From IMG/VR virus record IMGVR_UViG_3300033388_006651, positions 64,001 to 128,000 of that record: 64,000 bases of DNA. One strand, given 5' to 3'. This document shows, piece by piece, positions 1 to 64,000 of this stretch. Source of the DNA: a virus. Positions within the stretch are counted from its first letter, which is position 1. Each line of letters starts with the position of its first letter. Below the pieces are notes generated by a model. It made no database searches. It saw only the letters and a program-made list of their open reading frames with translations, and was not told the origin of the DNA. Both the position numbers and the translations under genes were made by a program.

Positions 1-12
1 GCCCGTTGGAGA

Positions 13-330
13 ATGCGAAAAGCCGAACAGGCCGGTGAGGTAACCCAAAATTACAAGGATGCAATGCTGGAAGCTCTCGACCATTGTTGCCCGGTTTGCG
101 GAATCCGTTTTCACATGGGCCCCGAGCGCGTTCCAGAACAGTTGACCTGGGATCACGTTGTACCTCTCAGTGAGGATGGCTGCGATGATGACGCTAACCT
201 GCTTCCCCTCTGCCGACGATGCAATTGTACGAAAGGCGAACGTGGGTTTGAAATATGGCTCCAGCGTCCTATCCGCTGCATCGCAGATTTGCGGGAACCC
301 TGGCTAAGGGAAGAGATGTTTGGTGGATGA
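13..330 (+). CDS. HNH endonuclease
   Basis: CPVC...WDHVVPLSEDG.D...NLLPLCRRCN..K HNH/Zn motif. Confidence 0.85.
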   Translation: MRKAEQAGEVTQNYKDAMLEALDHCCPVCGIRFHMGPERVPEQLTWDHVVPLSEDGCDDDANLLPLCRRCNCTKGERGFEIWLQRPIRCIADLREPWLREEMFGG

Positions 331-348
331 CATGATGAAGTACTTTAG

Positions 349-422
349 TGAGCCCAGAAGGATTTGAACCTTCGACCGTCGGATTAAAAGTCCGTTGCTC
401 TACCAGACTGAGCTATGGGCCC
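349..422 (-). tRNA. tRNA-Lys(UUU)
   Basis: Reverse complement GGGCCCA-TAGCTCAG..ACGGA CTTTTAA TCCGA..GGTTCAAATCC..TGGGCTC-A. Confidence 0.95.
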
Positions 423-450
423 AAAGAAAAGGTGAAATGAAAAAATCGGC

Positions 451-840
451 TTGGGGTATGCTGAGAATATGAGGTCGTTCTTCCGAAAATTGCTGACGAG
501 GATTGGGTTTTTGTCCGAGCCTCTGCCCCGGCCCAAAATCTCCTTTAACCTCAGTAGACAAGAGCGGTTGGATTTCCTTTCAGAGCATGGAGGGCGAACC
601 GAGAAGAGTCTTACCGCGCTTATGAATACCCACGGCCCGCATGAAGCCTTAGCCTGCTTGACGGGATCGGAGTTGTTCGGGGTCCAGCAAAGTCGGGTGG
701 GGGTGCCGTCGAAACTCTTTACCCTCGTCTGCTTGGGAATCACAAACCAGAATGGGGAAATGACTAGCTTTGGGCTAACTTTCGCCTATGCCTTGCAGGA
801 GCACCCCATCCAAGCCGTGCTTGAAGGCTCTATCATCTGA
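451..840 (+). CDS. hypothetical protein
   Basis: 129-aa ORF between tRNA and HNH gene; start may be the ATG at 469. Confidence 0.55.
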   Translation: MGYAENMRSFFRKLLTRIGFLSEPLPRPKISFNLSRQERLDFLSEHGGRTEKSLTALMNTHGPHEALACLTGSELFGVQQSRVGVPSKLFTLVCLGITNQNGEMTSFGLTFAYALQEHPIQAVLEGSII

Positions 841-841
841 G

Positions 842-1279
842 CTATGAGCCGAATTCAAGTTTCTTGTACCAGCCAAGCGTTCTGGCCGTTTTTTTCCGGT
901 GACAGTTTGCGCACCGGATCTCACATTTGAGGATTTCTGCTGCTACGCGTTTCCAGGATGCGTCTCGGATCATTTTGGACACGTTGCCTTTTTTCTTGCC
1001 CCGGACATGATCAAAGTCCAAAACAATTGGATCATCTTCACCGCAGTCCACACAGGGATGTGCTTCCAGATACTCCAAAGAACGCCTGTAGTTTTCCCGT
1101 TTCAGATTCAGAGCGGATTGCCGTACCGCAGCGCGTGTTTTGGGGCTCTTTCGGTAATGCTTTTTAGATGCCTCACTTGCACAGGCTTTGCATAGAGACT
1201 GAAGGCCGTCTCGTTTTTGTGCGTTTTTGTAGAACTCTGCACGTTTCTTTTCACTTTTGCATTTAGGGCAGGTCTTCAT
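842..1279 (-). CDS. HNH endonuclease with N-terminal Zn ribbon, within the tRNA-Lys cluster
   Basis: CPKC...CKAC, then CVDCG....LDFDHVRG.K...C.IRCANCH phage HNH pattern. Confidence 0.85.
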   Translation of the reverse strand: MKTCPKCKSEKKRAEFYKNAQKRDGLQSLCKACASEASKKHYRKSPKTRAAVRQSALNLKRENYRRSLEYLEAHPCVDCGEDDPIVLDFDHVRGKKKGNVSKMIRDASWKRVAAEILKCEIRCANCHRKKTARTLGWYKKLEFGS

Positions 1280-1295
1280 TTCTCCATCTTAGCGG

Positions 1296-1368
1296 TGAGC
1301 CACCCGGGAGTCGAACCCGGCTTGACGGGGTAAAAACCCGTTGCAATAAACCGCTCTGCCAATGGCCC
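1296..1368 (-). tRNA. tRNA-Lys(UUU), variant
   Basis: GGGCCAT/GTGGCTC acceptor, ACGGG TTTTTAC CCCGT anticodon arm, GGTTCGACTCC T arm. Confidence 0.9.
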
Positions 1369-1371
1369 TTT

Positions 1372-1439
1372 GGGGGCCAGCAGATCACAGCCGTTGCGGG
1401 GTAAAAACCCGACGTAACAAACCACTGTACTACCGGCCC
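1372..1439 (-). tRNA. degenerate tRNA-Lys(UUU)-like RNA lacking a canonical T arm
   Basis: GGGCCGG/CTGGCCC acceptor and TTTTTAC loop as in the neighbour, but no GTTCRA. Confidence 0.55.
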
Positions 1440-1494
1440 AAGGTTGGAGCGGGAGTACGTTTGAGTGTGTCGTGATGGAGATACATGGTGTCCT

Positions 1495-1647
1495 TTAGCG
1501 GCGAACAGGCCGTGTGGAAAAGTGATGCCCGCAACTGGAGCAGAGGTAAGGTAACGGTGGCCTCCGACGCCTCCAACGTGGCTGGGTGCAGAGTGTCGTG
1601 TCAGTGCTTTCGCACTTCGGACATGGGGGTATGGGCTTGGAATCCAT
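1495..1647 (-). CDS. small Zn-ribbon protein
   Basis: MDSKPIPPCPKC...YLCSSCGH; ATG just after the tRNA 3' end. Confidence 0.55.
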   Translation of the reverse strand: MDSKPIPPCPKCESTDTTLCTQPRWRRRRPPLPYLCSSCGHHFSTRPVRR

Positions 1648-1657
1648 CGTTTTGTAG

Positions 1658-1730
1658 TGAGCCAGGGTGGAATTGAACCACCGCATCCGGGTTAAGAATC
1701 CGACGCTCTAACCAACTGAGCTACTGGCCC
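1658..1730 (-). tRNA. tRNA-Lys(CUU)
   Basis: GGGCCAG acceptor, TTCTTAA loop, GGTTCAATTCC T arm. Confidence 0.9.
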
Positions 1731-1819
1731 TAAATGGCAGCAGGTTCACGGCACGACGCAACGCCGACGTGTCTGCTACCCGTGATCGGCATCGGTCTTT
1801 CGTACCGTGCCGATCACGT

Positions 1820-1896
1820 TGGTGAGCGGGGAGGGATTTGAACCCTCGACCCAGTGATTAAGAGTCACTTGCACAACCAGACTGTGCTTCCCGCCC
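1820..1896 (-). tRNA. tRNA-Lys(CUU), CCA encoded
   Basis: GGGCGGG/CCCGCTC-ACCA, AGTGA CTCTTAA TCACT. Confidence 0.95.
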
Positions 1897-1949
1897 GGAG
1901 ATGATTCGCTACTACGCCCGTAAAGGACGGAGCGATCCATCCCCACGGG

Positions 1950-1982
1950 CTACAGCTTGGATTTCAGTTTCATGCAGAACAT
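1950..1982 (-). promoter_or_regulatory. Lys-rich leader ORF MFCMKLKSKL* followed by a long hairpin
   Basis: ATG TTC TGC ATG AAA CTG AAA TCC AAG CTG TAG between promoter and tRNA-Lys cluster. Confidence 0.65.
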
Positions 1983-1992
1983 GATGTGTTCC

Positions 1993-2021
1993 GTTCTAGG
2001 GGAGCAAGACGGCGAAGTCAA
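1993..2021 (-). promoter_or_regulatory. sigma70-like promoter of the tRNA-Lys cluster
   Basis: TTGACT-N17-TAGAAC. Confidence 0.65.
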
Positions 2022-2126
2022 GCACCTCATTCAATTTTTCCTGGGGATCACCGAACGCCTCCCCAGGTGCCCGAACATCATTGAGAAAAGCAACGGTTCC
2101 CAACACGGCTGCGTAAAAAGAAGGCC

Positions 2127-2927
2127 ATGGAAACTCTTGCAGCGATCCCCATCATCCCCGACAACGCAGCCGGGTACTCCACCATCGCCAACGCCAAGAA
2201 CGCTCTGGACAAGGCTCAGATGCCAGATGGCTCTGTCAGTCTGTTCCTCCTCGTGCACCATTTTCTGGAGGGGATGCCCGAGGCTATCGCAGGTACTCGC
2301 GCTCTTCCGGGCACGCGTGGCCCAAACTCCACAGAGTCACCCCTCTTCGACAAGATTTTCCATGTCCCTCTCCCCTGGAAAGGTGGGGATGTAGACCTCC
2401 CCGAAGAAAGAAACCCCGTTGCTTTACTCAAGGCGCTGGATCGGTCCGGCAACCTGACGGCCCCGTACAAGACGGACATCGTGGTCTACGATCATGCGGA
2501 TCGCGGCACCCTCAAGATCACCCAGTGGCACGCTGATGACCCTCGTGGTGAACACCCCCACAATCATCCTTGGGCGGACGAGGAGCACACGAGTTTCGTC
2601 AGCTACATTGTTCGTGGCGGCTACACCGAGACGATCACCGACAACAACGGGGAGACCACGAGTCGTGATTACCGAGCTGGGGACCTCAACATCGCCAAGT
2701 ACACGGACTTTCACGCGGTCAACAACATTCTGCCCGGCACCTTGACCATCCTCATGTGTGCCCCCCGAGCAGTGGTCAAAGAAAAGGGAACGGAGTGGGG
2801 CTACCTGCTGTTTGAGGAGGGTCGTTCCGAACGGGTGGGCATGAACGATCCCCGGGTGAAAGATGAGACGTTCTTGCAGCGCGCGGCCGTGCAAAACGCG
2901 TCGCTGCGTTTCATCTACAAGAAGTAG
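2127..2927 (+). CDS. cupin-fold protein
   Basis: HPHNHPW...GGYTE...FHAV metal-binding cupin pattern. Confidence 0.65.
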   Translation: METLAAIPIIPDNAAGYSTIANAKNALDKAQMPDGSVSLFLLVHHFLEGMPEAIAGTRALPGTRGPNSTESPLFDKIFHVPLPWKGGDVDLPEERNPVALLKALDRSGNLTAPYKTDIVVYDHADRGTLKITQWHADDPRGEHPHNHPWADEEHTSFVSYIVRGGYTETITDNNGETTSRDYRAGDLNIAKYTDFHAVNNILPGTLTILMCAPRAVVKEKGTEWGYLLFEEGRSERVGMNDPRVKDETFLQRAAVQNASLRFIYKK

Positions 2928-2936
2928 CGCAACCGG

Positions 2937-3308
2937 TCACGCGTACTCAAGACCCCGAGCGTAAAGCCGCGCTCGACCGCCGACGATCTTGCCGACAAGT
3001 TCGTCGGCCCCGACCACGGGACGTTCTCCGCTGACCGTGACGAAGTGATCGAAACGGTATGGGTCATAGGTGATACGACGCCAGCCCCGAGTGGAGGGGG
3101 CCGTCTTCGGAGCCCGGTCTTCACCCCGAACCCCGGCGTGGACATTTTTGCGTTTCTCTCGGATGACACGCTGACGCCCCGACTCGCTCACGGAGAACTT
3201 CACGTTCTCCAGGTGAACGAAGTCGGCATGGCGTTGGACACGGGTGCCTCGACGCACCGAGTAGCGGTCCTTGTGGAGGTTCCAGTAGACGTAAACGCGT
3301 CCAGGCAC
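2937..3308 (-). CDS. phage hypothetical protein (YWNLH...RKNVHAG family)
   Basis: Clear paralogue at 18200-18574. Confidence 0.7.
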   Translation of the reverse strand: MPGRVYVYWNLHKDRYSVRRGTRVQRHADFVHLENVKFSVSESGRQRVIREKRKNVHAGVRGEDRAPKTAPSTRGWRRITYDPYRFDHFVTVSGERPVVGADELVGKIVGGRARLYARGLEYA

Positions 3309-3311
3309 CTC

Positions 3312-3665
3312 CTACTCTACCGGCTGAATCAGGGACGCGTAGGAGAGCAGTTCGCAGTAGATCTGTTCGCAGAACAGGAACAGCTCCAGGTGGTCTTCAC
3401 CCCTCTCCGGGCGCCAGTCTCGGGCGAACGTGAGGTAGTACGCTTGGCGAGCGCGCTCGAACACTTGTAGGTAGTCGAGGAAGGTTCTGTAGGAGGTGAC
3501 TTGCCCCTGGCGCTCCAAGGTCGCCTCCCGCAGCTCCTTGGCGGCTCTGTATTTGCGATTCGCCCGAGCGGGGTCCCCTCTGAACTCGGTGGCTACGTGC
3601 ACGGGGGTGAACTCACCCACCGTGATCACGCTGTCCCAGTCGCTGTCTTCGTTTTCGTCGCTCAT
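3312..3665 (-). CDS. hypothetical protein
   Basis: ATG ORF in a minus-strand run. Confidence 0.6.
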   Translation of the reverse strand: MSDENEDSDWDSVITVGEFTPVHVATEFRGDPARANRKYRAAKELREATLERQGQVTSYRTFLDYLQVFERARQAYYLTFARDWRPERGEDHLELFLFCEQIYCELLSYASLIQPVE

Positions 3666-3715
3666 ACCCCCTAGACGGATGGGCCTCAGAAAACTCCCCT
3701 CTTTCCTCAGATTTT

Positions 3716-3991
3716 TTAGAGGAGCCCCAGTTCCCGAAGCTGCTCACGAAAAGACCACTCGGAAAGTACCTCCTGACGTGACCGCGGCTCTGACCATTTC
3801 CAGGATTTGACCGCACGCCCGTTAAAACGACGAGGGTTCCCACAACCTGAACAGCTACACCACGCCAAGTTGTCGGCGTACTGAGCAGCGACCCGAGTCA
3901 ACTCAGGCTCCTCCACTCCCCAGCGTTCATTCATCCGGTACGCACGGGCCACCATGCGTTGACGGTGATGACGACGAAGCGCCCTAGACAT
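3716..3991 (-). CDS. small basic CGNPRR-motif protein, paralogue 1
   Basis: MSRALRRHH...CSCSGCGNPRR; start reassigned to ATG 3991. Confidence 0.7.
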   Translation of the reverse strand: MSRALRRHHRQRMVARAYRMNERWGVEEPELTRVAAQYADNLAWCSCSGCGNPRRFNGRAVKSWKWSEPRSRQEVLSEWSFREQLRELGLL

Positions 3992-4292
3992 CGACCCATC
4001 CCCGAAGCTCATCAAGCTCCTCTTGAAGCTCAGCTTCCGCCTGTTGCTCAGGAATGGTGAGCGGTGAGTACCAACCCCCACGACGGGGGTTCCCGCAACC
4101 GTGGTAGAGTTTTGAGCAGACCTTGAGGTGGTCGTGGTACTTGACGGCCCGAGAGTCGGCCAGGGTGTGATCCGGGCAGGTGAGAGGGTCGTTCCAGTCT
4201 TGGTCGTAGGAGCTATGCCAACGACGGGTGACGGTACGGGCTTTTGCGATCATGCGATCGCGATGATGACGGCGGAGTGCTCGTTGGGACAT
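3984..4292 (-). CDS. small basic CGNPRR-motif protein, paralogue 2
   Basis: MSQRALRRHH...CSKLYHGCGNPRR. Confidence 0.7.
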   Translation of the reverse strand: MSQRALRRHHRDRMIAKARTVTRRWHSSYDQDWNDPLTCPDHTLADSRAVKYHDHLKVCSKLYHGCGNPRRGGWYSPLTIPEQQAEAELQEELDELRGWVDV

Positions 4293-4347
4293 GCAGGGCT
4301 TTCGGCCCCAGCCCGGTCCTGAGAAGCACTATGCAGCTCAAGCCGGG

Positions 4348-4563
4348 CTAAGGCGTGATCTGCTTGTCCGGCGGATCGTCCATCTCCAACGCGAGACCCA
4401 CGAGCGTCTTTTTTCCATCGCGCTCAGCCATGCTGTTCATAAACTGGTCCCAAGGGACCGCACGCTTCGGAGGCGCTCCGACGAAGATGTACATCTCATG
4501 GCGTTCGGTGCCCGAGAGCATTTCGTCGAGCTCGGCGATGCCGGTTTTGAGTTCCTCAGCCAT
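4348..4563 (-). CDS. hypothetical protein resembling a RecA/DnaB N-terminal fragment
   Basis: LKTGIAELDEMLSG..YIFVG, but no intact P-loop. Confidence 0.45.
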   Translation of the reverse strand: MAEELKTGIAELDEMLSGTERHEMYIFVGAPPKRAVPWDQFMNSMAERDGKKTLVGLALEMDDPPDKQITP

Positions 4564-4596
4564 TCGTGAAAAGACTGCCCGACTATTACACTCGTG

Positions 4597-5604
4597 TCAA
4601 GAAGGGCAGAACGTGACGGTGTAGTTCACCAGGCCATTGGTTTTGCGGCAGTTGAAGGTCGCGGCTTTGTCATCGAACATCCAGGCGTACACCTGGGGAC
4701 AGCTCGCTTTGACGTTGGCGATGTAGCTCTGGCTCGTCGCATCCCAGGCCCGAGCTTTGTTGCTGTCCCAGGGGTTGCAGGTCTGGCCCTCCGGGTTGGG
4801 AGGGGTGCTGTAGGGAGAGCACCCGTAGGCGCACTTGGCGTCCCCACAAACGATCGGTTTCGACATCGAGCACGAGCAGCACAGCTTCGTCTGAGTGCTC
4901 GCAGGGTCCCCGCTGTTGACCGCGTTCTGGCACGGGCTCCAGCAGCTATCCCCTCCGGCGCTCAGACCACTGGGGCACGTCGGGGTCGAGGTGCAGCCCG
5001 ACACCGTGCACCACGGAGCCTGGAGACCAGGATCGGGTACGGGGTTGAAGGTCCCAGCAACGGCCACGATGGCGACAGGCTCGCTCCACCCGTCCACGAA
5101 GCTCACGTCGTAGGTGTCGTACGGACCCAGTCCTCCCATGGCATCGAAGGTGAACTCGGCGATCCCCACGGGAGCTTTCCCCGAGTAGGCGCACTCGAGC
5201 CCGAAGGTCTTGTTGTCCGAGGTGAGGCACGATCCGCTGGTGCAGCACGGCGTGAAGCCGTCGCACAGGTTCTGGTTGTTGAAGGTGCAACCGGTACGGG
5301 GCCAGATGCGACCGCTCCATCCCACGTCCACTTGGAGGGTCGTGGTGTCGGTGCCAGATCCGGCCGCTCCCATCTCCCAGCCACCGTTGTTGAGCCCGCT
5401 GAACCCGCTGTTGCCGACCGAGCCGACCCACACAGAGCTGGTGCACTTGTTGACGAAGTTCACCGTGTGCGTGGTCGGCGGGGTCCCCATGTCCAGTTTG
5501 GCCACTTCCGTGGGGGGATCAACGGCTGCTTCGCCGTCGGATCCTTTACAGGCAACCAGGGCCAGAGAGAACGCACCGAGGGACCAGAGTTTGCGAGCCA
5601 TCAC
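4597..5604 (-). CDS. thaumatin-like (PR-5 family) lipoprotein
   Basis: FVNKC..VWVG, GRIWPRTGC, EFTF, YDVSFVDG, CWSPC, CPQVYAWMFDD; LVAC lipobox. Confidence 0.9.
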   Translation of the reverse strand: MMARKLWSLGAFSLALVACKGSDGEAAVDPPTEVAKLDMGTPPTTHTVNFVNKCTSSVWVGSVGNSGFSGLNNGGWEMGAAGSGTDTTTLQVDVGWSGRIWPRTGCTFNNQNLCDGFTPCCTSGSCLTSDNKTFGLECAYSGKAPVGIAEFTFDAMGGLGPYDTYDVSFVDGWSEPVAIVAVAGTFNPVPDPGLQAPWCTVSGCTSTPTCPSGLSAGGDSCWSPCQNAVNSGDPASTQTKLCCSCSMSKPIVCGDAKCAYGCSPYSTPPNPEGQTCNPWDSNKARAWDATSQSYIANVKASCPQVYAWMFDDKAATFNCRKTNGLVNYTVTFCPS

Positions 5605-5638
5605 TCAAGGAGGTCCTCATAGGGGTAAAAATGATGAC

Positions 5639-6844
5639 ATGCTCGTCCTGTTCCCGTCTGACCCTTTTGAGACCTACAAGCCCGAGCCGGACTACGTCCA
5701 GGAGATCGAGATCGCAAAAGAGTGCGGCCACGAGGTTGCCTTCATCCATTGGGAAGCCCTGGTGAACGATGACGACGCTGCCGCGGCCATCAGGAAGGTT
5801 CCTGTTTTCGAGGATTCCACCCCTGCCATCTACCGGGGTTGGATGCTGACCTCCGAGCAGTACGAGAAGCTCTACGCAGAGCTCCAGATCCATGACGTTG
5901 ATCTGTTGACCACTCCCGACGCCTACCGTAAGGCCCATGAGTTCCCTGGGTGGTACTTGGAGATCCCGAAAGCGACTCCGGCGTCGGCGATCATCCAGAA
6001 GCATGAGATCAGCATGGAGAGGCTGCTCAGCAGGGCCAAGGAGATGCTCGAACAGTACGAGCACGGCATCATCATCAAGGACTACGTGAAAAGTCGGAAG
6101 CACGAGTGGGAGGAGGCGTGCTTCATCCCCGATATGTCCAAAGCTGAGGTGGTGATCGCCAACTTCCTCGAGCGCCAGGGTGACGCTCTCCAAGGCGGCG
6201 TTGTGCTCCGGGAGTTCGTGCCGCTCAAGTCGATCGGTAAGCACCCTGACTCGGGGATGCCAATGGGCGAGGAGTTCCGCATCTTCTGGATGAACGGTCG
6301 AGTGGCCGCCGCTGCGGAGTACTGGCCTTCCGAGTTCTACATCGGTGAGGAGCGTGAAGATGAGAACGCAGGTGACGGGAGCACGTACCGTGTGCCTCAT
6401 GCCCTGAGCACTCTCCCCGATCCACAGTCGCTTCTCGAACTCCTCGAAAACATCGACAACCCGTTCGTCTCGATGGACCTTGCGCGTGCCGAGGATGGTG
6501 AGTGGTTCGTCATGGAGATCGGCGACGGTCAGGTCTCTGGGCTCCCGCGCCCCAAGCTCGATGCCCGGCTCATTTACAGCCGGCTCGATCGGTTGCTCGG
6601 GCCTCCTGGGCTTGCCTCGGACGCGACACCGATGACCCAGGCACAGTTCGCCGGTATGACGTGCCACGCCGAAGGCTGCGACCACACCGGCCACGACACC
6701 GAGATGTACCTGCACCCCAAGTGCCACGTCGGTTCTCCGACCTGGGCGATTTACGAGGACGGCGTCATCAACGTGAAGTGTGCCGAGTGCAAGACGCTCG
6801 TGGTCAGAATCGCGGTTGACCCCGGTACGGTCGTCGAAGATTAG
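5639..6844 (+). CDS. ATP-grasp protein (R2K-like) with C-terminal Cys/His domain
   Basis: IYRGWML, IIKDYVKSRKHEW.EACFI, EFRIF, MDLA..EIGDGQVSG; start reassigned to ATG 5639. Confidence 0.75.
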   Translation: MLVLFPSDPFETYKPEPDYVQEIEIAKECGHEVAFIHWEALVNDDDAAAAIRKVPVFEDSTPAIYRGWMLTSEQYEKLYAELQIHDVDLLTTPDAYRKAHEFPGWYLEIPKATPASAIIQKHEISMERLLSRAKEMLEQYEHGIIIKDYVKSRKHEWEEACFIPDMSKAEVVIANFLERQGDALQGGVVLREFVPLKSIGKHPDSGMPMGEEFRIFWMNGRVAAAAEYWPSEFYIGEEREDENAGDGSTYRVPHALSTLPDPQSLLELLENIDNPFVSMDLARAEDGEWFVMEIGDGQVSGLPRPKLDARLIYSRLDRLLGPPGLASDATPMTQAQFAGMTCHAEGCDHTGHDTEMYLHPKCHVGSPTWAIYEDGVINVKCAECKTLVVRIAVDPGTVVED

Positions 6845-7050
6845 AGGGCGTGGTCTCGAATGGCCTTGGTCAGCCGGCGCACTTTATTGGTGAAAATAGA
6901 GTAGAACCGGGGGTCCACTTCGTGCAGGAGATGGAGGAGAGATTCGATCTCGGCCTCGGCATCTTCCTGGTCCACGATGTTCTTGGCGACGGCACGGGTG
7001 CAGTCGGGCTGAGAGGTGAGCCAGTGGTTGATGCGTTCTTCGTAAGTCAC
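6841..7050 (-). CDS. hypothetical protein
   Basis: 69-aa helical ORF. Confidence 0.5.
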   Translation of the reverse strand: MTYEERINHWLTSQPDCTRAVAKNIVDQEDAEAEIESLLHLLHEVDPRFYSIFTNKVRRLTKAIRDHAL

Positions 7051-7119
7051 GATCTAGGTGTATCGCAGGGTCTTGATCCGCCTCGGATCAAGCGCCGTCG
7101 AGAAAGTTGAAGAATTCGT

Positions 7120-7148
7120 TTGACTCGGCGTCTTAGTCCGCGTACACA
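7120..7148 (+). promoter_or_regulatory. sigma70-like promoter of the main tRNA operon
   Basis: TTGACT-N17-TACACA. Confidence 0.65.
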
Positions 7149-7195
7149 GAAATGGTCGCCGTCCCTTGGCAGGAACGCGACTCAAAGTCCCCGCC

Positions 7196-7288
7196 ATGAA
7201 ACACTCCACGACATACACAGCTACGACAACGACTACGGTCGTCGTGGCCGTCGTATTGCCCATTATGGGCGATATGACCTCGTGTTGA
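7196..7288 (+). promoter_or_regulatory. Thr/Val-rich leader peptide MKHSTTYTATTTTTVVVAVVLPIMGDMTSC*
   Basis: 9 Thr and 5 Val in 30 codons; followed by hairpin TTCCCGGCG/CGCCGGGAA. Confidence 0.75.
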
Positions 7289-7380
7289 GCATTTCCCGGC
7301 GTTGACCAAAACATCAAACGGCGCCGGGAACCCCCAAAGGGTTTGCTTCGCACGTTCAAAGGCCACGCTGGCTCCCATTC

Positions 7381-7456
7381 GCCGGTGTAGCTCAATTGGT
7401 AGAGCACTGGTTTTGTAAACCAGGGGTTGCGGGTTCGAGTCCCATTACCGGCTCCA
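7381..7456 (+). tRNA. tRNA-Thr(UGU)
   Basis: CTGGT TTTGTAA ACCAG; CCA end. Confidence 0.95.
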
Positions 7457-7487
7457 AGTATTTCTCTTCACCCAAGGAACAGACAAC

Positions 7488-7562
7488 GCCTTTGTAGCTC
7501 AGTGGTAGAGCAGCTCATTCGTAACGAGCAGGTCGTGGGTTCGATTCCCACCTTGGGCTCCA
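7488..7562 (+). tRNA. tRNA-Thr(CGU)
   Basis: TTCGTAA loop; CCA end. Confidence 0.92.
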
Positions 7563-7564
7563 AG

Positions 7565-7603
7565 CACCAACACCAACACCAACACCAACACCAACACCAT
7601 CAC
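7565..7603 (+). repeat. (CACCAA)n hexamer tandem repeat between tRNA-Thr genes
   Basis: caccaa x5 followed by caccatcac. Confidence 0.9.
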
Positions 7604-7611
7604 CGACATAA

Positions 7612-7686
7612 GCCCTTGTAGCTCAGTGGAAGAGCGCTTCCTTGGTAAGGAAGAAGTCACGAGTTCGATTCTCGTCTTGGGCTCCA
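7612..7686 (+). tRNA. tRNA-Thr(GGU)
   Basis: CTTCC TTGGTAA GGAAG; CCA end. Confidence 0.93.
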
Positions 7687-7837
7687 GGAACGCAGGACCC
7701 TCGTTCGAAGGTCACAAGCAAAAGGTAAAGACATCTGTTTTTCACACAGAAGACTGCGAGTTCGATTCTCGCCTTCCCCGCCATTTATGGGGAAGTGGTC
7801 ATAAGACGCACTCACCCCGCACACTCTCCTGCGTTCC
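7687..7837 (+). ncRNA. CACAAGC-module RNA carrying a circularly permuted tRNA-Glu(UUC)
   Basis: Outer stem GGAACGCAGGA/TCCTGCGTTCC; tRNA 3' part (7724-7783, ends GCCA) precedes the 5' part GGGGAAG-TG-GTC (7789-7804). Confidence 0.8.
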
Positions 7838-7854
7838 TTAATTTTCACCCTAAT

Positions 7855-7937
7855 CCCAGCGCCTCGTAGAGCGAGGCACACGACAGCAGCTTCGCTTCGA
7901 GGCGAAAATGGCAGGCGACCGGACGGCCTGTGGGATC
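7855..7937 (+). ncRNA. putative multibranch structured RNA
   Basis: ATCCCA/TGGGAT closing stem around three hairpins. Confidence 0.4.
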
Positions 7938-7998
7938 AAACAACCGATTTTTCTCAACCCCAACTTCAACCCCCAACGAACAGAAAGGACCGAGCACG

Positions 7999-8136
7999 AT
8001 GAACATCGAAAACGATGACTGCGATGATGTAGATGATACCTACGGAGCAGTGGCGCAGTTGGTAGCGCACTCGGTTGTCAGCCGAAAGGTCGCCGGTTCA
8101 AGTCCGGTCTGTTCCGCCAAGGGGGTGTTGGTCTAG
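7999..8136 (+). promoter_or_regulatory. Asp-rich leader ORF MNIENDDCDDVDDTY... reading through tRNA-Asp
   Basis: GAAAGGA RBS; 6 Asp in 8 codons directly before tRNA-Asp; stop inside the second tRNA-Asp. Confidence 0.75.
8044..8119 (+). tRNA. tRNA-Asp(GUC)
   Basis: TTGTCAG loop; GCCA end. Confidence 0.92.
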
Positions 8137-8198
8137 TTGGTTATGACGCTTCCCTGTCACGGAAGAAATCGCGGGTTCAAGTCCCGCACATCCCGCCA
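8122..8198 (+). tRNA. tRNA-Asp(GUC)
   Basis: CTTCC CTGTCAC GGAAG; GCCA end. Confidence 0.95.
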
Positions 8199-8204
8199 TT
8201 TTTT

Positions 8205-8279
8205 AGTCCTGTAGCTCAGTGGAAGAGCATTCCCGTCACATGGGAGAGGCCATCGGTTCGACCCCGATTGGGACTACCA
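8205..8279 (+). tRNA. tRNA-Val(CAC)
   Basis: TTCCC GTCACAT GGGAG; ACCA end. Confidence 0.88.
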
Positions 8280-8288
8280 AGAAAACAT

Positions 8289-8363
8289 AGCTCCGTAGCT
8301 CAGTGGCAGAGCAACACCTCGACATGGTGAAGGTCGTCGGTTCGATCCCGACTGGGGCTACCA
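8289..8363 (+). tRNA. tRNA-Val(GAC)
   Basis: ACACC TCGACAT GGTGA (C33); ACCA end. Confidence 0.88.
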
Positions 8364-8422
8364 ACACAACAAGTTACTAAGACACAAGGCCCTCCGTTCC
8401 ATTTTGTGCTACGCTCAGAAGA

Positions 8423-9097
8423 GTGAAGCCGGACAAACAAAAAGAGGCGCGTAGACTGCGTAAGCAGGGCCTTTCTTTGAGTGAGATCGTTACCAAAATT
8501 GGATGCGCAAAAAGTTCGGTTAGCCGCTGGACCCGGGATATCCCTCTCACTAAGACTCAAGTCAAAAACCTTCGACGAAAGGAAGATCAAGGACGACTTA
8601 AAGGCCGTATTGCAGCCGCTACCCATCCCAACTCTCCGAAACAGGTGTGGGCTAAAAAACGAGATGAAGCACGTCAAAAAGGGCACGAAGAGATTTCCCG
8701 GATCGATGACATCTCTCTCAAAATACTCATCGCGGCACTGTACTGGGGGGAAGGGTCAAAGGGTCGTAACAGTTTTTCCATAGCGAACACGGACCCTGCA
8801 ATGGTCCGCCTTATTGCCGCCTTTCTTCGAAAACATTGTCAAGTTCCTGAAGAGCGCCTTCGTTTTCGCGTCTACATTCATCCTCATTTGAGTCTCCGAA
8901 AAGCTCGTATTTACTGGGCTAAAATTGCAGGAACCTCCCCTAAAAATATCGCATCCACCACCGCTGTAAGCTCAGCTAGCCAAGGAAAGAAGGACTCGTG
9001 CCCTTACGGCACTTTTCAAATCACGTACTGTGACACCCTGTTTCGGTCTCGCATAGAAGGCTGGATGGATGCCTTGAAAGAACAGATACCGGGTTAG
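8423..9097 (+). CDS. HTH plus LAGLIDADG-like endonuclease inserted in the tRNA-Val cluster
   Basis: N-terminal HTH (GLSLSEI..KSSVSRW), ALYWGEG..F.IANTDP motif; more AT-rich codons; stop lies inside tRNA-Val(UAC). Confidence 0.7.
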   Translation: MKPDKQKEARRLRKQGLSLSEIVTKIGCAKSSVSRWTRDIPLTKTQVKNLRRKEDQGRLKGRIAAATHPNSPKQVWAKKRDEARQKGHEEISRIDDISLKILIAALYWGEGSKGRNSFSIANTDPAMVRLIAAFLRKHCQVPEERLRFRVYIHPHLSLRKARIYWAKIAGTSPKNIASTTAVSSASQGKKDSCPYGTFQITYCDTLFRSRIEGWMDALKEQIPG

Positions 9098-9161
9098 CTC
9101 AGTGGTAGAGCGCTGCCCTTACAAGACGGATGCAAGAGTTCAATTCTCTTACCCGGTACCA
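9088..9161 (+). tRNA. tRNA-Val(UAC)
   Basis: CTTACAA loop; ACCGGGT/ACCCGGT-ACCA. Confidence 0.9.
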
Positions 9162-9201
9162 GACCTCAAACCTCAACCTCTAACCACGAAAGGAACCGAC
9201 C

Positions 9202-9264
9202 ATGGAAAAAGAAGACAGCGACATTAGCGACATTATCTACTCGGCCCGTGGTCCAGTCTGGTAA
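9202..9264 (+). promoter_or_regulatory. Ile-containing leader ORF MEKEDSDISDIIYSARGPVW* reading into tRNA-Ile
   Basis: GAAAGGA RBS; ATT, ATT, ATC codons just before tRNA-Ile(GAU); stop in the D-loop. Confidence 0.65.
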
Positions 9265-9316
9265 TGGATGTCGCTCTGATAAGGCGAAGACGGAGGTTCA
9301 AATCCTCCCGGGCCGA
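9242..9316 (+). tRNA. tRNA-Ile(GAU)
   Basis: TCGCT CTGATAA GGCGA; CGGCCCG/CGGGCCG-A. Confidence 0.9.
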
Positions 9317-9326
9317 CCGACTACAT

Positions 9327-9403
9327 GGACGTGTAGCTCAGTTGGTTAGAGCGCAGCCCTGATAAGGCTGAAGTCGAAAGTTCAAATCTTTCTACGTCCA
9401 CCA
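9327..9403 (+). tRNA. tRNA-Ile(GAU)
   Basis: CAGCC CTGATAA GGCTG; ACCA end. Confidence 0.95.
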
Positions 9404-9424
9404 AGAGATTTCCAAAACACATAT

Positions 9425-9499
9425 AGCGGGATGGCGCAGTCAGGTAGCGCGCTGGGCTCATAACCCAGAGGTCGTCGGTTCAAATCCAACTCTCCGCTA
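9425..9499 (+). tRNA. tRNA-Met(CAU), initiator-like
   Basis: CTGGG CTCATAA CCCAG with three G-C pairs; small acceptor-stem irregularity. Confidence 0.88.
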
Positions 9500-9505
9500 C
9501 TAAGG

Positions 9506-9663
9506 GCAGTAGAAGTCTGCTTGCGAAATATCTCCCTTCACCGGGAAGAGACGCTAGCGAACAAAACTTCATCCTCGCAACGGAGTTGAGGGGAGAGCAG
9601 TAGGAGATCTGCTTGCGACAATAGGCCCCGTAACTGGGTATCGAAGATAGCGAACAAAACTCC
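9506..9663 (+). ncRNA. tandem pair of a structured RNA motif (GCAGTAG..TCTGCTTGCGA-hairpin-TAGCGAACAAAACT)
   Basis: Two copies, 9506-9570 and 9597-9663, with conserved flanks and different central hairpins. Confidence 0.65.
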
Positions 9664-9672
9664 AACACTTGA

Positions 9673-9750
9673 CGCGGGTTGGGGAAGTCCGGCCATCCCG
9701 GTGGGCTCATAATCCACAGACCCTCGGTTCAAATCCGAGACCCGCTACCA
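9673..9750 (+). tRNA. tRNA-fMet(CAU)
   Basis: C1-U72 mismatch, CTCATAA loop, ACCA end. Confidence 0.92.
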
Positions 9751-9809
9751 AATCCAGTTCGACAGTGTGCGCCCGTGCGAGCCGAACCGAGTGTAGAAAC
9801 GGGCCTCAT

Positions 9810-9887
9810 GCCAGAATAGCTCAGTTGGTTAAGAGCGCTCCCCTCATAAGGGAGAGGTCATCGGTTCAAATCCGATTTCTGGTACCA
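9810..9887 (+). tRNA. tRNA-Met(CAU), elongator or Ile2 type
   Basis: CTCCC CTCATAA GGGAG; ACCA end. Confidence 0.9.
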
Positions 9888-9904
9888 CAAGAAACCAAGA
9901 AGCC

Positions 9905-10018
9905 ATGAACATCCACCTGAAACAGTTGCCCATCGGCACGGCCAGTCGCATCTCGTTGTTTGCGGCCGGACAGGTGTGTTCTGCCTATCTCCCCAATCTG
10001 GAGACAGGTAGCGGATAA
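9905..10018 (+). promoter_or_regulatory. 37-aa leader peptide of a putative attenuator
   Basis: MNIHLKQLPIGTASRISLFAAGQVCSAYLPNLETGSG* just before alternative terminator/antiterminator pairings. Confidence 0.55.
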
Positions 10019-10041
10019 CCCTCAGCTCGATCATGGCGCCT

Positions 10042-10077
10042 AAAAGCCCGTCGAGCTCCCTGCTCGCCGGGCTTTTT
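10042..10077 (+). terminator. intrinsic terminator (attenuator)
   Basis: AAAAGCCCG-TCGAGC..GCTCG-CCGGGCTTTTT; AGCTCGA at 10024 can sequester the 5' arm. Confidence 0.75.
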
Positions 10078-10245
10078 CGTGCTCGGGCCAAGGATCAACG
10101 GCCCTCTCGAGCCCTTTTTCGCCAAACCCTCCCTGGGCCCTCCTTTTCGGACATTTTCACGAACTTTTCACGAACCAAACCAACCACGGGGTACAAGGGA
10201 CGAGCCCGAGTGCTCTGCTTTTCACGAATCAGGACAGACAAGCCA

Positions 10246-12114
10246 ATGGACAACAAAGAAACACTCGGACCCGCAGAGACCATCATCCAGTCACTGCTGG
10301 CCTACTCAGATCACATCTACCACGGCCGCCCCGGCGTCGTGGTGCCCGACGCGCGATCCACGACCGGAGTGCGATGGGACCCCGTCACCCACAAGGTCGG
10401 AGAGGACGGCGTCAAGACCGTTCTTCGCCTCACGCGAAACGGCAAGAAGACCATTCGTACCGAGATCGGCACGATGAACGGCGACAATCGTGTGAAGAAC
10501 GCGGGTGCCGATGTCGGCCTGTACCGCAAGAGCGGCCTCTTCCCAGAGGTTGCCCTGTGGTTCTACAAGCAGATCGCTGAGGTGTGGACGCTCGACAACG
10601 AATTCGCTGCTCGGTGGGCGTCGTACGCCTTCCGTCAGGAGCACCGTGACCTCAAGGTCATGCTCGCTGCGTTCATGCTCGTTCAGTCGCGTAAGGGCGA
10701 CCCCGTCATGGACGGGGGTGAGCGTCTGTTCGACGACGAGGACTACCGTGACGTGGGCGAGGCCATGGTCCTTCTCCTTGAGAAGGGCAACGACCTCAAC
10801 CCGAAGCTCCTGCTTCGGATCTACGATGTCCTGAACCTGCCCGAGATCGCAAAGATCAACCACGAGCTCGGCTTCGGCAAGTCCGCCAAGCGTCCGTTCC
10901 TCGGTCGTTGGCCCAAGGCGATCGACAAGTACCTTCGGTACCGCGAGGAGAACCCGAAGCTGCTCGAAGGGCTCGTCAACAAGGCTGCTTTCGGCAACAC
11001 CGTCAAGACTCTGGCTCGGCGTATCGGCTACAAGCCAACGTCCGACAAGTTCTTCGCTACCCTACGCTGGAAGCAGAAGCAGGCTGAAGACGGGCGTCGT
11101 GAGATGGCCATCGGTAAAGCCGTGAGGGCTGCTGAGTCGTGGGATCACCTCGACGAAGCCGGTGTTTGCGAGCTCATCGAGAAGAACAAGCCTGGCTGGA
11201 AGCGGATCGTGGGTCTCCTTCCTGCGAAGATCGGGGTCACCCGTGCGGTGATGGCTGCGACCATCGAGTCGGGCGGTCTCTCGGACAAGGATCTCATCAT
11301 CCTCACTCCAACGATCGAGGATCTTGGTCTGTTCAAGGTCCAGGAGATCAAGGCGCGTCATGCTGCGGCTCTCGCCAAGGCAAGCGACATGCGTGCGGCT
11401 AACATCGCCCGCAACGTTCGGTCCAAGGATCTCAAGGAGGAGATGGAGACCGGTGCCGACAAGGCAGCTCAGAAGGCTGCTGAGGAGGTCATCAAGAACC
11501 TGCGCCTCTACGTCGTCATCGACCGTTCGGCGTCGATGCAGGGAGCACTGGAGAAGGCGAAGCCACTGATCGCCAAGCTCATTCAGGCAATCCCAGCCGA
11601 GCGTCTGCACGTTTCGACGTTCAACACGATCGGTAAGGTGATCACCTTCAAGCACCACTCGACCGCTGGGGTCGAGGCAGCTTTCCGGGGCGTCAACGCC
11701 GGAGGGGGCACGGTGCACGCAGAAGGTGTTCGGGTTCTGGCTCAGTTCCCGCCTGCGGCAGACGAGGACTCCCTGATGATCTTCATCGGGGACGAGGGCG
11801 AGCGTCGGCACTTTGCCGAAGCTGTGGAGGCATCTGGTCTCCGTCCCCTGGCCTTCGGGCTCCTCGCCACGGTGGGTCCTCGTTGGGGTCGCGGTCAGGC
11901 GATTCGGGACACGGCTGCTCGACTGGACATCCCGTGCTTCGAGATCGATGACCGCACCTTTGATGGCGACCCGTACGCCATCCCGCGTACGATCAGGAAC
12001 CTGATCGCGGCTACCCCTGTGGGGGTGAACACCGGTCGTCGCGTCGTCCCGCGCGTGACGCTGGTGGGTCAGATCCTGGAGACCGAGATTCTCCAGAAGC
12101 CCAACTGGGCATAG
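10246..12114 (+). CDS. Ro60/TROVE-like protein with C-terminal vWA domain
   Basis: Long basic helical N-terminal region plus VIDRSASM MIDAS, GGGT, FIGDEG; the Ro60 relationship is inferred from architecture and ncRNA context; start reassigned to 10246. Confidence 0.6.
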   Translation: MDNKETLGPAETIIQSLLAYSDHIYHGRPGVVVPDARSTTGVRWDPVTHKVGEDGVKTVLRLTRNGKKTIRTEIGTMNGDNRVKNAGADVGLYRKSGLFPEVALWFYKQIAEVWTLDNEFAARWASYAFRQEHRDLKVMLAAFMLVQSRKGDPVMDGGERLFDDEDYRDVGEAMVLLLEKGNDLNPKLLLRIYDVLNLPEIAKINHELGFGKSAKRPFLGRWPKAIDKYLRYREENPKLLEGLVNKAAFGNTVKTLARRIGYKPTSDKFFATLRWKQKQAEDGRREMAIGKAVRAAESWDHLDEAGVCELIEKNKPGWKRIVGLLPAKIGVTRAVMAATIESGGLSDKDLIILTPTIEDLGLFKVQEIKARHAAALAKASDMRAANIARNVRSKDLKEEMETGADKAAQKAAEEVIKNLRLYVVIDRSASMQGALEKAKPLIAKLIQAIPAERLHVSTFNTIGKVITFKHHSTAGVEAAFRGVNAGGGTVHAEGVRVLAQFPPAADEDSLMIFIGDEGERRHFAEAVEASGLRPLAFGLLATVGPRWGRGQAIRDTAARLDIPCFEIDDRTFDGDPYAIPRTIRNLIAATPVGVNTGRRVVPRVTLVGQILETEILQKPNWA

Positions 12115-12125
12115 GAGTAAACCTC

Positions 12126-13058
12126 ATGGGATGGAGAGACCTAATCACAACCAAGGAGGAGACCACCACTCTTCCGTGGACCGGAGGACGGTCTCTCCAC
12201 TCCGGGTCCCGAACCTTCAAGCTCGGGGCCCGGCCTCGGGACTTTGGCTGGTACACCTTCGACCTCGAAGGCAACAAGGCCAAGGACCCGAAGCCCGCTG
12301 ACCCAGTTCCTGAGATTCTCAAGAGCTCCGTCAAGGGCTATCTGGTCGGGGACCGTCTGGTCCCCGATGACACCCGGATCGATCCCGACCCGGCCAAGAT
12401 CATCAACTACTCGGAGAAGGTCTACCTCCTTCCCGAAGAACTCGACCGGTTCTCGCGTGTGCGAGCCGGCCGCATTTACCCCGAGGGGCCTCTCATTTTT
12501 CTTGAGCAGGAATTCCCCCTCGGCCCCGAGGACGAAGTCATGGAAGCATTCTTCGACAACAAGATCAGCACCTTCGGTATCCGAAGCGTCGCGCCCGCAC
12601 TCGATGCGGCTTTCCGTATGGAGGTCTACCAGCGTCAGCAGGCAGAGTTCCGTCGGCAAGAACTGATCCGGCTTCGTGCCGAGGAGGAGGCACGTCTTGC
12701 CAAGGAGGAGCGCCGCAAGGAGATGATCGAGAAGCTCGGGGATGGCGCTGGCCGTCGTGCGATGGCCCAGGAAAACTTCGGTGAAGCCGCTCGGGCTGCC
12801 CTCATGGTCGGTGGTGCTCAGTACCTCGACCACCGAAAGGGAGGGCGTAAAGGTGAATGGGTCGTCAAGTATCGCGTCGATGGGCAACGCCTTGAGTGCG
12901 TGTGCGACACCAACCTCCAGATCATCGACGCAGGCGTTTGCCTTGTCGATCACGGAACCAACGAAAAGGGCGACACCTACTTCACCCTCGAATCACTGCC
13001 TGCGGTCATCCGTCAGGCCATCCGCGAGCACAAGCTCGTCGTATGGAGACACATCTAA
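12126..13058 (+). CDS. hypothetical protein of the vWA-JAB-Ubl-E1 operon
   Basis: AGGAG RBS; coiled-coil middle; ECVCD..DAGVCL C-terminal region. Confidence 0.75.
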   Translation: MGWRDLITTKEETTTLPWTGGRSLHSGSRTFKLGARPRDFGWYTFDLEGNKAKDPKPADPVPEILKSSVKGYLVGDRLVPDDTRIDPDPAKIINYSEKVYLLPEELDRFSRVRAGRIYPEGPLIFLEQEFPLGPEDEVMEAFFDNKISTFGIRSVAPALDAAFRMEVYQRQQAEFRRQELIRLRAEEEARLAKEERRKEMIEKLGDGAGRRAMAQENFGEAARAALMVGGAQYLDHRKGGRKGEWVVKYRVDGQRLECVCDTNLQIIDAGVCLVDHGTNEKGDTYFTLESLPAVIRQAIREHKLVVWRHI

Positions 13059-13633
13059 TGGAATTCAAAGACATCAACATCAAGGCCGTCGGCACCGAGG
13101 TTCTCCTCGTGGGCGGCGTCTGGGCTGGCCAGGGTCAGACCTTCGTGTGCCTGTATCCGCAAGAGGAGCAGGAAGGGGACGTTCACGTCCTCGACATGAC
13201 CCGCGAGGATTGGGCCGCACTGCTTCGGCAGTCGGACCTGATGGAGACGGAAGTTCTGGCGAAGGCCGAGGACGGAAAACTCTACAAGGCCATCGCTCGC
13301 AAGAGCCAACGCAACATCGACCAGGGCACTTCCTGGAACGTGTTCCGACGGGACGGGTACGCCTGCCGCTACTGCGGCAACGACAAGATCCCCCTTACCG
13401 TGGACCACCTCGTGCTCTGGGAAGAGGGCGGTCCTTCTCTCGAGGAGAACCTCCTGTCCGCTTGTCGCAAGTGCAACAAGGTGCGTGGCAACACGCAGTA
13501 CGCGGACTGGCTCAAGCACCCCTTCTACCTGGGGAAGTCCAAGAACCTGACGCCCGAGGTCCGAGCCGCCAATGAGGCGATCCTCGGGACTCTCGACGCC
13601 ATCCCACGGCACACCAAGAAGAGGAAGCGATAG
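13058..13633 (+). CDS. HNH endonuclease
   Basis: VFRRDGYACRYCG...TVDHL...GG....NLLSAC.KCN; start at ATG 13058. Confidence 0.85.
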   Translation: MEFKDINIKAVGTEVLLVGGVWAGQGQTFVCLYPQEEQEGDVHVLDMTREDWAALLRQSDLMETEVLAKAEDGKLYKAIARKSQRNIDQGTSWNVFRRDGYACRYCGNDKIPLTVDHLVLWEEGGPSLEENLLSACRKCNKVRGNTQYADWLKHPFYLGKSKNLTPEVRAANEAILGTLDAIPRHTKKRKR

Positions 13634-13635
13634 TC

Positions 13636-14007
13636 ATGATCGAAACAGGTCTAGTCGTAACTGACGCTGGTCCCGTCTACTGGCACCTGCCGCGAGGCAG
13701 GACCGGTGGCAGCCTTCCCGACAGCCGCTCGCTGTGGGACGTGCTGTGGGAACTCCGTAGGGAACCGTTCCTGGGAGTCGCCCACAGCCATCCGGGCTCG
13801 GGAATTCCCGGGCCGTCCATGACGGACATCACTACCTTCTCCGGGGTCGAGCTCGGGCTTGGCCGTCGGCTCACCTGGTGGATCACCAGCTCATCACACA
13901 TGATCGGCCTGAACTACGCAGGACCGACCAAGTACAACTACAACTCTTTCCCCGTGAAGGAGCCCTACTGGGCTGCGCAACTGCGGGAGTTCTCGAAAGG
14001 ACAATGA
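13636..14007 (+). CDS. JAB/MPN+ metalloprotease
   Basis: N-terminal E (ETG) and HSHPGSGIPGPSMTD JAMM motif. Confidence 0.85.
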   Translation: MIETGLVVTDAGPVYWHLPRGRTGGSLPDSRSLWDVLWELRREPFLGVAHSHPGSGIPGPSMTDITTFSGVELGLGRRLTWWITSSSHMIGLNYAGPTKYNYNSFPVKEPYWAAQLREFSKGQ

Positions 14008-14267
14008 ACATGGAAAACAACGAAGCACGCGTCAACATCACCTACGGGGGGAACAACGGGGATCTCCCTGACCCCGTCCTGTTCGACTCCACTGATGGCG
14101 ACATCAAGGGGTGGATCACGGAAGCTGTCGCAGGGGGTTCCGTCCCCGGTATCCCGGCGGACGGCAACGTGGATTTCACGGATTTCGTCGTGGATCGCTT
14201 CTCGGCTAACGCTGAGCGCGACTACAATTTAATTCAGATAAGACCTAAAACTCCATTCGGGTGTTGA
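14004..14267 (+). CDS. ubiquitin-like (beta-grasp) protein
   Basis: About 87 aa with a beta-beta-alpha-beta-beta pattern ending IRPKTPFG-C, between JAB and E1. Confidence 0.65.
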   Translation: MNMENNEARVNITYGGNNGDLPDPVLFDSTDGDIKGWITEAVAGGSVPGIPADGNVDFTDFVVDRFSANAERDYNLIQIRPKTPFGC

Positions 14268-14280
14268 CCGAAGACACCGT

Positions 14281-15243
14281 TTGGTCTACGATCAAACGGT
14301 GCCAGAAGATCTCGACCTGGATGCTCTCGTGAGCCGGTACGAGGAGGGGGCGAGTGCCGCTTCTCTCGGCCGGGATTTCGGGGTCAGCACCTGGACGGTT
14401 CTGAACCGTCTCAGGGGTGCTGGGATCCGTATTCGTTCCAACAAGGAGCAGAACGAGAAACGGCTCGATCTGGATGAGGTGCAACAGCGGCGTCTCGTTG
14501 AGATCGTAGACGGGCTCCTCCTTGGAGATGGGTCCATTGATCCCAAAGGGAGTTTGCGCATCGAACAGACTCAGGACCATTTGGGTTGGTTCGATTCGAT
14601 CCAACAAGCCCTTGGGAGTGTCGGGGCGGTTTCGCGACGCACCCCTGTCGCACCTCGCGTCCGTTTCATTAAGGATCATGAGGCGCACGGCAAAGGAGGC
14701 GCCGTCTTTTACACGCCCTGCTACGTTGAGCTCCAAGAGCAGCGGCAGCGGTGGTATCCGAAAGGAAAGAAGCGCGTCCCCGAGGATGTGCTCCTCACGC
14801 CTCTAAGCATTGCCTACTGGTTCTGTGGGGATGGTTCCTATGACAAGCCGGGATCGCTCGTGTTCTACACCAACTCTTTTTTCAAGAAGGAGACAGAGCG
14901 TTTGGCTCGGGGCCTTACCAAGCTCGGTGTTCGGGCCCGGTGTCGTCCTGTGGGACAACACCGATACCGCGAATGGAAAATCCACATCCTTCGGCGTGAC
15001 GATGCCCTGCGGCTTCGTGAACTGATGGGGGATCATGTGCCGGAGTGTTTCCAGTACAAGTTCGTATACGTCCGAGCGGCCATTCCACCAGGTTCTACGA
15101 CCGCTAAGCTGACTTTCACGCAGGCCCAGGAAATCCGGGAGCGTACAAAGAACGGGGAAACCCAGACGGCGCTGGCCAAGGAATTCGGGGTCTCCCAAAC
15201 CGCGATCCGCCAGATCGTTCGCGGGAAAGTCCACAAGCCATGA
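14281..15243 (+). CDS. free-standing LAGLIDADG homing endonuclease with HTH domains
   Basis: GLLLGDGS and AYWFCGDGS motifs; WYPKGKK.VP. Confidence 0.85.
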   Translation: MVYDQTVPEDLDLDALVSRYEEGASAASLGRDFGVSTWTVLNRLRGAGIRIRSNKEQNEKRLDLDEVQQRRLVEIVDGLLLGDGSIDPKGSLRIEQTQDHLGWFDSIQQALGSVGAVSRRTPVAPRVRFIKDHEAHGKGGAVFYTPCYVELQEQRQRWYPKGKKRVPEDVLLTPLSIAYWFCGDGSYDKPGSLVFYTNSFFKKETERLARGLTKLGVRARCRPVGQHRYREWKIHILRRDDALRLRELMGDHVPECFQYKFVYVRAAIPPGSTTAKLTFTQAQEIRERTKNGETQTALAKEFGVSQTAIRQIVRGKVHKP

Positions 15244-15464
15244 AACCCAAACACGAGAAAACTCTTGAGGTAGCAAAGCGCTGCCTGGAGTACCCGGAGA
15301 CAGAGCTGAGCCGTTTGGAGATCAAGAACCTCTTACTCTGTTACAGAGATGCAATAGAGAGCCGCTACGAGACTTGGGAGATCGCTGAGGCTTGGGACAC
15401 GGATAGTCCGATGGGCACGTTGAGGCGGTTGGGACAGAACCGAGAAAAGGAAATGGGAACGTGA
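15240..15464 (+). CDS. hypothetical protein
   Basis: ATGA-coupled 74-aa ORF. Confidence 0.5.
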   Translation: MKPKHEKTLEVAKRCLEYPETELSRLEIKNLLLCYRDAIESRYETWEIAEAWDTDSPMGTLRRLGQNREKEMGT

Positions 15465-15729
15465 AAATTACGATCATGAAAATTACGATCATCGATTGCA
15501 GGGACACTCGTGTGTCTAAGGAGCAGAACTCGTGATCGGGAAATACATTCTGGCCGGCAATACCTCCCACCTGTGGGGGTGCGAAATACATGTCTGCTCT
15601 CTTTGTGGGCAACATCAAGACTCGGCCGAAGAAACATGTCCTGAAGGGCGCCGCATGATGGGTTTTCGAATTTCGACTGGGGATGCCAAAAGCATCAAGG
15701 AGATACCAACATGAAAATTACGATCATCG
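15461..15729 (+). repeat. direct repeats of the ThiF gene start (TGAAAATTACGATCA) x3
   Basis: Copies at 15462, 15477 and 15712. Confidence 0.85.
15532..15714 (+). CDS. small Cys-rich hypothetical protein
   Basis: HVCSLCG...TCP; coupled to the ThiF start. Confidence 0.45.
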   Translation: MIGKYILAGNTSHLWGCEIHVCSLCGQHQDSAEETCPEGRRMMGFRISTGDAKSIKEIPT

Positions 15730-16280
15730 GAGTCGGAGCACTGGGCTCACACCTCGTGCAAGCTCTTCGGAACGAGAAGGTGACCCTCAAGGTCATCGAC
15801 TTCGACCGCGTCGAGATGAAGAACGTCGCTTCTCAGTTTCACTTCAAGAACGGAGTGGGCAAAAAGAAGGTCGATGCTCTCAAGCAGGCGATGCAATTCT
15901 GCTACGGCCGGAAGATCGAGATCGTGGGCAACAAGCTCACGGCGGACAACGTTGACCAGCTCCTGGGCGACGCTGACCTGCTCGTGGACTGCCTGGACAA
16001 CGGAGAAGCCCGGACGCTCGTCCAGGGCTTCGCTCGAGCCAATGGGGTGCCGTGCGTGCACGGAGCTCTTGCGGCCGATGGTGGCTTCGGTAGGGCCGTA
16101 TGGACTTCCGGTTTTGTTATTGACAGCGAGACATTGGGTGCGGCAACATGTGAAGACGGTGCCTTCCTCCCGTTCATCCAGCTCGTTGCCACACGCCTCG
16201 CGTACGTCGTCCAGCGATTCCTCCAAACTGGGGAGAAGCACAACTTCAACATCTTCCCCGGCGGCGTCACTAAATTCTAG
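15711..16280 (+). CDS. ThiF/MoeB/E1-like adenylyltransferase
   Basis: IIGVGALG, IDFDRVEMKN..SQ, GKKKV, VDCLDN..AR; candidate catalytic Cys in ATCED. Confidence 0.9.
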   Translation: MKITIIGVGALGSHLVQALRNEKVTLKVIDFDRVEMKNVASQFHFKNGVGKKKVDALKQAMQFCYGRKIEIVGNKLTADNVDQLLGDADLLVDCLDNGEARTLVQGFARANGVPCVHGALAADGGFGRAVWTSGFVIDSETLGAATCEDGAFLPFIQLVATRLAYVVQRFLQTGEKHNFNIFPGGVTKF

Positions 16281-16284
16281 GGCC

Positions 16285-17265
16285 GTGTGTCGAGGGACCC
16301 GGCGCACTGCTCACCTCGACATTGACGCGCTCGTGCGGGGTTACGAAACCGGCGACAGTGCCCAGACGCTGGCGAAGAAATTCAACACTGGACGTTCCAC
16401 CGTACTCACCCGGTTACGGGAAGCCGGGGTGCGAATTCGGCGTCCTTCTGAATGGGAAGAGAAACATCTGGTTCTCCTCCCCCAACACGAGGAACCTTTC
16501 ATCGAGCTCCTTGATGGCCTCATGCTCGGAGACGGCACTCTCCCTCGTGACGGGGGGCTTCGCATTGAACAGAGCCATGTGCGTCACGGGTGGTTGAAAG
16601 ACATCCAACAGGAGCTGCGGGGTTTTGGGGTGAAGAGTACGATGGACGAAGTTATACGGCCCGAAAGGGCCCGCAAAGACGGACGAATCCTTTCGGCCTA
16701 TAGGGGGTTTCTTTTGCGCACTCCTGCTTACGTTGAACTTCGCTCACAACGACAGCGATGGTATCCAGGTGATGTAAAACGCATTCCTGACGATGTGCGT
16801 ATCACCAAAAAATCTGTTGCGGCCTGGGTAAGTGGGGACGGCACAGGAGGTAAGAAGGGCACGCTGGTTCTTTGCACCGATGATTTCACCGAAGAAGGAG
16901 TCGGTCTGCTGATTGACCGACTCAAAGAGGTTTTTAATGTTAAGGCTCGACGCGTTTCAGGTGAACGACCTCGAGTCGGCCTTTACCGGAAAAATGATGT
17001 GCTCCGACTTCGTGAGGTCCTTCTCCCACACATGTCGAAATGCTGTCGGTACAAGTTCCAACACGCCCGTGGCGCCCAAAGGAAAGGGAAACTCCCCGAG
17101 GCGTCCGTGCAGGCTATTCGTGGAAAGTACGACGAGGGGGTCACGTTGAGCGTGATCGCAAAGGAGCATGGGCTGAGTCGGTCAGCCGTCAACAACATTG
17201 GTCTGCGGAAAGTGTACAAGTGGGTGGCTGAGACGGCCGTTCCAGCCACCGTCGAAGAAAGTTGA
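16285..17265 (+). CDS. free-standing LAGLIDADG homing endonuclease, paralogue of 14281
   Basis: GLMLGDGT, AAWVSGDG, YVELRSQRQRWYP shared with the paralogue; start uncertain. Confidence 0.85.
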   Translation: MCRGTRRTAHLDIDALVRGYETGDSAQTLAKKFNTGRSTVLTRLREAGVRIRRPSEWEEKHLVLLPQHEEPFIELLDGLMLGDGTLPRDGGLRIEQSHVRHGWLKDIQQELRGFGVKSTMDEVIRPERARKDGRILSAYRGFLLRTPAYVELRSQRQRWYPGDVKRIPDDVRITKKSVAAWVSGDGTGGKKGTLVLCTDDFTEEGVGLLIDRLKEVFNVKARRVSGERPRVGLYRKNDVLRLREVLLPHMSKCCRYKFQHARGAQRKGKLPEASVQAIRGKYDEGVTLSVIAKEHGLSRSAVNNIGLRKVYKWVAETAVPATVEES

Positions 17266-17275
17266 AAAAAAGTGG

Positions 17276-17304
17276 TTGACTTCCCTCAGCCCCCGATCCA
17301 ATCT
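17276..17304 (+). promoter_or_regulatory. sigma70-like promoter of the ncRNA array
   Basis: TTGACT-N17-CAATCT. Confidence 0.55.
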
Positions 17305-17317
17305 GTTCGTCCAGGCT

Positions 17318-17401
17318 GTTTCCCACGCGCAGGTCTCACAAGCACAACCCCGGTCCGAAGTGACCGGGACACTGAAGCCTCCCAGACCGCGCCCTCGAAA
17401 C
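17318..17401 (+). ncRNA. CACAAGC-module RNA with a simple hairpin payload
   Basis: GTTTC/GAAAC P1, GGTCT/AGACC P2, CACAAGCA. Confidence 0.6.
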
Positions 17402-17414
17402 TACCTACAACTAA

Positions 17415-17547
17415 GCCGGATATGACCCGTGGTGGGTCACCAACCTTCCAAGTTGGCTAACAATCCGACACCTGCACTCACCCCTTCACAGGGGTACTCG
17501 GCAAAATGTCTACAAGCATCTGCCTGGTTCGACTCCAGGATCCGGCT
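17415..17547 (+). tRNA. tRNA-Gly(UCC) with a ~60-nt module insertion in the variable loop
   Basis: GCCGGAT/ATCCGGC-U, CCAAC CTTCCAA GTTGG, CCTGG TTCGACT CCAGG. Confidence 0.75.
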
Positions 17548-17552
17548 CTAAA

Positions 17553-17678
17553 GAAGCAACCACTGCCCGTAAGGCTCACAAGCAAAGTAGCTCAGTGTAG
17601 AGCGTCTGTCCTGAAAACAGAAGGTCGCGGTTTCATCACCGTCCTTGCAACAAACCAGCTTTTCCACTCGGTCGCTTC
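17553..17678 (+). ncRNA. CACAAGC-module RNA with a degenerate tRNA-like payload (CCTGAAA loop)
   Basis: GAAGCAACC/GGTCGCTTC P1, GGCT/AGCT P2, TAGCTCAG..AGAGC D arm. Confidence 0.72.
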
Positions 17679-17716
17679 TTAACTTTTTCACTCAGCAGCA
17701 GTACACAACATAACAT

Positions 17717-17848
17717 GGAGGACATGACCCCGATGGGGGGTCGCCCGACGGTAAATCGGTAAAACCGACACCACCACTCGCTTCTTCACGGAAGCACTCG
17801 GCGAATGTCTACAAGCAACTCTTGGTTCGAATCCAGGGTCCTCCACCA
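17717..17848 (+). tRNA. tRNA-Tyr(GUA)-like with a ~60-nt module insertion in the variable loop
   Basis: GGAGGAC/GTCCTCC-ACCA, CGGTAAA loop (G33), GGTTCGAATCC. Confidence 0.72.
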
Positions 17849-17978
17849 GAAGCAACCACCACGCCTAGACTCACAAGCGAAAGTAGCTCACTCGGTAGAG
17901 CGCGTCCCTGATAAGGATGAGGAGCTGGTTCGATCCCGGCCCTTTGCAACAAAACAGTCTTTCGACTCGGTCGCTTCT
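17848..17978 (+). ncRNA. CACAAGC-module RNA with a tRNA-Ile(GAU)-like payload
   Basis: Same P1 as 17553, AGACT/AGTCT P2, CGTCC CTGATAA GGATG. Confidence 0.75.
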
Positions 17979-17986
17979 AACTTTTC

Positions 17987-18134
17987 GATCAACGCACCAG
18001 ATCAATCTCACAAGCAAATTGTTGGTTCGATTCCAACCTTCCCCACCTATGGGGAAGTGGGCAAATGGTAAAGCCACCGGTATATTAAACCGGCGTTTCA
18101 AAACGCAACTCCAGGTTTTTCACTCGCGTTGATC
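17987..18134 (+). ncRNA. CACAAGC-module RNA with a circularly permuted tRNA-like payload
   Basis: GATCAACGC/GCGTTGATC P1; order is T arm, CTTCCCC-loop-GGGGAAG, D arm, anticodon arm. Confidence 0.78.
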
Positions 18135-18146
18135 AACTAACCCCGT

Positions 18147-18190
18147 CCCCGGGCGCTGCTCCTCAAAGAGCCGCCCGGGGATTTCTTTTT
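18147..18190 (+). terminator. intrinsic terminator closing the ncRNA array
   Basis: CCCCGGGCG...CGCCCGGGG followed by ATTTCTTTTT. Confidence 0.75.
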
Positions 18191-18199
18191 AAGAACGAC

Positions 18200-18574
18200 T
18201 CATTCGTCCCGGAAGACGAGGCCCTTCGCGTAGACGTGGGCGGTCCCGAATTTCACGAACATGCGCACCAGGTCGGCTCGGACCACAGGGCGCTCGCCGT
18301 GGGCCGTGACGAAGCTGTCGTGCTCTCCAACCTCGTAGATCACGCGCACCCAGTCGCCATCGATCTCGAGATCTTGGAACAGGACCTCACCACGGATGCC
18401 CGCATGGACATTCCGACGACCTTTCTCGAGCATCCGCGCCCGCTCCTTCTGATCTATCTCAAACTCGGCATCCTGGAGGGTGAGACTCATTTTGTGGCGG
18501 CTCACCCGTCCCGTCAGGCGGCACCGCACGGTGAACCGTTTGTCATGCAGGTTCCAATAGACAAACTCTTTCAC
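18200..18574 (-). CDS. phage hypothetical protein, paralogue of 2937-3308
   Basis: VYWNLH...RRNVHAGIRG...GERPVV.AD. Confidence 0.7.
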   Translation of the reverse strand: MKEFVYWNLHDKRFTVRCRLTGRVSRHKMSLTLQDAEFEIDQKERARMLEKGRRNVHAGIRGEVLFQDLEIDGDWVRVIYEVGEHDSFVTAHGERPVVRADLVRMFVKFGTAHVYAKGLVFRDE

Positions 18575-18610
18575 GATCTCTCCTATTTAGGGGTTCGGTA
18601 TAGTCTCAAA

Positions 18611-19294
18611 ATGAAGACGATTCTGCGCGACCGGAACGAAGAGTTGGTTGAAGCCTGGAAGGGCTGGTTCAAGGATGAGCCAGTGCTCCCCGATAGCGAG
18701 ATCGTCATCGAGCAGGGTGACATCTTCGATGGGCCCGGCGACTGCATTGTGAGCCCGGCCAACAGCTTTGGCATCATGAACGGCGGCATCGATCAGGCGT
18801 ACACAGATCGTTTCGGCATCATCGTACAGGAGCGTATCCAGAAGATCCTCCGTGACAAGTATTGGGGCGAGCTCCCCGTTGGCTGTGCCGTCATCGTGCC
18901 CACCGACGACCCCGAGTTCCCTTGGTGTGCCAGTGCTCCGACCATGCGTGTGCCCGAATCCGTCAGCAACACGCTCAATGCCTACCACGCGTTTCGAGCA
19001 GTCCGGTTGGCGGTCGAGCGTCACAACAAGGACCCGCGTGCCGCCGAGCACCCGAACTGGACCATCAAAAGCATTTTGTGTCCCGGTCTCGGAACCGCCA
19101 CCGGCAAACTCGACTACGACCTGTGTGCTCGTCAAATGCTGTGTGCCTACCGGGCGCCGGACTGGCCCGGTGACTGCTCCGAGAATTTCACGACGCCCTG
19201 GGCGATGGGACGGTTCATGCGGGGAGAGGCCGACATGGCCGGGGTCTCAACGATTCACCAGACGCCCCAGTTTAAGGTCATTCAGGCGGATTAG
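18611..19294 (+). CDS. macro domain (ADP-ribose processing) protein
   Basis: GDIF..IVSPANSFGIMNGGID, APTMRVP, PGLGT.TG; start at ATG 18611. Confidence 0.88.
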   Translation: MKTILRDRNEELVEAWKGWFKDEPVLPDSEIVIEQGDIFDGPGDCIVSPANSFGIMNGGIDQAYTDRFGIIVQERIQKILRDKYWGELPVGCAVIVPTDDPEFPWCASAPTMRVPESVSNTLNAYHAFRAVRLAVERHNKDPRAAEHPNWTIKSILCPGLGTATGKLDYDLCARQMLCAYRAPDWPGDCSENFTTPWAMGRFMRGEADMAGVSTIHQTPQFKVIQAD

Positions 19295-19318
19295 CTACTG
19301 GCGCATCTCCGGGGGTTG

Positions 19319-19344
19319 TGTAAATTCTTCCTCTTCCCCGTGCA
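19319..19344 (+). promoter_or_regulatory. TGTAAA-N14-CGTGYA promoter-like motif
   Basis: Four copies with identical spacing (19319, 23054, 29565, and 59728-59753 on the minus strand). Confidence 0.6.
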
Positions 19345-19350
19345 TGTGTT

Positions 19351-19923
19351 ATGGCCGCCCAATTCGACAAGCTGCTGGTGCTGGACTTGGATGAGACTCT
19401 CATCCACACCACCGGTTTTGGGTTCCCTGGAGACCCTCCGGAGAACACCGCGGACTTTTTCGTGGACGACGGATTCTTCGCCGTCCACAAGCGCCCCGGA
19501 GTGGGGGCGTTCCTGGCCTGGTGCCTGGAGAATTTCCGAGGGGTGGGCGTCTGGACTGCGGGGACTCGGGGCTATGCTCTGGAGATCCTCCCGCACCTGT
19601 GCGACCCCAACGATTTCATGTTCGTCTGGGGCCGAGAGCGTTGTGGGTCCCGGCGCGACATGGAGGCCCAGGAGACGCACTGGGTGAAGGACATCGCCAA
19701 GCTACACAACCTCGGCTTCTCCAAATCCCAAATTTTGTGTGTGGATGACATCCCGCAGAATTTCGCGCGTAGCTATGGGAACTATATCCAAGTGCGGCCG
19801 TTCCAGGGGGACCGCTCCGACAACGAGCTTGAGTACCTGCGTCGCTACCTCGAGACACTCGGCTCGGTGCCCAACGTGCGTACCATCGAGAAGCGAGGAT
19901 GGCGCCCTACGAGTCCGGCATGA
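19351..19923 (+). CDS. HAD phosphatase of the FCP1/NIF family
   Basis: LVLDLDETLIH, KRPG..FL, WTAG...YA, KD, VDD. Confidence 0.9.
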   Translation: MAAQFDKLLVLDLDETLIHTTGFGFPGDPPENTADFFVDDGFFAVHKRPGVGAFLAWCLENFRGVGVWTAGTRGYALEILPHLCDPNDFMFVWGRERCGSRRDMEAQETHWVKDIAKLHNLGFSKSQILCVDDIPQNFARSYGNYIQVRPFQGDRSDNELEYLRRYLETLGSVPNVRTIEKRGWRPTSPA

Positions 19924-21523
19924 TCGTGATCAGGGTTCCGTCGAACTTCCGAAGGTCGAACCCTGTGATCGTCTCGTTGTAGGTGGCCAGCACGTTTTTG
20001 AGGTACTGGATGGCGACCTTTTCACCAAGCAGGATGCCCTCGTCACCGTCGCTGCGGTAGTGGACGCCGGCCATGTTGCGGGCCGTGGAGAGGTTGCTGG
20101 CGAGTTTTCCGAGTTCGGAGCTGACCGTGATCACATCGACCACGGCAGGGGTGGTGATGGCGGCAGCATCAAGCTCGGCCATCGTCTCGTCTCCGGTGAT
20201 GGATTCCACGATTTTGAAGGTCCCGCTGTCCAGGTCCTTCATCAGGGTGTCGCCGTCGAAGAACGCCTTGAGGAGCGTCGCACAGGCCCCAGAAAGGACG
20301 GCATGGCCTGCCGGGTAACTCGGGTGCGTAGGACTACCCTCCGGGTACATGAGCGGCAGGAGGTACGTGGCGCTTCCGTTGAGGGTGTTGGCTGCCAGCA
20401 TGTTGGCTGTGGTCGTTGCACCCAAGACGGAGGCATCCAACAAGTAGTCCTGGGCATCGTCGAGGGTGAAGTGGACGCGACCGGCGTAGACCTCTGGACG
20501 TAGACGCATGTGGGCCACCCACTTCTGCCGCCACGCTGCTTTGAGTGCCAGCTCTGAGACGTGAAAAACGCGGTCGAGAATCTCGCCGGCTCCGAGAGTG
20601 ACGAAGCCGTCCTCGTTTGCCAGGACGGGGATGTTCGGGTCCAGGGGCGCACCGTTCTGGAGCAGGATCTGCGCTGCGTTGAAGAACGCCAGGCCAGGAG
20701 GGTCGTTGTGAACGTAGCTTCCGAGTACTCGAGGAGAGAACGCGCGTTTGCGGGTGCCCGTCAGGTTGGCGCCGTTTGGCGTGATGCCATTTTGGATGTC
20801 GAGCCACCCTGCGGTGGTGATCGATGGAGCCGCATCGCTCTCGGTTTCGATCTCCTGGGCGACGGCGATGTTCCCCATGTTGAAATCGTGCAGGAGAAAT
20901 TGGCTGACGTACGGTCCCACCGTTTCGTCGTACCCAGTTCCACGAAAGAGCGTCCCGCGCGTGACGACGCCACCGTCTTTGGGCCCCATGAACGATCCAG
21001 CCAGGGCGTTTAGATCGGTGAGGAGGGAGGTGACGACGGGTTCTTGAGATGTGGTGCCGTTCTGGATTGCGTTGAACGATTCGTCACGAAGGAGGGCCAT
21101 GCCGTAGACCTCGATCATCTCGCCACCGGCCTCGGTAGAGGTCATGGACGGGGCTGCTGGCATCGAGACCGAGTAGGCATCTGCGCCGCTGAGGCTGAAC
21201 GCCAGAGCGGCCTGGGGATTCGTCAATTTACGAACCGCACCGGTGGCACGCACGATGCGATCGAAGTAGCTCTGGTCCCCGCTGCGGAGGGCCACCTCCA
21301 TATTCACGAAGTTCTGATCGGTGACTTCGCCGTAGCTGTTGTGCGGCAGTGTTTTCGAGTAGAGCGCCGTGCGGTAGAGAGTGCCGGCGCGATCGATGAC
21401 GAGGGCCCGATCGTTGTTGAGCGGTTGGACGACATCTGCCTCTGACCGTTGGAAATTTGCCCGGTCGATACGGAAGTCGTATGGGAGCCCGGTGGGGTCG
21501 GAGGGATCTTGGCGCTTCGGCAT
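19907..21523 (-). CDS. vanadium-dependent haloperoxidase
   Basis: QKW..H.RLRPE, SPTHPSYPAGHA, RNMAGVHYRSD vanadate-binding motifs. Confidence 0.9.
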   Translation of the reverse strand: MPKRQDPSDPTGLPYDFRIDRANFQRSEADVVQPLNNDRALVIDRAGTLYRTALYSKTLPHNSYGEVTDQNFVNMEVALRSGDQSYFDRIVRATGAVRKLTNPQAALAFSLSGADAYSVSMPAAPSMTSTEAGGEMIEVYGMALLRDESFNAIQNGTTSQEPVVTSLLTDLNALAGSFMGPKDGGVVTRGTLFRGTGYDETVGPYVSQFLLHDFNMGNIAVAQEIETESDAAPSITTAGWLDIQNGITPNGANLTGTRKRAFSPRVLGSYVHNDPPGLAFFNAAQILLQNGAPLDPNIPVLANEDGFVTLGAGEILDRVFHVSELALKAAWRQKWVAHMRLRPEVYAGRVHFTLDDAQDYLLDASVLGATTTANMLAANTLNGSATYLLPLMYPEGSPTHPSYPAGHAVLSGACATLLKAFFDGDTLMKDLDSGTFKIVESITGDETMAELDAAAITTPAVVDVITVSSELGKLASNLSTARNMAGVHYRSDGDEGILLGEKVAIQYLKNVLATYNETITGFDLRKFDGTLITIMPDS

Positions 21524-21574
21524 CTCACTTGAGTCCCGGCTATAGGAGGGTCAGTGGTTTTCTGAACAAAACCC

Positions 21575-21602
21575 TTGACTCTGCGTCTGAGGCGAGTACA
21601 TT
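21575..21602 (+). promoter_or_regulatory. sigma70-like promoter of the His/Phe tRNA cluster
   Basis: TTGACT-N16-TACATT. Confidence 0.6.
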
Positions 21603-21680
21603 CGGTTTCAAGGTAACTCTCATGTTGACGCAAGCACATACCCAGCTCCCCGATGCGGGAGCCGACTACAACACCATCAT

Positions 21681-21757
21681 GGTGTCCGTAGCTCAGTTGG
21701 TAGAGCGTTCGCTTGTGACGCGAGAGGCCGCGGGTTCAAACCCCGTCGGACACCCCA
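21681..21757 (+). tRNA. tRNA-His(GUG)
   Basis: G-1/C73, TTCGC TTGTGAC GCGAG, CCA end. Confidence 0.95.
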
Positions 21758-21842
21758 AAAACCGCACTTCCGTGCAGTTTAGCTAGCCGAGGCTTCCCTT
21801 CGTCTTTGGGACGAAGTGGAGCTTCGGCACGCCGCATTTTAT

Positions 21843-21917
21843 GCCGCGGAAGCTGACTTGGTACGCAAGCGCTGGACTGAAAATCCGGAGGTGACAGTTC
21901 GATTCTGTCCCGCGGCA
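21843..21917 (+). tRNA. tRNA-Phe(GAA)
   Basis: GCCGCGG/CCGCGGC-A, CTGGA CTGAAAA TCCGG. Confidence 0.92.
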
Positions 21918-21939
21918 CAACCTAGAAGGAAACAAGACA

Positions 21940-22134
21940 ATGTCACTCATGTTCACTAATTACGATCGCCACACCATGTGCACGCATGCTGGCCTCCTTG
22001 GTCAAAAGGCCAAGGACGGAACCCAGACGTGTGTTCGTTGCGGCAAGACGGTTCTCCCTGCAGATGTGGAGCGCTTTACGAGGCCGGCTGGACGCAAGTC
22101 CGGTCGGCAGACTCAAGGCACTACCCCTTTGTAG
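21940..22134 (+). CDS. small Zn-ribbon-like protein ending inside tRNA-Phe
   Basis: GAAGGA RBS; CTH...CVRC. Confidence 0.5.
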   Translation: MSLMFTNYDRHTMCTHAGLLGQKAKDGTQTCVRCGKTVLPADVERFTRPAGRKSGRQTQGTTPL

Positions 22135-22201
22135 CTGAGATAGATTCAAGCGCGCGGTTGAAGCCCGCGAGACTCGGGTGCGAGCACCGACTGAGGGACC
22201 A
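22125..22201 (+). tRNA. atypical tRNA-Phe(GAA)
   Basis: CGCGG TTGAAGC CCGCG; ACCA end; non-canonical T loop GTGCGAG. Confidence 0.7.
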
Positions 22202-22219
22202 CAACGGTAGGATAGCAAC

Positions 22220-22735
22220 ATGATTCTCTGCACAGACGTGGACTACAACGACGACGGAACAGCCGTCGCCGCAGGCGTGACTCTCGAGAACTGGTCGGAC
22301 GACCACGCGCTCGAGGAGCTCGTGGTGCACGTCGATGCCGTCGAACCTTACGTGCCCGGTCAGTTCTACAAGCGAGAACTTCCGTGCATCCAAGCCATCA
22401 TGGCGAAGCTGACTGGTGTCAGCCTCGTCATCGTGGACGGGTACACGTGGCTCTCGCCAGGACGCCCAGGTTTGGGAGCCCACCTGTGGGGTGATCTTGG
22501 GGGCTCGATCCCAGTGGTCGGTGTCGCCAAGGCGTACTTCAAAGATACGACGGCCACCGAAGTGTTCCGAGGTACCAGCAAGCGCCCGCTGTATGTGTCA
22601 GCCCAAGGGATGGACGACAGCGACGCGAGCATCCTGGTGCGCAACATGGCCGGGCGCAATCGGTTCCCGGAGATGCTCAAGCGCGTGGATCACCTGTGCC
22701 GGGGCCATGTTCTCCCGAAAGCGACGGCGTCATGA
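22220..22735 (+). CDS. nfi: endonuclease V
   Basis: DVDY, PYVPGQFYKRELP, VDGY, G.HL, VGVAK. Confidence 0.88.
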   Translation: MILCTDVDYNDDGTAVAAGVTLENWSDDHALEELVVHVDAVEPYVPGQFYKRELPCIQAIMAKLTGVSLVIVDGYTWLSPGRPGLGAHLWGDLGGSIPVVGVAKAYFKDTTATEVFRGTSKRPLYVSAQGMDDSDASILVRNMAGRNRFPEMLKRVDHLCRGHVLPKATAS

Positions 22736-22941
22736 TCTCGGGATTCGGCGGGTTCGGCGGTGCCGCGCCTGCAGCCACCCTCGTCACGGGGGATCACTGT
22801 GGTGCCGTGAGCACCGCATAGAGGTTTTCTGGAACTACAAGCGTGGAAGCCTCTCCTGGGAGGATTTCGTGCAGTACTACGGAGTTGACCCGGAAAGAGG
22901 CTCGATCGTTTGTCGGGAACCCGGGTATAAGGACTGACCAC

Positions 22942-23044
22942 GCCCAAGTAGCTCAGTGCAAGTCTGCGGTCACACGTTTCTTGCTTGGTAGAGCGGTCGG
23001 CTTAAACTCCGATGCGTCGAAGGTTCAAATCCTCTCCTTGGGCA
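22942..23044 (+). tRNA. tRNA-like RNA with a D-loop hairpin insertion and 8-nt CUUAAACU anticodon loop
   Basis: GCCCAAG/CTTGGGC-A, GCTC/GAGC D stem interrupted by GCAAG..CTTGC, GGTTCAAATCC. Confidence 0.65.
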
Positions 23045-23087
23045 CCGAAATTATGTAAATTCTTCCCCCGCTCCGTGTACCTCTCAG

Positions 23088-23312
23088 ATGATTAAGATCG
23101 ACCATACACAGCCGAATGCTGAGAAACTGGTAGGGCGTCTCGCGAACTGGAAGTTCAAGTCAGCCCTCCAGCACCTGGAGGGTCAATCGGACGAAGTCGT
23201 GGAGACGGTGAAGACACTCTCCACCATGTTCAGCAACTCGGGATGGTTTGAGGGCAACATGGGGCATCTAGTTAGTGTGGTCGTTCAGACCCTCGTGGAG
23301 TCCCACGAATGA
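23088..23312 (+). CDS. hypothetical protein
   Basis: 74-aa ORF just after the TGTAAA motif. Confidence 0.6.
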   Translation: MIKIDHTQPNAEKLVGRLANWKFKSALQHLEGQSDEVVETVKTLSTMFSNSGWFEGNMGHLVSVVVQTLVESHE

Positions 23313-23321
23313 GACAACATC

Positions 23322-24167
23322 ATGGAGAAATTAACTGTAGCAGGCGTGACCCTCGAAGGGTTCGCGCAAGGAGGGTGGCAGACTTCGATCTACTGCCCCG
23401 AAGTGAGAGCGGTTTTTGACGCGGGCTACGCCTTGCGTGCAAACGTAGAGAACTACTTCATCACGCACAGCCATCCCGACCACATCATGGCGCTCCCCTA
23501 CATTGTGGGGCGCCGGGCGGTGTCGGCTGAGCGCAAGAAGATGATCATCCACGTCCCCGAGCAGATTCGGGAACTGACCGCTACGGTGATCCTCGGAAGC
23601 TGTCGCCTCTTCGGCGATCGGTGTCCCGAGGACTTCGTCGAAATCGTCGGGGTCAAGCCCGGCGACTCGATCACGCTCAGCAAGCAGCACAGCGTCCAGG
23701 TGCTGCCTACGGTTCACCGTGGGCCCACCGTGGGTTACGTGGTCATGCAGCACACCCAGAAGCTCAAGCCCGAGTACGAGGGCATTGAGGGGCGTGAGCT
23801 GGGCCGTCTCCGTGGGGAGGGGGTCGAGATCACCGCAGCCCGTGTGTCGCCGATGCTGGCGATCCCTGGTGACACCCAGATCGAGTTCCTGCTCAACAAC
23901 GAGCTGGCTCGAAAGGCCAAGGTCCTCGTTCACGAGGTCACGGTCTGGGACGAGGGGTTCAACAACGTCGAAGGCTGCCGTCGCTACGGCCACACGCACA
24001 TCGCGGAGATGGTCGAGCACGCGCACAAGTTCGAGGGAGAGGCTCTCGTGCTTTGCCACCGCTCTATGCGGTGGACCCGGAAAGAGATCGAGGCGATCGC
24101 TCGTCGTCGGTTCCCAGAAGAGGTGCTCAAGAAGCTCCACTTCTTCGACGGTGGCGATCGCCTGTGA
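23322..24167 (+). CDS. RNase Z-like metallo-beta-lactamase (tRNA 3' processing)
   Basis: FDAG, ITHSHPDH, H.GP..GY, KLKPEY..L.G arm, GDT, HE.T, GHTH, LCH.S.R. Confidence 0.82.
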   Translation: MEKLTVAGVTLEGFAQGGWQTSIYCPEVRAVFDAGYALRANVENYFITHSHPDHIMALPYIVGRRAVSAERKKMIIHVPEQIRELTATVILGSCRLFGDRCPEDFVEIVGVKPGDSITLSKQHSVQVLPTVHRGPTVGYVVMQHTQKLKPEYEGIEGRELGRLRGEGVEITAARVSPMLAIPGDTQIEFLLNNELARKAKVLVHEVTVWDEGFNNVEGCRRYGHTHIAEMVEHAHKFEGEALVLCHRSMRWTRKEIEAIARRRFPEEVLKKLHFFDGGDRL

Positions 24168-24279
24168 TACCTTGGCGATGATGGCAGGCGCGCTCTGGTT
24201 CCTGTCCATCGCCCCTCTCCCTGACCAAGCTGCGTATCCCTGGCCCGGGGAACGCTAGCCGGGAGAGGGGCCAGGGCGC

Positions 24280-24813
24280 TTACGGGTTGAATTTACCGCC
24301 GGGGAAATCGTAGATCGTCACCGGGATTCCGTGAGTCACGAAATGCTCGTCGATGAGCACTTCGATCCGAGCCCAGGAGCCGCCTGCGAGCCAGCAGCCC
24401 AGCCTGGGCATGTGAATTGAAACATTGCGTTCAGGGTTCTTGAGAGCGTACGCAGCCAGGTATTTGAATCCCTGGCTGATGGCCTTGTAGCGGATGGGGG
24501 GCTCACCGCCTTTGGCGGTACGGATGCCCTGTTGTCCGATGATGTTGGCGACCGCGATGTTCTCTTCAACAGGGACGAGCTGCATCGCCCCGAGGGGAAG
24601 TTTGTTGTCCCATTTCGATGCCCATAGCCGGTACATCTCTTCGGGGCGAGCCCATTGCTTGGAGAGCGACATTACGAATCCGGCGCCCCATGCCCCGATA
24701 CTGTTTGAACAATGTGCGATGATCTTGAGACCGTCACCCTCTGGCGCAGTGGCGTCGCCCTCGACATACATGACGAGGGGGGAGGGGGTCTGCTTTTTCG
24801 CGGCTGCCATCAC
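24280..24813 (-). CDS. macro domain protein (Poa1/TARG1-like)
   Basis: YVEGDAT, IAHCSN..G.WGAGF, HMPRLGC.LAGGSW. Confidence 0.85.
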   Translation of the reverse strand: MMAAAKKQTPSPLVMYVEGDATAPEGDGLKIIAHCSNSIGAWGAGFVMSLSKQWARPEEMYRLWASKWDNKLPLGAMQLVPVEENIAVANIIGQQGIRTAKGGEPPIRYKAISQGFKYLAAYALKNPERNVSIHMPRLGCWLAGGSWARIEVLIDEHFVTHGIPVTIYDFPGGKFNP

Positions 24814-24825
24814 CCATTATACGCG

Positions 24826-25818
24826 TCAGCTCAGGGCGAGTTCCCGTTTCTGGGCGTTCTCCGGGATGGAGGCCATTGCACGAAGATCGGCCATTGATCC
24901 CCGGAAGTAGTTGGCGTCCATCTCACCGCTCGTACCGGGCGGTCTTCCGTCTGGACGAGGCTCGTTGTTGGCGTGCTGGTGGATCACCCAGTCCCAGCCG
25001 GGGATCTCCCCAGTGGGTTCCTCGTAGATCCCTTTGTAGCCAGAGACGATCCACAGCGGGCACTGCGACAGCGACATCGTCTTGGCCAGCCTGTATTTCC
25101 AGAAGTTCGGCCCGGTGTAAACGATGGGCCAGACCCCAAGTTCGTCCTTGATGTACTGGATGAACGCCTCACAGAAGACGACCACGTCGTTGGCTTTCAC
25201 GCCGGCCTTGGTCGCGCGATCGTCCCACTCGATGTCCAACACGGGCGGCAGCATCCCGGGCAGGATCTCTCGGCCGTAGTGATCCAGGAACCATTCGGCT
25301 TCGTTGCGGCCATCCTCGGCGAACCCTTTTTCGCCGTCGCTGTTCTTGAGGGAGACTCGAGCGAAGTGGTAGGCGCTCCAGATCTTGCCGGCCGCGATCG
25401 CCTTCTCCTTGTTCTCAGCGAAACGGGGATCGGCGTAGCCTTCGCCTTTCTTGTCCTTGCCGCCTTCCGTGGCCTTGAGGATGACGAAGGGGAAATCGAC
25501 CATCCTTTCGTGATCGACGGGCCCTTGATGTTTGGCGACATCGTAACCAAGCACGTCGTCGCGCTCGGTGAAGGCCGTCTCCCAGAGTTTGTGCGCTAGA
25601 CGGAGGACCTCTGGCTCAGGGGCTTTGGGTTCTGGGAGTTCGGCGCCCTCGTTCGTCCACTTCGTGTTCTCAATGTGGAGTTCCTCGGTGGGTTTCCCTT
25701 TGGGAGCACCGTCCCGTGGAGGGTTCGAGAAGAACCCCAGGATACGCGCAATGAGGTCCGCGAAAGAGAACACGGGGACTTTGTCACCGTGCATCTGGTC
25801 CCTGATTTCAACTTCCAC
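24826..25818 (-). CDS. GH25 muramidase (lysin)
   Basis: GYDVAKHQG, KATEG, AYHFA, PPVLDIE, IVYTG, W..HQ, MDAN. Confidence 0.88.
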   Translation of the reverse strand: MEVEIRDQMHGDKVPVFSFADLIARILGFFSNPPRDGAPKGKPTEELHIENTKWTNEGAELPEPKAPEPEVLRLAHKLWETAFTERDDVLGYDVAKHQGPVDHERMVDFPFVILKATEGGKDKKGEGYADPRFAENKEKAIAAGKIWSAYHFARVSLKNSDGEKGFAEDGRNEAEWFLDHYGREILPGMLPPVLDIEWDDRATKAGVKANDVVVFCEAFIQYIKDELGVWPIVYTGPNFWKYRLAKTMSLSQCPLWIVSGYKGIYEEPTGEIPGWDWVIHQHANNEPRPDGRPPGTSGEMDANYFRGSMADLRAMASIPENAQKRELALS

Positions 25819-25859
25819 ATAAAGGGGCCATCGATAGGGAGGCTATCGCGACCCCCTCG

Positions 25860-26897
25860 GTGATGGCTGAGATGATCCAGGGACTCGATGTAGCTCACCA
25901 CCAGGGCAACGTAGATTTCGCGGAAGTCGCCGGTGATGGTTTCCGCTTCTGTGTGTGCAAGGCGACGGAGGGGGCCGACTACGAGGACCCGAAGTTTCGT
26001 GAAAACATGCGGAAGATCGCGGAGCTGCGTGTGGTCGATCCGTCCTTTTTCGGGGGCGCGTACCACTTCGCTCGACCGGACAACCGCACCGGCCGTGCTG
26101 GCGGTGAAACCGAAGGTCGCTGGTTCTCCCAGATTCTCAACGAGGTGTCGGCCGAGTACGGGTTCTCCATCGAGCATGATTTTCTCGAACCCGCACTCGA
26201 CTTCGAGAAGTACAGCGACTCAAGCGGCACCGACAACATCCCGTGGATCGAAGGGTTCCTCGATGTCCTCAAGAGTGAGACGGGTCGCGACGGGATGATC
26301 TACACGGGACCGAACGTGTGGATGTATGAGGTCAGCAACACGACCCAGTTCAACGACTACCCACTCTGGGAAGTCACTTACAGTTCGCAGGGATCGAACC
26401 CCGATGCCCAACCTCCCCGGATGCCGAAGAACGAACCCGACGAGCCGTACTGGGAGTGGACGTTCTGGCAGTGGAGCGGTGGAGGAGACTATGCCTACTA
26501 CCACCGACAGTTCGGGGACATCGCCGGCATCCCCAGCGGCATCGCGGATGTGAACCGTCTCAACGGAGGTGAAGAGCGGTTGCTGGAGCTCGCCAACGCT
26601 GGCCATTTGCCACCTCCCCCGGTGAACGTGACGTGGCCTCGACCTCCTGAGCAGATCGATCTGAACGATTTGCGTGGTGCGTACTCCGAGTACGTGTCCC
26701 GCGTGCAGGGTCTCCTGCTGGCGCACAAGTACGGACCCAGCGGACTCACCGGTTCCAACGGTTTGCCCGACGGGTTGATGGGCAACAAGACCGAGACCTA
26801 TCTCGAGGACTTCAAAGCGAAGCGTGCCCTGCCAGCCGATACGGTCGTGGACTGGGACACCTGGTGGGCCCTGGCCTACGACAACCTGCGGGCTTAG
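25860..26897 (+). CDS. GH25 muramidase with C-terminal peptidoglycan-binding domain
   Basis: GLDVAHHQG, KATEG, GAYHFARP, LDFE, WQWS; V.RVQ.LL...DG.MG.KT. Confidence 0.9.
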   Translation: MMAEMIQGLDVAHHQGNVDFAEVAGDGFRFCVCKATEGADYEDPKFRENMRKIAELRVVDPSFFGGAYHFARPDNRTGRAGGETEGRWFSQILNEVSAEYGFSIEHDFLEPALDFEKYSDSSGTDNIPWIEGFLDVLKSETGRDGMIYTGPNVWMYEVSNTTQFNDYPLWEVTYSSQGSNPDAQPPRMPKNEPDEPYWEWTFWQWSGGGDYAYYHRQFGDIAGIPSGIADVNRLNGGEERLLELANAGHLPPPPVNVTWPRPPEQIDLNDLRGAYSEYVSRVQGLLLAHKYGPSGLTGSNGLPDGLMGNKTETYLEDFKAKRALPADTVVDWDTWWALAYDNLRA

Positions 26898-27319
26898 GCG
26901 CCCATCGCTTCACGGACGGCCGCGAGGGCATCCGTGTACGACTTCGTCGTGCCACGTTGCCGCATCTTGGGGTCGGCGGTGTAGTGCCAGGTCGAACCGT
27001 CCCACGCGATGTTCTGACCATGGCGCACGGCGACGGTGCCATCGGTGATCATTTCGCCGTAGACCGTGACGGTCTTGAGGCAGCGGCAGGCGGCTTCCTG
27101 GATCTGGTCTTCGTCGAGTACATCGAGCACTTCACCGAGCTTGGTGTAAACGCGCATCAGTCCTTGGATGGCGTCGTAGTGCGTCAGGTGGAGGGCGTCT
27201 TTGAACGTCAGTCCGGTGATGGCCATCCAGGGTCGGAGTACATCGATGATGGGGACGTTGGTGTCCTCGCGGAGGTTGCCGATTTCGACGATGGCGTCTT
27301 TGAGCGTGATTTGTGACAT
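26894..27319 (-). CDS. hypothetical protein
   Basis: AGGA RBS; 141-aa ORF. Confidence 0.65.
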   Translation of the reverse strand: MSQITLKDAIVEIGNLREDTNVPIIDVLRPWMAITGLTFKDALHLTHYDAIQGLMRVYTKLGEVLDVLDEDQIQEAACRCLKTVTVYGEMITDGTVAVRHGQNIAWDGSTWHYTADPKMRQRGTTKSYTDALAAVREAMGA

Positions 27320-27568
27320 GTGGTTTTGTGTCCTGTGTGGGTGAGGTCGAACCCCAAAGCCATGTTACCCACCGAAAAGTGCAGTCAAGTTGCTTTCGCC
27401 TGCATTTCGGGGCTCTCAGGGGCCCTCAGACGCCTCAAGAACCCCGAGGGCGCGTAGGAGGTCCCCGAGGCCCCGCCAACGCCCTCCGGGCCCCTGGTGG
27501 CGACCCTACGGCCGGGGTCTGGGCCTACCGCGCACCGGTAGTCGTCCTATCAGGAGCCCTTTCGTGAG

Positions 27569-28309
27569 ATGCGCATGAAGACTTCGACCTCGCCGGGTGG
27601 CCGCGAAGTGGGTTCTCCGAGTTTCACGAAACGGGAGACGAGCCCCATGGTGTCTGGTTCGATCAGCACGGCGCTTTCGGCCCGGATCATTCGGCTCGCA
27701 CATTCGCGCCCGGAACTGCGCGATGCGCTCCAGCCGCTGCTCTACGTGATCGCGGCCAAGCAGGACTCGGCCAGTTCGGAGCTCCGGCGGAAAGAGCAGA
27801 GGGAGTTCTCCGAACTCTTGAGCTTCGGTCCTCGGTTCGGCGTCATTTCGGCTCACGACGGGAAAGACAGCACCCAGAACCGGATCCGTCGAGCGAAGCT
27901 CATCACGGACCTTTCTCGACTGGGCTACCGGAAAGTGTCACCGATGCGAGGAAACTGGGAGCTGCTCCCGGAAGACTCGTTGATGATCCAGAACATCCGC
28001 CCGCAGGACCTGTTCCAGCTTGGCCGCAAGTACGGCCAGGAGTTTGTGGTGTTCTCTGACGAGCCTGGTCTCGTTGGTTTCTACTACCTGACCGGCGACC
28101 CGAAGACGCGCATCATCGTGGACCCCAAGGGTGACACGACGTTCCGTTCGTTGACGGACATGACGCCTTACTCTCGAGCCCGTGGTCTCGATGTGGAGTT
28201 CGGTTTGCTGTGGTCCCAGGAGTTTCCGTGGGACGGCGGTGATCATCTCGATCGTCGTCGCGTCCGTACCGAGCTCAAGAACCAGGGCCTCCAGAACGTG
28301 ACGCCGTAA
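27569..28309 (+). CDS. hypothetical protein, possibly virion-associated
   Basis: Preceded by the CCTAT motif; RLAHSRPELR..L.PLL segment. Confidence 0.65.
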   Translation: MRMKTSTSPGGREVGSPSFTKRETSPMVSGSISTALSARIIRLAHSRPELRDALQPLLYVIAAKQDSASSELRRKEQREFSELLSFGPRFGVISAHDGKDSTQNRIRRAKLITDLSRLGYRKVSPMRGNWELLPEDSLMIQNIRPQDLFQLGRKYGQEFVVFSDEPGLVGFYYLTGDPKTRIIVDPKGDTTFRSLTDMTPYSRARGLDVEFGLLWSQEFPWDGGDHLDRRRVRTELKNQGLQNVTP

Positions 28310-28472
28310 CCGGTTCGTCAAGTTCTTTGGCGATCAGCTCTTCGAGCTTGTCGAGATCGATCTGGTGAACGTGCAAAGGCACTTGCGAGGAAAGCCATTC
28401 TCGCTTTCGCCAGAAATCCACGATTGCCTTCGCTCGGGAGCGAGGGTTAGAGACAAGGGCGGCGGCAGCCAT
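28275..28472 (-). CDS. hypothetical protein
   Basis: 65-aa ATG ORF. Confidence 0.45.
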   Translation of the reverse strand: MAAAALVSNPRSRAKAIVDFWRKREWLSSQVPLHVHQIDLDKLEELIAKELDEPVTASRSGGPGS

Positions 28473-28747
28473 GGCTCAACCGTACCGATGAGAAGGGGGC
28501 GCGACGGCCGCGAAAAAGTCCAAAGTCTACGAAAACGGGGACTTTGGGAAATTTGTCGGAGCGGCGTCGGGAGATCTCTTACTCCTGTGGATCGGGCACA
28601 GCCTGTTCGTGAAGTTCTGCGACCCGGCTACTGCGCGCCGCTTCTTTGGCTTTGGCCTTGGCGTCTTTTGCCTTCGCCCCATTTTTGCGGGTGATTACGG
28701 GTGGTTCGCTAGCCATCATTCAGGGGAAGCTGATAGGCCCGTTATCG

Positions 28748-29525
28748 TCAGAGTTTCCCTTTTCGGGATCGAGCGACTTCCATCATCGGACTCACGTCCA
28801 CCCACCCGGGCCAGGTGATGATGTCCACGCTCACGAACTCTTTCCACCGTTCGTGCTTGGTGAGATCGTTCCACACCGTCCGGCGCCACGCCCACTTCTG
28901 TGTGCTCACCTCATCGGGCTTGTCGGTGTTGTTCCAGTAGGCGAAGTCCTCGAGCCGTTTGTCGTCGGCCATGAAGTCGAGGAGCCCGCCGAGGTGGCAC
29001 CGACGATCGCAGTAGGGGATGAGGTAGTACTTGCTTCGGTAGACCCGCATGGTGATCGAGGCATCGAGGGCCCACAGGTCCCAGGTGTGTTCGGCCAAGG
29101 TTTTCCCGTACTCCTTGTGCATCCACGAGTCGATATCGAAGGCCCCGGGTTTGTCTCCTTCGACGTGGGTGCGCTTCGACGCTTTGAGTATCTCTTCATC
29201 GCTCACGGCCATCAGATCTTCGAGGCGTTTGAGCTCGGGAGGACAGTGCTCGATGATCCACTCTCGGTAGAGGCTGACCCATTTGGTGGGCACGTCGGTG
29301 TCGGGGTGGTGCTCCTTGAGCCATGCGGCGAAGAGGCGGTTTTCTTCTTCGACCTTGAGCCATGCGTCGCTTGAGCGGCCGTCGAGAATGTCGTGGAAGG
29401 TCTTGGAAGGTCTTGGCGAGGCGCTCTTTGGCAGCGTCCTGACCCTGCCGTTTGAGATCCCAGAGCAGCTCGTAGGGATCAACCCCCTTGGCGACCCGAT
29501 ATGCCTCGTAGATCTTGATACTCAC
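28748..29525 (-). pseudogene. hypothetical protein frameshifted by a 10-bp tandem duplication
   Basis: VSIKIYEAY..KERLAKTF joins HDILDGRSS if one TGGAAGGTCT copy (29394-29413) is removed. Confidence 0.7.
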
Positions 29526-29688
29526 ACCCCTTGTACGCTTTCGTGAAAAGTTGGGATCCGTTTGTGTAAAAAGTTCGCCCCCTCCGTGCACAGGGTGAGA
29601 CCAAGATGGCCACCACGTATCCGCGAATCGCGCACATCCTTTGGAGTCCGGGTGAGTCACATGATCCCCAGGTCTTTTTGGAGCACCT

Positions 29689-30465
29689 ATGAACCGCATC
29701 ACCAACGGCACCGACCTCATGAACCTTCTGGAGAGCATCAAGATGGTCGGCACCCGCTTGGCCGAGTGGGACTTCCGATGGGCGATGCAGGAACTCAAGA
29801 CCGGCGATGTTGACGGCTGGCTCGTGCAGTGTTCGTTCGAGCGCCCGGATGTCAACGGAGAGTTTACCGAGCAGGGGCTCGGCTATGGCCGCGAGTGGTT
29901 CATCGCCAACGGGGCGCCGGACACCGGCGTGGTGTTCACGGCCTGGGAGGCGATGAAATTCATCGTCTTCCATGAGCTCCACGAGGCGTTTACTGTGGTG
30001 ATCGATGGGAAGCGCGTGCGCCTCCTGGACCCCCACAAAGAGCTGACCGACTTGGCTGTTGGGAGCCGTTATGTCGGGGGGGAGATCGAAGGACGGTTTC
30101 CGGCAAAGATCGAAGGACAGTTTCTGGCAGCCCGTGAAGACAAACCGTTCTCTCCTGAGAACTGGGTCCTCAAGTCCGAAGACAAGAAAGAGACCTCTTG
30201 GAGTCTCTGTGGCTCCAGCGACGGCGGCTTCCTCATGATCTTCGGGCTGAACCGCGAGGCCGGGGACTGGCTCCTCAACCTCGACGGCCCACAGCCCAAA
30301 GGCCCGTGGCGGATCGAAGGCAACATGGGCAACTACCTGTTGATCGGAACCGACGACGAGAAACTTGGTTGGGGTGTTCAGCCGGATCTCGCCCGCTGGA
30401 TGGTCCGCCACAAGCTGGCCACGAGCACGGACTCTTACCTGACCCGAGAAAAAACTACATCATGA
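29689..30465 (+). CDS. hypothetical protein
   Basis: GGAG RBS; HELHEAF segment. Confidence 0.7.
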   Translation: MNRITNGTDLMNLLESIKMVGTRLAEWDFRWAMQELKTGDVDGWLVQCSFERPDVNGEFTEQGLGYGREWFIANGAPDTGVVFTAWEAMKFIVFHELHEAFTVVIDGKRVRLLDPHKELTDLAVGSRYVGGEIEGRFPAKIEGQFLAAREDKPFSPENWVLKSEDKKETSWSLCGSSDGGFLMIFGLNREAGDWLLNLDGPQPKGPWRIEGNMGNYLLIGTDDEKLGWGVQPDLARWMVRHKLATSTDSYLTREKTTS

Positions 30466-30647
30466 AGATCAAATACATAGATTTTGAAGGCGTCGAGCGC
30501 GAGGTGGAAGCGAAAGTATCCGTGGACCTCGAGAGCGGCCACATCAACAGCAAACTCGACTGGGAAGAGCAGAAGCTGGTCCTTCGCGTCGGCGGCAGTG
30601 TCATTGGACGCAAGAGCCTCTGCTACCGGGAAGTAGAACGAAAATGA
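30462..30647 (+). CDS. hypothetical protein
   Basis: ATGA-coupled on both sides (MKIKYIDFEG...). Confidence 0.6.
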   Translation: MKIKYIDFEGVEREVEAKVSVDLESGHINSKLDWEEQKLVLRVGGSVIGRKSLCYREVERK

Positions 30648-31723
30648 GTGATCGAAAACGAGAAGCCATCGCCGCCCTAGCCCTCGAACATTCCCGCGAG
30701 ATGCAGGAACTCACCGGGGACAGCAAGACCGAAGCCAGGGCTGCGTTCCTCGAACTCTACACCTGGACTCCCGAGTGGATGGACAACGAGCCCCTAGCGA
30801 AGCGTTTGAAAAAGGCGTACCACGCCAACGGAGCTGAGAAAGGCGAACTGCCGCCGTTCCTTTGCAACCTCGCGGTGTTCGAGATGCTCGGCAAGGATCA
30901 GTCGCGGACGTTCGGTGCCATGCTGCGGATTCTCGCTGAGGCCATCGGTATTACCAGCGACGACATGCGCAAGGCCATGCGTGACAGTGACCGGAGCGAA
31001 GAGGAAGTCGCGGAGAGGGAGATCACCAAAGAGACCCCTCTGTCCGCCGAGGATTTTGACGCCATCGAGTTGACCCTCCGGAAAGATGGCAGTTACCTAT
31101 TCGACGGTAACGACGGCCGACAGAAGATGCAGCGCGTCTTCCGAGCCCTCAACGCGACGCGAGCCATCTATGATGCTCCGCACGATCCAGACTGGGAGTA
31201 TTTCAGTGTCAAGCCCAAGGACCTGCGCATCGGTGACGAGATCGTTCGCCGTGGCCAGTGGAACCAAGTGCTCGGATTCTTCCTGCACGAGGAGGACAAG
31301 CGTTGGACCGACAAGGGCATGACCTTCTCGGAGGTCCCTGTGGGGTCCGAGGAACTCGACTGGAATGATGAGCCCAAGGAGTACTTCGTGAAGACCGCAT
31401 GGGGCAGCGACTCCGGCGAGAATTTCAAGGGCCAAGAGAAAATTGCTATCCGTCGCCGCAAAAGTGTGGGGGCCCCTCCGGCTAAGTCAGAAGCACCCAA
31501 AAAGACGCGGGCCAAGAAGTACCATGAGAAGCGTGGGCCAAACGGAAGACCGGAGGCCACCAAGAAGAAGACCACCAAGAAGAAGACCACCAAGAAGAAG
31601 ACCACCAAGAAGAAGGGCGCCAGTAAGAAGACCACCAAGAAGAAGGGCGCCCGTAAGAAGAAAAGCGCCCGCAAGAAGACCTCCAAAAAGAAGGCCACCA
31701 AGAACCGAAGGAGCGCAGCATGA
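30644..31723 (+). CDS. hypothetical protein with a Lys-rich histone-like tail
   Basis: (KKKTT)n C-terminus encoded by 15-nt repeats. Confidence 0.75.
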   Translation: MSDRKREAIAALALEHSREMQELTGDSKTEARAAFLELYTWTPEWMDNEPLAKRLKKAYHANGAEKGELPPFLCNLAVFEMLGKDQSRTFGAMLRILAEAIGITSDDMRKAMRDSDRSEEEVAEREITKETPLSAEDFDAIELTLRKDGSYLFDGNDGRQKMQRVFRALNATRAIYDAPHDPDWEYFSVKPKDLRIGDEIVRRGQWNQVLGFFLHEEDKRWTDKGMTFSEVPVGSEELDWNDEPKEYFVKTAWGSDSGENFKGQEKIAIRRRKSVGAPPAKSEAPKKTRAKKYHEKRGPNGRPEATKKKTTKKKTTKKKTTKKKGASKKTTKKKGARKKKSARKKTSKKKATKNRRSAA

Positions 31724-32100
31724 ACGAGAGCATCAAAGTTGAAGACCACACCAAGCACCCCCCCATCCTTGACGTTCGTCTGGATGGGGAGAAGACGGTT
31801 GTCATCGTCGATGTGCAGCAGATGTTCCGGAACATTTTTCCGGACGGCAGCACGAACGGGGACCCTGGTGTCTGGGGCGTCATCCTGGCGGACACGGTGC
31901 GGCACCTTGCACGAGCGCACCGTCAGGCTCTGGTGCGGCTTTCGGAGGGCGGCGGTGGCCCGATACCCCCTCCCGAGGAAGCCATCCTCGACCGGATCAT
32001 GCAGATCCTGGTGGACGAGATGTCAAGCGAAGATCTCCCCAAGATCGAGTCCCACACCGTCGTCACCGGAGACGGGCCCAAGGGCCCCAAGGTGAGTTGA
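31720..32100 (+). CDS. DUF5076-like protein
   Basis: WGVILADTVRHLARA motif. Confidence 0.6.
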   Translation: MNESIKVEDHTKHPPILDVRLDGEKTVVIVDVQQMFRNIFPDGSTNGDPGVWGVILADTVRHLARAHRQALVRLSEGGGGPIPPPEEAILDRIMQILVDEMSSEDLPKIESHTVVTGDGPKGPKVS

Positions 32101-32558
32101 TGCCAGGCAAGCACGTCAAAGTCTCGGTCCCCATCCACATCGGAGGGACCCGCAACGAGAATCTGTTTGCGCTTCCCACCGACAAGCCGGATCATTTCAA
32201 GATCAACTCGATCCCATTCCACGCCTACGGCCTCAACGATGGGGACATCGTCCGCTGCGACAGTTCGCGCAAGGTTTTGGAGGTCGTCGAGGCCAGTGGG
32301 TTCCGGACGTTCCGTGTCGTGTTCGCACCTGGAACCGACATGGAGGCCATGAACGCGGTGGCCAAGCGTTTTCATGAACTCGAGGCCGGTTTGAACCTCG
32401 GATACCCTGGGTTCATGTCCCTCGACATCGGCCCCGACAAGGACCACGAGGCCCTGGTCGCGTACCTGGACGAGCTTGAGGGCCAGGAGAGGATTCAGTA
32501 CGAGAGTGCAGAGCAACGGGCCGAAGGGAGTTTCAGTGACCCAGAGCAGGAAGGGTAG
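32097..32558 (+). CDS. DUF4265-like protein
   Basis: ENLFA...NSIPF.AYGL..GDIV...SG.RT.RV. Confidence 0.65.
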   Translation: MMPGKHVKVSVPIHIGGTRNENLFALPTDKPDHFKINSIPFHAYGLNDGDIVRCDSSRKVLEVVEASGFRTFRVVFAPGTDMEAMNAVAKRFHELEAGLNLGYPGFMSLDIGPDKDHEALVAYLDELEGQERIQYESAEQRAEGSFSDPEQEG

Positions 32559-32566
32559 AGTGCCCC

Positions 32567-32773
32567 ATGTCCCGGGAGCCCGTGGAGGTCGAAGTCCTGG
32601 ACAAGGACGGGACTCCTGCGATTCCGGAGAAACGGGTCACGGGGCCTCTAAGCCCGATCATCAACACGCTTGCGGCCGTGTTCGCTGTCCTGACCGCTCT
32701 CATGATTTTACTCATCGCCCTCGCAGCCACTTTGGCGAAGCAGGACGATGAGTCACCGCCGGACCCGGAATAG
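32567..32773 (+). CDS. small single-pass membrane protein
   Basis: One long hydrophobic segment. Confidence 0.55.
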   Translation: MSREPVEVEVLDKDGTPAIPEKRVTGPLSPIINTLAAVFAVLTALMILLIALAATLAKQDDESPPDPE

Positions 32774-32811
32774 GTCCACGATTTTCACGGTACACCCCCC
32801 TGGAGGACTAC

Positions 32812-33570
32812 ATGGAACTAGGAAACATCCACGATCACGAACAACATCACCAATCTTTTCACCCAGACGCCAACTCTCGTCCCGCTCCTGATCCCAGTGC
32901 TGGCATCGGTGCCTTCATGGGCACCGTCTATGCCTGGATGACCGCTGGCCTCGCGCTGTCGGCCGGCACCGCCTACTGGCTCAGCACGCAACCCGAACTC
33001 CTGGTGAGCCTCTTTTCCGGCGTCATGGGTTGGGTGCTCCTGCTCACCCCGTTCGTCCTGATTTTCGTGCTCGGGTTCCGTATCGAGAAGGCGTCTCTTG
33101 TCGAGAACGGGTTCTGGTATCTGCTGATGACCGGCATCATGGGAACCTGGCTGACCGGCATCGCCGTGCAAGCCGGTGAGGACCCGGCCTTCGCCACCTC
33201 GGTGTTTCAGACGCTTGGAGTGACCGTTGCCATGTTCGGTGGCATGTCGCTGACTGGATGGATCACCCGCAAGGACCTGTCCGCGATGGGCAGTTTCTTC
33301 GCCGCAGCCCTGTGGGGTCTGATCGCCATGATGCTCATGAACAGTTTCATGTTCCAGAGCCAAGCGATGGGCCTGGGTATTTCCGCCATTGCCATCGTGA
33401 TTTTCGCGGGCCTCACCGCCTACGACACGCAGAAGATCAAGGAGTACTACTACTCCCACGGTGCCCATCACGGGCTCGCCATCTGGGGTGCGCTGACGCT
33501 GTACCTCGACTTCGTCAACCTCTTCATCCACCTGCTCCGGTTCTTCGGCGCTGGCGGCAGCGACGACTAG
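32812..33570 (+). CDS. Bax inhibitor-1/YccA family membrane protein
   Basis: FM..VY.WM..GL, TRKDLS.MG, AYDTQKIK, GALTLYLDF.NLF..LL. Confidence 0.92.
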   Translation: MELGNIHDHEQHHQSFHPDANSRPAPDPSAGIGAFMGTVYAWMTAGLALSAGTAYWLSTQPELLVSLFSGVMGWVLLLTPFVLIFVLGFRIEKASLVENGFWYLLMTGIMGTWLTGIAVQAGEDPAFATSVFQTLGVTVAMFGGMSLTGWITRKDLSAMGSFFAAALWGLIAMMLMNSFMFQSQAMGLGISAIAIVIFAGLTAYDTQKIKEYYYSHGAHHGLAIWGALTLYLDFVNLFIHLLRFFGAGGSDD

Positions 33571-33615
33571 GAGTGCGGGTGAAATAACCTGGGCTCGCTC
33601 GGGTTAGGAACTACG

Positions 33616-33879
33616 ATGGAACAAACGAACACAGACACGTCCTGGACTCCGTTCTACTACGAGAGCAACCAGTACTTCGGTTGGATCGAAAGCCCCACCG
33701 ACTGGGAAAAGGTCAAGACGGCCTACTCGCAGCGGGGCGGAATCCTGACCACGGACGAGTTGCTCGACAAATCCCACGTGGCGCCCGGTGCACCGCACAT
33801 CAAGTACGGGCTGCGCAGTGAGTGTGACGGGGACAAGACGCTACGAGAGTTTTTCACTGAGCAGGGCATGGCGCCCTGA
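33616..33879 (+). CDS. hypothetical protein
   Basis: AGGA RBS; 87-aa ORF. Confidence 0.55.
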   Translation: MEQTNTDTSWTPFYYESNQYFGWIESPTDWEKVKTAYSQRGGILTTDELLDKSHVAPGAPHIKYGLRSECDGDKTLREFFTEQGMAP

Positions 33880-33995
33880 TCAGGGATCAGTTGGCCTAGA
33901 CGGGGATTTGTCCTCCATCGGCCCTGTCTAAGCTCCCAGAGGGCACCAGAACGGTTCTGGTGCCCTCTCTTTTTGGTGAGGGGTACAAAGAGAGC

Positions 33996-34313
33996 ATGAC
34001 GCCAACGATCTCCCAGGTGGTTGTGATGGCGCTGGCCATCGGCACCGTGTCCATGACCATCACGAAGGCCAGTTTCTTCGAGTGGTTCCGTAACTGGCTC
34101 GAGGATCACACCGACTTCCTGGCGGACCTGTTCTCGTGCCCCTACTGCATGAGTCACTGGGTCGCCCTGGGAGTCATGTTCCTGTACCAGCCGCTCATCC
34201 TCGACACGGGGAATAAGTGGCCCGATCTAATGATGTCCTGGTTTGCGCTGGTCGCCTTGGGTTCGCTGGTCGCCGGAGCGATTTCCCGGATTTTCGGAGG
34301 CGTTCACGAGTAA
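33996..34313 (+). CDS. DUF1360-like membrane protein
   Basis: FEWFR...LFSCPYCMSHW; three hydrophobic segments. Confidence 0.7.
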   Translation: MTPTISQVVVMALAIGTVSMTITKASFFEWFRNWLEDHTDFLADLFSCPYCMSHWVALGVMFLYQPLILDTGNKWPDLMMSWFALVALGSLVAGAISRIFGGVHE

Positions 34314-34485
34314 GGGTCTTGCGCTTCCCTCGGGGAGTGCCCAGCTCCATTTGACAAGTTACGTTGTTGCGCCCACTATGACATTGACGATCAGCCAAAG
34401 ACCAAGTCGGTCACCGGATCTGATAGCCGAGGCATGTCGCCTCTTCGTCTTGCCCAGCTTTTGCTGGAAAGGAGAAGAAGAAGCG

Positions 34486-35259
34486 ATGTCCCAAAAATAC
34501 TACGTCTACGTCTATCTGGATCCCCGGCACTATCCTCCTGAGCCCGTCTACGTTGGTAAAGGTCATGGGAAGCGGGCATGGGCCCATCTGTCCTGGACCC
34601 ATAACGCGTGGCTGCGTCGGAAACTTCAGCGTATTCGCCGTGCAGGTTTGGAACCTGTCGTCGAGATTCTCCAAAAGGGGCTCACTGCTGGAGAAGCGAA
34701 TGAACAGGAACGGCTGCTCATTGCACAGCATGGAAGAGCCGACCAAGGAAAGGGCACCCTCTGCAATTTCACTGACGGAGGGGAGGGCACGCCCGGCCGG
34801 GTCCCGACCCCTGAGACCCGAGCACTTTGGTCGCAACAACGCTCCCGACCTCAGACCCCTGCGCAGTATGCAGCCAACTGTGCCAGGACTCAGACGGCGC
34901 AGTCTCGATCTCGTATTTCGGAAGCGACGAAAGGTCACCAGTGGCATACGCCAGGGCAGATCGAAGCTATCCAACGATCAAATGCTACGCGAAAGGTAAG
35001 TGAAGAGACACGTACGAAGATGAGCGTGACGCGAAAAGCCAAAGGTCTGTCGGGGTCTCGACAGGAGAAGATGCGAACCGCCAAAAAACGCGCTCAGGAA
35101 TCACGCACCCCCGAAGAACAAGCCGCTATCGTAGAGAAGACTGCCAGTAAAAATCGTGGCAAAAAACGTTCGGAAGAGACTAAACGCAAGCTGAAAGAGG
35201 CATGGGCGAGAAGACGGGAAAAATGGGGTCCTTCCGGGCAACCCCCGAGGGAACAGTGA
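34486..35259 (+). CDS. GIY-YIG homing endonuclease with NUMOD3-like repeats
   Basis: YYVYVY..YVGKG..R, N.TDGGEG, SEETR.KMS repeats. Confidence 0.85.
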   Translation: MSQKYYVYVYLDPRHYPPEPVYVGKGHGKRAWAHLSWTHNAWLRRKLQRIRRAGLEPVVEILQKGLTAGEANEQERLLIAQHGRADQGKGTLCNFTDGGEGTPGRVPTPETRALWSQQRSRPQTPAQYAANCARTQTAQSRSRISEATKGHQWHTPGQIEAIQRSNATRKVSEETRTKMSVTRKAKGLSGSRQEKMRTAKKRAQESRTPEEQAAIVEKTASKNRGKKRSEETKRKLKEAWARRREKWGPSGQPPREQ

Positions 35260-35768
35260 CTTGGAGATGGCCACTCTGGGGCGCTCCGCCCCGGCTCCCT
35301 GATGAGCCGGGACAGTTCGGCGCCGTGCGCAAGCACGACATCCACACGGGAGTCGACCTCTACACCTATCCCGGCTCCTGTGTCCTCGCGGTCGAGGATG
35401 GTGTGGTGGTCGCCATCGAGGATTTCACCGGTGCCGTGGCGGGATCACCTTGGTGGGCCGATACCCAGGCAATCCTCGTTGAGGGGAAATCGGGCGTAGT
35501 GTGCTACGGGGAGCTGATAGCGCCCAGAAGGCTCGCTGTGGGGGACCGGATTCAGGCGGATGGATTCCTCGGGTGCGTAAAAACAGTGCTGCGGCAGGAC
35601 AAGGGCCGACCCATGACCATGCTCCACTTTGAACTGTACACGCACGGGACGCGTGAGACCGTCTGGTGGCGCCTGGGAGAGCCCCGCCCTGCCAATCTCT
35701 TGGACCCCACCGAGCAGCTTACCGAAGCTCTGGAGACCACACAGGCGCTCACGGAGGTGCGTCCATGA
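35256..35768 (+). CDS. M23 family peptidase
   Basis: HTGVDL, V.AVEDG.V, LHFE. Confidence 0.8.
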   Translation: MTWRWPLWGAPPRLPDEPGQFGAVRKHDIHTGVDLYTYPGSCVLAVEDGVVVAIEDFTGAVAGSPWWADTQAILVEGKSGVVCYGELIAPRRLAVGDRIQADGFLGCVKTVLRQDKGRPMTMLHFELYTHGTRETVWWRLGEPRPANLLDPTEQLTEALETTQALTEVRP

Positions 35769-36139
35769 AGTGTCAGCGATCCGGCCAGTGCTGCATCACG
35801 ATGGCCGTCGTCGTCCCGGTATGGACGCAAGATGGTGTCCGTGCACGCTACAAGCCCGGAGATATGCCGTGCCCTCACCTGTCCTACGAAGGTCCGATAG
35901 CTTCATGCGCCGTGCGTGACAAACCCGAGTACATCGGCTCCCCGTGCTGGACCTACGGGAACTCTGATGTGGATCCCGACTTCGTATCCAAACGTGGCCG
36001 ACCGTGCCCCGTGGGCAAACTGATCCAAAACCGAGGGGGTGTCCCCCTCGTGTTTCCTGACCGGCTCAAGCGTCGCGTTGTCGATGTCATGCTGGAGGAC
36101 CTGGGGCCGTGGCCTGAAGAAAATGAGCGTCCCTCATGA
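35765..36139 (+). CDS. Cys-cluster (YkgJ-like) protein
   Basis: CQRSGQCC...CPHL...CAV...C. Confidence 0.65.
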   Translation: MKCQRSGQCCITMAVVVPVWTQDGVRARYKPGDMPCPHLSYEGPIASCAVRDKPEYIGSPCWTYGNSDVDPDFVSKRGRPCPVGKLIQNRGGVPLVFPDRLKRRVVDVMLEDLGPWPEENERPS

Positions 36140-36239
36140 TCTCGCCGCCCATTTGCCAGTTCTGCTACAGCGCGGGACTCCTCGATTGGCGCCGGGACCA
36201 GGAAATGCCATGTCCCAAAGGTCGCCTCAAGGGGGCCGC

Positions 36240-36698
36240 GTGTTGACCACCCTCTACTGCGATGCTTCGTTCTGTCCTGACAAGAAAGTGGGAGGCTGGG
36301 CCATCTGGCTCCGGAGCGAGCACGGACGCATCGTCGAGGACGGCCCGACGCCAGAGTATTGCCAGAATTCCTACGAGGCTGAGCTGGCTGCGATTTACGC
36401 GGGCATCTACCGGACCTCAAGACGCTGGCCGATGACGGCCGCGATCCTGGTGCGCTCAGACTGCCAGACCGCACTCGATCTCATGGAGAACCGTTACGAA
36501 GCTCGGTCGGGCGGTGGGCGCCGTTTGGCGACCAAGATCCAGGAGCTCAAAGCTCGTCACGACCTCCGACTCATCCCTCGATGGGTCAAGGGGCATCAGC
36601 GCGGGTCCAAGACGGATGCGTGGCTCAACAACAAGGTGGACGAGCTGGCCCGCAAAGTCATGGAAGCCGAGCGCCTGAAAGCAGGAACAACACAATGA
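36240..36698 (+). CDS. RNase H (type 1)
   Basis: YCDAS, AEL.AI, SDCQ, WVKGH, N.KVDELA; start uncertain. Confidence 0.85.
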   Translation: MLTTLYCDASFCPDKKVGGWAIWLRSEHGRIVEDGPTPEYCQNSYEAELAAIYAGIYRTSRRWPMTAAILVRSDCQTALDLMENRYEARSGGGRRLATKIQELKARHDLRLIPRWVKGHQRGSKTDAWLNNKVDELARKVMEAERLKAGTTQ

Positions 36699-37138
36699 TG
36701 GACCTCTGTTACTTCTGTTCTAACACCGGGTTCGTCGACTGGGCCGAGGCCCAAAAGGAGCCGTGCCGTAACGGGTGCGAGCCTCCGGTACCGATGACCT
36801 CCAAACAGCGAACGGCTTACCTGCGCCGTCTCGAGCTGAGCGGAGTACGGGCCCGCAGGAAAGGGTCCCAGGACCACACACGGCAGTTCACGAAGATGCT
36901 GTTTTGCGGTGCAGGAGACCAGACGCGATACGACGTTGCGTGTCTTCACGAGCGTATCGAGAACGCTCTCAACCATCTCAGTGGGCGGCAGCAGGGTCCG
37001 CACTGGCAGCAGCAACCGAGCCAGGAAATGCTCGACCGCGAGAAACAGCTCAACGACGAAGCCGAACTTGTGTGCGAGCAAGTGGCCAGGGACGTTGCCA
37101 TGGCCCTCACGGGCAAGAGCATTACCTTCGTGGAATAA
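36695..37138 (+). CDS. hypothetical protein
   Basis: ATGA-coupled; N-terminal CYFC..G..C..C. Confidence 0.6.
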   Translation: MMDLCYFCSNTGFVDWAEAQKEPCRNGCEPPVPMTSKQRTAYLRRLELSGVRARRKGSQDHTRQFTKMLFCGAGDQTRYDVACLHERIENALNHLSGRQQGPHWQQQPSQEMLDREKQLNDEAELVCEQVARDVAMALTGKSITFVE

Positions 37139-37177
37139 CCTCACGCTGACCTAGGTAACGAGAGGGAAGGAGAAAAT

Positions 37178-37519
37178 ATGGCATACGGAGATGAAGGAGC
37201 CGTTTGGCTCAAGATCATGGTGTTCGGAGCGCTCGCTATGGGTGCGTTAGTTCTTGGAGCGGGCAACTGCGAGGCCGACGGGACCGCCAACACGCACGTC
37301 AAGGAGATGCTTCACAAGAAGGGCTACACCGACGTGAAGATCACCCACTCGGAGAACCACTGGGGTGCGCCGATCGGATGGGCGTGCGGTGAGAACGACT
37401 ACCACTTGGTCGAGTTCAAGGCGACGAACGTGGCCGGCAACGAAGAGGAAGGCTTCGTGTGTTGTGGCCGGATGGAACCCATCATCGGGTACTCCAAGGG
37501 CTGCACGATCAGGAACTGA
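37178..37519 (+). CDS. membrane-anchored Cys-containing hypothetical protein
   Basis: AAGGAG RBS; N-terminal TM segment; GFVCCG..KGCTIR. Confidence 0.7.
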   Translation: MAYGDEGAVWLKIMVFGALAMGALVLGAGNCEADGTANTHVKEMLHKKGYTDVKITHSENHWGAPIGWACGENDYHLVEFKATNVAGNEEEGFVCCGRMEPIIGYSKGCTIRN

Positions 37520-37842
37520 TGCGGTTCGTCAAGAACGGTACGCACCTCATCGCAGTGGATCGCATCGAGTGGGCGAACTACGACCGCATCGAGGAGCTCA
37601 TTCTGATCGTTGGGTTCCAGGATCAGACGATCCAGATCACGGGCATCGATGCGCTCGAATCGGCGATGGCTTTGCGCCCGTCCATTCTCGAAAGCAAGCG
37701 CCTGGACTGGCCGAAGTTCATGTGGGCCGTGCACAACCTGATCGGTCATCCGGTGATGCAGATCCTCGCGTTGTTCAAGTTTTACGATGCGGCTTTTTGG
37801 GTTCACGATGTGACGGTCCCGAAGCCGAGCGGCGCCAAGTAG
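37519..37842 (+). CDS. hypothetical protein
   Basis: W.VHNLIGHP...W.HD.TVP. Confidence 0.65.
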   Translation: MRFVKNGTHLIAVDRIEWANYDRIEELILIVGFQDQTIQITGIDALESAMALRPSILESKRLDWPKFMWAVHNLIGHPVMQILALFKFYDAAFWVHDVTVPKPSGAK

Positions 37843-37890
37843 TTCCACGAAAGGGATCGCAAGGGTAGCTAGCCTATAGCTCTCCCTCTT

Positions 37891-38109
37891 ATGGAGGACC
37901 TCCTCATGGCAGTACGATCCACAACATCTCAGCACCAGCCCATCCCACCCAACTACACGACGAATGCCAACGCGTTCCACAACATTGGCCGCTACAAGGC
38001 CATCAACAGCGATCCCGCGACCCGTCGTCCCGTCGGCGCCAACATGAGCACCGCTCCGACGACCGCGAACAAGACGCAGTACTTTTACGTGCCCGGTTTG
38101 AACGGCTAG
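37891..38109 (+). CDS. small hypothetical protein
   Basis: Follows the CCTAT motif; start may be ATG 37906. Confidence 0.55.
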   Translation: MEDLLMAVRSTTSQHQPIPPNYTTNANAFHNIGRYKAINSDPATRRPVGANMSTAPTTANKTQYFYVPGLNG

Positions 38110-38172
38110 GGGAGTTAAAACCTCCGTTCGTAGGCGGTCCCTCGCGCGTATAGTCAGTGCGAGGGACTTTTT

Positions 38173-38787
38173 TTGTCCGTAGGACTCTCAAAAACTGTTG
38201 AAACCGGGTTTCTAAGGGACTTTCACTTCTCCACTTTGGCGGACGTGGTCCTGACCGAAGTGTTTGGGGAGCTTCCCCAACCAGGCTGGGTGAAATTCGA
38301 GATCGTGAACCACCTGGACATACCCCGGGACGCGTTTCTTTTCACGATCGTTGTCCACATCACCCCACATAGCCGCTCTGTTGTGGTCGATGGCCGCGTG
38401 ATCCAGTCCCGGTTCAACCGGAACAAACATTTCAAGTTCGAGTTCCCGCTCCCACGCAGTGTCGTCGAGCAGTTCCGCAGCGAAGTGCCCAAGCTCTTCG
38501 TCAAATGGATGAAGGAGACGCTGCTCAAGAACGCGTACCGCATCTACGAGTTCGACCCACGCATCGGGTTCACCTGGGAGGGCGGTGACGGGCTCCCTGC
38601 GTGCCCTCTATTCGATCCTCCCGAGGATTTCTCAAGGACGGGCCTTTCCATGGAGGGGAAGGATGGATCGTTTCTGGAGCCTTCCTGCGCCTTCTGCGGG
38701 GAAGACCATACCGACGACGAGGCACCGGTCTGGGGCGGCGCCAACATGATGTGGCTGCACCGGGGATGTTGGAGGACGCCTTCGTGA
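38173..38787 (+). CDS. hypothetical protein with C-terminal Zn-binding motif
   Basis: CAFCG...WLHRGCW; start uncertain. Confidence 0.55.
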   Translation: MSVGLSKTVETGFLRDFHFSTLADVVLTEVFGELPQPGWVKFEIVNHLDIPRDAFLFTIVVHITPHSRSVVVDGRVIQSRFNRNKHFKFEFPLPRSVVEQFRSEVPKLFVKWMKETLLKNAYRIYEFDPRIGFTWEGGDGLPACPLFDPPEDFSRTGLSMEGKDGSFLEPSCAFCGEDHTDDEAPVWGGANMMWLHRGCWRTPS

Positions 38788-39275
38788 AAAGGGATGTCCT
38801 GGAACATGACCGCGTAGAAGCCTGGAAGGTCAACTCTCCCAGGCAATGGTGGGCATTTGTACAACTAGACGAAGGGGACACGCTGCACGACCGCGTGCTG
38901 GCTGCGGTTCTCGGGGGTCGTGGCGACGACGAAGCCATCGACGAATTGATCCGTTTTGCGGAAGCACTGGAAGCCCATCGCCGAGCGTCCAAGGCGGGTA
39001 CGGTGAAGGCTCCTCCGGCGGTGGGGGAGCGGCGTTCGTTTGCCATCACCGTCAGCAGGATGACGCGCATGGTTAATCCTGCTGGCCCTTTCTTTCGTGT
39101 GGATTTCGTTTGCTCTGACGGGTGGGGCGGTCATTTCGACACAACCAGTCCTGATGTCGTTGAGACGATTTCGAGGTTGAGAAATCGTGCAAAACCGCTA
39201 ACCATCGTCGGCGAAATTTCCCGGCGTCCCTACGAGTTCTACGTCGAGCTCCAAAACAGCGTCAGAATCGTGTGA
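38784..39275 (+). CDS. hypothetical protein, possible OB fold
   Basis: GTGA-coupled; beta-rich C-terminal half. Confidence 0.55.
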   Translation: MKRDVLEHDRVEAWKVNSPRQWWAFVQLDEGDTLHDRVLAAVLGGRGDDEAIDELIRFAEALEAHRRASKAGTVKAPPAVGERRSFAITVSRMTRMVNPAGPFFRVDFVCSDGWGGHFDTTSPDVVETISRLRNRAKPLTIVGEISRRPYEFYVELQNSVRIV

Positions 39276-39282
39276 GGAACAA

Positions 39283-40119
39283 ATGCCCAAGGCCAAGCCC
39301 TACTCAGGTCCAGTAGAAAAAAGCGTCGCACGACAACTCCTGAACAGCACAGGACACTCGGTCGAGATCAACGGGCAGCCTCTGTTGTTGGGGGACGCTC
39401 TGTTGGCCGCGGCCGAGCAGCTCGAAGAACTGGTTGCCGAAGCGAACTCGCAGCTCGAAGACAACGAGTTCGCCAAGATCATCGCAGAGCATTTGGCCAT
39501 CGAGCTGAACCGACGCGGCGGGGCCGAGATCGCGGTCACCGACAGCGGCACCGTTCAGCTCTACGTCAACTACAAGAATCATCCTCGAAGTCGGAAGCCG
39601 CAACGCAAACGCAAGTTGCCGTTGATGGAGGAGCTCAAGGTTCGAGCCGAAGAGCTTGGGGTGGGGATTCCCTCGGAGCTGGGCATCAAGCGCTCCCAGA
39701 TCGTTGCGTGGCTAGATCAGGTGGAGAAGGGTGAGACCCCGGTTATCAAGAAGGCCAAGCCCAAGAAGACCAAGCCGAAGAAGGCGATAGTTCAGACCGC
39801 CGACGATCCACCAGAGGCGGACGACGGCCCCATGTCCGCGGGCCCTGACGAGACCAAGGTGTCGCGTCCGTTGGACGATGTGGTCCCTCCTCCGAAGAAG
39901 CGGGGGATCGTGAAAACATCGGAGCCGGCTCCAGGTCCGGTCGTTGTGGGCGCCGAAGCGGTGGCAGATTCTCCGGCCCCGAGCCCGAAGGAGATCAAAA
40001 CCCCGAAATCCGGGGCCGATGGTGCTTCTAAGGCCAAAGGACGGAACATGCGGCAGCTTGTTGAGGACAGCAAGGACGTGAGCATCGCGGACCTTTTGGC
40101 CTCCGATCCGCCTAAATAG
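39283..40119 (+). CDS. hypothetical protein
   Basis: GAGG RBS; low-complexity C-terminus. Confidence 0.7.
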   Translation: MPKAKPYSGPVEKSVARQLLNSTGHSVEINGQPLLLGDALLAAAEQLEELVAEANSQLEDNEFAKIIAEHLAIELNRRGGAEIAVTDSGTVQLYVNYKNHPRSRKPQRKRKLPLMEELKVRAEELGVGIPSELGIKRSQIVAWLDQVEKGETPVIKKAKPKKTKPKKAIVQTADDPPEADDGPMSAGPDETKVSRPLDDVVPPPKKRGIVKTSEPAPGPVVVGAEAVADSPAPSPKEIKTPKSGADGASKAKGRNMRQLVEDSKDVSIADLLASDPPK

Positions 40120-40151
40120 CGCGAATCCTCCTATGGACTTCTACTCTGTAG

Positions 40152-40598
40152 ATGTCCCTGAATCATTGTCGGGTCTGCGCACAATGTACGCAGCATCCAT
40201 GCACCTGCATTTCCAACTTCTGGATTCTCCCGGAGTCGGGAAAGAACACCCTCAAAGGGTGTGAGTGCGACCCCGAGAATCCGATTCGGCTCCAGGACTG
40301 TTTCGTGATGCACGCGATCCAGCACTCGCAGAAGGCTCGAAACGATTTTTGCGATCTCTACCCCTCCTTGTTCCCCTGCGAGAAGGAACGTTTCGATCTC
40401 CTGTTCGGCGACAATCAGTACATCTCGCAGCTCGTGGTTGATCAGACGACTGATCAAGACACGTTCCAGCGACGGATGAACAACATCCCCGTCCATACGG
40501 CCGGGCGCGATGGTGGTCTGCGGCTTCCCGTGGGGTCTGTGACGGTGAACTTGCCGCCCCATTTGCAGCCGACCCGACAACCAACAAAATGTGGCTGA
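40152..40598 (+). CDS. Cys-rich hypothetical protein
   Basis: Follows the CCTAT motif; CRVC..C..CTC. Confidence 0.6.
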   Translation: MSLNHCRVCAQCTQHPCTCISNFWILPESGKNTLKGCECDPENPIRLQDCFVMHAIQHSQKARNDFCDLYPSLFPCEKERFDLLFGDNQYISQLVVDQTTDQDTFQRRMNNIPVHTAGRDGGLRLPVGSVTVNLPPHLQPTRQPTKCG

Positions 40599-40600
40599 GC

Positions 40601-40966
40601 ATGGCTGAAAACTCTGGAAGCAACCCAACTCTCGACAAGCTCGTCGAACCTGCTGATCACCATCACGAAAAAGCGTGGTGGCAGTCCAAGAAGTTCATCG
40701 CCTTCCTGCTTTGTGAGCTTGGGTTTTTCCTCCTGATGGGAGCAATGCTTTACCTACAGGAGATGGATAAGCTCGGGGAAAACATCGCGTTCATGGTCCT
40801 CGCCGTCACGGCTGGCTTTGGCATGGTGGGATATTGCCTTGGCCAGAGTTATATCGATCGCTACATTCGCGTGGCTGCGATCATGGTTGGAAAACCGATG
40901 GGCGGCGAAGAGGAGCCGGCAAAAATTCCTGAGCTGGATGAGGAGAAGGATGGGCCGACTGATTGA
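40601..40966 (+). CDS. two-TM membrane protein (holin-like size)
   Basis: WQSKKFIAF..TM..TM..GQSYID; acidic tail. Confidence 0.6.
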   Translation: MAENSGSNPTLDKLVEPADHHHEKAWWQSKKFIAFLLCELGFFLLMGAMLYLQEMDKLGENIAFMVLAVTAGFGMVGYCLGQSYIDRYIRVAAIMVGKPMGGEEEPAKIPELDEEKDGPTD

Positions 40967-41720
40967 CCTGACCGGCCAGAAGTTCGGTTCCCGATTGGTT
41001 CTTGGACCCGCATGCACGGGTCGGTGGGGACGTAGGTGGAGGGTGCGCTGTGTTTGCGGTCGGGAGGACGATGTGTACGGGACGAATCTCCGAAACGGTA
41101 AGAGTCTACGGTGCCGCTCCTGTCGTGATCAGCCTCGGTGCAAAATTCCACTGGACCTGACCAATCCAGATTGGTGCTGGCTTCTTGGTGTATTTCACGG
41201 TGACGGGCACGCACGAATTGGAACGAAGGGCGGCGGGGAAGTGTTTTTTGCGTGCAAACCGGAACCGGACCAGGACAAACTGGTAGAGGCGATGCGACGC
41301 CTTGGGGTGTGCTCTACGGCGTCGAAGGGTGGCGTAGGAGTATATTCGGTCCACTTAGCTCGACAGCTTTTCAAGTTCAAAGTCTGCGGAGTAGACCAAG
41401 AAGCATGGATGCTGCCGGAGGCCCCTTGTCATGTGGGGGAGTGGTTGGCTGGTGGTTTTGATGCAGATGGGCACGTGAGCCTGGAAGGGACGGAGATCAC
41501 CTTCTCCCAGAAATCTCATGGAGGAATGACGCTGATTGGGCAGGCGTTGGCCGGTTTTGGCATCAAGTTCTCGACGTACCATGAGGACGCTCGCGGGACT
41601 TCTCGTGCTCGAGATCGATTACGCATTCGCGCGGCCTCCCGTGAACTTTTCCGAAACAACGTCCATCCCCGTTACCCCAGAAAACAGTCTCGCCTGACGC
41701 AGGCACTCTCTTCAAACTGA
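40950..41720 (+). CDS. LAGLIDADG homing endonuclease
   Basis: IDLTGQKFG N-terminal domain, WLLGVFHGDG, WLAGGFDADG. Confidence 0.85.
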   Translation: MGRLIDLTGQKFGSRLVLGPACTGRWGRRWRVRCVCGREDDVYGTNLRNGKSLRCRSCRDQPRCKIPLDLTNPDWCWLLGVFHGDGHARIGTKGGGEVFFACKPEPDQDKLVEAMRRLGVCSTASKGGVGVYSVHLARQLFKFKVCGVDQEAWMLPEAPCHVGEWLAGGFDADGHVSLEGTEITFSQKSHGGMTLIGQALAGFGIKFSTYHEDARGTSRARDRLRIRAASRELFRNNVHPRYPRKQSRLTQALSSN

Positions 41721-41730
41721 AAGGAATCAA

Positions 41731-42192
41731 ATGTCAAGACACGCTCCGCCGATGTATCGCAAAGTCCGCAGGAAAGTCCCGCCTCGCCCCACTCGTCCGA
41801 TCACCGGACCCGTTCCGGCTGCTGTCCCTGAGACCGTAGCGGCGCCCGAAGCACCGAAGAAGAGGGTGGCGAAGAAAACGGCCAAAAAGAAAGCCGTGGC
41901 GAAGAAGGCTCCGGCCAAGAAGAAGGCGGCCAAGAAAAAAACCGTGGCGAAGAAGGCTCCTGCCAAAAAAGCTGCTCCCAAGAAGAAGGCTGCGGCAAAG
42001 AAAGCCGCTCCCAAGAAGGCAGCCAAGAAGGCCACCAAGAAAAAGGTGAAGGCCATCAAGTGGGACGAGACGATGACCCAGAAGGCCCTCTACAAGAAGG
42101 CCAAGACTGCGGGACTCGACGTGAAGGCGCGGGACTGGAAGTCCGAGATCATCGCCGAGATCAAGAAGCACAACAAGAAAGCTGCCAAGTAA
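41731..42192 (+). CDS. histone H1-like Lys/Ala-rich protein
   Basis: KKA(P)AKK repeats and a small C-terminal helical domain. Confidence 0.75.
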   Translation: MSRHAPPMYRKVRRKVPPRPTRPITGPVPAAVPETVAAPEAPKKRVAKKTAKKKAVAKKAPAKKKAAKKKTVAKKAPAKKAAPKKKAAAKKAAPKKAAKKATKKKVKAIKWDETMTQKALYKKAKTAGLDVKARDWKSEIIAEIKKHNKKAAK

Positions 42193-42202
42193 GGAATGCG
42201 CC

Positions 42203-42577
42203 ATGCAGAAGTGGGTGAAGTACACGATTCTCGGACTCGTCGCAGCGACAACGCTGGGCGCCTGCAAAAAGGGGGTCGTTCTACGTGACCCGGAGACCTA
42301 TAAGAATGAGGTCTACCTGCTGCAGATGGCCATCGAGCAGGACACAGAACTGCTGGCCGAACACATCAATGACGGTTCGTGCTCCTGTGACGAGGACGGC
42401 GCATGGAACAATGACGTTTGTGAGGCGTCTGCGTTCAACGTCGTCGTGATGCGCAAGCGCCTGGACTGGCACATCGCGGTGATGCTGTACCTCGGGGGCA
42501 TCGAAGAAGAGAAGCCTGGCGACGAGCCTCCCGTTTCGGAAGATGAAGTCGCGGAGCTCTGTCCTGACAACGGGTAG
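42203..42577 (+). CDS. lipoprotein
   Basis: LGAC lipobox. Confidence 0.7.
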   Translation: MQKWVKYTILGLVAATTLGACKKGVVLRDPETYKNEVYLLQMAIEQDTELLAEHINDGSCSCDEDGAWNNDVCEASAFNVVVMRKRLDWHIAVMLYLGGIEEEKPGDEPPVSEDEVAELCPDNG

Positions 42578-42755
42578 CGTAGTTCATGGCCATCAAAACT
42601 GATCAGCAGTATTTCATCGACGAGGATGGTCAGCTTCTCCTCGGGGACCTGAGCTGGATAAATTGTTCTGACGATGATCCTGACCGGTCACCTGGAACTG
42701 AGGGACAGCGCTTCGTCGTGATCGAGAAAAGTCCTCTAACCGAGAAGGGATAACG

Positions 42756-43136
42756 ATGAGCTACAAGAAGAAACTCAAGAGCCTTGCGTCAAAAGTTGGC
42801 GAAGAAGGTGTCGATAAGCTGGCTGCCGTCCTCGACGACGAAGCCGCCAAAGCCGATGAGCCCTGGAAGCGCACCCTCCTGGACCTCCTGGCTGATGGCG
42901 CCCGTCGCCATGGCCCAGAGGGCTTCAAGATGGCCCAGGACGCCGCTGAGCGGTTCCTGGACGGTAGCGATGTCGATATCCGGAAGGTGACCAAGAACTT
43001 ACTGATCGCCAGCAACATGGTCGCCCAACTTCAAAAGGCAGAAATGGAGCGCAAAGAGCGGGCGCGAAAGTGGCTCCGTGCGGTTGGCGAAACTCTGGGT
43101 ACGATCCTCAAGGCGGCACTCGGGACAGTCCTGTAA
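42756..43136 (+). CDS. hypothetical helical protein
   Basis: GAAGG RBS; 126-aa ORF. Confidence 0.65.
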   Translation: MSYKKKLKSLASKVGEEGVDKLAAVLDDEAAKADEPWKRTLLDLLADGARRHGPEGFKMAQDAAERFLDGSDVDIRKVTKNLLIASNMVAQLQKAEMERKERARKWLRAVGETLGTILKAALGTVL

Positions 43137-43163
43137 TCCGCCGGGAATCCCGGACCTTGCGCT

Positions 43164-43613
43164 GTGGGAAATTTCGTCCGCAAACGAATGCGGGTCCTCA
43201 AGTACCTGCCAAAGAAACTGTTCGGCTTCGTCGTGGATGACGAGGGCCAACAGGTGTTCTTCCACATCCGTGCCTTCAAGTGGGGAGATTTCCCCACGAA
43301 CCCCCCACCGATCATCGGTGAGGAGGTCGATGTCGAGTACGACGAAGGTGGTCCCTCCAACGGGAAGGCGCCGAAGGCTCGGACCGTCTACAGGCTCTCG
43401 GAGCCCAGACCCGCCTTCGGGATCGTTGACGATTTCAACGAAAAACGTGGGTACGGGTTCATCAAATCCGAGGATGGGCGTTCCCACTATCTCCACCGTT
43501 CAGAGATGAAAGATGGCCGCCTTCCCATGCCGGGAATGGTGGTCACGTTTTTTGAGGGGTTCAAGCAAGGTCGCCCTCGAGCTTGCTACGTGAGTTTGAC
43601 GGAAGGAAGCTAG
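43164..43613 (+). CDS. tandem cold-shock domain protein
   Basis: KLFGFV..VFFHI and KRGYGFI..HYLH RNP motifs. Confidence 0.85.
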   Translation: MGNFVRKRMRVLKYLPKKLFGFVVDDEGQQVFFHIRAFKWGDFPTNPPPIIGEEVDVEYDEGGPSNGKAPKARTVYRLSEPRPAFGIVDDFNEKRGYGFIKSEDGRSHYLHRSEMKDGRLPMPGMVVTFFEGFKQGRPRACYVSLTEGS

Positions 43614-43615
43614 AG

Positions 43616-44248
43616 ATGAGCGACAAACGCAATCCATTTGGAGGCAAGAACCCGCACGGCATGTACGTGCCCATGACCGACGAGGAGATCGAAGTCCTCC
43701 ACCGGATTGCCGAGGCCGGTGAGTTCAAGGTCGTCATCAAAGGGGAGGGTCAGAAAGGTGTATCGATCGACTGGGGCTACGTCACCGGGTTCAAGATCGG
43801 CGCCTACCCAGGTCCGGGCCGATACCAGGGAGAGCCCATCGTCACGATCGGTGACAAGCGCCTCACCTTTTTCCTTCGGATGAACTTCAACGCGCCTGTT
43901 CTCCCGCAGCCCAACTGGTTCTTCGACATGGAGGTCCACGCGATGGGGCGCCTGTTTTTCTCGCAGCGGTTTCCGACGGCCAACGGAGGCAACCCGATCC
44001 AGATCTGCGCCGGCATGTTCCACGACTTCGCCCTGGACGTGGCCATCGACCAGATCGATCCTGCTCTCGTCAAAGAGGTGAAGCCCAAAACCCTCGGTCT
44101 CACCACGAGGCATGGCAACATGCGGCTCGATTCTTTCACCCAGCGTCTTTTGCATAAAACGCAGCAGGGGGAGCAGGCGGTTCGTAAAATCACGGCCGAC
44201 GAGGCCCGTAAAGCCACTGCGGACAAGAAGAAGGCAACGGGTCAGTAA
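43616..44248 (+). CDS. hypothetical protein
   Basis: 210-aa ORF from ATG 43616. Confidence 0.65.
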   Translation: MSDKRNPFGGKNPHGMYVPMTDEEIEVLHRIAEAGEFKVVIKGEGQKGVSIDWGYVTGFKIGAYPGPGRYQGEPIVTIGDKRLTFFLRMNFNAPVLPQPNWFFDMEVHAMGRLFFSQRFPTANGGNPIQICAGMFHDFALDVAIDQIDPALVKEVKPKTLGLTTRHGNMRLDSFTQRLLHKTQQGEQAVRKITADEARKATADKKKATGQ

Positions 44249-44421
44249 CGGTCCTATAGGGGCCCCTCTGCTAGAAGGATGCTCCTCCCCAACGGCAAAA
44301 AGCCCAAGGTCATCGTGAGCCAAGGGCGCAAGAACTCCCGGATCGTGGTCTCTCCCAGAGATCCACGAAACCGGTACAAATTGCACACCACGATGCCAGC
44401 CCCAGGAGGAGTGGGGAGTAT

Positions 44422-45219
44422 ATGTCTGACCATCGGGGGATGTTGATCCTGAAAAGGCACTTTGTCCGCAAGGCGATGGGTCTCGAGCTTGAGCTTGAGA
44501 TCACGTCCGAGGAACTTGGGCAGCTCTGGAGCGCTCACCAGGAGCTGCACATCACCCAGCTCGTGATGGGTGCGGACCAGAAGGACAAGCCCCAAGAGGC
44601 TGACATGGAGGTCGATGGCGAGTCCATGGACACCGACTGGGACGAGCCGGCTGATGATGCTTGGACGAGCGCCAAGAAGACCGCGGTCCGCAAGGTCGTG
44701 GCGTGTCTCATGAACGACGCGGCCAACCTGCCGCAGATCGGTCGCCGGGTTGATCGTATCGTCCGTCAGGTTGGGACTGCGGACATCTACTTCGACGATG
44801 GCTCTTTCGTTTCGGCTACGGTCAGCGATCCACAGCCTCGTACGAGTGAGGAGGCGGCCATCATCGAGTCCGTGTACGGGCATCCGGCTCCGGCCAAATC
44901 CTGCGGATGCAAGCAGGCGTGCACCCACAAACAAGCGGTGCCGGTCATCGACATGGTGGCGGCTGTTTACAAAAACCAGCTCCTGGGTGCGATGGACGTG
45001 CGCAAGCATGGAGCCCGGGACCCTCGGTTCTGGGGCTACAAAGTGGACGGCCCTTTCGAGCTTCACAAGCTCACTGACGTGCCGATGGACCTGGCTCGAG
45101 CCCTCACGGATTTCCCCACGCGGAAGGGTCGGTTGAGGGATCCCAGGCACGCCTGGAGGACGGTGCTGGAGCTCGCAGCGGGACGACCTTTCAAACGGGT
45201 ACAACGCCGCGCTTCGTGA
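44422..45219 (+). CDS. hypothetical protein
   Basis: GGAG RBS; 265-aa ORF. Confidence 0.65.
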   Translation: MSDHRGMLILKRHFVRKAMGLELELEITSEELGQLWSAHQELHITQLVMGADQKDKPQEADMEVDGESMDTDWDEPADDAWTSAKKTAVRKVVACLMNDAANLPQIGRRVDRIVRQVGTADIYFDDGSFVSATVSDPQPRTSEEAAIIESVYGHPAPAKSCGCKQACTHKQAVPVIDMVAAVYKNQLLGAMDVRKHGARDPRFWGYKVDGPFELHKLTDVPMDLARALTDFPTRKGRLRDPRHAWRTVLELAAGRPFKRVQRRAS

Positions 45220-45346
45220 AAAGAGCCTCTCGTTTTTCGAGATAGGCGCGCTTTTTTCGCTATGCGCGATTTGAGCGCATTTTGGAGGTCCACGGGTCTC
45301 GGTTTTCGGTTGATAGGCGCCCCTCTACCAGAGAGGCAATCAACCG

Positions 45347-46060
45347 GTGGCACAATTCTCGAACTTTGCAGCCCTACTGAACTTGGGGGGAGGCGGCGGT
45401 GGCGGTGGCGACCTGGCCAGCGTCCTTGTTACTGGGAACACCACTGGTGTTGACGATATCGAGTTCAGCTCGGGAACTGGGATCGTCACAACGGGCAATG
45501 CTGTTGGCCCTGGTTTCGATCTGGGCATCACCGCAGGAGACTCCACCGCAGGAGCCTTTGACGGCGGCGATCTCATCCTCAGTGGAGGGGCCGGCTCTGG
45601 CGGCAACCCCGATGGTGAAGTTCGCGTTGATGGCGATCTGACCGTCACGGGAACGCTGACCATGAGCAATCTGCTCGTCGGAACAGGGACGCCCGAAGGA
45701 GCGGTAGCCGCTCCGCCTTCGACGTTGTTTCAACGAACGGACGGCGACAGTTCCACCAACGCAAACCTCTACGTCAAAATGTTGGGCGTTGGAGTGACCG
45801 GGTGGGCGCCTTTGGTGCCCCCGGTCTTCGAGACATTCGTCGCGGTCGGCGTCACCACCTTCGTGACGAGTCGAGCCGTGTTCCCTGACGCCGCTGGGGT
45901 GGGCATGGAGAACATCGCTGTCTTTTGGAACGGCGTCTACCAAAGGCTGGGTGCGTTGGACGACTACACCATCGTGTTCGCCGGGGCCTTCGCCACCATC
46001 ACTTTCACTTCGCTGCCACCGAACGGTGACTTCATCACCATCCGGTACTTGCCGGCCTAA
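45347..46060 (+). CDS. virion fibre-associated protein
   Basis: LASVL..GNTTG, GTGTPEG.V.A..G.L motifs; C-terminal WNGVYQ..DY domain. Confidence 0.7.
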   Translation: MAQFSNFAALLNLGGGGGGGGDLASVLVTGNTTGVDDIEFSSGTGIVTTGNAVGPGFDLGITAGDSTAGAFDGGDLILSGGAGSGGNPDGEVRVDGDLTVTGTLTMSNLLVGTGTPEGAVAAPPSTLFQRTDGDSSTNANLYVKMLGVGVTGWAPLVPPVFETFVAVGVTTFVTSRAVFPDAAGVGMENIAVFWNGVYQRLGALDDYTIVFAGAFATITFTSLPPNGDFITIRYLPA

Positions 46061-46108
46061 TCCACTGGCAATCGTAGCCGCACTCGTAGCCGCTGCAAGA
46101 AACACACC

Positions 46109-49100
46109 ATGGCACTCGCACCCACGAATCTTGATCCCGATGGCCAAATCCGGAACATGCTCGTCTACGACGACGAGGTGCTCCCCGGCTCCGGACTCGA
46201 AGTCACTGGCGGTACGATCGAGGACAACCTCCACGGCATCATCTCGCAGATCAACCGCATCCTGAATGCGACGGCGGTTGGCAACGAATGGTGGGTCGAT
46301 ATCAACACGCCCTCCTCGTTCGAGAATGGTGCGAAGCGTGGTGTTCTTGATCTCAACACCGACCTGCACGACCTCCAGCGTAAGCGCATCCTCAAGAGGG
46401 TCAGTGCGATCGCTCTGGATGTTCCGGTCACGACTGCCGCGACCTCGACGCTGACGGGTACTGCCAACTTCGCGAACACCGAGACGGTTACGATCGACGC
46501 CAAGGTTTACACGTTCCAGACCGTTCTGACGGACGTAGACGGCAACGTGGCGATCGGTGTTGACCTTGCCACGAGTCTTTCGAACCTGGCGGGCGCCATC
46601 AACCTCACGGGTGTCGCTGGTACCGATTACGCCACGTTGATGACGCTCCACCCGACGGTGTTTTCGTCGGCGATCACGGCCACCACGATGGTGGTTACGG
46701 CCAAGACACAGGGTGCCGCTGCTGACTCCATCGTTACGACCGAGACAGGCGCCAACGCTTCATGGCCTGGCGGCACGCTTGGAGCGGGAACCGGTGGTGG
46801 TAGCACGACCGATTTCATCGTTCTGGCCAACAGCCAGCTTCCGTCCACGACCACCGCGGCCATTGGATCCGTGACGACCCTGGGTCTTGTTGTTGCGACG
46901 GCGGGATCTTTCGGGACTGCTGGTAGCCTCGACGAGGTCACTGGTGCCAATGCCCTGCAACCGAAGAACCTGTGGATCCTTGTGGATTCCGCTACCGGTG
47001 ATCCTCTGACCCGTACGGGCGGAGTTGCCGATGACACCCAGGTCTACGGACTTGCACAAAGTCAGAGTGCCATTGATGGCTCGACCATCACGGGTGGTTC
47101 CGGCAACGGTTTGCAGATCAGTTTGGTGGTCCGCGACGGTGCGGGTGCTGATCTCGAACTGATCACCGCTGGTGATGTTCCAAGCTCGGTGACGATCGAC
47201 TACGCATACGTGCGTCGTGACGCTTTCGAGGACTGCCCGGAAGAGGCATGGCTCGGTGGTGGGTTCGTCGATTCCGGTGTGTCCACCGCAACTCGTCAGG
47301 CGGCCTACGACAACCAGGGTGTTGGGGTCGTTACGACGGGTACGAACGCAACTCTCGACGTGGGTCTTGGGTTCATTTGGGAGATCGGCGATGGGGCCAG
47401 TGCGCCCGTGTTCACGGTCACCGAAGACTCGGGTGGTAGCGCGACTTCCGTAGTCATTGGAACTGCGGCGGACACGTACACGAACAATGCGCTCGATGTT
47501 GATTTCACGCAGGGTATCCAGGTCGATACCGACGCCACGATCAATCTCGGCATCACGGCGAACCAGATCGATTTCACGGCTGCCGGTAAGGTGACGGGAA
47601 CCGGCACGATGCTGTTCACGGCCGACTCGGCCAACGTCACGGTGAGCACGACGACAGGCGGCAACGTGCTCCTGAGTTCGGCGGCAGCTATTGATGCGCA
47701 AGCTGTCGGAGCGGTCACGATCGACTCTTCCGGTGGTGCGATCGGTATCGGTACGGACGCGGACACCGGAGCCGTCAATGTCGGCACCGCAGGGGCCCGT
47801 GCGGTCACGGTTGGCAGCGTCACAGCAGGCACAACGCTTCTACTCAACTCCGGTTCGGCCGGTGTTGATCTCAGTGCCCCTTCAAATCTTGGCGAACTAT
47901 TCACGCTGACCAACACGGATGGCACCAACGGCCACGCTGTTGAGATGTTCGTCAACGACGTGACCACGAACCCCGACACAGTGGGTGTTGCGGCTCCTGT
48001 TGGTTCTGTCATGTGGAAGGACTCTTCCGGTGGCGGCGTTGGTGTGGGTGAAGCGTGGCTCAAAACTGGCCCGAACGACGACGATTGGGAGCAAATCCAA
48101 ACAGGCGCTGACACCTCCAACTCGCTCCAGCAAGCTTACGTGGCTGGCAACACCATTACGGTGGACTCGACCGAAGGTGCTCTGGAGTTCATCGGCACGG
48201 TTGATGATGCGACTACGGTTCTGACTCTTACTGGTGGAAACCACACGGGTGCGACCGCTGGAAACATCCTTAACATCAGCAATGATGCCTCGGCGCTTGG
48301 CGATGCTGTCTTCATCAATAACCTTGGTGGCGGTTCCGCTATCGAGGTTCAGGATGGCGGCGTCGCGGTTATGGACATCGCAAGCACAGGTGCCGTTACG
48401 TTCACCCCGACTTCGGGAACGGATTTCACGGTTACGACGGCGGTTGCAGGCAATGTGGACATCAACGCGGGTACGGCGGTTACGATTGATGCAACGCTTG
48501 GTGGGATTTCTCTCGATGCAACGGGTGCTTCGAACTTCACGACCACTTCGGGCAGTTTGACCCTCAGCACAGCGGATTCGACGGCTGGGCAGAACGTGGT
48601 CGTCTCCGCGGGTGATTCCTCGGTGGCAGCGACAGTCGGTGGTGCTATTTCGGTCACGGCCGGTGACGGCGCAACAACCGCAGCGGGCGGCGCTCTTGAC
48701 TTGGATGCAGGTGCAGGTGGTGCAACCGGAACTGGTGGTGCTGTCACTTTTGACTCTGGTGCTGGTGGTGCAACATCCGGTGCTGGTGGTGCAATGACCT
48801 TCACCGCGGGTGCTGCGGCCACTTCGGGTGCCGGTGGTGTTTTCACCGCCACAGCAGGAGCCGGTGCTGGGAACGGCAGCGGCGGTGATATGGCCCTCGC
48901 TGCCGGCACGAACGGTGGAACTTTCCCAGGAATTGCGGGCATTGCAACCCTTACAGGTGGTGTCGGTGTAGCAGCCAGCGGAGGCGACGCGCGGTTGACA
49001 GGCGGTTCTGCGACAGTGGGCTCGGGTGGTCGTGCGCAGGTTACGGGAGGTGCTGGGGGTACTACTAACGGCGACGGAGGTGATGTTCTTGTCACAGGTG

Positions 49101-50902
49101 GTGCCGGTGGTGTGACCAACGGCCAAGGTGGCGACATCATTATTGCCAGTGGTGTCGGGGCAGGTTCTGGTGGTGACGGCACCATCGACATCGGTATCAC
49201 GGGTACTCCTCAGATCACGATCGGTGGCGCCACGATGGCGGACGGAATCAGTTTCGTTAGCGGGAGTGGCGAAGTGGACGCTTTCCTGTCTTACGACAAC
49301 TCGGCAGGCACCCTTGGCGATGCCGCCTCAATTTACATTGGCGATTCGGATCCCACGGCTGCCACTTGGGGTGCGAATAACGCTTCGGAAAGCTCTCTGT
49401 TCCACCGTGGAACGGCAACGGCCGGTGAGCTTTGGCTGAAAACGGGGGCCGCGGCAACGGCGTGGACTCGGATCGCAACGACTGCCGATACCGGCTCCAC
49501 ATTGGAAGCTGCATGGACAGCCGCAACGGGTGCGGGTGCGACTCTGGGCACTTCTGGGTTCACGGGTCGAATCACCGACACGGACATTTATCTCATCGAG
49601 ACGCTGACCACGAATGACCGGTTGCTGTCTTTGGCGGCGGTTGCAGGTGCAGATGTGGTGGGCATCGGAAACTCCATCGGGGCCTCCGTTCTTGACCTGG
49701 ACTCGGGTACAGGCGGCACGGCCATCGACTCGACGGGTTCAATCGACATCACCAGTTCTCTTGCTGGGGTTTCGATTGATGCGACGGGGGGTGGTAACTT
49801 CACCACCGTTGGTGGCGACCTGACTCTGAGCACAGGGAACACAGGTGTCGCTGCTGACGTTGTGGTCTCTGCGGGCGATTCGTCCACGGCAACCACGATT
49901 GGTGGTGGGGTCTCAGTCACAACAGGAGACGGCAACACCACAGGCGCAGGCGGTGTCCTTGCACTCACAGGTGGCCTTGGTGGAGCAACTGACGCCAGCG
50001 CTGGCGGTGCCATCAACATCACGAGTGGCTCCAGCGCAGCGGCCAACGGAAACAGCGGTGCCATCAACATCGAAGCTGGTGCCGAAACAGGCACGGGTTC
50101 CGAAGGTGCCATCAGCATCGGTGCAGTGAACGCAGGTGCGATGCTCATCGGCATCAACGGTGGCGGGGTGCGAATCGCAGATTCTTTGAGCCTTGGTTCC
50201 ACGGCGGGCATAAGCGCTACCGCGGACACCACCATCACGTTGACCACTTCGGACATCGCGGATGCTTCGGGCAGCGACATTTCGGTCAATGCGGCCACCT
50301 CTTCTGGTGCGGGCAACGACGGTGCTTCCATCCGACTCCTTCCTGGTGATGGTGGAACCACGGGTGCTCACGGTTCCGTGGATATCGACGGTGCTTTCGA
50401 TGCGGACGAAGCCTTCCTTACGCTGACGGGTAGCGGTGCTTCGGGCAACTCTGATCTCTATGCTGGTTCGACACTGCCTGCTCACACGGCGGCTGCCGGC
50501 TCGTTATACTTCCGCAACGTCGGGTCGGGCCTCACCGGAGGCTCTGTCTACGTTCAGGTTGATGCTTCTACGGCGGGTGAGGGTTCGGATTGGGAGCAAC
50601 TCGCGAGCAGTGGTGCTGCCCTCACCCGTCAGCACTTCCAAACGACGATGTTTGCGGACGTGTCGGCGGGCAGCCCCATCAACACCGCGGCCATCAACGG
50701 AACGATGCCGTCCAAGCCGGCTTCGGGTTTCACGTTCAACGACGACACGGACATGTACCTCAACGGGATCATCCTCTTCAACGGGACGGAGGTTGAGGAC
50801 GGTACGGGTGATGACATCGATGTGACCGCCATCACGGGTCCCACGTTCCGCGTCGATGACGTGATCACCATCATCTACTACACGAACTCCACTGCCGGGT
50901 AA
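46109..50902 (+). CDS. giant Gly/Thr/Ala-rich tail-fibre-like protein (1597 aa)
   Basis: Repeated GG.I.I.AG units, LQ.AY modules, no signal peptide. Confidence 0.75.
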   Translation: MALAPTNLDPDGQIRNMLVYDDEVLPGSGLEVTGGTIEDNLHGIISQINRILNATAVGNEWWVDINTPSSFENGAKRGVLDLNTDLHDLQRKRILKRVSAIALDVPVTTAATSTLTGTANFANTETVTIDAKVYTFQTVLTDVDGNVAIGVDLATSLSNLAGAINLTGVAGTDYATLMTLHPTVFSSAITATTMVVTAKTQGAAADSIVTTETGANASWPGGTLGAGTGGGSTTDFIVLANSQLPSTTTAAIGSVTTLGLVVATAGSFGTAGSLDEVTGANALQPKNLWILVDSATGDPLTRTGGVADDTQVYGLAQSQSAIDGSTITGGSGNGLQISLVVRDGAGADLELITAGDVPSSVTIDYAYVRRDAFEDCPEEAWLGGGFVDSGVSTATRQAAYDNQGVGVVTTGTNATLDVGLGFIWEIGDGASAPVFTVTEDSGGSATSVVIGTAADTYTNNALDVDFTQGIQVDTDATINLGITANQIDFTAAGKVTGTGTMLFTADSANVTVSTTTGGNVLLSSAAAIDAQAVGAVTIDSSGGAIGIGTDADTGAVNVGTAGARAVTVGSVTAGTTLLLNSGSAGVDLSAPSNLGELFTLTNTDGTNGHAVEMFVNDVTTNPDTVGVAAPVGSVMWKDSSGGGVGVGEAWLKTGPNDDDWEQIQTGADTSNSLQQAYVAGNTITVDSTEGALEFIGTVDDATTVLTLTGGNHTGATAGNILNISNDASALGDAVFINNLGGGSAIEVQDGGVAVMDIASTGAVTFTPTSGTDFTVTTAVAGNVDINAGTAVTIDATLGGISLDATGASNFTTTSGSLTLSTADSTAGQNVVVSAGDSSVAATVGGAISVTAGDGATTAAGGALDLDAGAGGATGTGGAVTFDSGAGGATSGAGGAMTFTAGAAATSGAGGVFTATAGAGAGNGSGGDMALAAGTNGGTFPGIAGIATLTGGVGVAASGGDARLTGGSATVGSGGRAQVTGGAGGTTNGDGGDVLVTGGAGGVTNGQGGDIIIASGVGAGSGGDGTIDIGITGTPQITIGGATMADGISFVSGSGEVDAFLSYDNSAGTLGDAASIYIGDSDPTAATWGANNASESSLFHRGTATAGELWLKTGAAATAWTRIATTADTGSTLEAAWTAATGAGATLGTSGFTGRITDTDIYLIETLTTNDRLLSLAAVAGADVVGIGNSIGASVLDLDSGTGGTAIDSTGSIDITSSLAGVSIDATGGGNFTTVGGDLTLSTGNTGVAADVVVSAGDSSTATTIGGGVSVTTGDGNTTGAGGVLALTGGLGGATDASAGGAINITSGSSAAANGNSGAINIEAGAETGTGSEGAISIGAVNAGAMLIGINGGGVRIADSLSLGSTAGISATADTTITLTTSDIADASGSDISVNAATSSGAGNDGASIRLLPGDGGTTGAHGSVDIDGAFDADEAFLTLTGSGASGNSDLYAGSTLPAHTAAAGSLYFRNVGSGLTGGSVYVQVDASTAGEGSDWEQLASSGAALTRQHFQTTMFADVSAGSPINTAAINGTMPSKPASGFTFNDDTDMYLNGIILFNGTEVEDGTGDDIDVTAITGPTFRVDDVITIIYYTNSTAG

Positions 50903-50975
50903 CCGGTGAACTAGGGGCCCCCGGTCAGTGACCGGGGGTTTTCAGGGCTGTGCAAAACAAATGGGAGAAAACAAA

Positions 50976-51539
50976 ATGCCGGACGGAAACCGACTTCGAG
51001 AGCAAGTCGATGACATGACCATGCGGGCCGAAGTGAGCGCTGCCGTGGCCAAGGATCATCAAAAGATCACAATCGATCGCCAAAACCTAGCGAATCGAGA
51101 GCTCCAAAAACTGCGTCTTTTGGCGGGGGTTTTTGCGATGGGGGAACAGGTCCTTCGGCAAAAGCAGAAGAGTCTTCTCGAAGGCGACGAAACGCCCAAC
51201 GAAATCGCACTCGGTGGGCTCGAGGACGCGATCGTCAACGTGCTGGGACTTGCCAAGCAGGCCGACCGCCACATTTCACATAACGAAGGGGCTGTGGCTG
51301 CACTTCAAGCCATGGAAGAGACCTTTCGACAAAAGGCCCAGGACGCAACGTCCAGAGCCCGTGGGATGGGCGTGGTGGGGAAACGAGCCATCGGGGTCGC
51401 GGAGTCCCGGAACCCTCCCCAAACCGCTCAGGGAGCGCCTCAGAGCCTTGACCAGACACCCCTGGCCTCTTCGGCTCAGGGGGTCAGTCCCCTGTCGGGT
51501 TTTTTCGACGCGACGCCCACCGTCCGCACGTCGGACTGA
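50976..51539 (+). CDS. coiled-coil hypothetical protein
   Basis: GGAG RBS; helical. Confidence 0.6.
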   Translation: MPDGNRLREQVDDMTMRAEVSAAVAKDHQKITIDRQNLANRELQKLRLLAGVFAMGEQVLRQKQKSLLEGDETPNEIALGGLEDAIVNVLGLAKQADRHISHNEGAVAALQAMEETFRQKAQDATSRARGMGVVGKRAIGVAESRNPPQTAQGAPQSLDQTPLASSAQGVSPLSGFFDATPTVRTSD

Positions 51540-51619
51540 TTCCGCGAAAGAGCCTATGAGCCGCCCCTAAGCAGGGGTGGCCTCTAGGCGGTCACCCCGC
51601 GAACGGAGCCTAAGTAACC

Positions 51620-54600
51620 ATGGCAAACCCTCCCGCCAATCGACGCCCAGGTGTAGACGCCGACATTTTTCAAGGAACGTGGCTCCGCGGATTCGACGTG
51701 CCGGCGGGCAACAACGATCCCGCTGCGAATCCTTGCGATCTGATCATCTCGAACGGCAAAAGTCAGATCGACGAGACCGTCTCCGATCTGTACATCTGGA
51801 ACAGGACGCTAGATCGGGAACAGCCCATGTTCATCTTCGCGGTGGGGAACGACTTTACGTCCCTCGTTGCAAAGTTTGGCGTTTACGCGGGAGTTCTGCC
51901 TGATCCTAACGGGATCCTCACGGATGAGATCGGGTCGCTTTACCTTTCCAACAATCCGGCTGCTCTTTGGCAGAACCAAAACGGCGGCGACACTTGGGAA
52001 AAGATCTCCGACGACCTCGGTGGGGAGAGCCTCCAGGAGACGTTGGCCATCGGCAACGTCACCGGCGGTTTCAACCTCCAAGTCACCAACGGTGACTTCA
52101 TCATTGGTGTAGAGAACAGCACCGGTGGTACTGGCGCTGATGTCCAGGTCTTTGGTGGTCCCGCTACTGGGATAACTGGAGACGGTGGCCAAGCCGTCAT
52201 CGTCGGAGGCACTTCGGTTGGCGGCAACACGGGTGCTGTTGGGGTGTTCTCTCGAGACACCACCAACGCTGGAGTTTCAGGCAACGTTAATGTCCGTACC
52301 GGTACTTCCCTGTTGGGTGGCAACAGCGGTAGCATCGACATGCGGACTGGCAACACGGGAGCTCCTGGAATTCTCGGCGTCAGCGGTGTTTTCGGGTTCA
52401 TCGGTGGTGATTCGCTCACGACAGGTGCGCTTGGAGTAGGTGGCCAGCTCTTTGCTCGAGGTGGTAGCGCAACCGAGGACGGTCAGGGCGGCAACATGCT
52501 GCTCTACGCTGGCCATGCGGTTACCGTACCGCCAGCTCCGTTCATTCCGGTCAACGCTGCGGGACAGGGCGGCAACGTCCTTCTCCAGAGTGGCAACTCG
52601 TCCGGCACTCGGGCCGGTGGCCTTGTTGTTCTGACGGGTGGCACGGGAGGGTCGAGCGGAGGAGTCGGTGGCACCATCATTCTCGACCCCGGTGCGGGAG
52701 GTGGTGGCGCCGGTGACGGTGAGGTCGTCGCCACAAAAGTTCTGCGTGCCGACAACATCAAGCGCGGGGATTCGGATCCCAACTCAGTCGTCTCCGGCAA
52801 CGAAGGTGATGTCTACCAGCGCACGCAGGGTGGGATTGGTCAGGTGTGGGTCAACACCAACGGTTCGATCACGGGTTGGAAACAGCTCGCGTTCGCTGGT
52901 GATCTGGTTGAAGCCCTCCAGCAAATGCAGAACGGCTATGTGTCGCCGTCCATGATGGGGTTCGGAGGCACAGACGAAGAACTCTACAGTGACGTAGGAC
53001 TCTACAAGGGCCTTCGCACTGACGAAAGTCTGGGAGGCACGGTCGATGGCTCTTTCGTTGACAGTGGTCCTGTTCTCCGTTTTGCGGTCTCTGAATCAAT
53101 TGGCGCTCTAAACCAACGTGCCGGTTTGGACATGATCACATCCGGGGTCATGGGACCTGGTGTGCGTCTTGAAAATCGGTTCTTCGCTACCTTTGCGTTC
53201 AATACCCGTTCCCTGGACTCGAACACTTGCCGGTTTTTCCTTGGATTGACCGGCAACACGTTGGCGGCCCAACTGGGCACGGATCTACCTGGCGGTGATT
53301 ACATCGGGTTCATGCGCAGCAACTTGAACGCCAACTGGTTGGTGGTTCATCGTGGCGGAGGTGCCGCGAATTTTGCCAACACGGGCATCGCAAAAACCAC
53401 GACGGACGTTGATACGGACGTTTACTATTTCATCGTTGACGCCACGGATGGTTTAACTCCGCTCGTTCGGTTCTTCATTCTTGATCCGGACCTGAACGTC
53501 ATCAGTAGCATCACGGTCAATTCGGATCTTCCTGATGTCACGGCGACTGAGTTGTGGCCCGCAGTGGGTGTTCAAAACGTCAATGGTGCGGGTGGCGGAA
53601 CCTCTTTCCTCAAAATGTCCCATGCGGGCATCACCACCAAAGCGGCGACTGTTGCCCAAGGTGGGGGAACTGGCACCGGTGGCCTCACGCTTGGTCAAGT
53701 TCTCCTCAACGGGAACCAAACCGACGCCATACTCATCGAGGTCAACCAAGGTAGCGGCCTGTTGGGCGTCGTGGACGACAACGCTGGAGACGGTGCCGAT
53801 GTCCTTGTCTTCGGTGGTGCGACGACCCTGGTCGGCAACGACACTGGCGGCGTCATTGTTGCGTCCGGTAGTGCTTTCGGAGGCGGGGCCGAAGGGGCCG
53901 GAGCCACGACGGGCGCTCTCGTTCTGACATCCGGATTCCAGCTTGTTGTCACGACTCTTGGCGACACCGGCATCGTCGATATTCAGAGCGGTGACCATGC
54001 CGGCACTGATGGCACGACGGGTGACTTTTTTCTTCGTACCGGTGGTTTCACCAACGGCGCTGCGGGTACTCGGGTTCAGGGCGACATTCTGATCGCCGCT
54101 GGATCGTTCATTCCGAACACGGCAACGACCACCGGTGAGATCATCATCAAGGGTGGTAGCTCGAGCCTCACGGGCGTGGATGGTGGCGATGTCACCATCA
54201 TGTCGGGTGAGAACAATTCGGCGATCGGCGACACGGGTGACATCGACATCGAGACCTTCGATGCGAACCTGGATGGTGACTCCGGTGTCCTGGAGTTGGC
54301 CACTGGTACGGGCGGCTCGAACGCTGGTGACTCGGGTTTCCTTACACTCGCAACTGGGGCCGCGATTGCCGGCAGTTCTGGCGCCATCGGATTCGGTACG
54401 GGTGCTGCGGGTAACGGCGCAGCCGGCGGCATCCTGATGCTTATCGGTGACAGCACCGTGGGGAATGGTAGCGCAATCGCTCTGTTCTCCGGCACCACCA
54501 CGGACGCGGCTGGTTTTGGTGGAGACATCGAATTTACTCCGGGCACCGGTCCTCTTGGGGACGGTGCGGTCATCATCAACGGCAAGTTGACGGTCACGGG

Positions 54601-57600
54601 TGCGATCGATCCGACCGCGCTTCTCCTGGACGGACAGGCCGTCATCCCGCCAGAAGTCGTACCCACTGCTTCGCAGGGAACCCTGTGGGTCGATAACACC
54701 GGGGCCACCGGTCAACTGATTTACACGAACTCGGACGGCGACAACAACATCAGCACCGGCGGCGGCGTGACCACCCTCGATGCTCTGACCGATGTGACGG
54801 TTACGGGGCCGGCTGCTGGCGAAGTCCTCATGTTGGATGGGGCGCTCCAGTGGGTGAACGCGGCTGGGGCCGGTGGTTCTCCGCTCGCTACTATTTTGGC
54901 AATCGGCAACACGACGGGAGCCATTCCCATCGTGATCGAAGATTCGCTGGGAGCTCGTCTCACTTCGGACGGTGATTTGGTACTGGACCCGTCGGTGACA
55001 CCCGGTGATGCGGTCGTCATCGATGGTCTTCGTTGGCCCGAGGCTGATGGCGCTGGGGGCTTCGTGCTCACGACCAATGGCATCGGGCAGCTCAGTTTCC
55101 AGGCCCCTGGTGGGTCGAGTGGTCTTTCGTTCGCTGAGTCCTTCACCCGTATGCAGTGGGGCTCCATCCAGCCTTCTCTGGGTGTCGTGAACTCGACGGG
55201 CATTTTTGCTCCGGCCTTTGAGATCGGCTCTGTACTGACCACCAGCGATACGGTTGAGGGCGTACGTCGGAACTTCTCGACGGCTGCGATTGCGGCGGAT
55301 GAAGCTGGTGTGCAGGGTGTCGGTAGTGGCATCACGATCGGCTCGCTCCCATTCGTCACCATCAAGTTCGATGGTGTGACACCTGATACGGGGGTCCGCT
55401 TTTTCGCGGGTTTGACGAACGACCTGACTCCGCTGAACACACCTACGGTTCAGTTGAATAGTGCGTTGCCGGCTCGGCGTTACATCGGTGTTCAGATTTA
55501 CACGGACGTTCCCCAGACAACGCTTCAGTTCGTCACGGATGACTCCACGGGAGCGCCGCTGACCTTCAACACGACGATCTCCCCAGCCGGCTTGGTTGGG
55601 TTGACGTTGACCATTGATGGCACGACGGCTGGCCAAGTCACGTTGACCTTGTACGACAGCACGGGGGCTCAGCTTTCCACGACTACGTTCGCTGCGAATC
55701 TGCCAACAGCCACGGCGGCACTTTACCCGTTCTGTGCTGCGCACACGATCGACGGAATCGTCAAATCGTCGGCGATGTATGTGATGCAGGGGGTGACTCG
55801 AGCCGACCTGCTTAACGCGGCCGGCGGAGGCGGTGGAAACCAAGATCTCACGTCTGTCCTTGGCTTCGGAGCCAATACTGGCGGCATCCCGATTCAGGGA
55901 GACGACAACGCTGGCGGTGGTGGCGGAGGTCTCGACCTCATCGCCGGCAGTTCCACGGGCGGTGGCGGCAGCGGTGGCGATGTCACTGTGCTGGGTGGTT
56001 CTCCTGATCCGGCTGGCAACGGCAGCGGTGGGAGTACGTTCTTCACGGCGGCTGACGGTGCGGGTACTGGCATCGGTGGTGAGCTCATTTTCAATGCTGG
56101 TGAGGGCGGCGTTCTAGGAGGCAACGGTGGTAACATCGCCTTCACTCCGGGTGCTGGTCCCGGTGCGGCATCGGCAGATGGCGGCTCCTTCTTCGTCTTC
56201 GGAGCGCCTGGTGGTGGCACCGGTGGTGACGGTGGTCGGGTGGGAATCGTGGCCGGCGATGCTCTTGCGGGTAACTTCGACGGAGGCCCTATCGAGTTCT
56301 CGGCCGGTGACGCTTCTGGCACCGGTATCGGTGGTGAATTCATCTTCAATGCTGGTGACGGCGGCGCCGGTGGTGGTGATGGTGGTTCCCTCACCCTCAC
56401 GGCGGGTGCCGGATTGGGCGGCGGCTCCGATGGTGTCATTACGCTTGATGGGGAAGTCTTCATCACCGGCAAGTTGAACGTCACTGGGATGATCGATCCG
56501 CCTGGGCTCCTTATGTCGAGCTCGGGAGTCATCCCGTTCACGCCTGTTGGTACCGAGGGCGGCATCTGGGTCAACAACGCAGGTGAGCTGATTTTCTCGA
56601 ACCTCGGCGGCGACCTGAACCTGTCCACGGCCATCGGCGGTGGCATGACGTTCCTGGACGCCCTCCTGACGGCCCAGTACGGTTTCCTGGGACCGGGCAA
56701 CACCTTCGGGGGACCACAGAGCTACGGAGTCTTCGGAAGCTCTGTGAACACCGCTGTGAGCCCTGGACCGCCTCCCGCTTCGGCGACGATCGGCCAGGAC
56801 AGCGATGGGCCGTTCCTCAACCTGGCGGTGGCCGCCGATGCTGGTGGATCCGAGGTGTTCCTCGGGACGCTCGATCTGCAAATCCAGCGGGATTCGCAGT
56901 TCAAGGCTCGGTTCAAGTTCCAAGTCACGTCGCCTGCACACACGGACGAGCGCATCTTTATCGGTTACACCGACGATGCGACATCCACGACCCCGAGCCC
57001 GCAGCTTGCATTGGATCACCCGGTTCCGGGCCTCCAGTACATGGCTCTTGCTCAGAGTCTTGCCGGGTTCAACCTCGAGTTCGTGGCCCAAGGCTCCGGT
57101 GGTGCGATGGGGGCGGTGTTCGCCATCCCGACCGACGCACTGGTCCACTACTTCGAGATCGATGCCAGCGCTGCTAGCGGAGATGTGACGTTCAGGGTGT
57201 ACGCGGCTGATGGGGTTACCATCGAAGCCGCCCACACGGAGCTGGCGTCATTCCTGCTTCCTGATCTGTCTCTTCCCACACGTCCGTTCATCGGCATCAC
57301 CAACAGCACGACGACCACGACGCCACGTTCGCTCGATTTCTACGATGCGACCGTCGTCACTCGGGCCGACGTTGTGGATGCGGTCACGGGTGGTGGTTCC
57401 GGCGGAACCTCAACGCTCAGCGCAGTGCTCGCATCCGGCAACACGACGGGTGCCAATGGCATCGAGTTCTCGTTGTTGAACACGGGGATTACGACTGAGA
57501 CCAACGCGGGCGGCAACGGCCAAGACCTTCTCATCGCAGCCGGTGACGCCGGTGCTGCCACGAGTTCGGGCGGTGTTCTCGAACTTCGTGGTGGTTTGGA

Positions 57601-58918
57601 CACGGGCGCACCGGGTAAGCCGGGTTCTGTTTCGATTAAGGCAGATTCCACGGCCAGTTCTGGTGGGACCGGGGCTGTCGACCTGCTTGGTGGCAACATT
57701 GCCAGTGCAGGCGGCGCCCTACTTACTGTAGCTTCGGGAGATCCGAGCGGTCCTCGAGGCGGTGGTATTGCCCTCCAAGCCGGCTCGGGCACCGGGGTCA
57801 ACGTCCCGGGCGGCACTATTTCCCTGAACGCAGGTCAGAGTCAAGGCACCGAAGCCGGCGGGGATGTCTCCTTGAGTGCGGCCACCGGCGGTGTGGGTGC
57901 AGGCACCGGCGACGGTGGACGTGTCGTGTTGGCCAGCGGTATCGCAGCCGGTACCGGGGGCACGGGCAACATCGACCTGGTTGTCGGAAGTGGAACGGTA
58001 CCGCCGGTTCAGTTAGGCAACCTGAACTTCATCTCGCAGCCCGAGGGCGGCGACGATCTCACCTCGAGCGTCTTCACGATCTCCGGGGCGAGTTCGGCAT
58101 CGGGTGGTGGTTATTTCATGCGAGCAGGTCGTGCCGATGTCGGCAGTACCGGCGACGGTGGTGACATCAGGCTGCTGACCCAAGATGGGGATGCGGGCGG
58201 AGACCCGGGCGCGATCCATCTTCTTGCGGACGGCGCTACTCCGGCGGTAGTCGGGGGTGGCGACATCCAAGCGGTTGCCAAGTTTACGGCCACTACTGGT
58301 GAAGGCGGTAAGCTGCGTTTGACTGCGGCTGCGGGCGGTGGGGTTGGTTCAGCTTTCCTCAGTGGTGGCGATGCCGATGCGGCGTCGGCCCTCCCTGGGG
58401 GCAGCGCGTCGGTATTGGGTGGCGCTGGTGACACTACAGGACCCGGTGCGCCAGTCCTCCTCATGGGTGGGACAGGAGGCGCAACCGGAGACGGTGGCAA
58501 CGCGAGAGTGGCTGGCGGCACTGCTACTGGTGGTGCCAATGTCGGTGGTGATGTTATCCTCTCCCCGGGCGCAGGTCCTGGTGGGTCCGGTGTGGTGGAC
58601 GTGGACGGTCCGATCAATCCGGCTGGCGCAGGGCTCCAGTTCAGCTTCGGAGGTTCCGTTGGCGTCTCCGCCGTTCCAGGAATCATTGACCCGACTCTGT
58701 TGGTTGCCGGGGCACCACCGATCTCGTTCGTGGTGCCATTCAACGCAGCGTTCCTGGCCGCACCCCAAAACGTGCAGGTCACGTTGGCCCTGTTCGTTCC
58801 TGGGCCGTTGGCATCGATCTCCTACGCCATCACGTCGATCACAGCTACGGATTTCACGATCGTGTTCGATGGCGCTCCGCCCGCGGGATTCGGGTTTACC
58901 TGGGACGCGAAGCTGTAG
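51620..58918 (+). CDS. giant tail-fibre-like protein (2432 aa) with three internal beta-sandwich repeats
   Basis: L..VL..GN.TG modules, Gly-rich shafts, R.F.G.T lectin-like repeats, C-terminal VPF..AF...P..V.VT (H-lectin-like). Confidence 0.78.
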   Translation: MANPPANRRPGVDADIFQGTWLRGFDVPAGNNDPAANPCDLIISNGKSQIDETVSDLYIWNRTLDREQPMFIFAVGNDFTSLVAKFGVYAGVLPDPNGILTDEIGSLYLSNNPAALWQNQNGGDTWEKISDDLGGESLQETLAIGNVTGGFNLQVTNGDFIIGVENSTGGTGADVQVFGGPATGITGDGGQAVIVGGTSVGGNTGAVGVFSRDTTNAGVSGNVNVRTGTSLLGGNSGSIDMRTGNTGAPGILGVSGVFGFIGGDSLTTGALGVGGQLFARGGSATEDGQGGNMLLYAGHAVTVPPAPFIPVNAAGQGGNVLLQSGNSSGTRAGGLVVLTGGTGGSSGGVGGTIILDPGAGGGGAGDGEVVATKVLRADNIKRGDSDPNSVVSGNEGDVYQRTQGGIGQVWVNTNGSITGWKQLAFAGDLVEALQQMQNGYVSPSMMGFGGTDEELYSDVGLYKGLRTDESLGGTVDGSFVDSGPVLRFAVSESIGALNQRAGLDMITSGVMGPGVRLENRFFATFAFNTRSLDSNTCRFFLGLTGNTLAAQLGTDLPGGDYIGFMRSNLNANWLVVHRGGGAANFANTGIAKTTTDVDTDVYYFIVDATDGLTPLVRFFILDPDLNVISSITVNSDLPDVTATELWPAVGVQNVNGAGGGTSFLKMSHAGITTKAATVAQGGGTGTGGLTLGQVLLNGNQTDAILIEVNQGSGLLGVVDDNAGDGADVLVFGGATTLVGNDTGGVIVASGSAFGGGAEGAGATTGALVLTSGFQLVVTTLGDTGIVDIQSGDHAGTDGTTGDFFLRTGGFTNGAAGTRVQGDILIAAGSFIPNTATTTGEIIIKGGSSSLTGVDGGDVTIMSGENNSAIGDTGDIDIETFDANLDGDSGVLELATGTGGSNAGDSGFLTLATGAAIAGSSGAIGFGTGAAGNGAAGGILMLIGDSTVGNGSAIALFSGTTTDAAGFGGDIEFTPGTGPLGDGAVIINGKLTVTGAIDPTALLLDGQAVIPPEVVPTASQGTLWVDNTGATGQLIYTNSDGDNNISTGGGVTTLDALTDVTVTGPAAGEVLMLDGALQWVNAAGAGGSPLATILAIGNTTGAIPIVIEDSLGARLTSDGDLVLDPSVTPGDAVVIDGLRWPEADGAGGFVLTTNGIGQLSFQAPGGSSGLSFAESFTRMQWGSIQPSLGVVNSTGIFAPAFEIGSVLTTSDTVEGVRRNFSTAAIAADEAGVQGVGSGITIGSLPFVTIKFDGVTPDTGVRFFAGLTNDLTPLNTPTVQLNSALPARRYIGVQIYTDVPQTTLQFVTDDSTGAPLTFNTTISPAGLVGLTLTIDGTTAGQVTLTLYDSTGAQLSTTTFAANLPTATAALYPFCAAHTIDGIVKSSAMYVMQGVTRADLLNAAGGGGGNQDLTSVLGFGANTGGIPIQGDDNAGGGGGGLDLIAGSSTGGGGSGGDVTVLGGSPDPAGNGSGGSTFFTAADGAGTGIGGELIFNAGEGGVLGGNGGNIAFTPGAGPGAASADGGSFFVFGAPGGGTGGDGGRVGIVAGDALAGNFDGGPIEFSAGDASGTGIGGEFIFNAGDGGAGGGDGGSLTLTAGAGLGGGSDGVITLDGEVFITGKLNVTGMIDPPGLLMSSSGVIPFTPVGTEGGIWVNNAGELIFSNLGGDLNLSTAIGGGMTFLDALLTAQYGFLGPGNTFGGPQSYGVFGSSVNTAVSPGPPPASATIGQDSDGPFLNLAVAADAGGSEVFLGTLDLQIQRDSQFKARFKFQVTSPAHTDERIFIGYTDDATSTTPSPQLALDHPVPGLQYMALAQSLAGFNLEFVAQGSGGAMGAVFAIPTDALVHYFEIDASAASGDVTFRVYAADGVTIEAAHTELASFLLPDLSLPTRPFIGITNSTTTTTPRSLDFYDATVVTRADVVDAVTGGGSGGTSTLSAVLASGNTTGANGIEFSLLNTGITTETNAGGNGQDLLIAAGDAGAATSSGGVLELRGGLDTGAPGKPGSVSIKADSTASSGGTGAVDLLGGNIASAGGALLTVASGDPSGPRGGGIALQAGSGTGVNVPGGTISLNAGQSQGTEAGGDVSLSAATGGVGAGTGDGGRVVLASGIAAGTGGTGNIDLVVGSGTVPPVQLGNLNFISQPEGGDDLTSSVFTISGASSASGGGYFMRAGRADVGSTGDGGDIRLLTQDGDAGGDPGAIHLLADGATPAVVGGGDIQAVAKFTATTGEGGKLRLTAAAGGGVGSAFLSGGDADAASALPGGSASVLGGAGDTTGPGAPVLLMGGTGGATGDGGNARVAGGTATGGANVGGDVILSPGAGPGGSGVVDVDGPINPAGAGLQFSFGGSVGVSAVPGIIDPTLLVAGAPPISFVVPFNAAFLAAPQNVQVTLALFVPGPLASISYAITSITATDFTIVFDGAPPAGFGFTWDAKL

Positions 58919-58958
58919 CGGCGTAGGAATCTAGACGCAGAAAAGCCCGTGGAGCTGG

Positions 58959-58975
58959 AGCCCTACGGGCTTTTC
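58959..58975. terminator. 3' arm of a bidirectional terminator (AAAAGCCCGTGG...CTACGGGCTTTT)
   Basis: Inverted repeat 58941-58974 between convergent genes. Confidence 0.7.
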
Positions 58976-58983
58976 GCTGTGGT

Positions 58984-59706
58984 TTAGTCCTTTTTCACGC
59001 ACACCTTGATTGATCCGGTCCAAGTATCGCACTTCATTGTTCCATCGAGGCAATCATCGTCGGTTTCACAGAAACGAGTGCAGCAGAAGTCATCCCAGGA
59101 TTCGCTCGGCCACTGGTTATCGGCTGCGGGGTCAATCTCGCACCAGTCCATGGCAAAGAGGTCCGACTCGACGCAGGCCAAATGGAGGCAGCCCGTGTAG
59201 GTCGTGTTGAACCCGCCGCCACTCCACTGATCGCAACCGCTCTTGTGCGAAGTGCCGTCCCCTTCGCTGTCGCGAAGGGGGAGGCAGTACATGCCCGTGA
59301 CCTCTTGTTGACCCGGTCCAGGTGAGACGAAGCCGAGGACACAGGTGTGGGGAACGATTTGGCTGTCAGGGTTGTAGAGAACCATCGGACCATCGGCGCA
59401 TTGGCCGATGCCCTCGTGCATCTCAATTGGGTTGCAAGGGTAGTAGGGCGCGATGGGTTCCTGGGCCGTGCCGGTTTCACCATCGCCGTCGCCGTCGCCG
59501 TCGCCATCGCCCGTGGAACCATCATCAGTTTCACCTTCGGCATCGCCCGTTTCGGATCCATCGGTGCCTTCGGCCGTGCCTGCTTCTGAGGCGTCGGATC
59601 CTGTCAAGGTGCCGTCTGTGGCTCCCTCGAGGTTAGGGGAGAACTCTGTGGCGCAAGCAGTCAGGAGGCTCGCGGCCAGCAACATCGTGAAAAAAGTTCG
59701 GTTCAT
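58984..59706 (-). CDS. Cys-rich lipoprotein with GDGDGD repeat
   Basis: LTAC lipobox, TGDGDGDGDGDG linker, CCTRFC..C. Confidence 0.8.
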   Translation of the reverse strand: MNRTFFTMLLAASLLTACATEFSPNLEGATDGTLTGSDASEAGTAEGTDGSETGDAEGETDDGSTGDGDGDGDGDGETGTAQEPIAPYYPCNPIEMHEGIGQCADGPMVLYNPDSQIVPHTCVLGFVSPGPGQQEVTGMYCLPLRDSEGDGTSHKSGCDQWSGGGFNTTYTGCLHLACVESDLFAMDWCEIDPAADNQWPSESWDDFCCTRFCETDDDCLDGTMKCDTWTGSIKVCVKKD

Positions 59707-60128
59707 CGGGAAACTACCTCCACAACATACACGGAGCCCCGGAAGATTTTACATCAAACTCTTGATCCGCCTGGGATAACGCTTCGCAAAAAGCCCTCGG
59801 AGCCCTACTAGGGGCCCCCTATAGGGGAAAACATGTTTTTGGCGCTAGGAACGCATTGCGATCCCGCGAAAGGAGCCTTCTGGAGCCCTTGGGCGGAGTG
59901 CGCAGCGAATTCTCCTATGGGCGCCCCTCAGATGAGAAGGCCGGATGAACACCACACCCAGCATTTTTTCGTCGATCTCGTTGGCGCGCAAAGCGGCCTT
60001 TTCCTTTTCCACGAATGCGTGGAGTTCGAGGGGCGTGGCCGAAACGTGCGTCCTGGTTTCGCAAACTTCGCGTCAACGCACGCGGTTTTAATCCCTCTAT
60101 GGGCCTCCCTTCATAGGAACGCACGTAG

Positions 60129-63100
60129 ATGTCTACTCCTTTTGCAACCCGAGGGACCGGGGATCTCATCATCAGAGACGGGGACACCGTCTCTGGTGAC
60201 AGTGCTACGGGTGGCGCAGGCGGCAACGTCACCGTGGAGGGTGGCAACGCCACCGCAGCATCAGCCACCGATGGCGGCGATGTTATTTTGCAACCCGGTC
60301 TCGAGGACGGCGCTGGATCGATTGGTGAAGTTTCGGTCACGAACCGAACCGGCACCGAAGACGACCCGATCATCGCGTTCAGTTCGGCTTCGGGAAATTC
60401 ACATACGATCCGTTGGCGCGTCGGCACCATCGAGCCGAACTCCGACCTCGTGCCGGCTTCGGCCGGTGGCGATCTTTACGTTCGCAGCGATGGCACGATG
60501 TGGATCGCGACGACTTCGGGAACGGGAAACTGGTCCCAGGTCGGGAGCGGTGGAGGCACCACTCGGATTGCGCAGTCGGGTGTCATCACTGAGGCGCTTC
60601 AGTTTTTCGTTGATTTCAACAATCAGAGTTCTTGGACGCCCAACCAACTAACGACGTGGACCGATACCATCGCGGCTGTAGCAGGCACAGCCTCAAATAC
60701 TTCGATTGTAGACGGCCATCTGAATTTCAATGGCACCACCTCTTTAGTGAACTTTGGGGTTCTCCCGACCGCTTTGGTGGACCTCTTCGCGGGAGGAGGA
60801 ACTCTCGCTGCGTGGGTTCGTCCTGAATCTGCGGGTGAAAGTTCCATTGGGCGTATTTTTGACACCACCGATGGGAGTAACTCAGACGGGTACTATTTTC
60901 GCGTCAACAGTTTATCTGGCGGGATGATCGGGCTGCGTCTCGATATGGCCTTTAGCACGGGGTCTGTTCAGTGGGATACCACCAACCGAGATTTGACGAT
61001 CGACGAGTGGAACCACGTGGTCGTGGTGTTCGACTCAGACGCGGCGAACACCACTCCTCCGGTGTTCTATGTGAACGGTGTCCTGGTTACGTCTGGTGCG
61101 GCGACTACAGCGGGAACATTAGATACGGATTCCGGTCGTCAACTGATCCTCGGCAATCGTTCGACCGGAGTGGCGACTTTCGATGGGGACATCGAAATCG
61201 CCATGATGTACGACGGTATCAAATCGGCGGAAGAGGTTTCGGATATCTATAAGACTCAATCACCTCGATTTTTCGGGGGGTGGGGGCCGGATCTTGTAAT
61301 CAGTAACACTTCCGACGGGACCGATGTCGTTATGACCGACGGCGACACCTTCCGGGGCGTTGATGCCACGTCAGGGTCAGCTTTCGATCTAGCTATTCGG
61401 GGCGGTACCACGACCGACACTGCTGTCAGTGTCGATGGCGGCGACCTTCTCCTCACGGGTGGCTCCACGGGCAGTACGAGTTTTGTTGGTAGCGCGAACG
61501 GTGGGCACGTCCGTATCACTGGTGGTGGAACCGCGGGTACAGGGTCGGCGTCGGGCGGTGGCGTTTTCATCACGGGTGCGACGCCGACAAGTGGATCCGG
61601 AACCGGTGGTTCGGTCACGATCGCTTCCGGTGACGGGGCGACCGGTGGTGGAAACGCGAATGCCGGTGATGTGTCCATCACCACGGGTGATGGAGCGAAC
61701 GCCTCGGCCAGTGGCGGAAGTTTCTCAGTAATCTTGGGAGCGTCGGCGCCAGGCAGTGGTGCAGCCGGCAGCATCACCATGACGGCCGGCGCCAACCCGG
61801 GCACCACGCTGGGTACCCCGGGTGGTGATGTCACCATCACATCGGGTACTTCACTTGGCCGTACAGGAAGCGTCTTCATCCGGAGCGGGGACAACCTCGA
61901 CACCGCTGTTCCCGGGTTAACCAACACAATCGGCAATATCACGATCGAGACGGGAACCGTCACTGGTGGTTCCGAGGATTTCACTGGTGGTTCGATTTCG
62001 ATTACGTCGCAGGGAGACACCAGCGGCGGCGCCGATAGCGTAATCGGTGGCAGCGTTTCCATTTCTGCGGGCAACACAGGGTTCTCCAACCAAAACGGCG
62101 GTGACATCAGTCTCACGGCTGGCGACACCAACGGGTCCAACCAACGGTTCGGTGGCAACATCAGCCTGACGGCTGGCAACCAACTTCTCGGGGGTGCTTC
62201 GTCTACTTCTGAAGGTGGCTCCATTGTGATGACGCCCGGTACGTCTGCGGCCGGCACCGCTGGGCGTGCCAAGATCGCCGGCACCGGCACCTTGGAGATG
62301 ATCGAACGCACCACCGCGCTCGATTTCATCGCCGGGTCTGGATACTTCTGGGTTCGGGATGACGGACCCAACGTCCCGATGTTCACCGATGATGCGGGCA
62401 TGGACTGGCAGCTTGCGGGTTCGGGAACAGGTCTTCAAAGCGCATACGAATCTGACAACAGCATTATCACAGACGCGGGAAACGGAAATTTCGATGTCAG
62501 TGGCACGGAGGCCATTAGCCTCGACGCTTCTGCTGCCTCGAATTTCACGGTCGCAGGTGCGAACCTAGTTCTTGCCACTACGACATCAGGAACCATTGAT
62601 ATCGACGGCGCGTCAAACGTCACGATTGACAGTATATTTGGCGGCATCGCCCTCGCCTGTACCGGGGCCGGAAGTTTCACAACTTCAACTGGTGATTTGA
62701 CCCTCAGCACCTCCAACGCAACGACGGCCGCGGATATCTTCGTTACAGCAGGCAACTCTTCAGGTGCCGCGACGGCAGGTGGTGCCCTTACGCTAGATGC
62801 GGGTGATGGCAACACGGCCGGAGCAGGCGGTGCCCTCACCGGAACGGCCGGAGCAGGTGGCACAACAGGTACAGGCGGTGCTGTCAGTTTTACAGGAGGC
62901 GACGGTGGCCTGGCTGGCGGTTCGATCAACCTCACATCGGGTGAGAGCACCGACGTAAACAACACGAGTGGTGACATTCGCCTTACCGCGGCGAAGGGGG
63001 TTGGTATTGCAGGAGCGATTCTCCTTACCACGGAAAGCGATGATCTCACCTCAGCCCCGGTGACGATCGATACCCAAAGTGGTTTTGCAGACCAGGGTGA

Positions 63101-63491
63101 AAACAAACGGACGTTTGGACGTTCGGAAGCGATTGCGCTTTCAACGAGCAACCAAGCAGTCGTCGCTCTTGGAGCGATTAGTTCCAACGGCGATCAGATG
63201 CGCATTGAGGTCAAATTGACCGCGGTGGATACCCTCGTTCCTACGAACGTGATCTCGTATCGTTTTGATGGGGATTTTTACCGCGACACCGGCACCGTCA
63301 CCGCGATCACACCCCACACAGACACAAACGTGTTGGTTGGGGTGGCTGCGTTCACGGATAATCTCAGTTTCAGCATAGGCATCAGCGGAGGCACCCTCCA
63401 GTTGGAGTTGACTAACGACGACGGGTCCAACGCGTACACTCTCAAGATTTCGGCAACTTTCATCACCCAGCTCGGCGGTGCCTCCTCGTAG
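60129..63491 (+). CDS. tail-fibre-like protein with LamG/concanavalin-like domain
   Basis: FNGT..V, T..AWV.P, W.HVVVV, FYVNG, L.LGN, FDG.I; Gly-rich shaft. Confidence 0.78.
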   Translation: MSTPFATRGTGDLIIRDGDTVSGDSATGGAGGNVTVEGGNATAASATDGGDVILQPGLEDGAGSIGEVSVTNRTGTEDDPIIAFSSASGNSHTIRWRVGTIEPNSDLVPASAGGDLYVRSDGTMWIATTSGTGNWSQVGSGGGTTRIAQSGVITEALQFFVDFNNQSSWTPNQLTTWTDTIAAVAGTASNTSIVDGHLNFNGTTSLVNFGVLPTALVDLFAGGGTLAAWVRPESAGESSIGRIFDTTDGSNSDGYYFRVNSLSGGMIGLRLDMAFSTGSVQWDTTNRDLTIDEWNHVVVVFDSDAANTTPPVFYVNGVLVTSGAATTAGTLDTDSGRQLILGNRSTGVATFDGDIEIAMMYDGIKSAEEVSDIYKTQSPRFFGGWGPDLVISNTSDGTDVVMTDGDTFRGVDATSGSAFDLAIRGGTTTDTAVSVDGGDLLLTGGSTGSTSFVGSANGGHVRITGGGTAGTGSASGGGVFITGATPTSGSGTGGSVTIASGDGATGGGNANAGDVSITTGDGANASASGGSFSVILGASAPGSGAAGSITMTAGANPGTTLGTPGGDVTITSGTSLGRTGSVFIRSGDNLDTAVPGLTNTIGNITIETGTVTGGSEDFTGGSISITSQGDTSGGADSVIGGSVSISAGNTGFSNQNGGDISLTAGDTNGSNQRFGGNISLTAGNQLLGGASSTSEGGSIVMTPGTSAAGTAGRAKIAGTGTLEMIERTTALDFIAGSGYFWVRDDGPNVPMFTDDAGMDWQLAGSGTGLQSAYESDNSIITDAGNGNFDVSGTEAISLDASAASNFTVAGANLVLATTTSGTIDIDGASNVTIDSIFGGIALACTGAGSFTTSTGDLTLSTSNATTAADIFVTAGNSSGAATAGGALTLDAGDGNTAGAGGALTGTAGAGGTTGTGGAVSFTGGDGGLAGGSINLTSGESTDVNNTSGDIRLTAAKGVGIAGAILLTTESDDLTSAPVTIDTQSGFADQGENKRTFGRSEAIALSTSNQAVVALGAISSNGDQMRIEVKLTAVDTLVPTNVISYRFDGDFYRDTGTVTAITPHTDTNVLVGVAAFTDNLSFSIGISGGTLQLELTNDDGSNAYTLKISATFITQLGGASS

Positions 63492-63499
63492 GTGTAGCT

Positions 63500-63832
63500 A
63501 TGGTTGTCATCAAACAAAATGGAATTCCAGGGGGAGCTATAAAGTTCACGTCCGTTAAGATCGCGGCCTACGACATTTTGGCTGACGAACACATCCAGTA
63601 CGACCCGACTGCGGGGGGCTTCACTTTGAAGTTGCCCCCTACGGCGGCAACGAACACCCAGGTTGGTTTCAAAAACTGCTCCACAAGCACTAACAGCGTC
63701 ACCATCGACGGGAACGGGCACAACGTCGAAAACCCTTCAACTCCGGGAGCGACGGTCGCATCTTTTGTGACAACGACTGCGGGTCTATCAATCATTTGCC
63801 AGTTCAACGGAACCGAATGGTGGATCATTTAG
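63500..63832 (+). CDS. small fibre-module protein
   Basis: FTL.LP..., VTIDGNG, FNGTEW. Confidence 0.65.
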   Translation: MVVIKQNGIPGGAIKFTSVKIAAYDILADEHIQYDPTAGGFTLKLPPTAATNTQVGFKNCSTSTNSVTIDGNGHNVENPSTPGATVASFVTTTAGLSIICQFNGTEWWII

Positions 63833-63837
63833 GAGAA

Positions 63838-64000
63838 ATGTTTTGACCTACATCCCCGCCACCCCTGTATTTGCGTGCTGTCCTTTTGGAGCCAAAAGTG
63901 ACGACACGGGAAAGTTTCTACTCGCCAATGGCAGAGCAACCGATGCGGATACTGCCTCCAAAGCGAAAACCCAACAGCCGATCGGGCTCACCGGGACGCT
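63838..64000 (+). CDS. hypothetical protein, truncated by window end
   Basis: AGGAG RBS then ATG; open to the end of the window. Confidence 0.55.

Follow-up and report, generated by a model that had tools for sequence, protein, structure and literature searches.

The window, by which we mean the whole stretch of 64,000 nucleotides analysed, comprises bases 64001-128000 of a single virus record of 146.8 kb from a marine sediment metagenome, and its source is an uncultured giant phage. All the tRNA genes of the 146.8-kb record fall inside the window. A same-strand array annotated with ARAGORN occupies positions 7381-9887 and consists of three Thr, two Asp and two Val genes, a 224-aa ORF, a further Val gene, two Ile genes and three Met genes. 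We found neither a sigma-70-like promoter nor, on the + strand, a terminator-like site in the region 6800-10200, and since no such signal lies inside the array it is inferred that the array is likely transcribed as one precursor. Two extra tRNA genes missed by ARAGORN were found with Rfam at 17581-17650 and 21843-21917 (42 and 59 bits). The features surrounding the first of the two Ile genes are the following:

9088-9161: tRNA-Val(UAC), with its CCA end at 9161
9162-9187, + strand: G-poor, C/A-rich tract of 26 nt with one G, directly after the CCA end of tRNA-Val(UAC)
9188-9194, + strand: Shine-Dalgarno-like (SD) motif GAAAGGA, with a spacing of 7 nt to the ATG
9202-9264, + strand: leader ORF of 20 codons plus TAA, found by translation, with its ATG at 9202-9204
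9223-9237, + strand: Ile codon block with ATT at 9223-9225, ATT at 9232-9234 and ATC at 9235-9237, all read by the anticodon GAU
9242-9318, + strand: tRNA-Ile(GAU), copy 1 (ARAGORN), with C1-G72 as first pair, T at -1 and no encoded CCA
9327-9403, + strand: tRNA-Ile(GAU), copy 2 (ARAGORN), 8 nt downstream of copy 1, with an encoded CCA and no leader of its own

The leader frame translates as MEKEDSDISDIIY. Thirteen of its codons lie before the tRNA, the fourteenth spans the junction and the remainder is inside tRNA-Ile. Three of the final six codons before the tRNA are Ile codons, the last of which ends 4 nt short of tRNA +1, and the frame also holds three GAC Asp codons. The Ile leader is a translatable mini-gene of cognate codons fused to a phage tRNA-Ile gene. 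The C/A tract ahead of it is an unstructured lead-in and possibly a ribosome standby site, and motifs of the GAAAGGA type also occur ahead of long ORFs elsewhere in this phage genome. No variants were found within the leader in contigs from four DNA runs. Both tRNA-Ile genes were recovered with the Rfam tRNA model at 61.7 bits (copy 1, 9242-9316) and 73.5 bits (copy 2, 9327-9400), for a gathering threshold of 29. Taken alone, the codon content of this leader is suggestive and not decisive, as three or more Ile in 12 codons are expected by chance with P about 0.006 (at the 3.3% Ile of the long ORFs of the phage, and uncorrected for about 20 tRNAs and three frames).

A preliminary description had likened this leader to an Asp leader of the same array, and the two indeed share one layout of C/A tract, GAAAGGA, ATG, short frame and cognate tRNA. 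The distal ATT, ATT and ATC codons that it placed before two tRNA-Ile(GAU) genes are likewise present, as are the three Asp codons that it remarked on. Its statement that the peptide ends in Tyr just before the tRNA cannot be kept, however, as the frame continues for seven codons into tRNA-Ile, where the TAA at 9262-9264 lies in the D-loop; nor is the Tyr conserved, being S, E, N or H in the relatives.

Several other observations were made in and around the array. The 224-aa ORF (8423-9097) has only a weak N-terminal match to HTH/DNA-binding domains, and its end overlaps the start of tRNA-Val(UAC). In a contig of a relative from a cold-seep metagenome the segment 8353-9168 is absent, and with it the 224-aa ORF and tRNA-Val(UAC); position 8352 is joined to 9169 with 10 other letters between, and the Ile cassette directly follows tRNA-Val(GAC). 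The segment 8353-9168 looks like an insertion by which the array acquired a tRNA gene. Between tRNA-Thr(CGU) and tRNA-Thr(GGU) the spacer is taken up by a (CACCAA)n-like repeat (7563-7611), and a unit of about 85 nt occurs twice between the first and second tRNA-Met genes (9501-9672). In a tRNA-like stretch at 7687-7837 the 3' half (anticodon arm, T arm, 3' strand of the acceptor and CCA) apparently precedes the 5' acceptor strand; a partial Rfam tRNA match was obtained at 7717-7772, and a similar element follows tRNA-Thr(GGU) in the relative L002 (about 9040-9160). One or two ATG codons are found at or overlapping the 5' end of tRNA-Met genes (window 9807-9809, L001:9502-9504 and L002:16474-16479), that of L001 being preceded by an AAAGGA motif; these may be minimal Met leaders, or chance.

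Relatives were collected as loci around homologues of the neighbouring vWA-domain protein (10033-12114), which gave about 150 loci with 1651 tRNAs and 1331 unique contexts. These relatives are uncultured phages, and their contigs reach 619 kb. No loci were obtained with the upstream ATP-grasp protein as a probe for relatives, and among deposited phages the search for relatives at the DNA level gave only tRNA-sized matches. The only deposited relative, reached through the vWA protein, is Virus Rctr197k (KX853510), whose tRNAs are without leaders.

The Ile cassette was found before tRNA-Ile(GAU) in six diverged relatives (L100, L020, L026, L027, L028, which is the same as L001, and L030, which is the same as L002) with differing flanks and genomic positions, and this class is limited to the closest relatives, where the vWA identity is about 64-71%. 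The cassette travels together with its tRNA, and in L030 the two lie at a distance of 6 kb, beyond the vWA gene. In the relatives the leaders are 11-15 codons long, with 2-4 of these for Ile, and share an S-[D/E]-I core. In the alignment of seven sequences (A3) the ATG and the G that follows it, the Ser-Asp/Glu-Ile core and a second ATT are invariant, whereas the lead-in and the other codons are variable. Length differences between homologous Ile leaders leave the Ile codons in the frame of the ATG, and synonymous exchanges with retention of the amino acid (ATT/ATC, GAT/GAC, CAT/CAC) were observed in the leaders. Six of the seven Ile leaders and all ten Asp leaders have a motif of the AAGGA or GGAG type 4-13 nt before the ATG. 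Correct SD spacing, invariant ATG, cognate codons in frame and synonymous exchange are all signs of translation.

A G-poor tract of 13-35 nt (about 12-14 nt in L099 and L100) lies ahead of the SD in all the Asp and Ile cassettes of the relatives. Pooled inter-tRNA spacers are not C/A-biased and some other spacers of the window are C/A-rich without any ORF, which makes the tract specific to the cassettes and a few window spacers. The position of the stop is not conserved, as it falls at +21, +33, +34 or beyond +170 in the Ile leaders and beyond the tRNA in most Asp and His leaders. The tRNA-Ile genes attached to a leader start with C in six of the seven loci.

Leaders of the same design stand before other tRNAs, and those of the window, together with the His leaders of relatives compared with it, are listed here:

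7950-8136, + strand: Asp sister cassette with C/A tract, SD at 7983-7989 and Asp-rich leader ORF at 7999-8136
21622-21681, + strand: decayed His-type leader preceding tRNA-His (21682-21757)
L099:17892-17951, L035:8911-8970 and L030:16875-16923: His leaders in relatives, compared with window 21622-21681

The Asp leader has its ATG at 7999 and contains six Asp in 14 codons ahead of tRNA-Asp, which starts at 8044; the frame crosses all of this tRNA (8044-8119) and stops in the next tRNA-Asp (8122-8198). Asp-rich frames with SD and ATG precede tRNA-Asp at no fewer than 12 loci, including the window, and have 4-8 Asp in 8-19 codons, with Asp runs of six and eight in the leaders of L028 and L030. 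The Asp and Ile leaders of L100 are built on a common 9-nt unit, repeated twice, which differs mainly at the cognate codon (GAT vs ATT), and to judge from the letters this unit is the clearest sign of one cassette having been retuned. The Asp and Ile cassettes probably derive from a common ancestor, although this is not demonstrated. In the His class a His-His-His run two codons before tRNA-His is kept in L099, L035, L028 and L030; in the window the homologous frame is intact and the run is replaced by Tyr-Asn-Thr-Ile. This decayed leader, and the many relatives that pack the same tRNAs without a leader (Rctr197k, for example), indicate that the device is dispensable. Finally, Lys-rich frames with SD and ATG were found before tRNA-Lys(UUU) at about a dozen loci.

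Short frames of less certain standing were also seen beside tRNA genes. On the - strand of the window, at 1950-1982, a 10-codon ORF (MFCMKLKSKL) with three Lys ends about 52 nt upstream of tRNA-Lys(CUU) (1820-1896), and its MKLK start is like that of the Lys-rich leaders abutting tRNA-Lys(UUU), several of which share a G-P-K motif. At about L010:435-470 (G002) a 10-codon frame with SD and ATG, in which Trp and Cys are each encoded once, ends 8 nt short of tRNA-Trp; the genes for tRNA-Trp (477) and tRNA-Cys (554) lie behind it, and it is perhaps a bivalent leader serving the two rarest amino acids. At L009:18380-18395 (G002) GAAAGGA and an ATG stand two codons before tRNA-Gly(UCC), with a frame that crosses the tRNA and has no Gly run, and in G002 there are also SD-like motifs before other tRNAs where no ORF follows. 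An SD beside a tRNA is thus not always the mark of a cognate leader.

The preliminary description had proposed that, if the cassette were collected from relatives, its distal codons would be found to track the anticodon. A context was scored as positive when at least three cognate codons occurred in the last 12 upstream codons, in the best of three frames. The test covered about 880 unique contexts from roughly 150 loci, chosen for having 40 nt or more without another tRNA. The results for four amino acids were:

Asp: 14 of 37 cognate contexts vs 22 of 842 other contexts (p=8e-12)
Lys: 14 of 52 cognate contexts vs 35 of 827 other contexts (p=2e-7)
His: 5 of 24 cognate contexts vs 15 of 855 other contexts (p=1e-4)
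Ile: 6 of 40 cognate contexts vs 32 of 839 other contexts (p=0.006)

The distal codons do track the anticodon in these four classes, and they do so only upstream on the sense strand, as the antisense-strand and downstream-flank controls were null. None of the remaining sixteen amino acids showed significant cognate enrichment upstream in the same test. Permutation of the tRNA labels gave z=3.9, the observed sum being reached in 0 of 2000 shuffles. The positives form 12, 14, 4 and 5 clusters below 75% identity and are diverse, not near-copies. The Fisher tests count related loci as independent, which makes the p-values optimistic; even so, on the evidence of the codons, four classes each matching their own tRNA would be hard to obtain otherwise. 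Ile, with three conserved acidic residues alongside its Ile codons, has the weakest enrichment of the four classes. The distance from the last cognate codon to tRNA +1 is narrowly held, at 5-6 nt in ten of ten Asp leaders, 4-7 nt in seven of seven Ile leaders and 6-7 nt in three His leaders.

Codon choice in the leaders favours the rarer synonym, namely codons ending in U (Ile, Asp and His) or AAA (Lys). Of the ATT and ATC codons together, 71% are ATT in leaders vs 17% in genes, and the corresponding shares are 67 vs 41% for GAT, 75 vs 38% for CAT and 59 vs 20% for AAA, the last standing before tRNA-Lys(UUU). The bias to A/T-ending codons could come partly from the lower G+C content of the spacers (52% vs 59%). 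Beyond the relatives, a search of viral contigs for a (GAY)4 plus tRNA-start pattern gave one chance match that is not a tRNA. A search of 185,579 prokaryote genomes for (GAY)3 placed 4-7 nt before an E. coli-type tRNA-Asp 5' end yielded two matches, both lacking an in-frame start. There is no sign of the device in bacteria with these patterns, which are narrow.

The leaders are nearly structure-free. The Ile leader of the window folds with only -2.6 kcal/mol, 194 of 200 shuffled sequences fold at least as well, and a positive fold z was obtained for six of eight leaders. An Rfam scan of positions 1-24000 at E<=1 gave only tRNAs and sub-threshold Plastid-ycf2 matches sitting on tRNA genes. A hairpin attenuator was considered and excluded: the leaders are unstructured, there is no terminator, and the 4 nt between the last Ile codon and the tRNA leave no room for one. 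A T-box riboswitch was also rejected, with no Rfam match, an unstructured leader and no Stem I or T-box sequence.

We favour the reading of the Ile leader as a translated, cis-acting sensor of the supply of charged tRNA-Ile, as no other reading accounts for the fact that every leader uses the codons of the tRNA to which it is attached. With no expression, ribosome or processing data to draw on, we regard the chances of this reading as evenly balanced. The idea of a reusable sensor retuned to the adjacent tRNA, as first put forward in the preliminary description, is borne out as far as the retuning of codons is concerned, both by the class enrichments and by the repeated unit of L100, whereas the sensor function and its sign are only inferred.

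The fixed spacing of about two codons, together with the lack of terminator and structure, fits a local steric mechanism better than hairpin attenuation. Under such a mechanism, scarce Ile-tRNA(GAU) would make the ribosome pause on the ATT and ATC codons. The helicase site of the 30S subunit, where the mRNA enters, lies at about +11 from the P-site codon. With the last Ile codon in the A site, tRNA +1 would be about 10-13 nt downstream of the first base of the P-site codon, and a ribosome paused there is predicted to touch the acceptor stem without melting it, while one or two codons further on it would unwind the tRNA. The paused ribosome would halt just short of the tRNA and allow the nascent tRNA to fold and mature. 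If Ile-tRNA were plentiful, ribosomes loaded at the strong SD would enter the acceptor stem and D-arm as far as the stop at +21, and their invasion would keep the precursor unfolded and lower the tRNA yield. On balance, the abutting tRNA would be under negative feedback. This sign of the regulation is uncertain, since the RNase P site would itself be masked by a ribosome paused on the final cognate codon, and the processing step is not shown.

A broader proposal is that of a terminator-free switch of giant phages in which the ribosome gates tRNA maturation, with the cognate codons placed about two codons ahead of tRNA +1 and with a modular cassette retuned to at least Asp, His, Ile and Lys. 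Starvation for one aminoacyl-tRNA, through amino-acid shortage or a host anticodon nuclease, would in that case park the ribosome outside the nascent tRNA and allow it to mature, whereas ribosomes in good supply of that aminoacyl-tRNA would drive into the precursor and ruin its fold. We put this proposal forward tentatively and consider it rather unlikely to be right as it stands.

The same translated sensor might instead act through Rho-dependent polarity, where Rho loads on the C-rich, G-poor tract, a ribosome that finishes fast lets Rho terminate, and a parked ribosome blocks Rho so that RNA polymerase continues through both tRNA-Ile genes and the tRNA-Met genes. The conserved C/A-rich, G-poor tract before the SD does resemble a rut site, no intrinsic terminator is present, and the leader heads a block of five tRNA genes. 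However, the tract is short, with the lengths given above, and lies upstream of the ORF, not behind it; under polarity, non-cognate tRNAs would be regulated along with the cognate ones (Met after Ile, Val after Asp), and the fixed distance of 4-7 nt between last codon and +1 would be left unexplained. This output is improbable in our view, though still a rival to be reckoned with.

The mini-frame could also be translated for a purpose other than sensing, in which case its agreement with the tRNA would be a by-product; translation might hold the precursor open, shield it from nucleases or supply a small acidic or basic peptide that has a function of its own. What speaks for this is that non-cognate residues are conserved too, namely the S-D/E core and acidic N-terminus of the Ile leaders, a G-P pair that several Ile and Lys leaders have and, in the Asp leaders, a P ahead of D. 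Left unaccounted for is the enrichment of each of four leader types for the amino acid of the abutting tRNA, with clean controls, and we hold this reading to be decidedly improbable.

Under a third explanation the leader is an untranslated RNA element whose codon-like triplets pair with anticodons, in the manner of a T-box specifier, or with the tRNA body, and so control folding. Cognate codons are complementary to the anticodon by definition, and the MFE fold for the window has 8 nt of the leader able to base-pair with tRNA-Ile in its D/anticodon-stem region. That 8-bp pairing was set aside as it is without comparative support. Leader/tRNA duplex energies are no better than those of codon-shuffled leaders in 15 of 17 cassettes, the Ile leaders of L030 and L026 lying in the 3-5% tail; the whole-region fold is not better than that of shuffled sequences (z=+0.6), and neither a T-box nor any other Rfam family matches. 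The conserved SD, invariant ATG and maintained frame would all go unexplained, which makes an untranslated element very hard to believe in. The last possibility, an ordinary tRNA spacer with an ATG frame and three Ile codons, can draw on a window-alone P of only about 0.006 before correction for some 20 tRNAs and three frames and on the other C/A-rich window spacers that lack an ORF, but the cassette in six diverged relatives and the parallel Asp, His and Lys classes make it untenable.

The closest known systems are the leader-peptide attenuators of amino-acid operons (hisL, pheL, thrL, ilvL, leuL and trpL) and the pheM leader of pheST. Rho-dependent control by leader peptides is known from tnaC of the tna operon and from mgtL and mgtP of the Salmonella mgt operons. 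In phage lambda, the bar minigenes of 2-3 codons sequester host tRNA through drop-off of peptidyl-tRNA. The phage cassette resembles the leader-peptide attenuators, such as that of pheL (PMC3082878), in having a short frame with SD and ATG, clustered codons of one amino acid and a position in cis before the regulated gene, in its presumed signal, the speed of the ribosome, and in the reuse of one design with different codons for each target. Unlike them, it has no alternative hairpins or intrinsic terminator, is unstructured and abuts its target; it is also borne by a phage, and its target is a tRNA gene entered by the frame and not a biosynthetic or synthetase gene. As the defining terminator/antiterminator feature is missing, we do not file the Ile cassette as a member of this group.

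With the Rho-dependent leaders, among which are the polycysteine leaderless uORFs of mycobacteria (bioRxiv 10.1101/834739), the cassette shares the dispensability of an intrinsic terminator, the presumed control of downstream expression by the position of a paused ribosome on a tiny ORF, and a C-rich, G-poor tract nearby. It differs in that its C/A tract is short and upstream of the ORF, in that a part for Rho is only conjectured and in that its target is a tRNA. Like the proposed sensor, T-box riboswitches sense the state of a specific tRNA via a codon and control the pathway of the same amino acid, but unlike the phage cassette they are not translated, they are bound by the uncharged tRNA itself, and they carry Stem I and a conserved T-box sequence. 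The lambda bar minigenes are likewise tiny phage ORFs with a strong SD and an effect tied to one tRNA species, Ile tRNA in the case of bar, but they are not linked to a tRNA gene.

A full-text search of the literature gave no report of leader ORFs that control tRNA genes, and to our knowledge the regulation of phage-carried tRNAs is essentially unknown. The Ile cassette represents leader-peptide sensing applied to phage tRNA genes, in a form that is monovalent, free of a terminator and fused to a single cognate tRNA, with the mechanism being inferred. Genes for tRNAs are usually treated as constitutive passengers of their arrays. If the sensor reading is true, there would be direct, species-specific feedback from decoding speed to tRNA production, and the leader-peptide principle would be extended, without a terminator, from amino-acid and synthetase genes to tRNAs. 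The cassette would be a compact natural device for reading out how much of one chosen tRNA is available. Anticodon nucleases are known to attack the tRNAs for Lys, Asp and His, and the finding is relevant to the ways in which phages deal with starvation or with the cleavage of particular tRNAs by host defences.

What the first reader, a model, noticed from the sequence alone, without database searches (positions are those of the whole stretch)
10246..16280. Phage-borne Ro60-like vWA + JAB + ubiquitin-like + E1 operon embedded in tRNA-like RNA arrays
Seen: vWA protein, unknown 310-aa protein, HNH, JAMM protease, Ubl ending PFG-C (one residue for JAB to trim and expose Gly), and a minimal ThiF. 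No recognisable E2. Known: E1/JAB/Ubl sets act in sulfur transfer, protein conjugation and antiphage defence (CBASS Cap2/Cap3, Bil); Ro60 binds tRNA-like Y RNAs. Inference: an RNP-guided Ubl conjugation or RNA modification/repair system deployed by a phage during translation stress.
Basis: partly seen in the sequence, partly recalled or inferred. Interest (0 to 1): 0.85.

Follow-up and report, generated by a model that had tools for sequence, protein, structure and literature searches.

The report
Ro60-like ubiquitin-like tagging cassette
Giant phages, and some myxobacterial chromosomes, carry an undescribed five-gene cassette joining a Ro60-shaped vWA protein and an unknown cysteine protein to a protease, a small glycine-ended tag protein and its activating enzyme, usually inside tRNA gene arrays, which points to protein tagging tied to RNA handling.

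Summary
The genes exist as described.

The core is a cassette, vWA protein → 310-aa protein → JAMM → small Gly-ended protein → minimal E1. About 95 loci keep this order and strand: 60 huge-phage contigs and 35 MAG contigs, some of them clearly Myxococcota chromosome.

Catalytic residues are at least 97% conserved: JAMM E/HxH/S/D, E1 nucleotide loop, DCxDN and a Cys at the MoeB C187 position, and the vWA MIDAS.

The small protein always has ...PKTPFG, followed by 0-90 variable residues. All 11 loci without JAMM encode it ending exactly at Gly, and JAMM was lost at least 3 separate times. So JAMM trims the tail.

The vWA protein's best fold matches are Ro60/Rsr, but TROVE is not detectable by sequence.

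The 310-aa protein has an OB barrel, a long helix and a C-terminal domain. One Cys is invariant in 129 members. No known fold or family matches.

No E2, rhodanese or consistent PP-loop enzyme was found.

Best reading: a JAMM-processed, E1-activated tag transferred without a canonical E2, possibly through the 310-aa protein, and coupled to an RNA-binding platform. The β-grasp fold, the targets and the RNA link are untested. I found no description in the libraries or papers searched.

The parts
7381..9887 (+). Upstream tRNA gene array (Thr x3, Asp x2, Val x3, Ile x2, Met x3), same strand as the cassette
   Evidence: ARAGORN and Rfam tRNA, 52-73 bits. In 72 distinct related loci, 550 of 555 flanking tRNAs are on the cassette strand.
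10246..12114 (+). Ro60-shaped vWA protein, 622 aa. N-terminal beta domain (about 30-94), helical repeats (about 100-416), vWA with intact MIDAS (417-590), conserved C-terminal LLxKPxWA peptide
   Evidence: Pfam VWA_2. AF2 model, pLDDT 75.6. Foldseek top hits are Ro60/Rsr: 2nvo, 9nfa, 9kop, 1yvp, 9l5y, E 1e-7 to 5e-6. vWA domain Z 14.8. MIDAS residues D426, S428, S430, T489 and D516 are at least 97% conserved in 77 sequences. The start at 10246 is fixed by alignment with relatives.
12126..13058 (+). p310, an unknown 310-aa protein. Two beta barrels (12-57; 66-128, OB-like), a 49-residue E/R/K-rich helix (157-205), and a C-terminal alpha/beta domain (207-307) with invariant G270-x-C272-L and FTLESLP motifs
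   Evidence: AF2 model, pLDDT 84.8. OB matches, Z about 6. No significant PDB or BFVD match. No Pfam, NCBIfam, PHROG or PADLOC family. 532 cluster representatives at E<=1e-3. C272 and G270 are 100% conserved and C258 94% in 129 members.
13058..13633 (+). HNH endonuclease, a mobile insertion between p310 and JAMM; not part of the core
   Evidence: Pfam HNH 1.3e-9. Absent or elsewhere in most relatives, where the p310 stop overlaps the JAMM start.
13636..14007 (+). JAMM/MPN+ metalloprotease, 123 aa
   Evidence: E3, H50, H52, S61 and D64 are at least 97% conserved in 62 sequences. Weak Prok-JAB, PADLOC JAB and PHROG tail-JAB matches. Its presence covaries with a tail on the small protein.
14004..14267 (+). 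Small Gly-ended protein, the presumed Ubl precursor: 87 aa, ends RPKTPFG86-C. Its start overlaps the JAMM stop (ATGA)
   Evidence: G86 is at least 97% conserved in 80 sequences. After FG come 0-90 variable residues. The fold was not tested.
14281..15243 (+). LAGLIDADG homing endonuclease with HTH domains (HE1), inserted just after the Ubl stop
   Evidence: Pfam LAGLIDADG_2 1.2e-21. Absent from the 12 related loci; LAGLIDADG relatives lie near the cassette in only 4 of about 95 loci.
15240..15464 (+). 74-aa ORF of no known family, probably part of the HE1 insertion
   Evidence: No family. No relative in the related loci.
15711..16280 (+). Minimal E1-like adenylating enzyme, 189 aa, MoeB/ThiF type, without Zn CxxC motifs or a rhodanese domain
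   Evidence: Pfam ThiF 3.8e-24. Best solved relative is MoeB 1jw9, 4.6e-15, over residues 3-173, with C147 aligned to MoeB C187. The G-loop, D30, K53, D93, D96, N97 and C147 are at least 97% conserved in 75 sequences. All NCBIfam hits fall far below their cut-offs.
16285..17265 (+). Second LAGLIDADG homing endonuclease (HE2), inserted after E1; exact start codon uncertain
   Evidence: Pfam LAGLIDADG_2 3.2e-17. 40% identical to HE1.
17276..18190 (+). Array of tRNA-like RNAs in repeats of about 300 nt (two Rfam tRNA hits plus three extra T-arm-like elements and shared modules), closed by a strong hairpin and U-run at 18145-18190
   Evidence: Repeat families D1-D6, the sequence itself and Rfam tRNA hits at 17581-17650 and 17877-17948. 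Pieces recur just downstream of E1 in L004, L006 and L011. Hairpin dG -29.4, z -5.15. Earlier scan notes are leads only.

Best explanation
This is a self-contained cassette for activating and covalently transferring a ubiquitin-like tag. It is coupled to a Ro60-shaped vWA protein.

Proposed steps:
1. The 87-aa protein is made as a precursor. The JAMM protease removes whatever follows the invariant ...PKTPFG, exposing Gly86. This step is shown by comparative covariation.
2. The minimal MoeB-like E1 adenylates Gly86 and probably takes it onto Cys147, the conserved crossover-loop Cys at the MoeB C187 position. This is inferred from conserved residues.
3. There is no canonical E2. The tag is then passed either directly to targets, as in the archaeal SAMP/UbaA and Thermus TtuB/TtuC systems, or through the invariant Cys272 of the 310-aa protein. 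That protein's OB barrel and long spacer helix would place the Cys domain next to a bound partner. This step is inferred.
4. The Ro60-shaped vWA protein, with its intact MIDAS, serves as the platform, receptor or substrate. In phages it probably sits on tRNA-like RNAs, because the cassette lies inside tRNA operons and next to tRNA-like repeats. This step is inferred.
5. JAMM may also reverse conjugation. Several loci keep JAMM although the tag already ends at Gly.

The purpose is most likely control or surveillance of the tRNA/RNA machinery during infection. The chromosomal copies in Myxococcota suggest a role in phage-host conflict.
For: - The five genes keep the same order and strand in about 95 loci; no other neighbour is conserved.
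- Genes are translationally coupled: JAMM/Ubl share an ATGA overlap, and p310/JAMM overlap in relatives.
- Catalytic residues are at least 97% conserved in JAMM, E1 and the vWA MIDAS, and so is the terminal Gly.
- The tail after FG varies from 0 to 90 aa. All 11 loci without JAMM end at Gly, against 64 of 73 JAMM-bearing loci with tails (Fisher 9e-9).
- JAMM loss maps to at least 3 independent branches of the p310 tree, and no locus combines 'no JAMM' with 'tail'.
- E1 is closest to MoeB/ThiF/Uba4/UbaA, with Cys147 at the MoeB C187 position.
- p310 has a Cys invariant in 129 members that are 31-66% identical to the window's protein.
- Ro60/Rsr structures are the top fold matches of the vWA protein.
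- 52 of 72 distinct loci have tRNA genes within 3 kb, and 550 of 555 of these are co-oriented with the cassette.
- tRNA-like repeats lie just after E1 here and in the closest relatives.
Against: - The beta-grasp fold of the small protein was not tested. It has no Pfam, PDB-profile or ThiS/MoaD-profile similarity.
- p310 shows no UBC/E2-like fold match among PDB representatives. Its Cys could be structural.
- TROVE homology is not significant by sequence, and the Ro60 matches have low TM-scores (0.2-0.3).
- 19 of the 72 distinct loci, mostly contigs binned with bacterial MAGs and several of them shown to be chromosomal, have no tRNA nearby. The RNA link is therefore not obligatory.
- No target is known.
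Confidence: 0.5

Rival explanations
1. Sulfur-carrier system. E1 adenylates the small protein, a persulfide (from the host, or carried on p310 Cys272) converts it to a thiocarboxylate, and the sulfur goes to tRNA or a small molecule. JAMM only matures the carrier, as in QbsD/QbsE or Mec+/CysO.
For: - E1 is nearest to ThiF/MoeB/Uba4/UbaA and MoeZ-type enzymes.
- No E2 was found.
- JAMM-trimmed carriers are known in sulfur pathways (own knowledge; Iyer 2006, PMC1779556).
- The cassette sits among tRNA genes.
- p310 has an invariant Cys and an OB fold.
Against: - Four relatives that are 92-100% complete have no rhodanese.
- A full PP-loop ATPase occurs in only one of the four, far from the cassette, and in none of the cassettes.
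- The small protein has no profile similarity to ThiS/MoaD and ends in a single FG rather than GG.
- Known sulfur relays have no role for a Ro60-like vWA protein.
- The only conserved partners are the vWA protein and p310.
Confidence: 0.2
2. Conflict system: bacterial defence borrowed by phages as counter-defence or superinfection exclusion. The vWA protein senses an invader molecule. Tag conjugation then switches on or neutralises a target, as in the Bil, Bub and CBASS Cap2/Cap3 systems. The tRNA location in phages would be an insertion hot spot rather than a functional link.
For: - The cassette occurs in Myxococcota chromosomal contexts next to CHAT-TPR, Ser/Thr kinase-TPR and similar genes.
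- Phage and MAG copies interleave on the p310 tree.
- It behaves as a mobile, self-contained block with variable neighbours.
- vWA proteins combined with Ubl systems are known in conflict systems (PMC7159879).
- The E1 matches the E1 part of PADLOC E1-E2 models.
Against: - Four of the five proteins have no firm match in PADLOC models of known defence systems (only a marginal JAB hit, E 0.007), and the E1 matches only on its adenylation domain.
- There is no E2, CD-NTase or effector gene.
- In the IMG/VR phage loci the tRNA association is close to universal and co-oriented, which an insertion hot spot explains less well.
- This rival concerns purpose, not chemistry, and is compatible with the best explanation.
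Confidence: 0.15
3. No joint function. The genes are merely syntenic, and the small ORF is not a tag.
For: No fold or family evidence exists for the small protein or for p310.
Against: - Order and strand are kept in about 95 loci at 38-86% identity while every other neighbour changes.
- JAMM presence covaries with the tail, with at least 3 independent losses.
- Start and stop codons overlap.
Confidence: 0.03

Closest known systems
Archaeal SAMP/UbaA/HvJAMM1 and Thermus TtuB/TtuC/JAMM systems (E2-independent Ubl conjugation that also carries sulfur; own knowledge; PMC4443979 and PMC3980101 listed)
   Same: A small Gly-ended protein, a MoeB-type E1 with a conserved crossover-loop Cys, and a JAMM protease. 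No E2 or E3. Linked to tRNA biology.
   Different: The tag ends in FG plus a cleavable tail, not GG, and has no ThiS/MoaD profile similarity. The E1 is shorter (189 aa) and lacks Zn motifs and rhodanese. Two extra obligatory partners are present: the Ro60-shaped vWA protein and p310. It is carried by phages.
Ro60/Rsr with Y RNA, including phage Ro60 (Thermus phage phiLo, PMC12135203, PDB 9l5y; Chen 2014, PMC4201824)
   Same: Helical-repeat region followed by a vWA domain with MIDAS. Best structural matches. tRNA-like RNAs lie next to the gene.
   Different: No TROVE sequence signal. An extra N-terminal beta domain and a conserved C-terminal peptide. 622 aa against roughly 500-540 aa for the solved Ro60 chains. 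Never reported with a Ubl/E1/JAMM set. True TROVE genes exist elsewhere in two of the MAGs that carry the cassette.
Bacterial Bil, Bub and CBASS Cap2/Cap3 ubiquitin-like defence operons (PMC10557695, PMC11601596; listed)
   Same: Ubl, E1 and JAB in one operon. Phage-host conflict setting. The E1 matches the adenylation part of PADLOC E1-E2 models.
   Different: No E2 domain anywhere. No CD-NTase or effector. Different partner proteins.
JAB-matured sulfur carriers QbsE/QbsD and CysO/Mec+ (own knowledge; Iyer 2006, PMC1779556)
   Same: JAMM removes residues after the carrier's terminal Gly.
   Different: No sulfur-transfer or biosynthetic genes in the cassette.

Membership tests
Ro60/Rsr (TROVE + vWA) | TROVE domain detectable by sequence (Pfam PF05731) | tested here: not met
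   No match at E<=10 in the record, while the control genomes ring. hhalign of residues 1-415 against 12 true TROVE proteins gives E 0.06, which shuffled controls also reach at 0.08. The full-length hhalign result, E 3.9e-6, is driven by the vWA domain.
Ro60/Rsr (TROVE + vWA) | Helical-repeat ring followed by a vWA domain (fold) | tested here: inconclusive
   Foldseek's top 11 hits are Ro60/Rsr/TROVE structures, E 1e-7 to 5e-6, over about 545 aligned columns, ahead of chains that hold only a vWA domain. However, TM-scores are 0.2-0.3, model pTM is 0.46, and no Ro60 chain is among the top 50 by Z.
Ro60/Rsr (TROVE + vWA) | C-terminal vWA domain with MIDAS | tested here: met
   Z 14.8 against vWA/I-domains. 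D426, S428, S430, T489 and D516 are at least 97% conserved.
Ro60/Rsr (TROVE + vWA) | Cognate Y RNA with a tRNA-like module encoded nearby | tested here: inconclusive
   No Rfam Y RNA hit at E<=0.1. Irregular tRNA-like repeats lie at 17276-18190 and recur after E1 in 3 close relatives. Binding was not tested.
Prokaryotic Ubl/E1/JAMM systems (SAMP, TtuB, CysO, QbsE types) | E1 adenylation domain with nucleotide loop, catalytic Asp and crossover-loop Cys | tested here: met
   Pfam ThiF 3.8e-24. MoeB 4.6e-15, with C147 aligned to C187. Conservation data.
Prokaryotic Ubl/E1/JAMM systems (SAMP, TtuB, CysO, QbsE types) | Small protein with a conserved C-terminal Gly | tested here: met
   G86 is at least 97% conserved in 80 sequences, and the tails after it vary.
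Prokaryotic Ubl/E1/JAMM systems (SAMP, TtuB, CysO, QbsE types) | Beta-grasp fold of the small protein | not tested
   Both structure-prediction jobs went to the two large proteins. Sequence tests found no signal: PDB profile, Pfam on 13 members, hhalign against 29 ThiS/MoaD sequences at E 0.21, no better than shuffles.
Prokaryotic Ubl/E1/JAMM systems (SAMP, TtuB, CysO, QbsE types) | JAMM motif E...HxH...S..D | tested here: met
   E3, H50, H52, S61 and D64 are at least 97% conserved in 62 sequences.
Bil / Bub / CBASS Cap2-Cap3 | E2 (UBC-like) domain, free or fused to E1 | tested here: not met
   No UQ_con, Prok-E2_A or Prok-E2_B at E<=1 in this record or in four relatives that are 92-100% complete. 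PADLOC E1-E2 models align only with their E1 part. Prok-E2_C, D and E were not searched.
UBC/E2 superfamily (for p310) | UBC fold with a catalytic Cys after strand 4 | tested here: inconclusive
   C272 is invariant, within G-x-C-L after the fourth strand of the C-terminal domain. No E2 appears among the significant or top-50 fold matches. The domain was not searched on its own.
Lambda-type tail assembly Ubl/JAB (TAPI/TAPK) | Location in the tail module, with JAB fused to NlpC/P60 | tested here: not met
   Only a weak PHROG tail-JAB match, E 1.6e-3. The JAMM is a free-standing 123-aa protein inside a tRNA region.

The most novel reading that the evidence does not exclude
The 310-aa protein is a new kind of thioester carrier or ligase. 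It would use an OB-fold binding module, a rigid spacer helix and a Cys domain unrelated to UBC. It would take the tag from the minimal E1 and place it on proteins, or conceivably RNA ends, held by the Ro60-shaped ring on tRNA-like RNAs. That would be RNA-guided ubiquitin-like tagging, used by giant phages and myxobacteria. The parts list also echoes the proteasome's ubiquitin-handling corner: vWA like Rpn10, JAMM like Rpn11, and OB plus helix like the Rpt/Mpa N-domains. That resemblance is weak (Z about 5).
Probability: 0.15. Interest if true: 0.9.

Novelty: new variant of a known kind. Interest (0 to 1): 0.72.

Why it matters
Ubiquitin-like systems of bacteria and phages have recently become a major theme in antiviral defence. 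Separately, Ro60 with Y RNA is a conserved RNA-surveillance particle whose vWA/MIDAS domain still has no known ligand.

This cassette ties the two together in about a hundred loci. It adds a large protein family, 532 cluster representatives, with an invariant cysteine and no known relatives.

It offers three things:
- A tractable E2-less (or new-E2) tagging system.
- A candidate partner for a Ro60-type vWA domain.
- A lead on why giant phages invest in tRNA operons.

Evolution has already done one experiment: the protease is lost only where the tag needs no trimming. That makes the first biochemical step unusually secure for an uncultured system.

Tried and rejected
- Complex prediction with E1 + small protein (1-86) + p310 as partner: no answer, score 0.00 against a mark of 0.32. 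This is no evidence either way.
- Megablast of the region against GenBank phages: no match. tblastn of the vWA protein found only Virus Rctr197k, KX853510, where the cassette is spread over about 9 kb and annotated only as 'ThiF-like' plus hypotheticals.
- Group I introns around the LAGLIDADG genes: no Rfam hit. The Ubl-E1 spacer does not align with relatives.
- p310 fold searches: Foldseek against PDB, VIA-align wide and BFVD gave nothing beyond a generic OB fold. Weak dsRBD-like rows for the C-terminal domain were not significant.
- ESM Atlas for the p310 C-terminal domain and for the small protein: only their own families, and no models.
- An E2 profile comparison could not be made. Prok-E2_B was not found in 301 genomes of the phylum, so no alignment could be built.
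- The first hhalign against TROVE used wrong-strand ORFs and was discarded.
- Considered and rejected: the 189-aa ThiF as a gene split by HE2. Relatives without HE2 have the same 189-199 aa length.
- Considered and rejected: the TcdA-type tRNA dehydratase reading. TcdA models score far lower than ThiF/MoeB, and a Gly-ended partner protein is present.

Full report
**Setting.** The window is bases 64001-128000 of a 146.8-kb IMG/VR virus record. CheckV rates the record 28% complete, so the genome is probably several hundred kb. G+C is about 0.59. ARAGORN finds 20 tRNA genes, 17 of them at 348-9887, and Rfam confirms them.

**Observation.** On the + strand between 10246 and 17265 I find these genes:
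- A 622-aa vWA protein. Its start at 10246 is fixed by alignment with relatives.
- A 310-aa protein with no family ('p310').
- An HNH endonuclease.
- A 123-aa JAMM protein.
- An 87-aa protein ending RPKTPFG-C, whose start overlaps the JAMM stop.
- A LAGLIDADG homing endonuclease with HTH domains.
- A 74-aa orphan ORF.
- A 189-aa ThiF-family E1.
- A second LAGLIDADG gene.

**The core is a five-gene cassette.**
- Scans of IMG/VR with the E1 and with the small protein returned 17 loci from contigs of 41-619 kb. tblastn showed vWA → p310 → JAMM → small protein → E1 in the same order and strand in all the complete ones, at 40-77% identity.
- Scans with a p310 alignment added 60 viral loci and 35 loci on MAG contigs, mostly Myxococcota bins. 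The order holds again throughout, with one locus placing JAMM after the small protein.
- All-against-all clustering of flanking ORFs found no other widely conserved neighbour. HNH occurs in 13 loci and LAGLIDADG in 4, at varying places. These are mobile intruders.
- In relatives without HNH, the p310 stop overlaps the JAMM start.
- GenBank holds one relative, Virus Rctr197k, where the genes are annotated as hypothetical proteins plus 'ThiF-like'.

**JAMM and the small protein.**
- JAMM keeps E3, H50, H52, S61 and D64 in at least 97% of 62 sequences.
- The small protein keeps ...RPKTPFG, with G86 at least 97% conserved in 80 sequences. After it come 0 to about 90 unrelated residues, some with CxxC pairs.
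- Eleven loci have no JAMM gene, and in all eleven the small protein ends exactly at Gly. Of 73 distinct JAMM-bearing loci, 64 have a tail (Fisher 9e-9).
- On a quick p310 tree the JAMM-less loci are scattered. Strongly supported branches force at least 3 changes, and parsimony gives about 7. The combination 'no JAMM with a tail' never occurs.
- This is strong comparative evidence that JAMM matures the small protein by cutting after Gly86. Nine loci keep JAMM without a tail, which fits a second, deconjugating role.

**E1.**
- The best solved relative is E. coli MoeB (4.6e-15, residues 3-173), followed by Uba4, ThiF, TcdA, SAE2, UBA5 and Cap2.
- NCBIfam hits (ThiF, UbaA, MoeB, MoeZ) all fall far below their cut-offs, so it is no equivalog of any named enzyme.
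- The nucleotide loop, D30, K53, the DCxDN motif and Cys147 are at least 97% conserved.
- Cys147 aligns with MoeB Cys187, the position of ThiF Cys184 (the ThiF equivalence is from own knowledge).
- The MoeB zinc cysteines and any rhodanese domain are missing.
- Relatives without the downstream homing endonuclease are 189-199 aa long, so the gene is whole.

**The vWA protein.**
- An AF2 model (pLDDT 75.6, pTM 0.46) has an N-terminal beta domain, about 17 helices (100-416), a vWA domain and a disordered but conserved C-terminal peptide.
- The vWA domain is certain: Z 14.8, and the MIDAS residues are at least 97% conserved.
- Foldseek ranks Ro60/Rsr/TROVE structures first, including the Thermus phage phiLo Ro60. 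E-values are 1e-7 to 5e-6 over about 545 columns, ahead of vWA-only chains, but TM-scores are low.
- Sequence tests do not reach significance. Pfam TROVE gives nothing at E<=10.
- Twelve genuine TROVE proteins were fetched from the phylum of one cassette-bearing MAG. Against these, the full-length profile comparison gives E 3.9e-6, with a collinear alignment that runs about 200 residues upstream of the vWA domain. The N-terminal part alone gives E 0.06, within the range of shuffled controls.
- I therefore call it Ro60-shaped, not a demonstrated TROVE member.

**p310.**
- The AF2 model (pLDDT 84.8) shows two small barrels, a 49-residue charged helix and a C-terminal alpha/beta domain.
- Residues 64-132 match OB folds at Z about 6: S1/CSD/IF1, RNase II/R and proteasomal ATPase N-domains. 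Nothing else is significant in PDB or BFVD.
- The family is large, with 532 cluster representatives at E<=1e-3, nearly all about 300 aa.
- In 129 diverse members, G270 and C272 are 100% conserved and C258 is 94% conserved. They are followed by a conserved D..FTLESLP segment.
- The order of elements, helices then four strands then G-x-C-L then loop then helices, is compatible with a stripped UBC-like layout. However, no E2 structure appears among the matches, so this remains a hypothesis.

**What is absent.** Four relatives are 92-100% complete (437-619 kb). None has UQ_con, Prok-E2_A, Prok-E2_B or rhodanese. Only one has a full PP-loop ATPase, and it lies far from the cassette. PADLOC, PHROGs and NCBIfam do not know the vWA protein, p310 or the small protein. 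Paper searches found Ubl/E1/JAB systems, vWA conflict systems and phage Ro60, but nothing that joins them.

**RNA context.**
- The 12 first relatives and Rctr197k all have co-oriented tRNA genes in their flanks; most sit inside arrays.
- Over 72 distinct loci, 52 have a tRNA within 3 kb. There are 555 tRNA genes in about 1 Mb of loci, and 550 are on the cassette strand.
- In this window, 17276-18190 holds repeats of about 300 nt. They contain two Rfam tRNA hits, three further T-arm-like elements and shared modules. A strong hairpin with a U-run closes the array.
- Pieces of the array recur just after E1 in the three closest relatives.
- Earlier scan notes call these Y-RNA-like. I used them as leads only.
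- Nineteen of the 72 loci have no tRNA nearby. Most are contigs binned with bacterial MAGs.
- The MAG loci I scanned have ordinary bacterial neighbours:
  - CHAT-TPR, DsbA and radical SAM genes, on a 1.03-Mb contig;
  - peptidase M49;
  - sulfatase;
  - a Ser/Thr kinase, with EF-Tu directly upstream;
  - a nitrilase-family (CN hydrolase) gene.
- The cassette is therefore shared between giant phages and Myxococcota chromosomes, and the two sets interleave on the tree.

**Mechanism.**
- Shown by comparison: the five genes form one unit, JAMM trims the small protein to Gly, and the E1, JAMM and MIDAS sites are under selection.
- Inferred: E1 adenylates Gly86 and carries it on Cys147. Transfer then goes either directly to targets (SAMP/TtuB style) or through p310 Cys272. 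The Ro60-shaped protein supplies an RNA-bound platform or is itself the substrate.
- Rivals: a sulfur-carrier role (0.2), and a defence or counter-defence purpose (0.15), which is compatible with the same chemistry.

**Other genes near the cassette in the window.** An R2K ATP-grasp, a Macro-domain protein, a NIF-type phosphatase, an EndoV-like protein and an MBL-fold protein lie nearby. Together they suggest an RNA-processing neighbourhood.

**Verdict.** This is a new variant of the Ubl/E1/JAMM theme, with two undescribed obligatory partners. I found no account of it in the libraries or papers searched. The same genome's scan notes had already flagged the Ro60-like gene and the adjacent RNAs.

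Noticed in passing
window 5210-6844: 544-aa ORF with an R2K-clade ATP-grasp domain (Pfam R2K_3, 1.1e-32), a family predicted to add amino acids or peptides to proteins. It lies just upstream of the tRNA array.
   Followed up: no
window 18236-24167: A run of RNA- or nucleotide-handling genes lies after the cassette: a Macro-domain protein (18236-19294), a NIF/FCP1-like phosphatase (19351-19923, also near the cassette in L006), an Endonuclease V-like protein (22220-22735) and an MBL-fold protein (23322-24167, perhaps RNase Z-like).
   Followed up: partly
window 18145-18190: Strong hairpin (dG -29.4 kcal/mol, z -5.15) followed by UUUCUUUUU. It is a likely intrinsic terminator closing the tRNA-like RNA array. 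The consensus scan missed it.
   Followed up: partly
L073, L092, L098, L091 (tails of the small protein): Some tails after the conserved FG are 14-50 aa long and carry Cys pairs (CxxC or CxC, for example ...QCCHTCGRPY and ...CICSRCGNAH). JAMM cleavage would release a small zinc-ribbon-like peptide.
   Followed up: no
L028 4555-5940: In a Polyangiaceae MAG contig (544 kb) an EF-Tu gene sits directly upstream of the vWA gene of a JAMM-less cassette. A Ser/Thr kinase-TPR gene lies downstream.
   Followed up: no
L017 11594-11951: A tmRNA gene (tag ANDDVEQLVPQLAAA) lies about 1 kb downstream of the cassette's E1 in a 202-kb phage contig.
   Followed up: no
L011 2281-2358, L015 10887-10959, L017 3549-3620: ARAGORN calls tRNA-like genes with irregular anticodon loops (4-nt or 2-nt 'anticodons') next to the cassette in relatives.
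   Followed up: no
window 10246-10750 (vWA protein residues 23-172): The N-terminal part of the vWA protein has many residues at least 97% conserved, including H23, H26, R28, D117, W124, S126, D135, K137, D164, D166, R168 and E172. Several lie in a stretch that AF2 models poorly (149-168). This could be a binding or catalytic site beyond a plain scaffold.
   Followed up: no
G005:C47 (L115) and G009:C16 (L116): Two MAGs that carry the cassette also encode a separate, genuine TROVE-domain protein (535 and 554 aa) elsewhere. The cassette's vWA protein is therefore not simply the host's Rsr.
   Followed up: partly

What the first reader, a model, noticed from the sequence alone, without database searches (positions are those of the whole stretch)
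17276..18190. Candidate new ncRNA family: one covarying module grafted onto tRNAs at three different positions
Seven copies (six here between a promoter and a terminator, one at 7687) share P1-AC...P2-YACAAGC-[payload]-C-P2'...(A)CTC-P1'. P2 covaries (GGT/ACC, GGTCT/AGACC, GGCT/AGCT, AGACT/AGTCT, AATCT/AGGTT, TGTC/GACA), as does P1, while the unpaired YACAAGC and ACTC are fixed. The tRNA payload is attached via the acceptor end (x2), the variable loop (x3) or the D-loop (x1), and one copy carries a plain hairpin. Either the tRNA or the module is circularly permuted. The array directly follows the Ro60-like/Ubl operon. Inference: either a protein-binding handle presenting different tRNA faces as bait or sensors for host tRNA-attacking enzymes (Y-RNA logic with a non-Y motif), or a removable processing element.
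Basis: partly seen in the sequence, partly recalled or inferred. Interest (0 to 1): 0.95.

Follow-up and report, generated by a model that had tools for sequence, protein, structure and literature searches.

The report
Y-like tRNA mimics with new handle
A giant phage carries seven small RNA genes that join tRNA-shaped parts to one shared, undescribed RNA handle, which occurs almost only beside a Ro60-shaped RNA-binding protein and a ubiquitin-like tagging kit, suggesting an unknown RNA-protein particle rather than a new tRNA intron.

Summary
Observation confirmed. All seven copies share one bipartite module: a closing stem, a loop with NCTC, a 9-10 nt covarying helix, then YACAMGC opposite an invariant C. 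A pairing-blind scan found 196 distinct copies in 81 related loci (shuffles: 2), and the top covariation signals fall on this helix. No Rfam family matches, and the Y RNA motif is absent.

The module travels with a five-gene set (vWA protein, unknown 310-aa protein, JAB, Ubl, ThiF) in jumbo phages and Myxococcota genomes, down to 24-30% protein identity. 20 of 22 module-bearing viral records found by DNA alone carry the vWA gene. That protein's predicted fold matches Ro60/TROVE best.

The payloads look like tRNA mimics, not excisable tRNAs: acceptor stems are often truncated, anticodon loops are relaxed, and some payloads are not tRNA. Best reading: a Y-RNA-like handle that tethers tRNA mimics to a divergent Ro60. 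Binding, expression and any link to Ubl tagging are inferred, not shown. This scan noted the same system earlier on other genomes (e1-5677377, e1-4043239, e1-5468934). I found no paper describing it.

The parts
7686..7838 (+). RNA 0: module wrapped around a permuted tRNA-Glu(UUC)-like domain broken in the D-loop; inside the tRNA operon
   Evidence: same D-loop graft in L002, L044, L087, L112
17276..17304 (+). likely sigma70-type promoter of the array (inferred)
   Evidence: same position in 7 relatives; not called by the scanner
17314..17400 (+). RNA 1: module with a plain hairpin payload, no tRNA
17415..17548 (+). RNA 2: tRNA-Gly(UCC)-like, long D-stem, module inside-out in the variable loop (17466-17517)
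   Evidence: MFE equals the model, z -3.65
17553..17678 (+). RNA 3: module grafted on a shortened, mismatched acceptor stem; anticodon UGA, no CCA
17717..17848 (+). RNA 4: tRNA-Tyr(GUA)-like with G33 and encoded CCA; module in the variable loop (17766-17816)
17849..17977 (+). RNA 5: acceptor-grafted, anticodon GAU (ARAGORN calls it tRNA-Ile); payload replaced in another strain
   Evidence: run X7 joint 17875-17941
17987..18134 (+). RNA 6: module around a permuted tRNA (T arm, loop-closed acceptor, D arm, anticodon arm), YrlA-like order
   Evidence: z -4.39
18145..18190 (+). intrinsic-terminator-like hairpin with a U tract
   Evidence: z -5.4
10246..12114 (+). 622-aa Ro60/TROVE-fold protein (helical region plus vWA with intact MIDAS), the likely RNA partner
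12126..13058 (+). 310-aa unknown: two OB-like domains (weak), a long helix, and a C-terminal domain with invariant Cys258 and Cys272
13058..13633 (+). HNH protein, optional (an HNH match occurs in 40 of 94 loci, often outside the operon)
13636..14007 (+). JAB/MPN+ peptidase-like (weak hits, below the Pfam cut-off)
14004..14267 (+). 87-aa ubiquitin-like candidate ending PFG-C; family consensus ends in PFG with or without a short tail. Fold not tested
15711..16280 (+). ThiF/E1-like adenylating enzyme

Best explanation
The module is a permanent protein-binding handle, the functional equivalent of the Ro60-binding stem of Y RNAs, for the divergent Ro60-like protein encoded upstream. Two sequence-specific internal loops (YACA/C and NCTC) are held about one helical turn apart by a helix whose sequence is free. 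Because the handle is a double-stranded insert, it can be grafted in either permutation onto any arm of a tRNA-derived domain. Each RNA then shows a different tRNA face: elbow plus anticodon arm, elbow plus free acceptor end, or a loop-closed acceptor. The payloads are mimics that recruit or occupy tRNA-binding proteins; they are not precursors of decoding tRNAs. Shown here: structure, conservation, mimic features, gene linkage and the predicted Ro60 fold. Inferred: transcription, processing to single RNAs, direct binding. More speculative: the particle delivers the captured protein to the co-encoded Ubl/E1/JAB set (JAB exposes the Gly, ThiF activates it, a Cys of the 310-aa protein may accept it) during phage-host conflict or stress.
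For: Covariation without pairing in the selection: the top four MI-APC pairs are the four P2 positions, and P1 pairs also rank high. RNAalifold recovers P2 unaided, with 88% of cells paired against 23-48% for slid partners. Spacing is fixed: C to NCTC is 9 nt in 164 and 10 nt in 30 of 194 copies. The 11 best Foldseek hits of the protein model are all Ro60/TROVE (best E 1.7e-8), and 414 residues (12-590) align to 1yvp. Linkage: module in at least 73 of 94 long loci, more with motif variants; 20 of 22 records found by DNA pattern alone carry the gene; module-type RNAs near 8 of 9 protein-positive genomes among 401 drawn from the phylum of Paraliomyxa, while 16 protein-negative pattern hits were ordinary tRNAs; TACAAGC tRNA mimics still flank homologues at 24-30% identity. 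Mimic features: D-loop GG kept in 100% and a 7-bp acceptor stem in 83 of 87 insertion copies, but a canonical anticodon loop in only 32% against 86% in real tRNAs. Precedent: YrlA is a Ro60-binding module plus a permuted tRNA mimic (PMC4201824; 10.1101/312249).
Against: No binding or expression data. The known Ro60-binding motif is absent (8 of 194 chance-level matches). The protein has no TROVE Pfam or sequence match to solved Ro60, so homology rests on a predicted fold (pTM 0.60, TM-score about 0.4), and isolated vWA domains score Z 13.8 against 12.8 for Ro60. All five genes travel together, so linkage cannot tell which protein binds; the 310-aa OB-like protein is an alternative. One 109-kb, 68%-complete record has three modules and no detected gene. 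Loci are related by descent, so counts are not independent.
Confidence: 0.72

Rival explanations
1. The module is a removable element (a new tRNA intron or permutation signal) that is cut out and ligated to give working tRNAs.
For: Insertion and permuted layouts mirror intron-containing and permuted tRNA genes. After best-case in-silico excision ARAGORN of 87 insertion copies and 54 of 55 permuted copies. The discriminator base fits the anticodon in 58% of insertion copies against 36% shuffled. An RNase Z homologue is 5 kb away.
Against: Acceptor-grafted copies have 2-6 nt of acceptor strand in 30 of 43 cases and rarely CCA. Anticodon loops are relaxed, A34 occurs in 20-33% against 4%, and D-stems are 5-7 bp. 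In permuted copies the discriminator does not track the anticodon (45% against 45%). More than ten copies carry no tRNA. Junction linkers vary in length and sequence.
Confidence: 0.07
2. The RNAs form a particle as proposed, but the handle binds another operon product, most likely the 310-aa protein with OB-like domains, with Ro60-like binding secondary.
For: The 310-aa gene is present in 93 of 94 loci, and its N-terminal half resembles OB folds (Z 4-5 only).
Against: The fold matches are weak. Every characterised Ro60 binds a small structured RNA encoded nearby (PMC4201824, PMC12135203). In distant systems the RNAs often sit immediately beside the Ro60-like gene.
Confidence: 0.12
3. The RNAs are free decoys for host anticodon nucleases or other tRNA-targeting toxins; the module only stabilises or releases them, and the operon link is genomic neighbourhood in a tRNA island.
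For: The anticodon arm is free in the graft types classified; anticodons are diverse; one strain swaps a payload. Macro-domain, phosphatase and RNase Z genes lie nearby.
Against: Stabilisation does not need invariant unpaired bases at fixed spacing. The link holds in bacterial genomes without tRNA arrays (L108). Non-tRNA payloads exist.
Confidence: 0.06
4. The module is a small self-cleaving ribozyme occurring in two circular permutations.
For: Natural circular permutation is common in small ribozymes (own knowledge).
Against: No Rfam ribozyme hit. Few invariant bases. Cleavage would break the insertion-type RNAs. It does not explain the tight link to one protein family.
Confidence: 0.03

Closest known systems
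Bacterial and phage Y RNAs of the YrlA type (Rfam RF02553) with Ro60/Rsr (PMC4201824; 10.1101/312249); Thermus phage phiLo Ro60 with Yrl1/Yrl2 (PMC12135203)
   Same: Two-part RNA of about 90-150 nt (conserved stem-loop handle plus tRNA-like domain), often permuted with a loop-closed acceptor; elbow conserved; several RNAs encoded near a helical-ring plus vWA/MIDAS protein on the same strand.
   Different: No GNCGAA or GGUCCGA motif; handle motifs are YACAMGC and C-N9-NCTC. YrlA is attached at the anticodon stem and lacks the anticodon loop; here the handle is on the acceptor end, variable loop or D-loop, the anticodon arm is kept, and the handle itself can be permuted into an ordinary-order tRNA. 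The protein has no TROVE Pfam match and an extra N-terminal beta region. Partner genes are Ubl/JAB/E1, not RtcB/RtcA.
Circularly permuted and intron-containing tRNA genes (Cyanidioschyzon merolae, archaea; own knowledge)
   Same: 3' half before 5' half; breaks in the D-loop or variable region.
   Different: No bulge-helix-bulge was apparent by inspection; products would often not be canonical tRNAs; non-tRNA payloads exist.
tRNA-Sec, allo-tRNAs and irregular tRNA polycistrons (PMC5389517, PMC7609411)
   Same: Insertion-type copies have a long D-stem with a 3-5 nt loop, a long variable-region insert, and diverse anticodons.
   Different: 7/5 acceptor/T-stem rather than 8/4, 9/3 or 8/5; the insert is a conserved shared module; no such module appears in the passages read.
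Dictyostelium Class I RNA (RF01414; PMC7919456) and the ACAGCAA-handle phage RNAs noted earlier by this scan
   Same: Stem with free sequence followed on its 5' strand by a conserved unpaired A/C-rich box, with a variable interior.
   Different: The box here is YACAMGC (0 of 194 copies have ACAGCAA); there is a second conserved NCTC loop and outer stem; no RF01414 hit.
Prokaryotic Ubl systems with E1 and JAB (SAMP/UbaA/JAMM, CBASS Cap2/Cap3, Bil; own knowledge)
   Same: ThiF-like E1, JAB-like peptidase, small protein ending in Gly or Gly plus a short tail.
   Different: No E2 fold detected; linked to a Ro60-like protein and RNAs.

Membership tests
Y RNA / YrlA | Score above the RF02553 gathering threshold | tested here: not met
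   best 24.4 bits against 69, and on ordinary tRNAs; array 9.9 bits
Y RNA / YrlA | GNCGAAN0-1G or GGUCCGA Ro60-binding motif in the handle | tested here: not met
   8 of 194 and 0 of 194; the GGTCCGA in the RNA 1 payload is not conserved in L001 or L010
Y RNA / YrlA | tRNA-like domain with conserved D and T loops | tested here: met
   (T loop partly by selection)
Y RNA / YrlA | Handle replaces the anticodon arm | tested here: not met
   anticodon arm retained in the classes parsed
Y RNA / YrlA | Encoded near, and on the same strand as, a Ro60-fold gene | tested here: met
   196 of 196 copies on the gene's strand, median 5.4 kb from its start
Y RNA / YrlA | Bound by Ro60 | not testable with these tools
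   needs EMSA or pull-down
Ro60/TROVE protein | Helical repeat region plus vWA domain, aligned over the whole length | tested here: met
   Foldseek top 11 hits are Ro60/TROVE; 414 and 410 residues aligned to 1yvp and 2nvo; predicted model only, ring closure not inspected
Ro60/TROVE protein | MIDAS motif | tested here: met
   D426, S428, S430, T489, D516 invariant in 81 homologues
Ro60/TROVE protein | Pfam TROVE (PF05731) match | tested here: not met
Permuted or intron-containing tRNA genes | Removal yields a canonical tRNA in all graft classes | tested here: not met
   truncated acceptors, relaxed anticodon loops, non-tRNA payloads
Permuted or intron-containing tRNA genes | Ligated product seen in RNA | not testable with these tools
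   no RNA holder listed
Dictyostelium Class I RNA | RF01414 match or ACAGCAA box | tested here: not met
allo-tRNA / tRNA-Sec | 8/4, 9/3 or 8/5 acceptor/T-stem | tested here: inconclusive
   copies parse well as 7/5 (83 of 87 perfect 7-bp acceptors); longer acceptor registers were not scored
Known self-cleaving ribozymes | Rfam ribozyme family match | tested here: not met
Ubl conjugation system | E1, JAB and a small protein with terminal or maskable Gly | tested here: met
   (Gly at the last, second-last or third-last position in 86 of 108); beta-grasp fold not tested
Ubl conjugation system | E2 enzyme | tested here: inconclusive
   310-aa protein has invariant Cys but no E2 among fold hits

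The most novel reading that the evidence does not exclude
The RNAs are interchangeable substrate adaptors for a ubiquitin-like ligase: the Ro60-like ring holds the handle, the tRNA-shaped payload captures a specific tRNA-binding protein (nuclease, synthetase, stringent-response or translation factor), and the E1/Ubl/JAB set tags it. That would be RNA-programmed protein tagging, retargetable by swapping payloads.
Probability: 0.2. Interest if true: 0.93.

Novelty: new variant of a known kind. Interest (0 to 1): 0.72.

Why it matters
The RNA family is absent from Rfam and from the papers I could search, and some members are mis-called as tRNAs by standard tools. It extends the Ro60-Y RNA principle to a handle with a different sequence and to graft points not seen in YrlA, including a handle permuted into an intact tRNA. 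What the tRNA-like domain of bacterial Y RNAs binds is an open question (10.1101/312249); a natural series with one handle and several displayed tRNA faces makes it directly testable. The near-universal link to E1, JAB and a Ubl candidate would connect RNA surveillance with protein tagging. A cultured host with a one-RNA version exists (Paraliomyxa miuraensis, L108).

Tried and rejected
Rfam at gathering and E-value thresholds on the window and six related loci gave only tRNA (and one SRP RNA). YrlA and Class I RNA models on the whole record gave nothing meaningful. Public runs: no RNA holder listed, so nothing can be said on expression; DNA contigs showed no module-deleted form. Sequence search of the protein against PDB gave no hit for the single sequence and only vWA domains for the profile. 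No RtcB or TROVE match in this 28%-complete record, which does not show absence. Fold searches of the 310-aa protein gave no significant match. Complex prediction and the atlas fold library were not available. Relaxed ARAGORN was noise. My first anticodon-loop picker sometimes chose the D arm for the insertion and permuted classes; those numbers are replaced. R-scape is not available, so covariation has no phylogeny-corrected p-value, and the sets were chosen or aligned partly on pairing. Five full-text searches aimed at this system found no description; the supplement of PMC5389517 is not held, and I could not search most subscription journals.

Full report
Context. The window lies in a 146,769-nt virus record estimated 28% complete, so the full genome is probably about 500 kb (inferred). 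Relatives carrying the same genes are IMG/VR records of up to 619 kb and contigs of mostly Myxococcota genomes, including the isolate Paraliomyxa miuraensis. The DNA occurs in marine sediment and cold-seep metagenomes.

Observation. The module is an irregular duplex: outer stem P1, an internal loop with NCTC on one strand, an inner helix P2 of up to about 9 pairs (the 4-5 next to the motif are best kept), and a loop with YACA opposite an invariant C. In acceptor-grafted copies the final GC of YACAMGC usually pairs with a downstream GC. It occurs in two permutations. In type A the module's ends are the RNA's ends and it wraps the payload. In type B, P1 is a hairpin and the module sits in the variable loop of an ordinary-order tRNA. 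Single-sequence folding gives the modelled structure for RNAs 1, 2 and 6 but not for RNAs 3, 4 and 5, so the structure claim rests on comparative evidence.

Beyond chance. Selecting only on the two sequence motifs, their spacing and a T-loop, with no pairing filter, gave 196 distinct copies in 81 loci, all on the strand of the vWA gene; shuffled loci gave 2. The four highest corrected mutual-information scores are the four P2 pairs (0.27-0.38, background sd 0.04), followed by further P2 and P1 pairs. On 46 type-B inserts RNAalifold predicts P2 unaided, and all five pairs show two-sided changes. A covariance model built from them finds 174 matches in 98 loci and no further type-B copy in this record.

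Graft catalogue. Of 253 distinct scan hits, 87 are variable-loop insertions, 55 are permuted with the T arm first, at least 49 are acceptor-grafted, 5 are broken in the D-loop, and more than ten have no tRNA payload; some remaining hits are false positives in coding sequence. One copy appears to start at the anticodon arm (L131:7429).

Are the payloads tRNAs? Acceptor-grafted copies have 2-9 nt between the motif G and position 8, fewer than 7 in 30 of 43, and CCA in 6 of 43, so most cannot give a normal acceptor stem. Their anticodon loops are fairly canonical (69%). Insertion copies keep a perfect 7-bp acceptor (83 of 87) and the D-loop GG (100%), but have 5-7 bp D-stems, a canonical Y32-U33-R37 loop in 32% against 86% of neighbouring tRNAs parsed the same way, and A34 in 20% against 4%. 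Their discriminator base still fits the anticodon more often than shuffled (58% against 36%; real tRNAs 89%), so some may be chargeable; in permuted copies it does not. One related strain keeps the module and replaces the payload of RNA 5. This pattern fits mimics under selection for the elbow and overall shape, and argues against a removable element.

The partner. The 622-aa ORF has only a C-terminal vWA Pfam hit and an invariant MIDAS. Its AlphaFold model (pLDDT 85, pTM 0.60) retrieves Ro60/TROVE structures as the 11 best Foldseek hits. Among the top 50 rows of the wide search only Xenopus and Deinococcus Ro60 align over about 410 residues; the others align 144-181 residues, nearly all within the vWA domain. 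It is therefore Ro60-like by predicted fold but not a TROVE member by sequence.

Linkage. In 94 loci with enough downstream DNA, the 310-aa gene is in 93, Ubl in 92, ThiF in 89, JAB in 88, and a strictly scored module in 73; several scored as zero carry motif variants on inspection. In the reverse direction, DNA-only scans of viral contigs gave 22 records with a convincing module, and 20 carry the gene; the exceptions are a 5.6-kb fragment and a 68%-complete record. Some of these records are near-duplicates. Among 401 genomes drawn from the phylum of Paraliomyxa, 9 have the protein and 8 of them have module-type RNAs nearby, whereas acceptor-pattern hits in 16 protein-negative genomes are ordinary tRNAs; that negative test covers the acceptor class only. 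Homologues at 24-30% identity still have TACAAGC tRNA mimics beside them in 6 of 10 distinct loci, sometimes with an altered NCTC strand, and usually keep ThiF nearby.

Comparison. It works like YrlA, a Ro60-binding module plus a permuted tRNA mimic, but fails the YrlA model, the motif and the graft-point tests. It is not a Class I RNA, not a listed ribozyme, and does not match the allo-tRNA descriptions read. The one GenBank phage with the protein, Rctr197k, has it unannotated beside a tRNA array, with a module-type RNA after ThiF. Literature searches found no description. Earlier unchecked notes of this scan describe the same system in other genomes; they are not independent support.

Mechanism. 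Most likely (0.72) the array is transcribed from the conserved promoter, cut into single RNAs, and each binds the Ro60-like protein through its two conserved loops, presenting a tRNA face to a tRNA-binding protein. The Ubl candidate has a conserved PFG end, often with a masking residue, as expected for JAB trimming and E1 activation. MIDAS domains can bind ubiquitin-like domains (a midasin MIDAS-UBL complex appears), which offers a physical link. That the captured protein is tagged is speculative (0.2). Verdict: a real, undescribed RNA family and a new variant of the Ro60-Y RNA kind; interest 0.72.

Noticed in passing
window 9504-9575 and 9598-9672: Two similar end-closed stem elements with a hairpin interior inside the tRNA operon, sharing two short boxes; no Rfam hit and not found in other fetched loci.
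   Followed up: partly
L002:15904-15996: A phage-encoded bacterial small SRP RNA (57.7 bits) directly follows the module array.
   Followed up: no
L201:3150-3990: A second array of five type-B modules about 220 kb from the vWA gene in a 436-kb phage record, so arrays need not be adjacent to the gene.
   Followed up: partly
L443:9770-10150: Three clear type-B modules in a 109-kb, 68%-complete viral record with no detected vWA gene.
   Followed up: partly
window 12126-13058: The N-terminal half weakly resembles the tandem OB domains of the mycobacterial proteasomal ATPase Mpa (Z 3.9-4.5, not significant); invariant Cys residues in the C-terminal domain.
   Followed up: partly
window 14281-15243 and about 16290-17265: Two HTH-LAGLIDADG-HTH homing endonuclease-like genes interrupt the operon; matches occur in only 11 of 94 relatives.
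   Followed up: partly
window 19351-24813: FCP1-like phosphatase, RNase Z and a DarG-like macro domain cluster near the array; an R2K-clade ATP-grasp protein lies at 5210-6844.
   Followed up: partly
L051:5039-5126: A type-B module whose P1 carries a second TACAAGC-bearing hairpin, a possible internal duplication.
   Followed up: no
window 21843-21917: A tRNA found by Rfam but missed by default ARAGORN.
   Followed up: no
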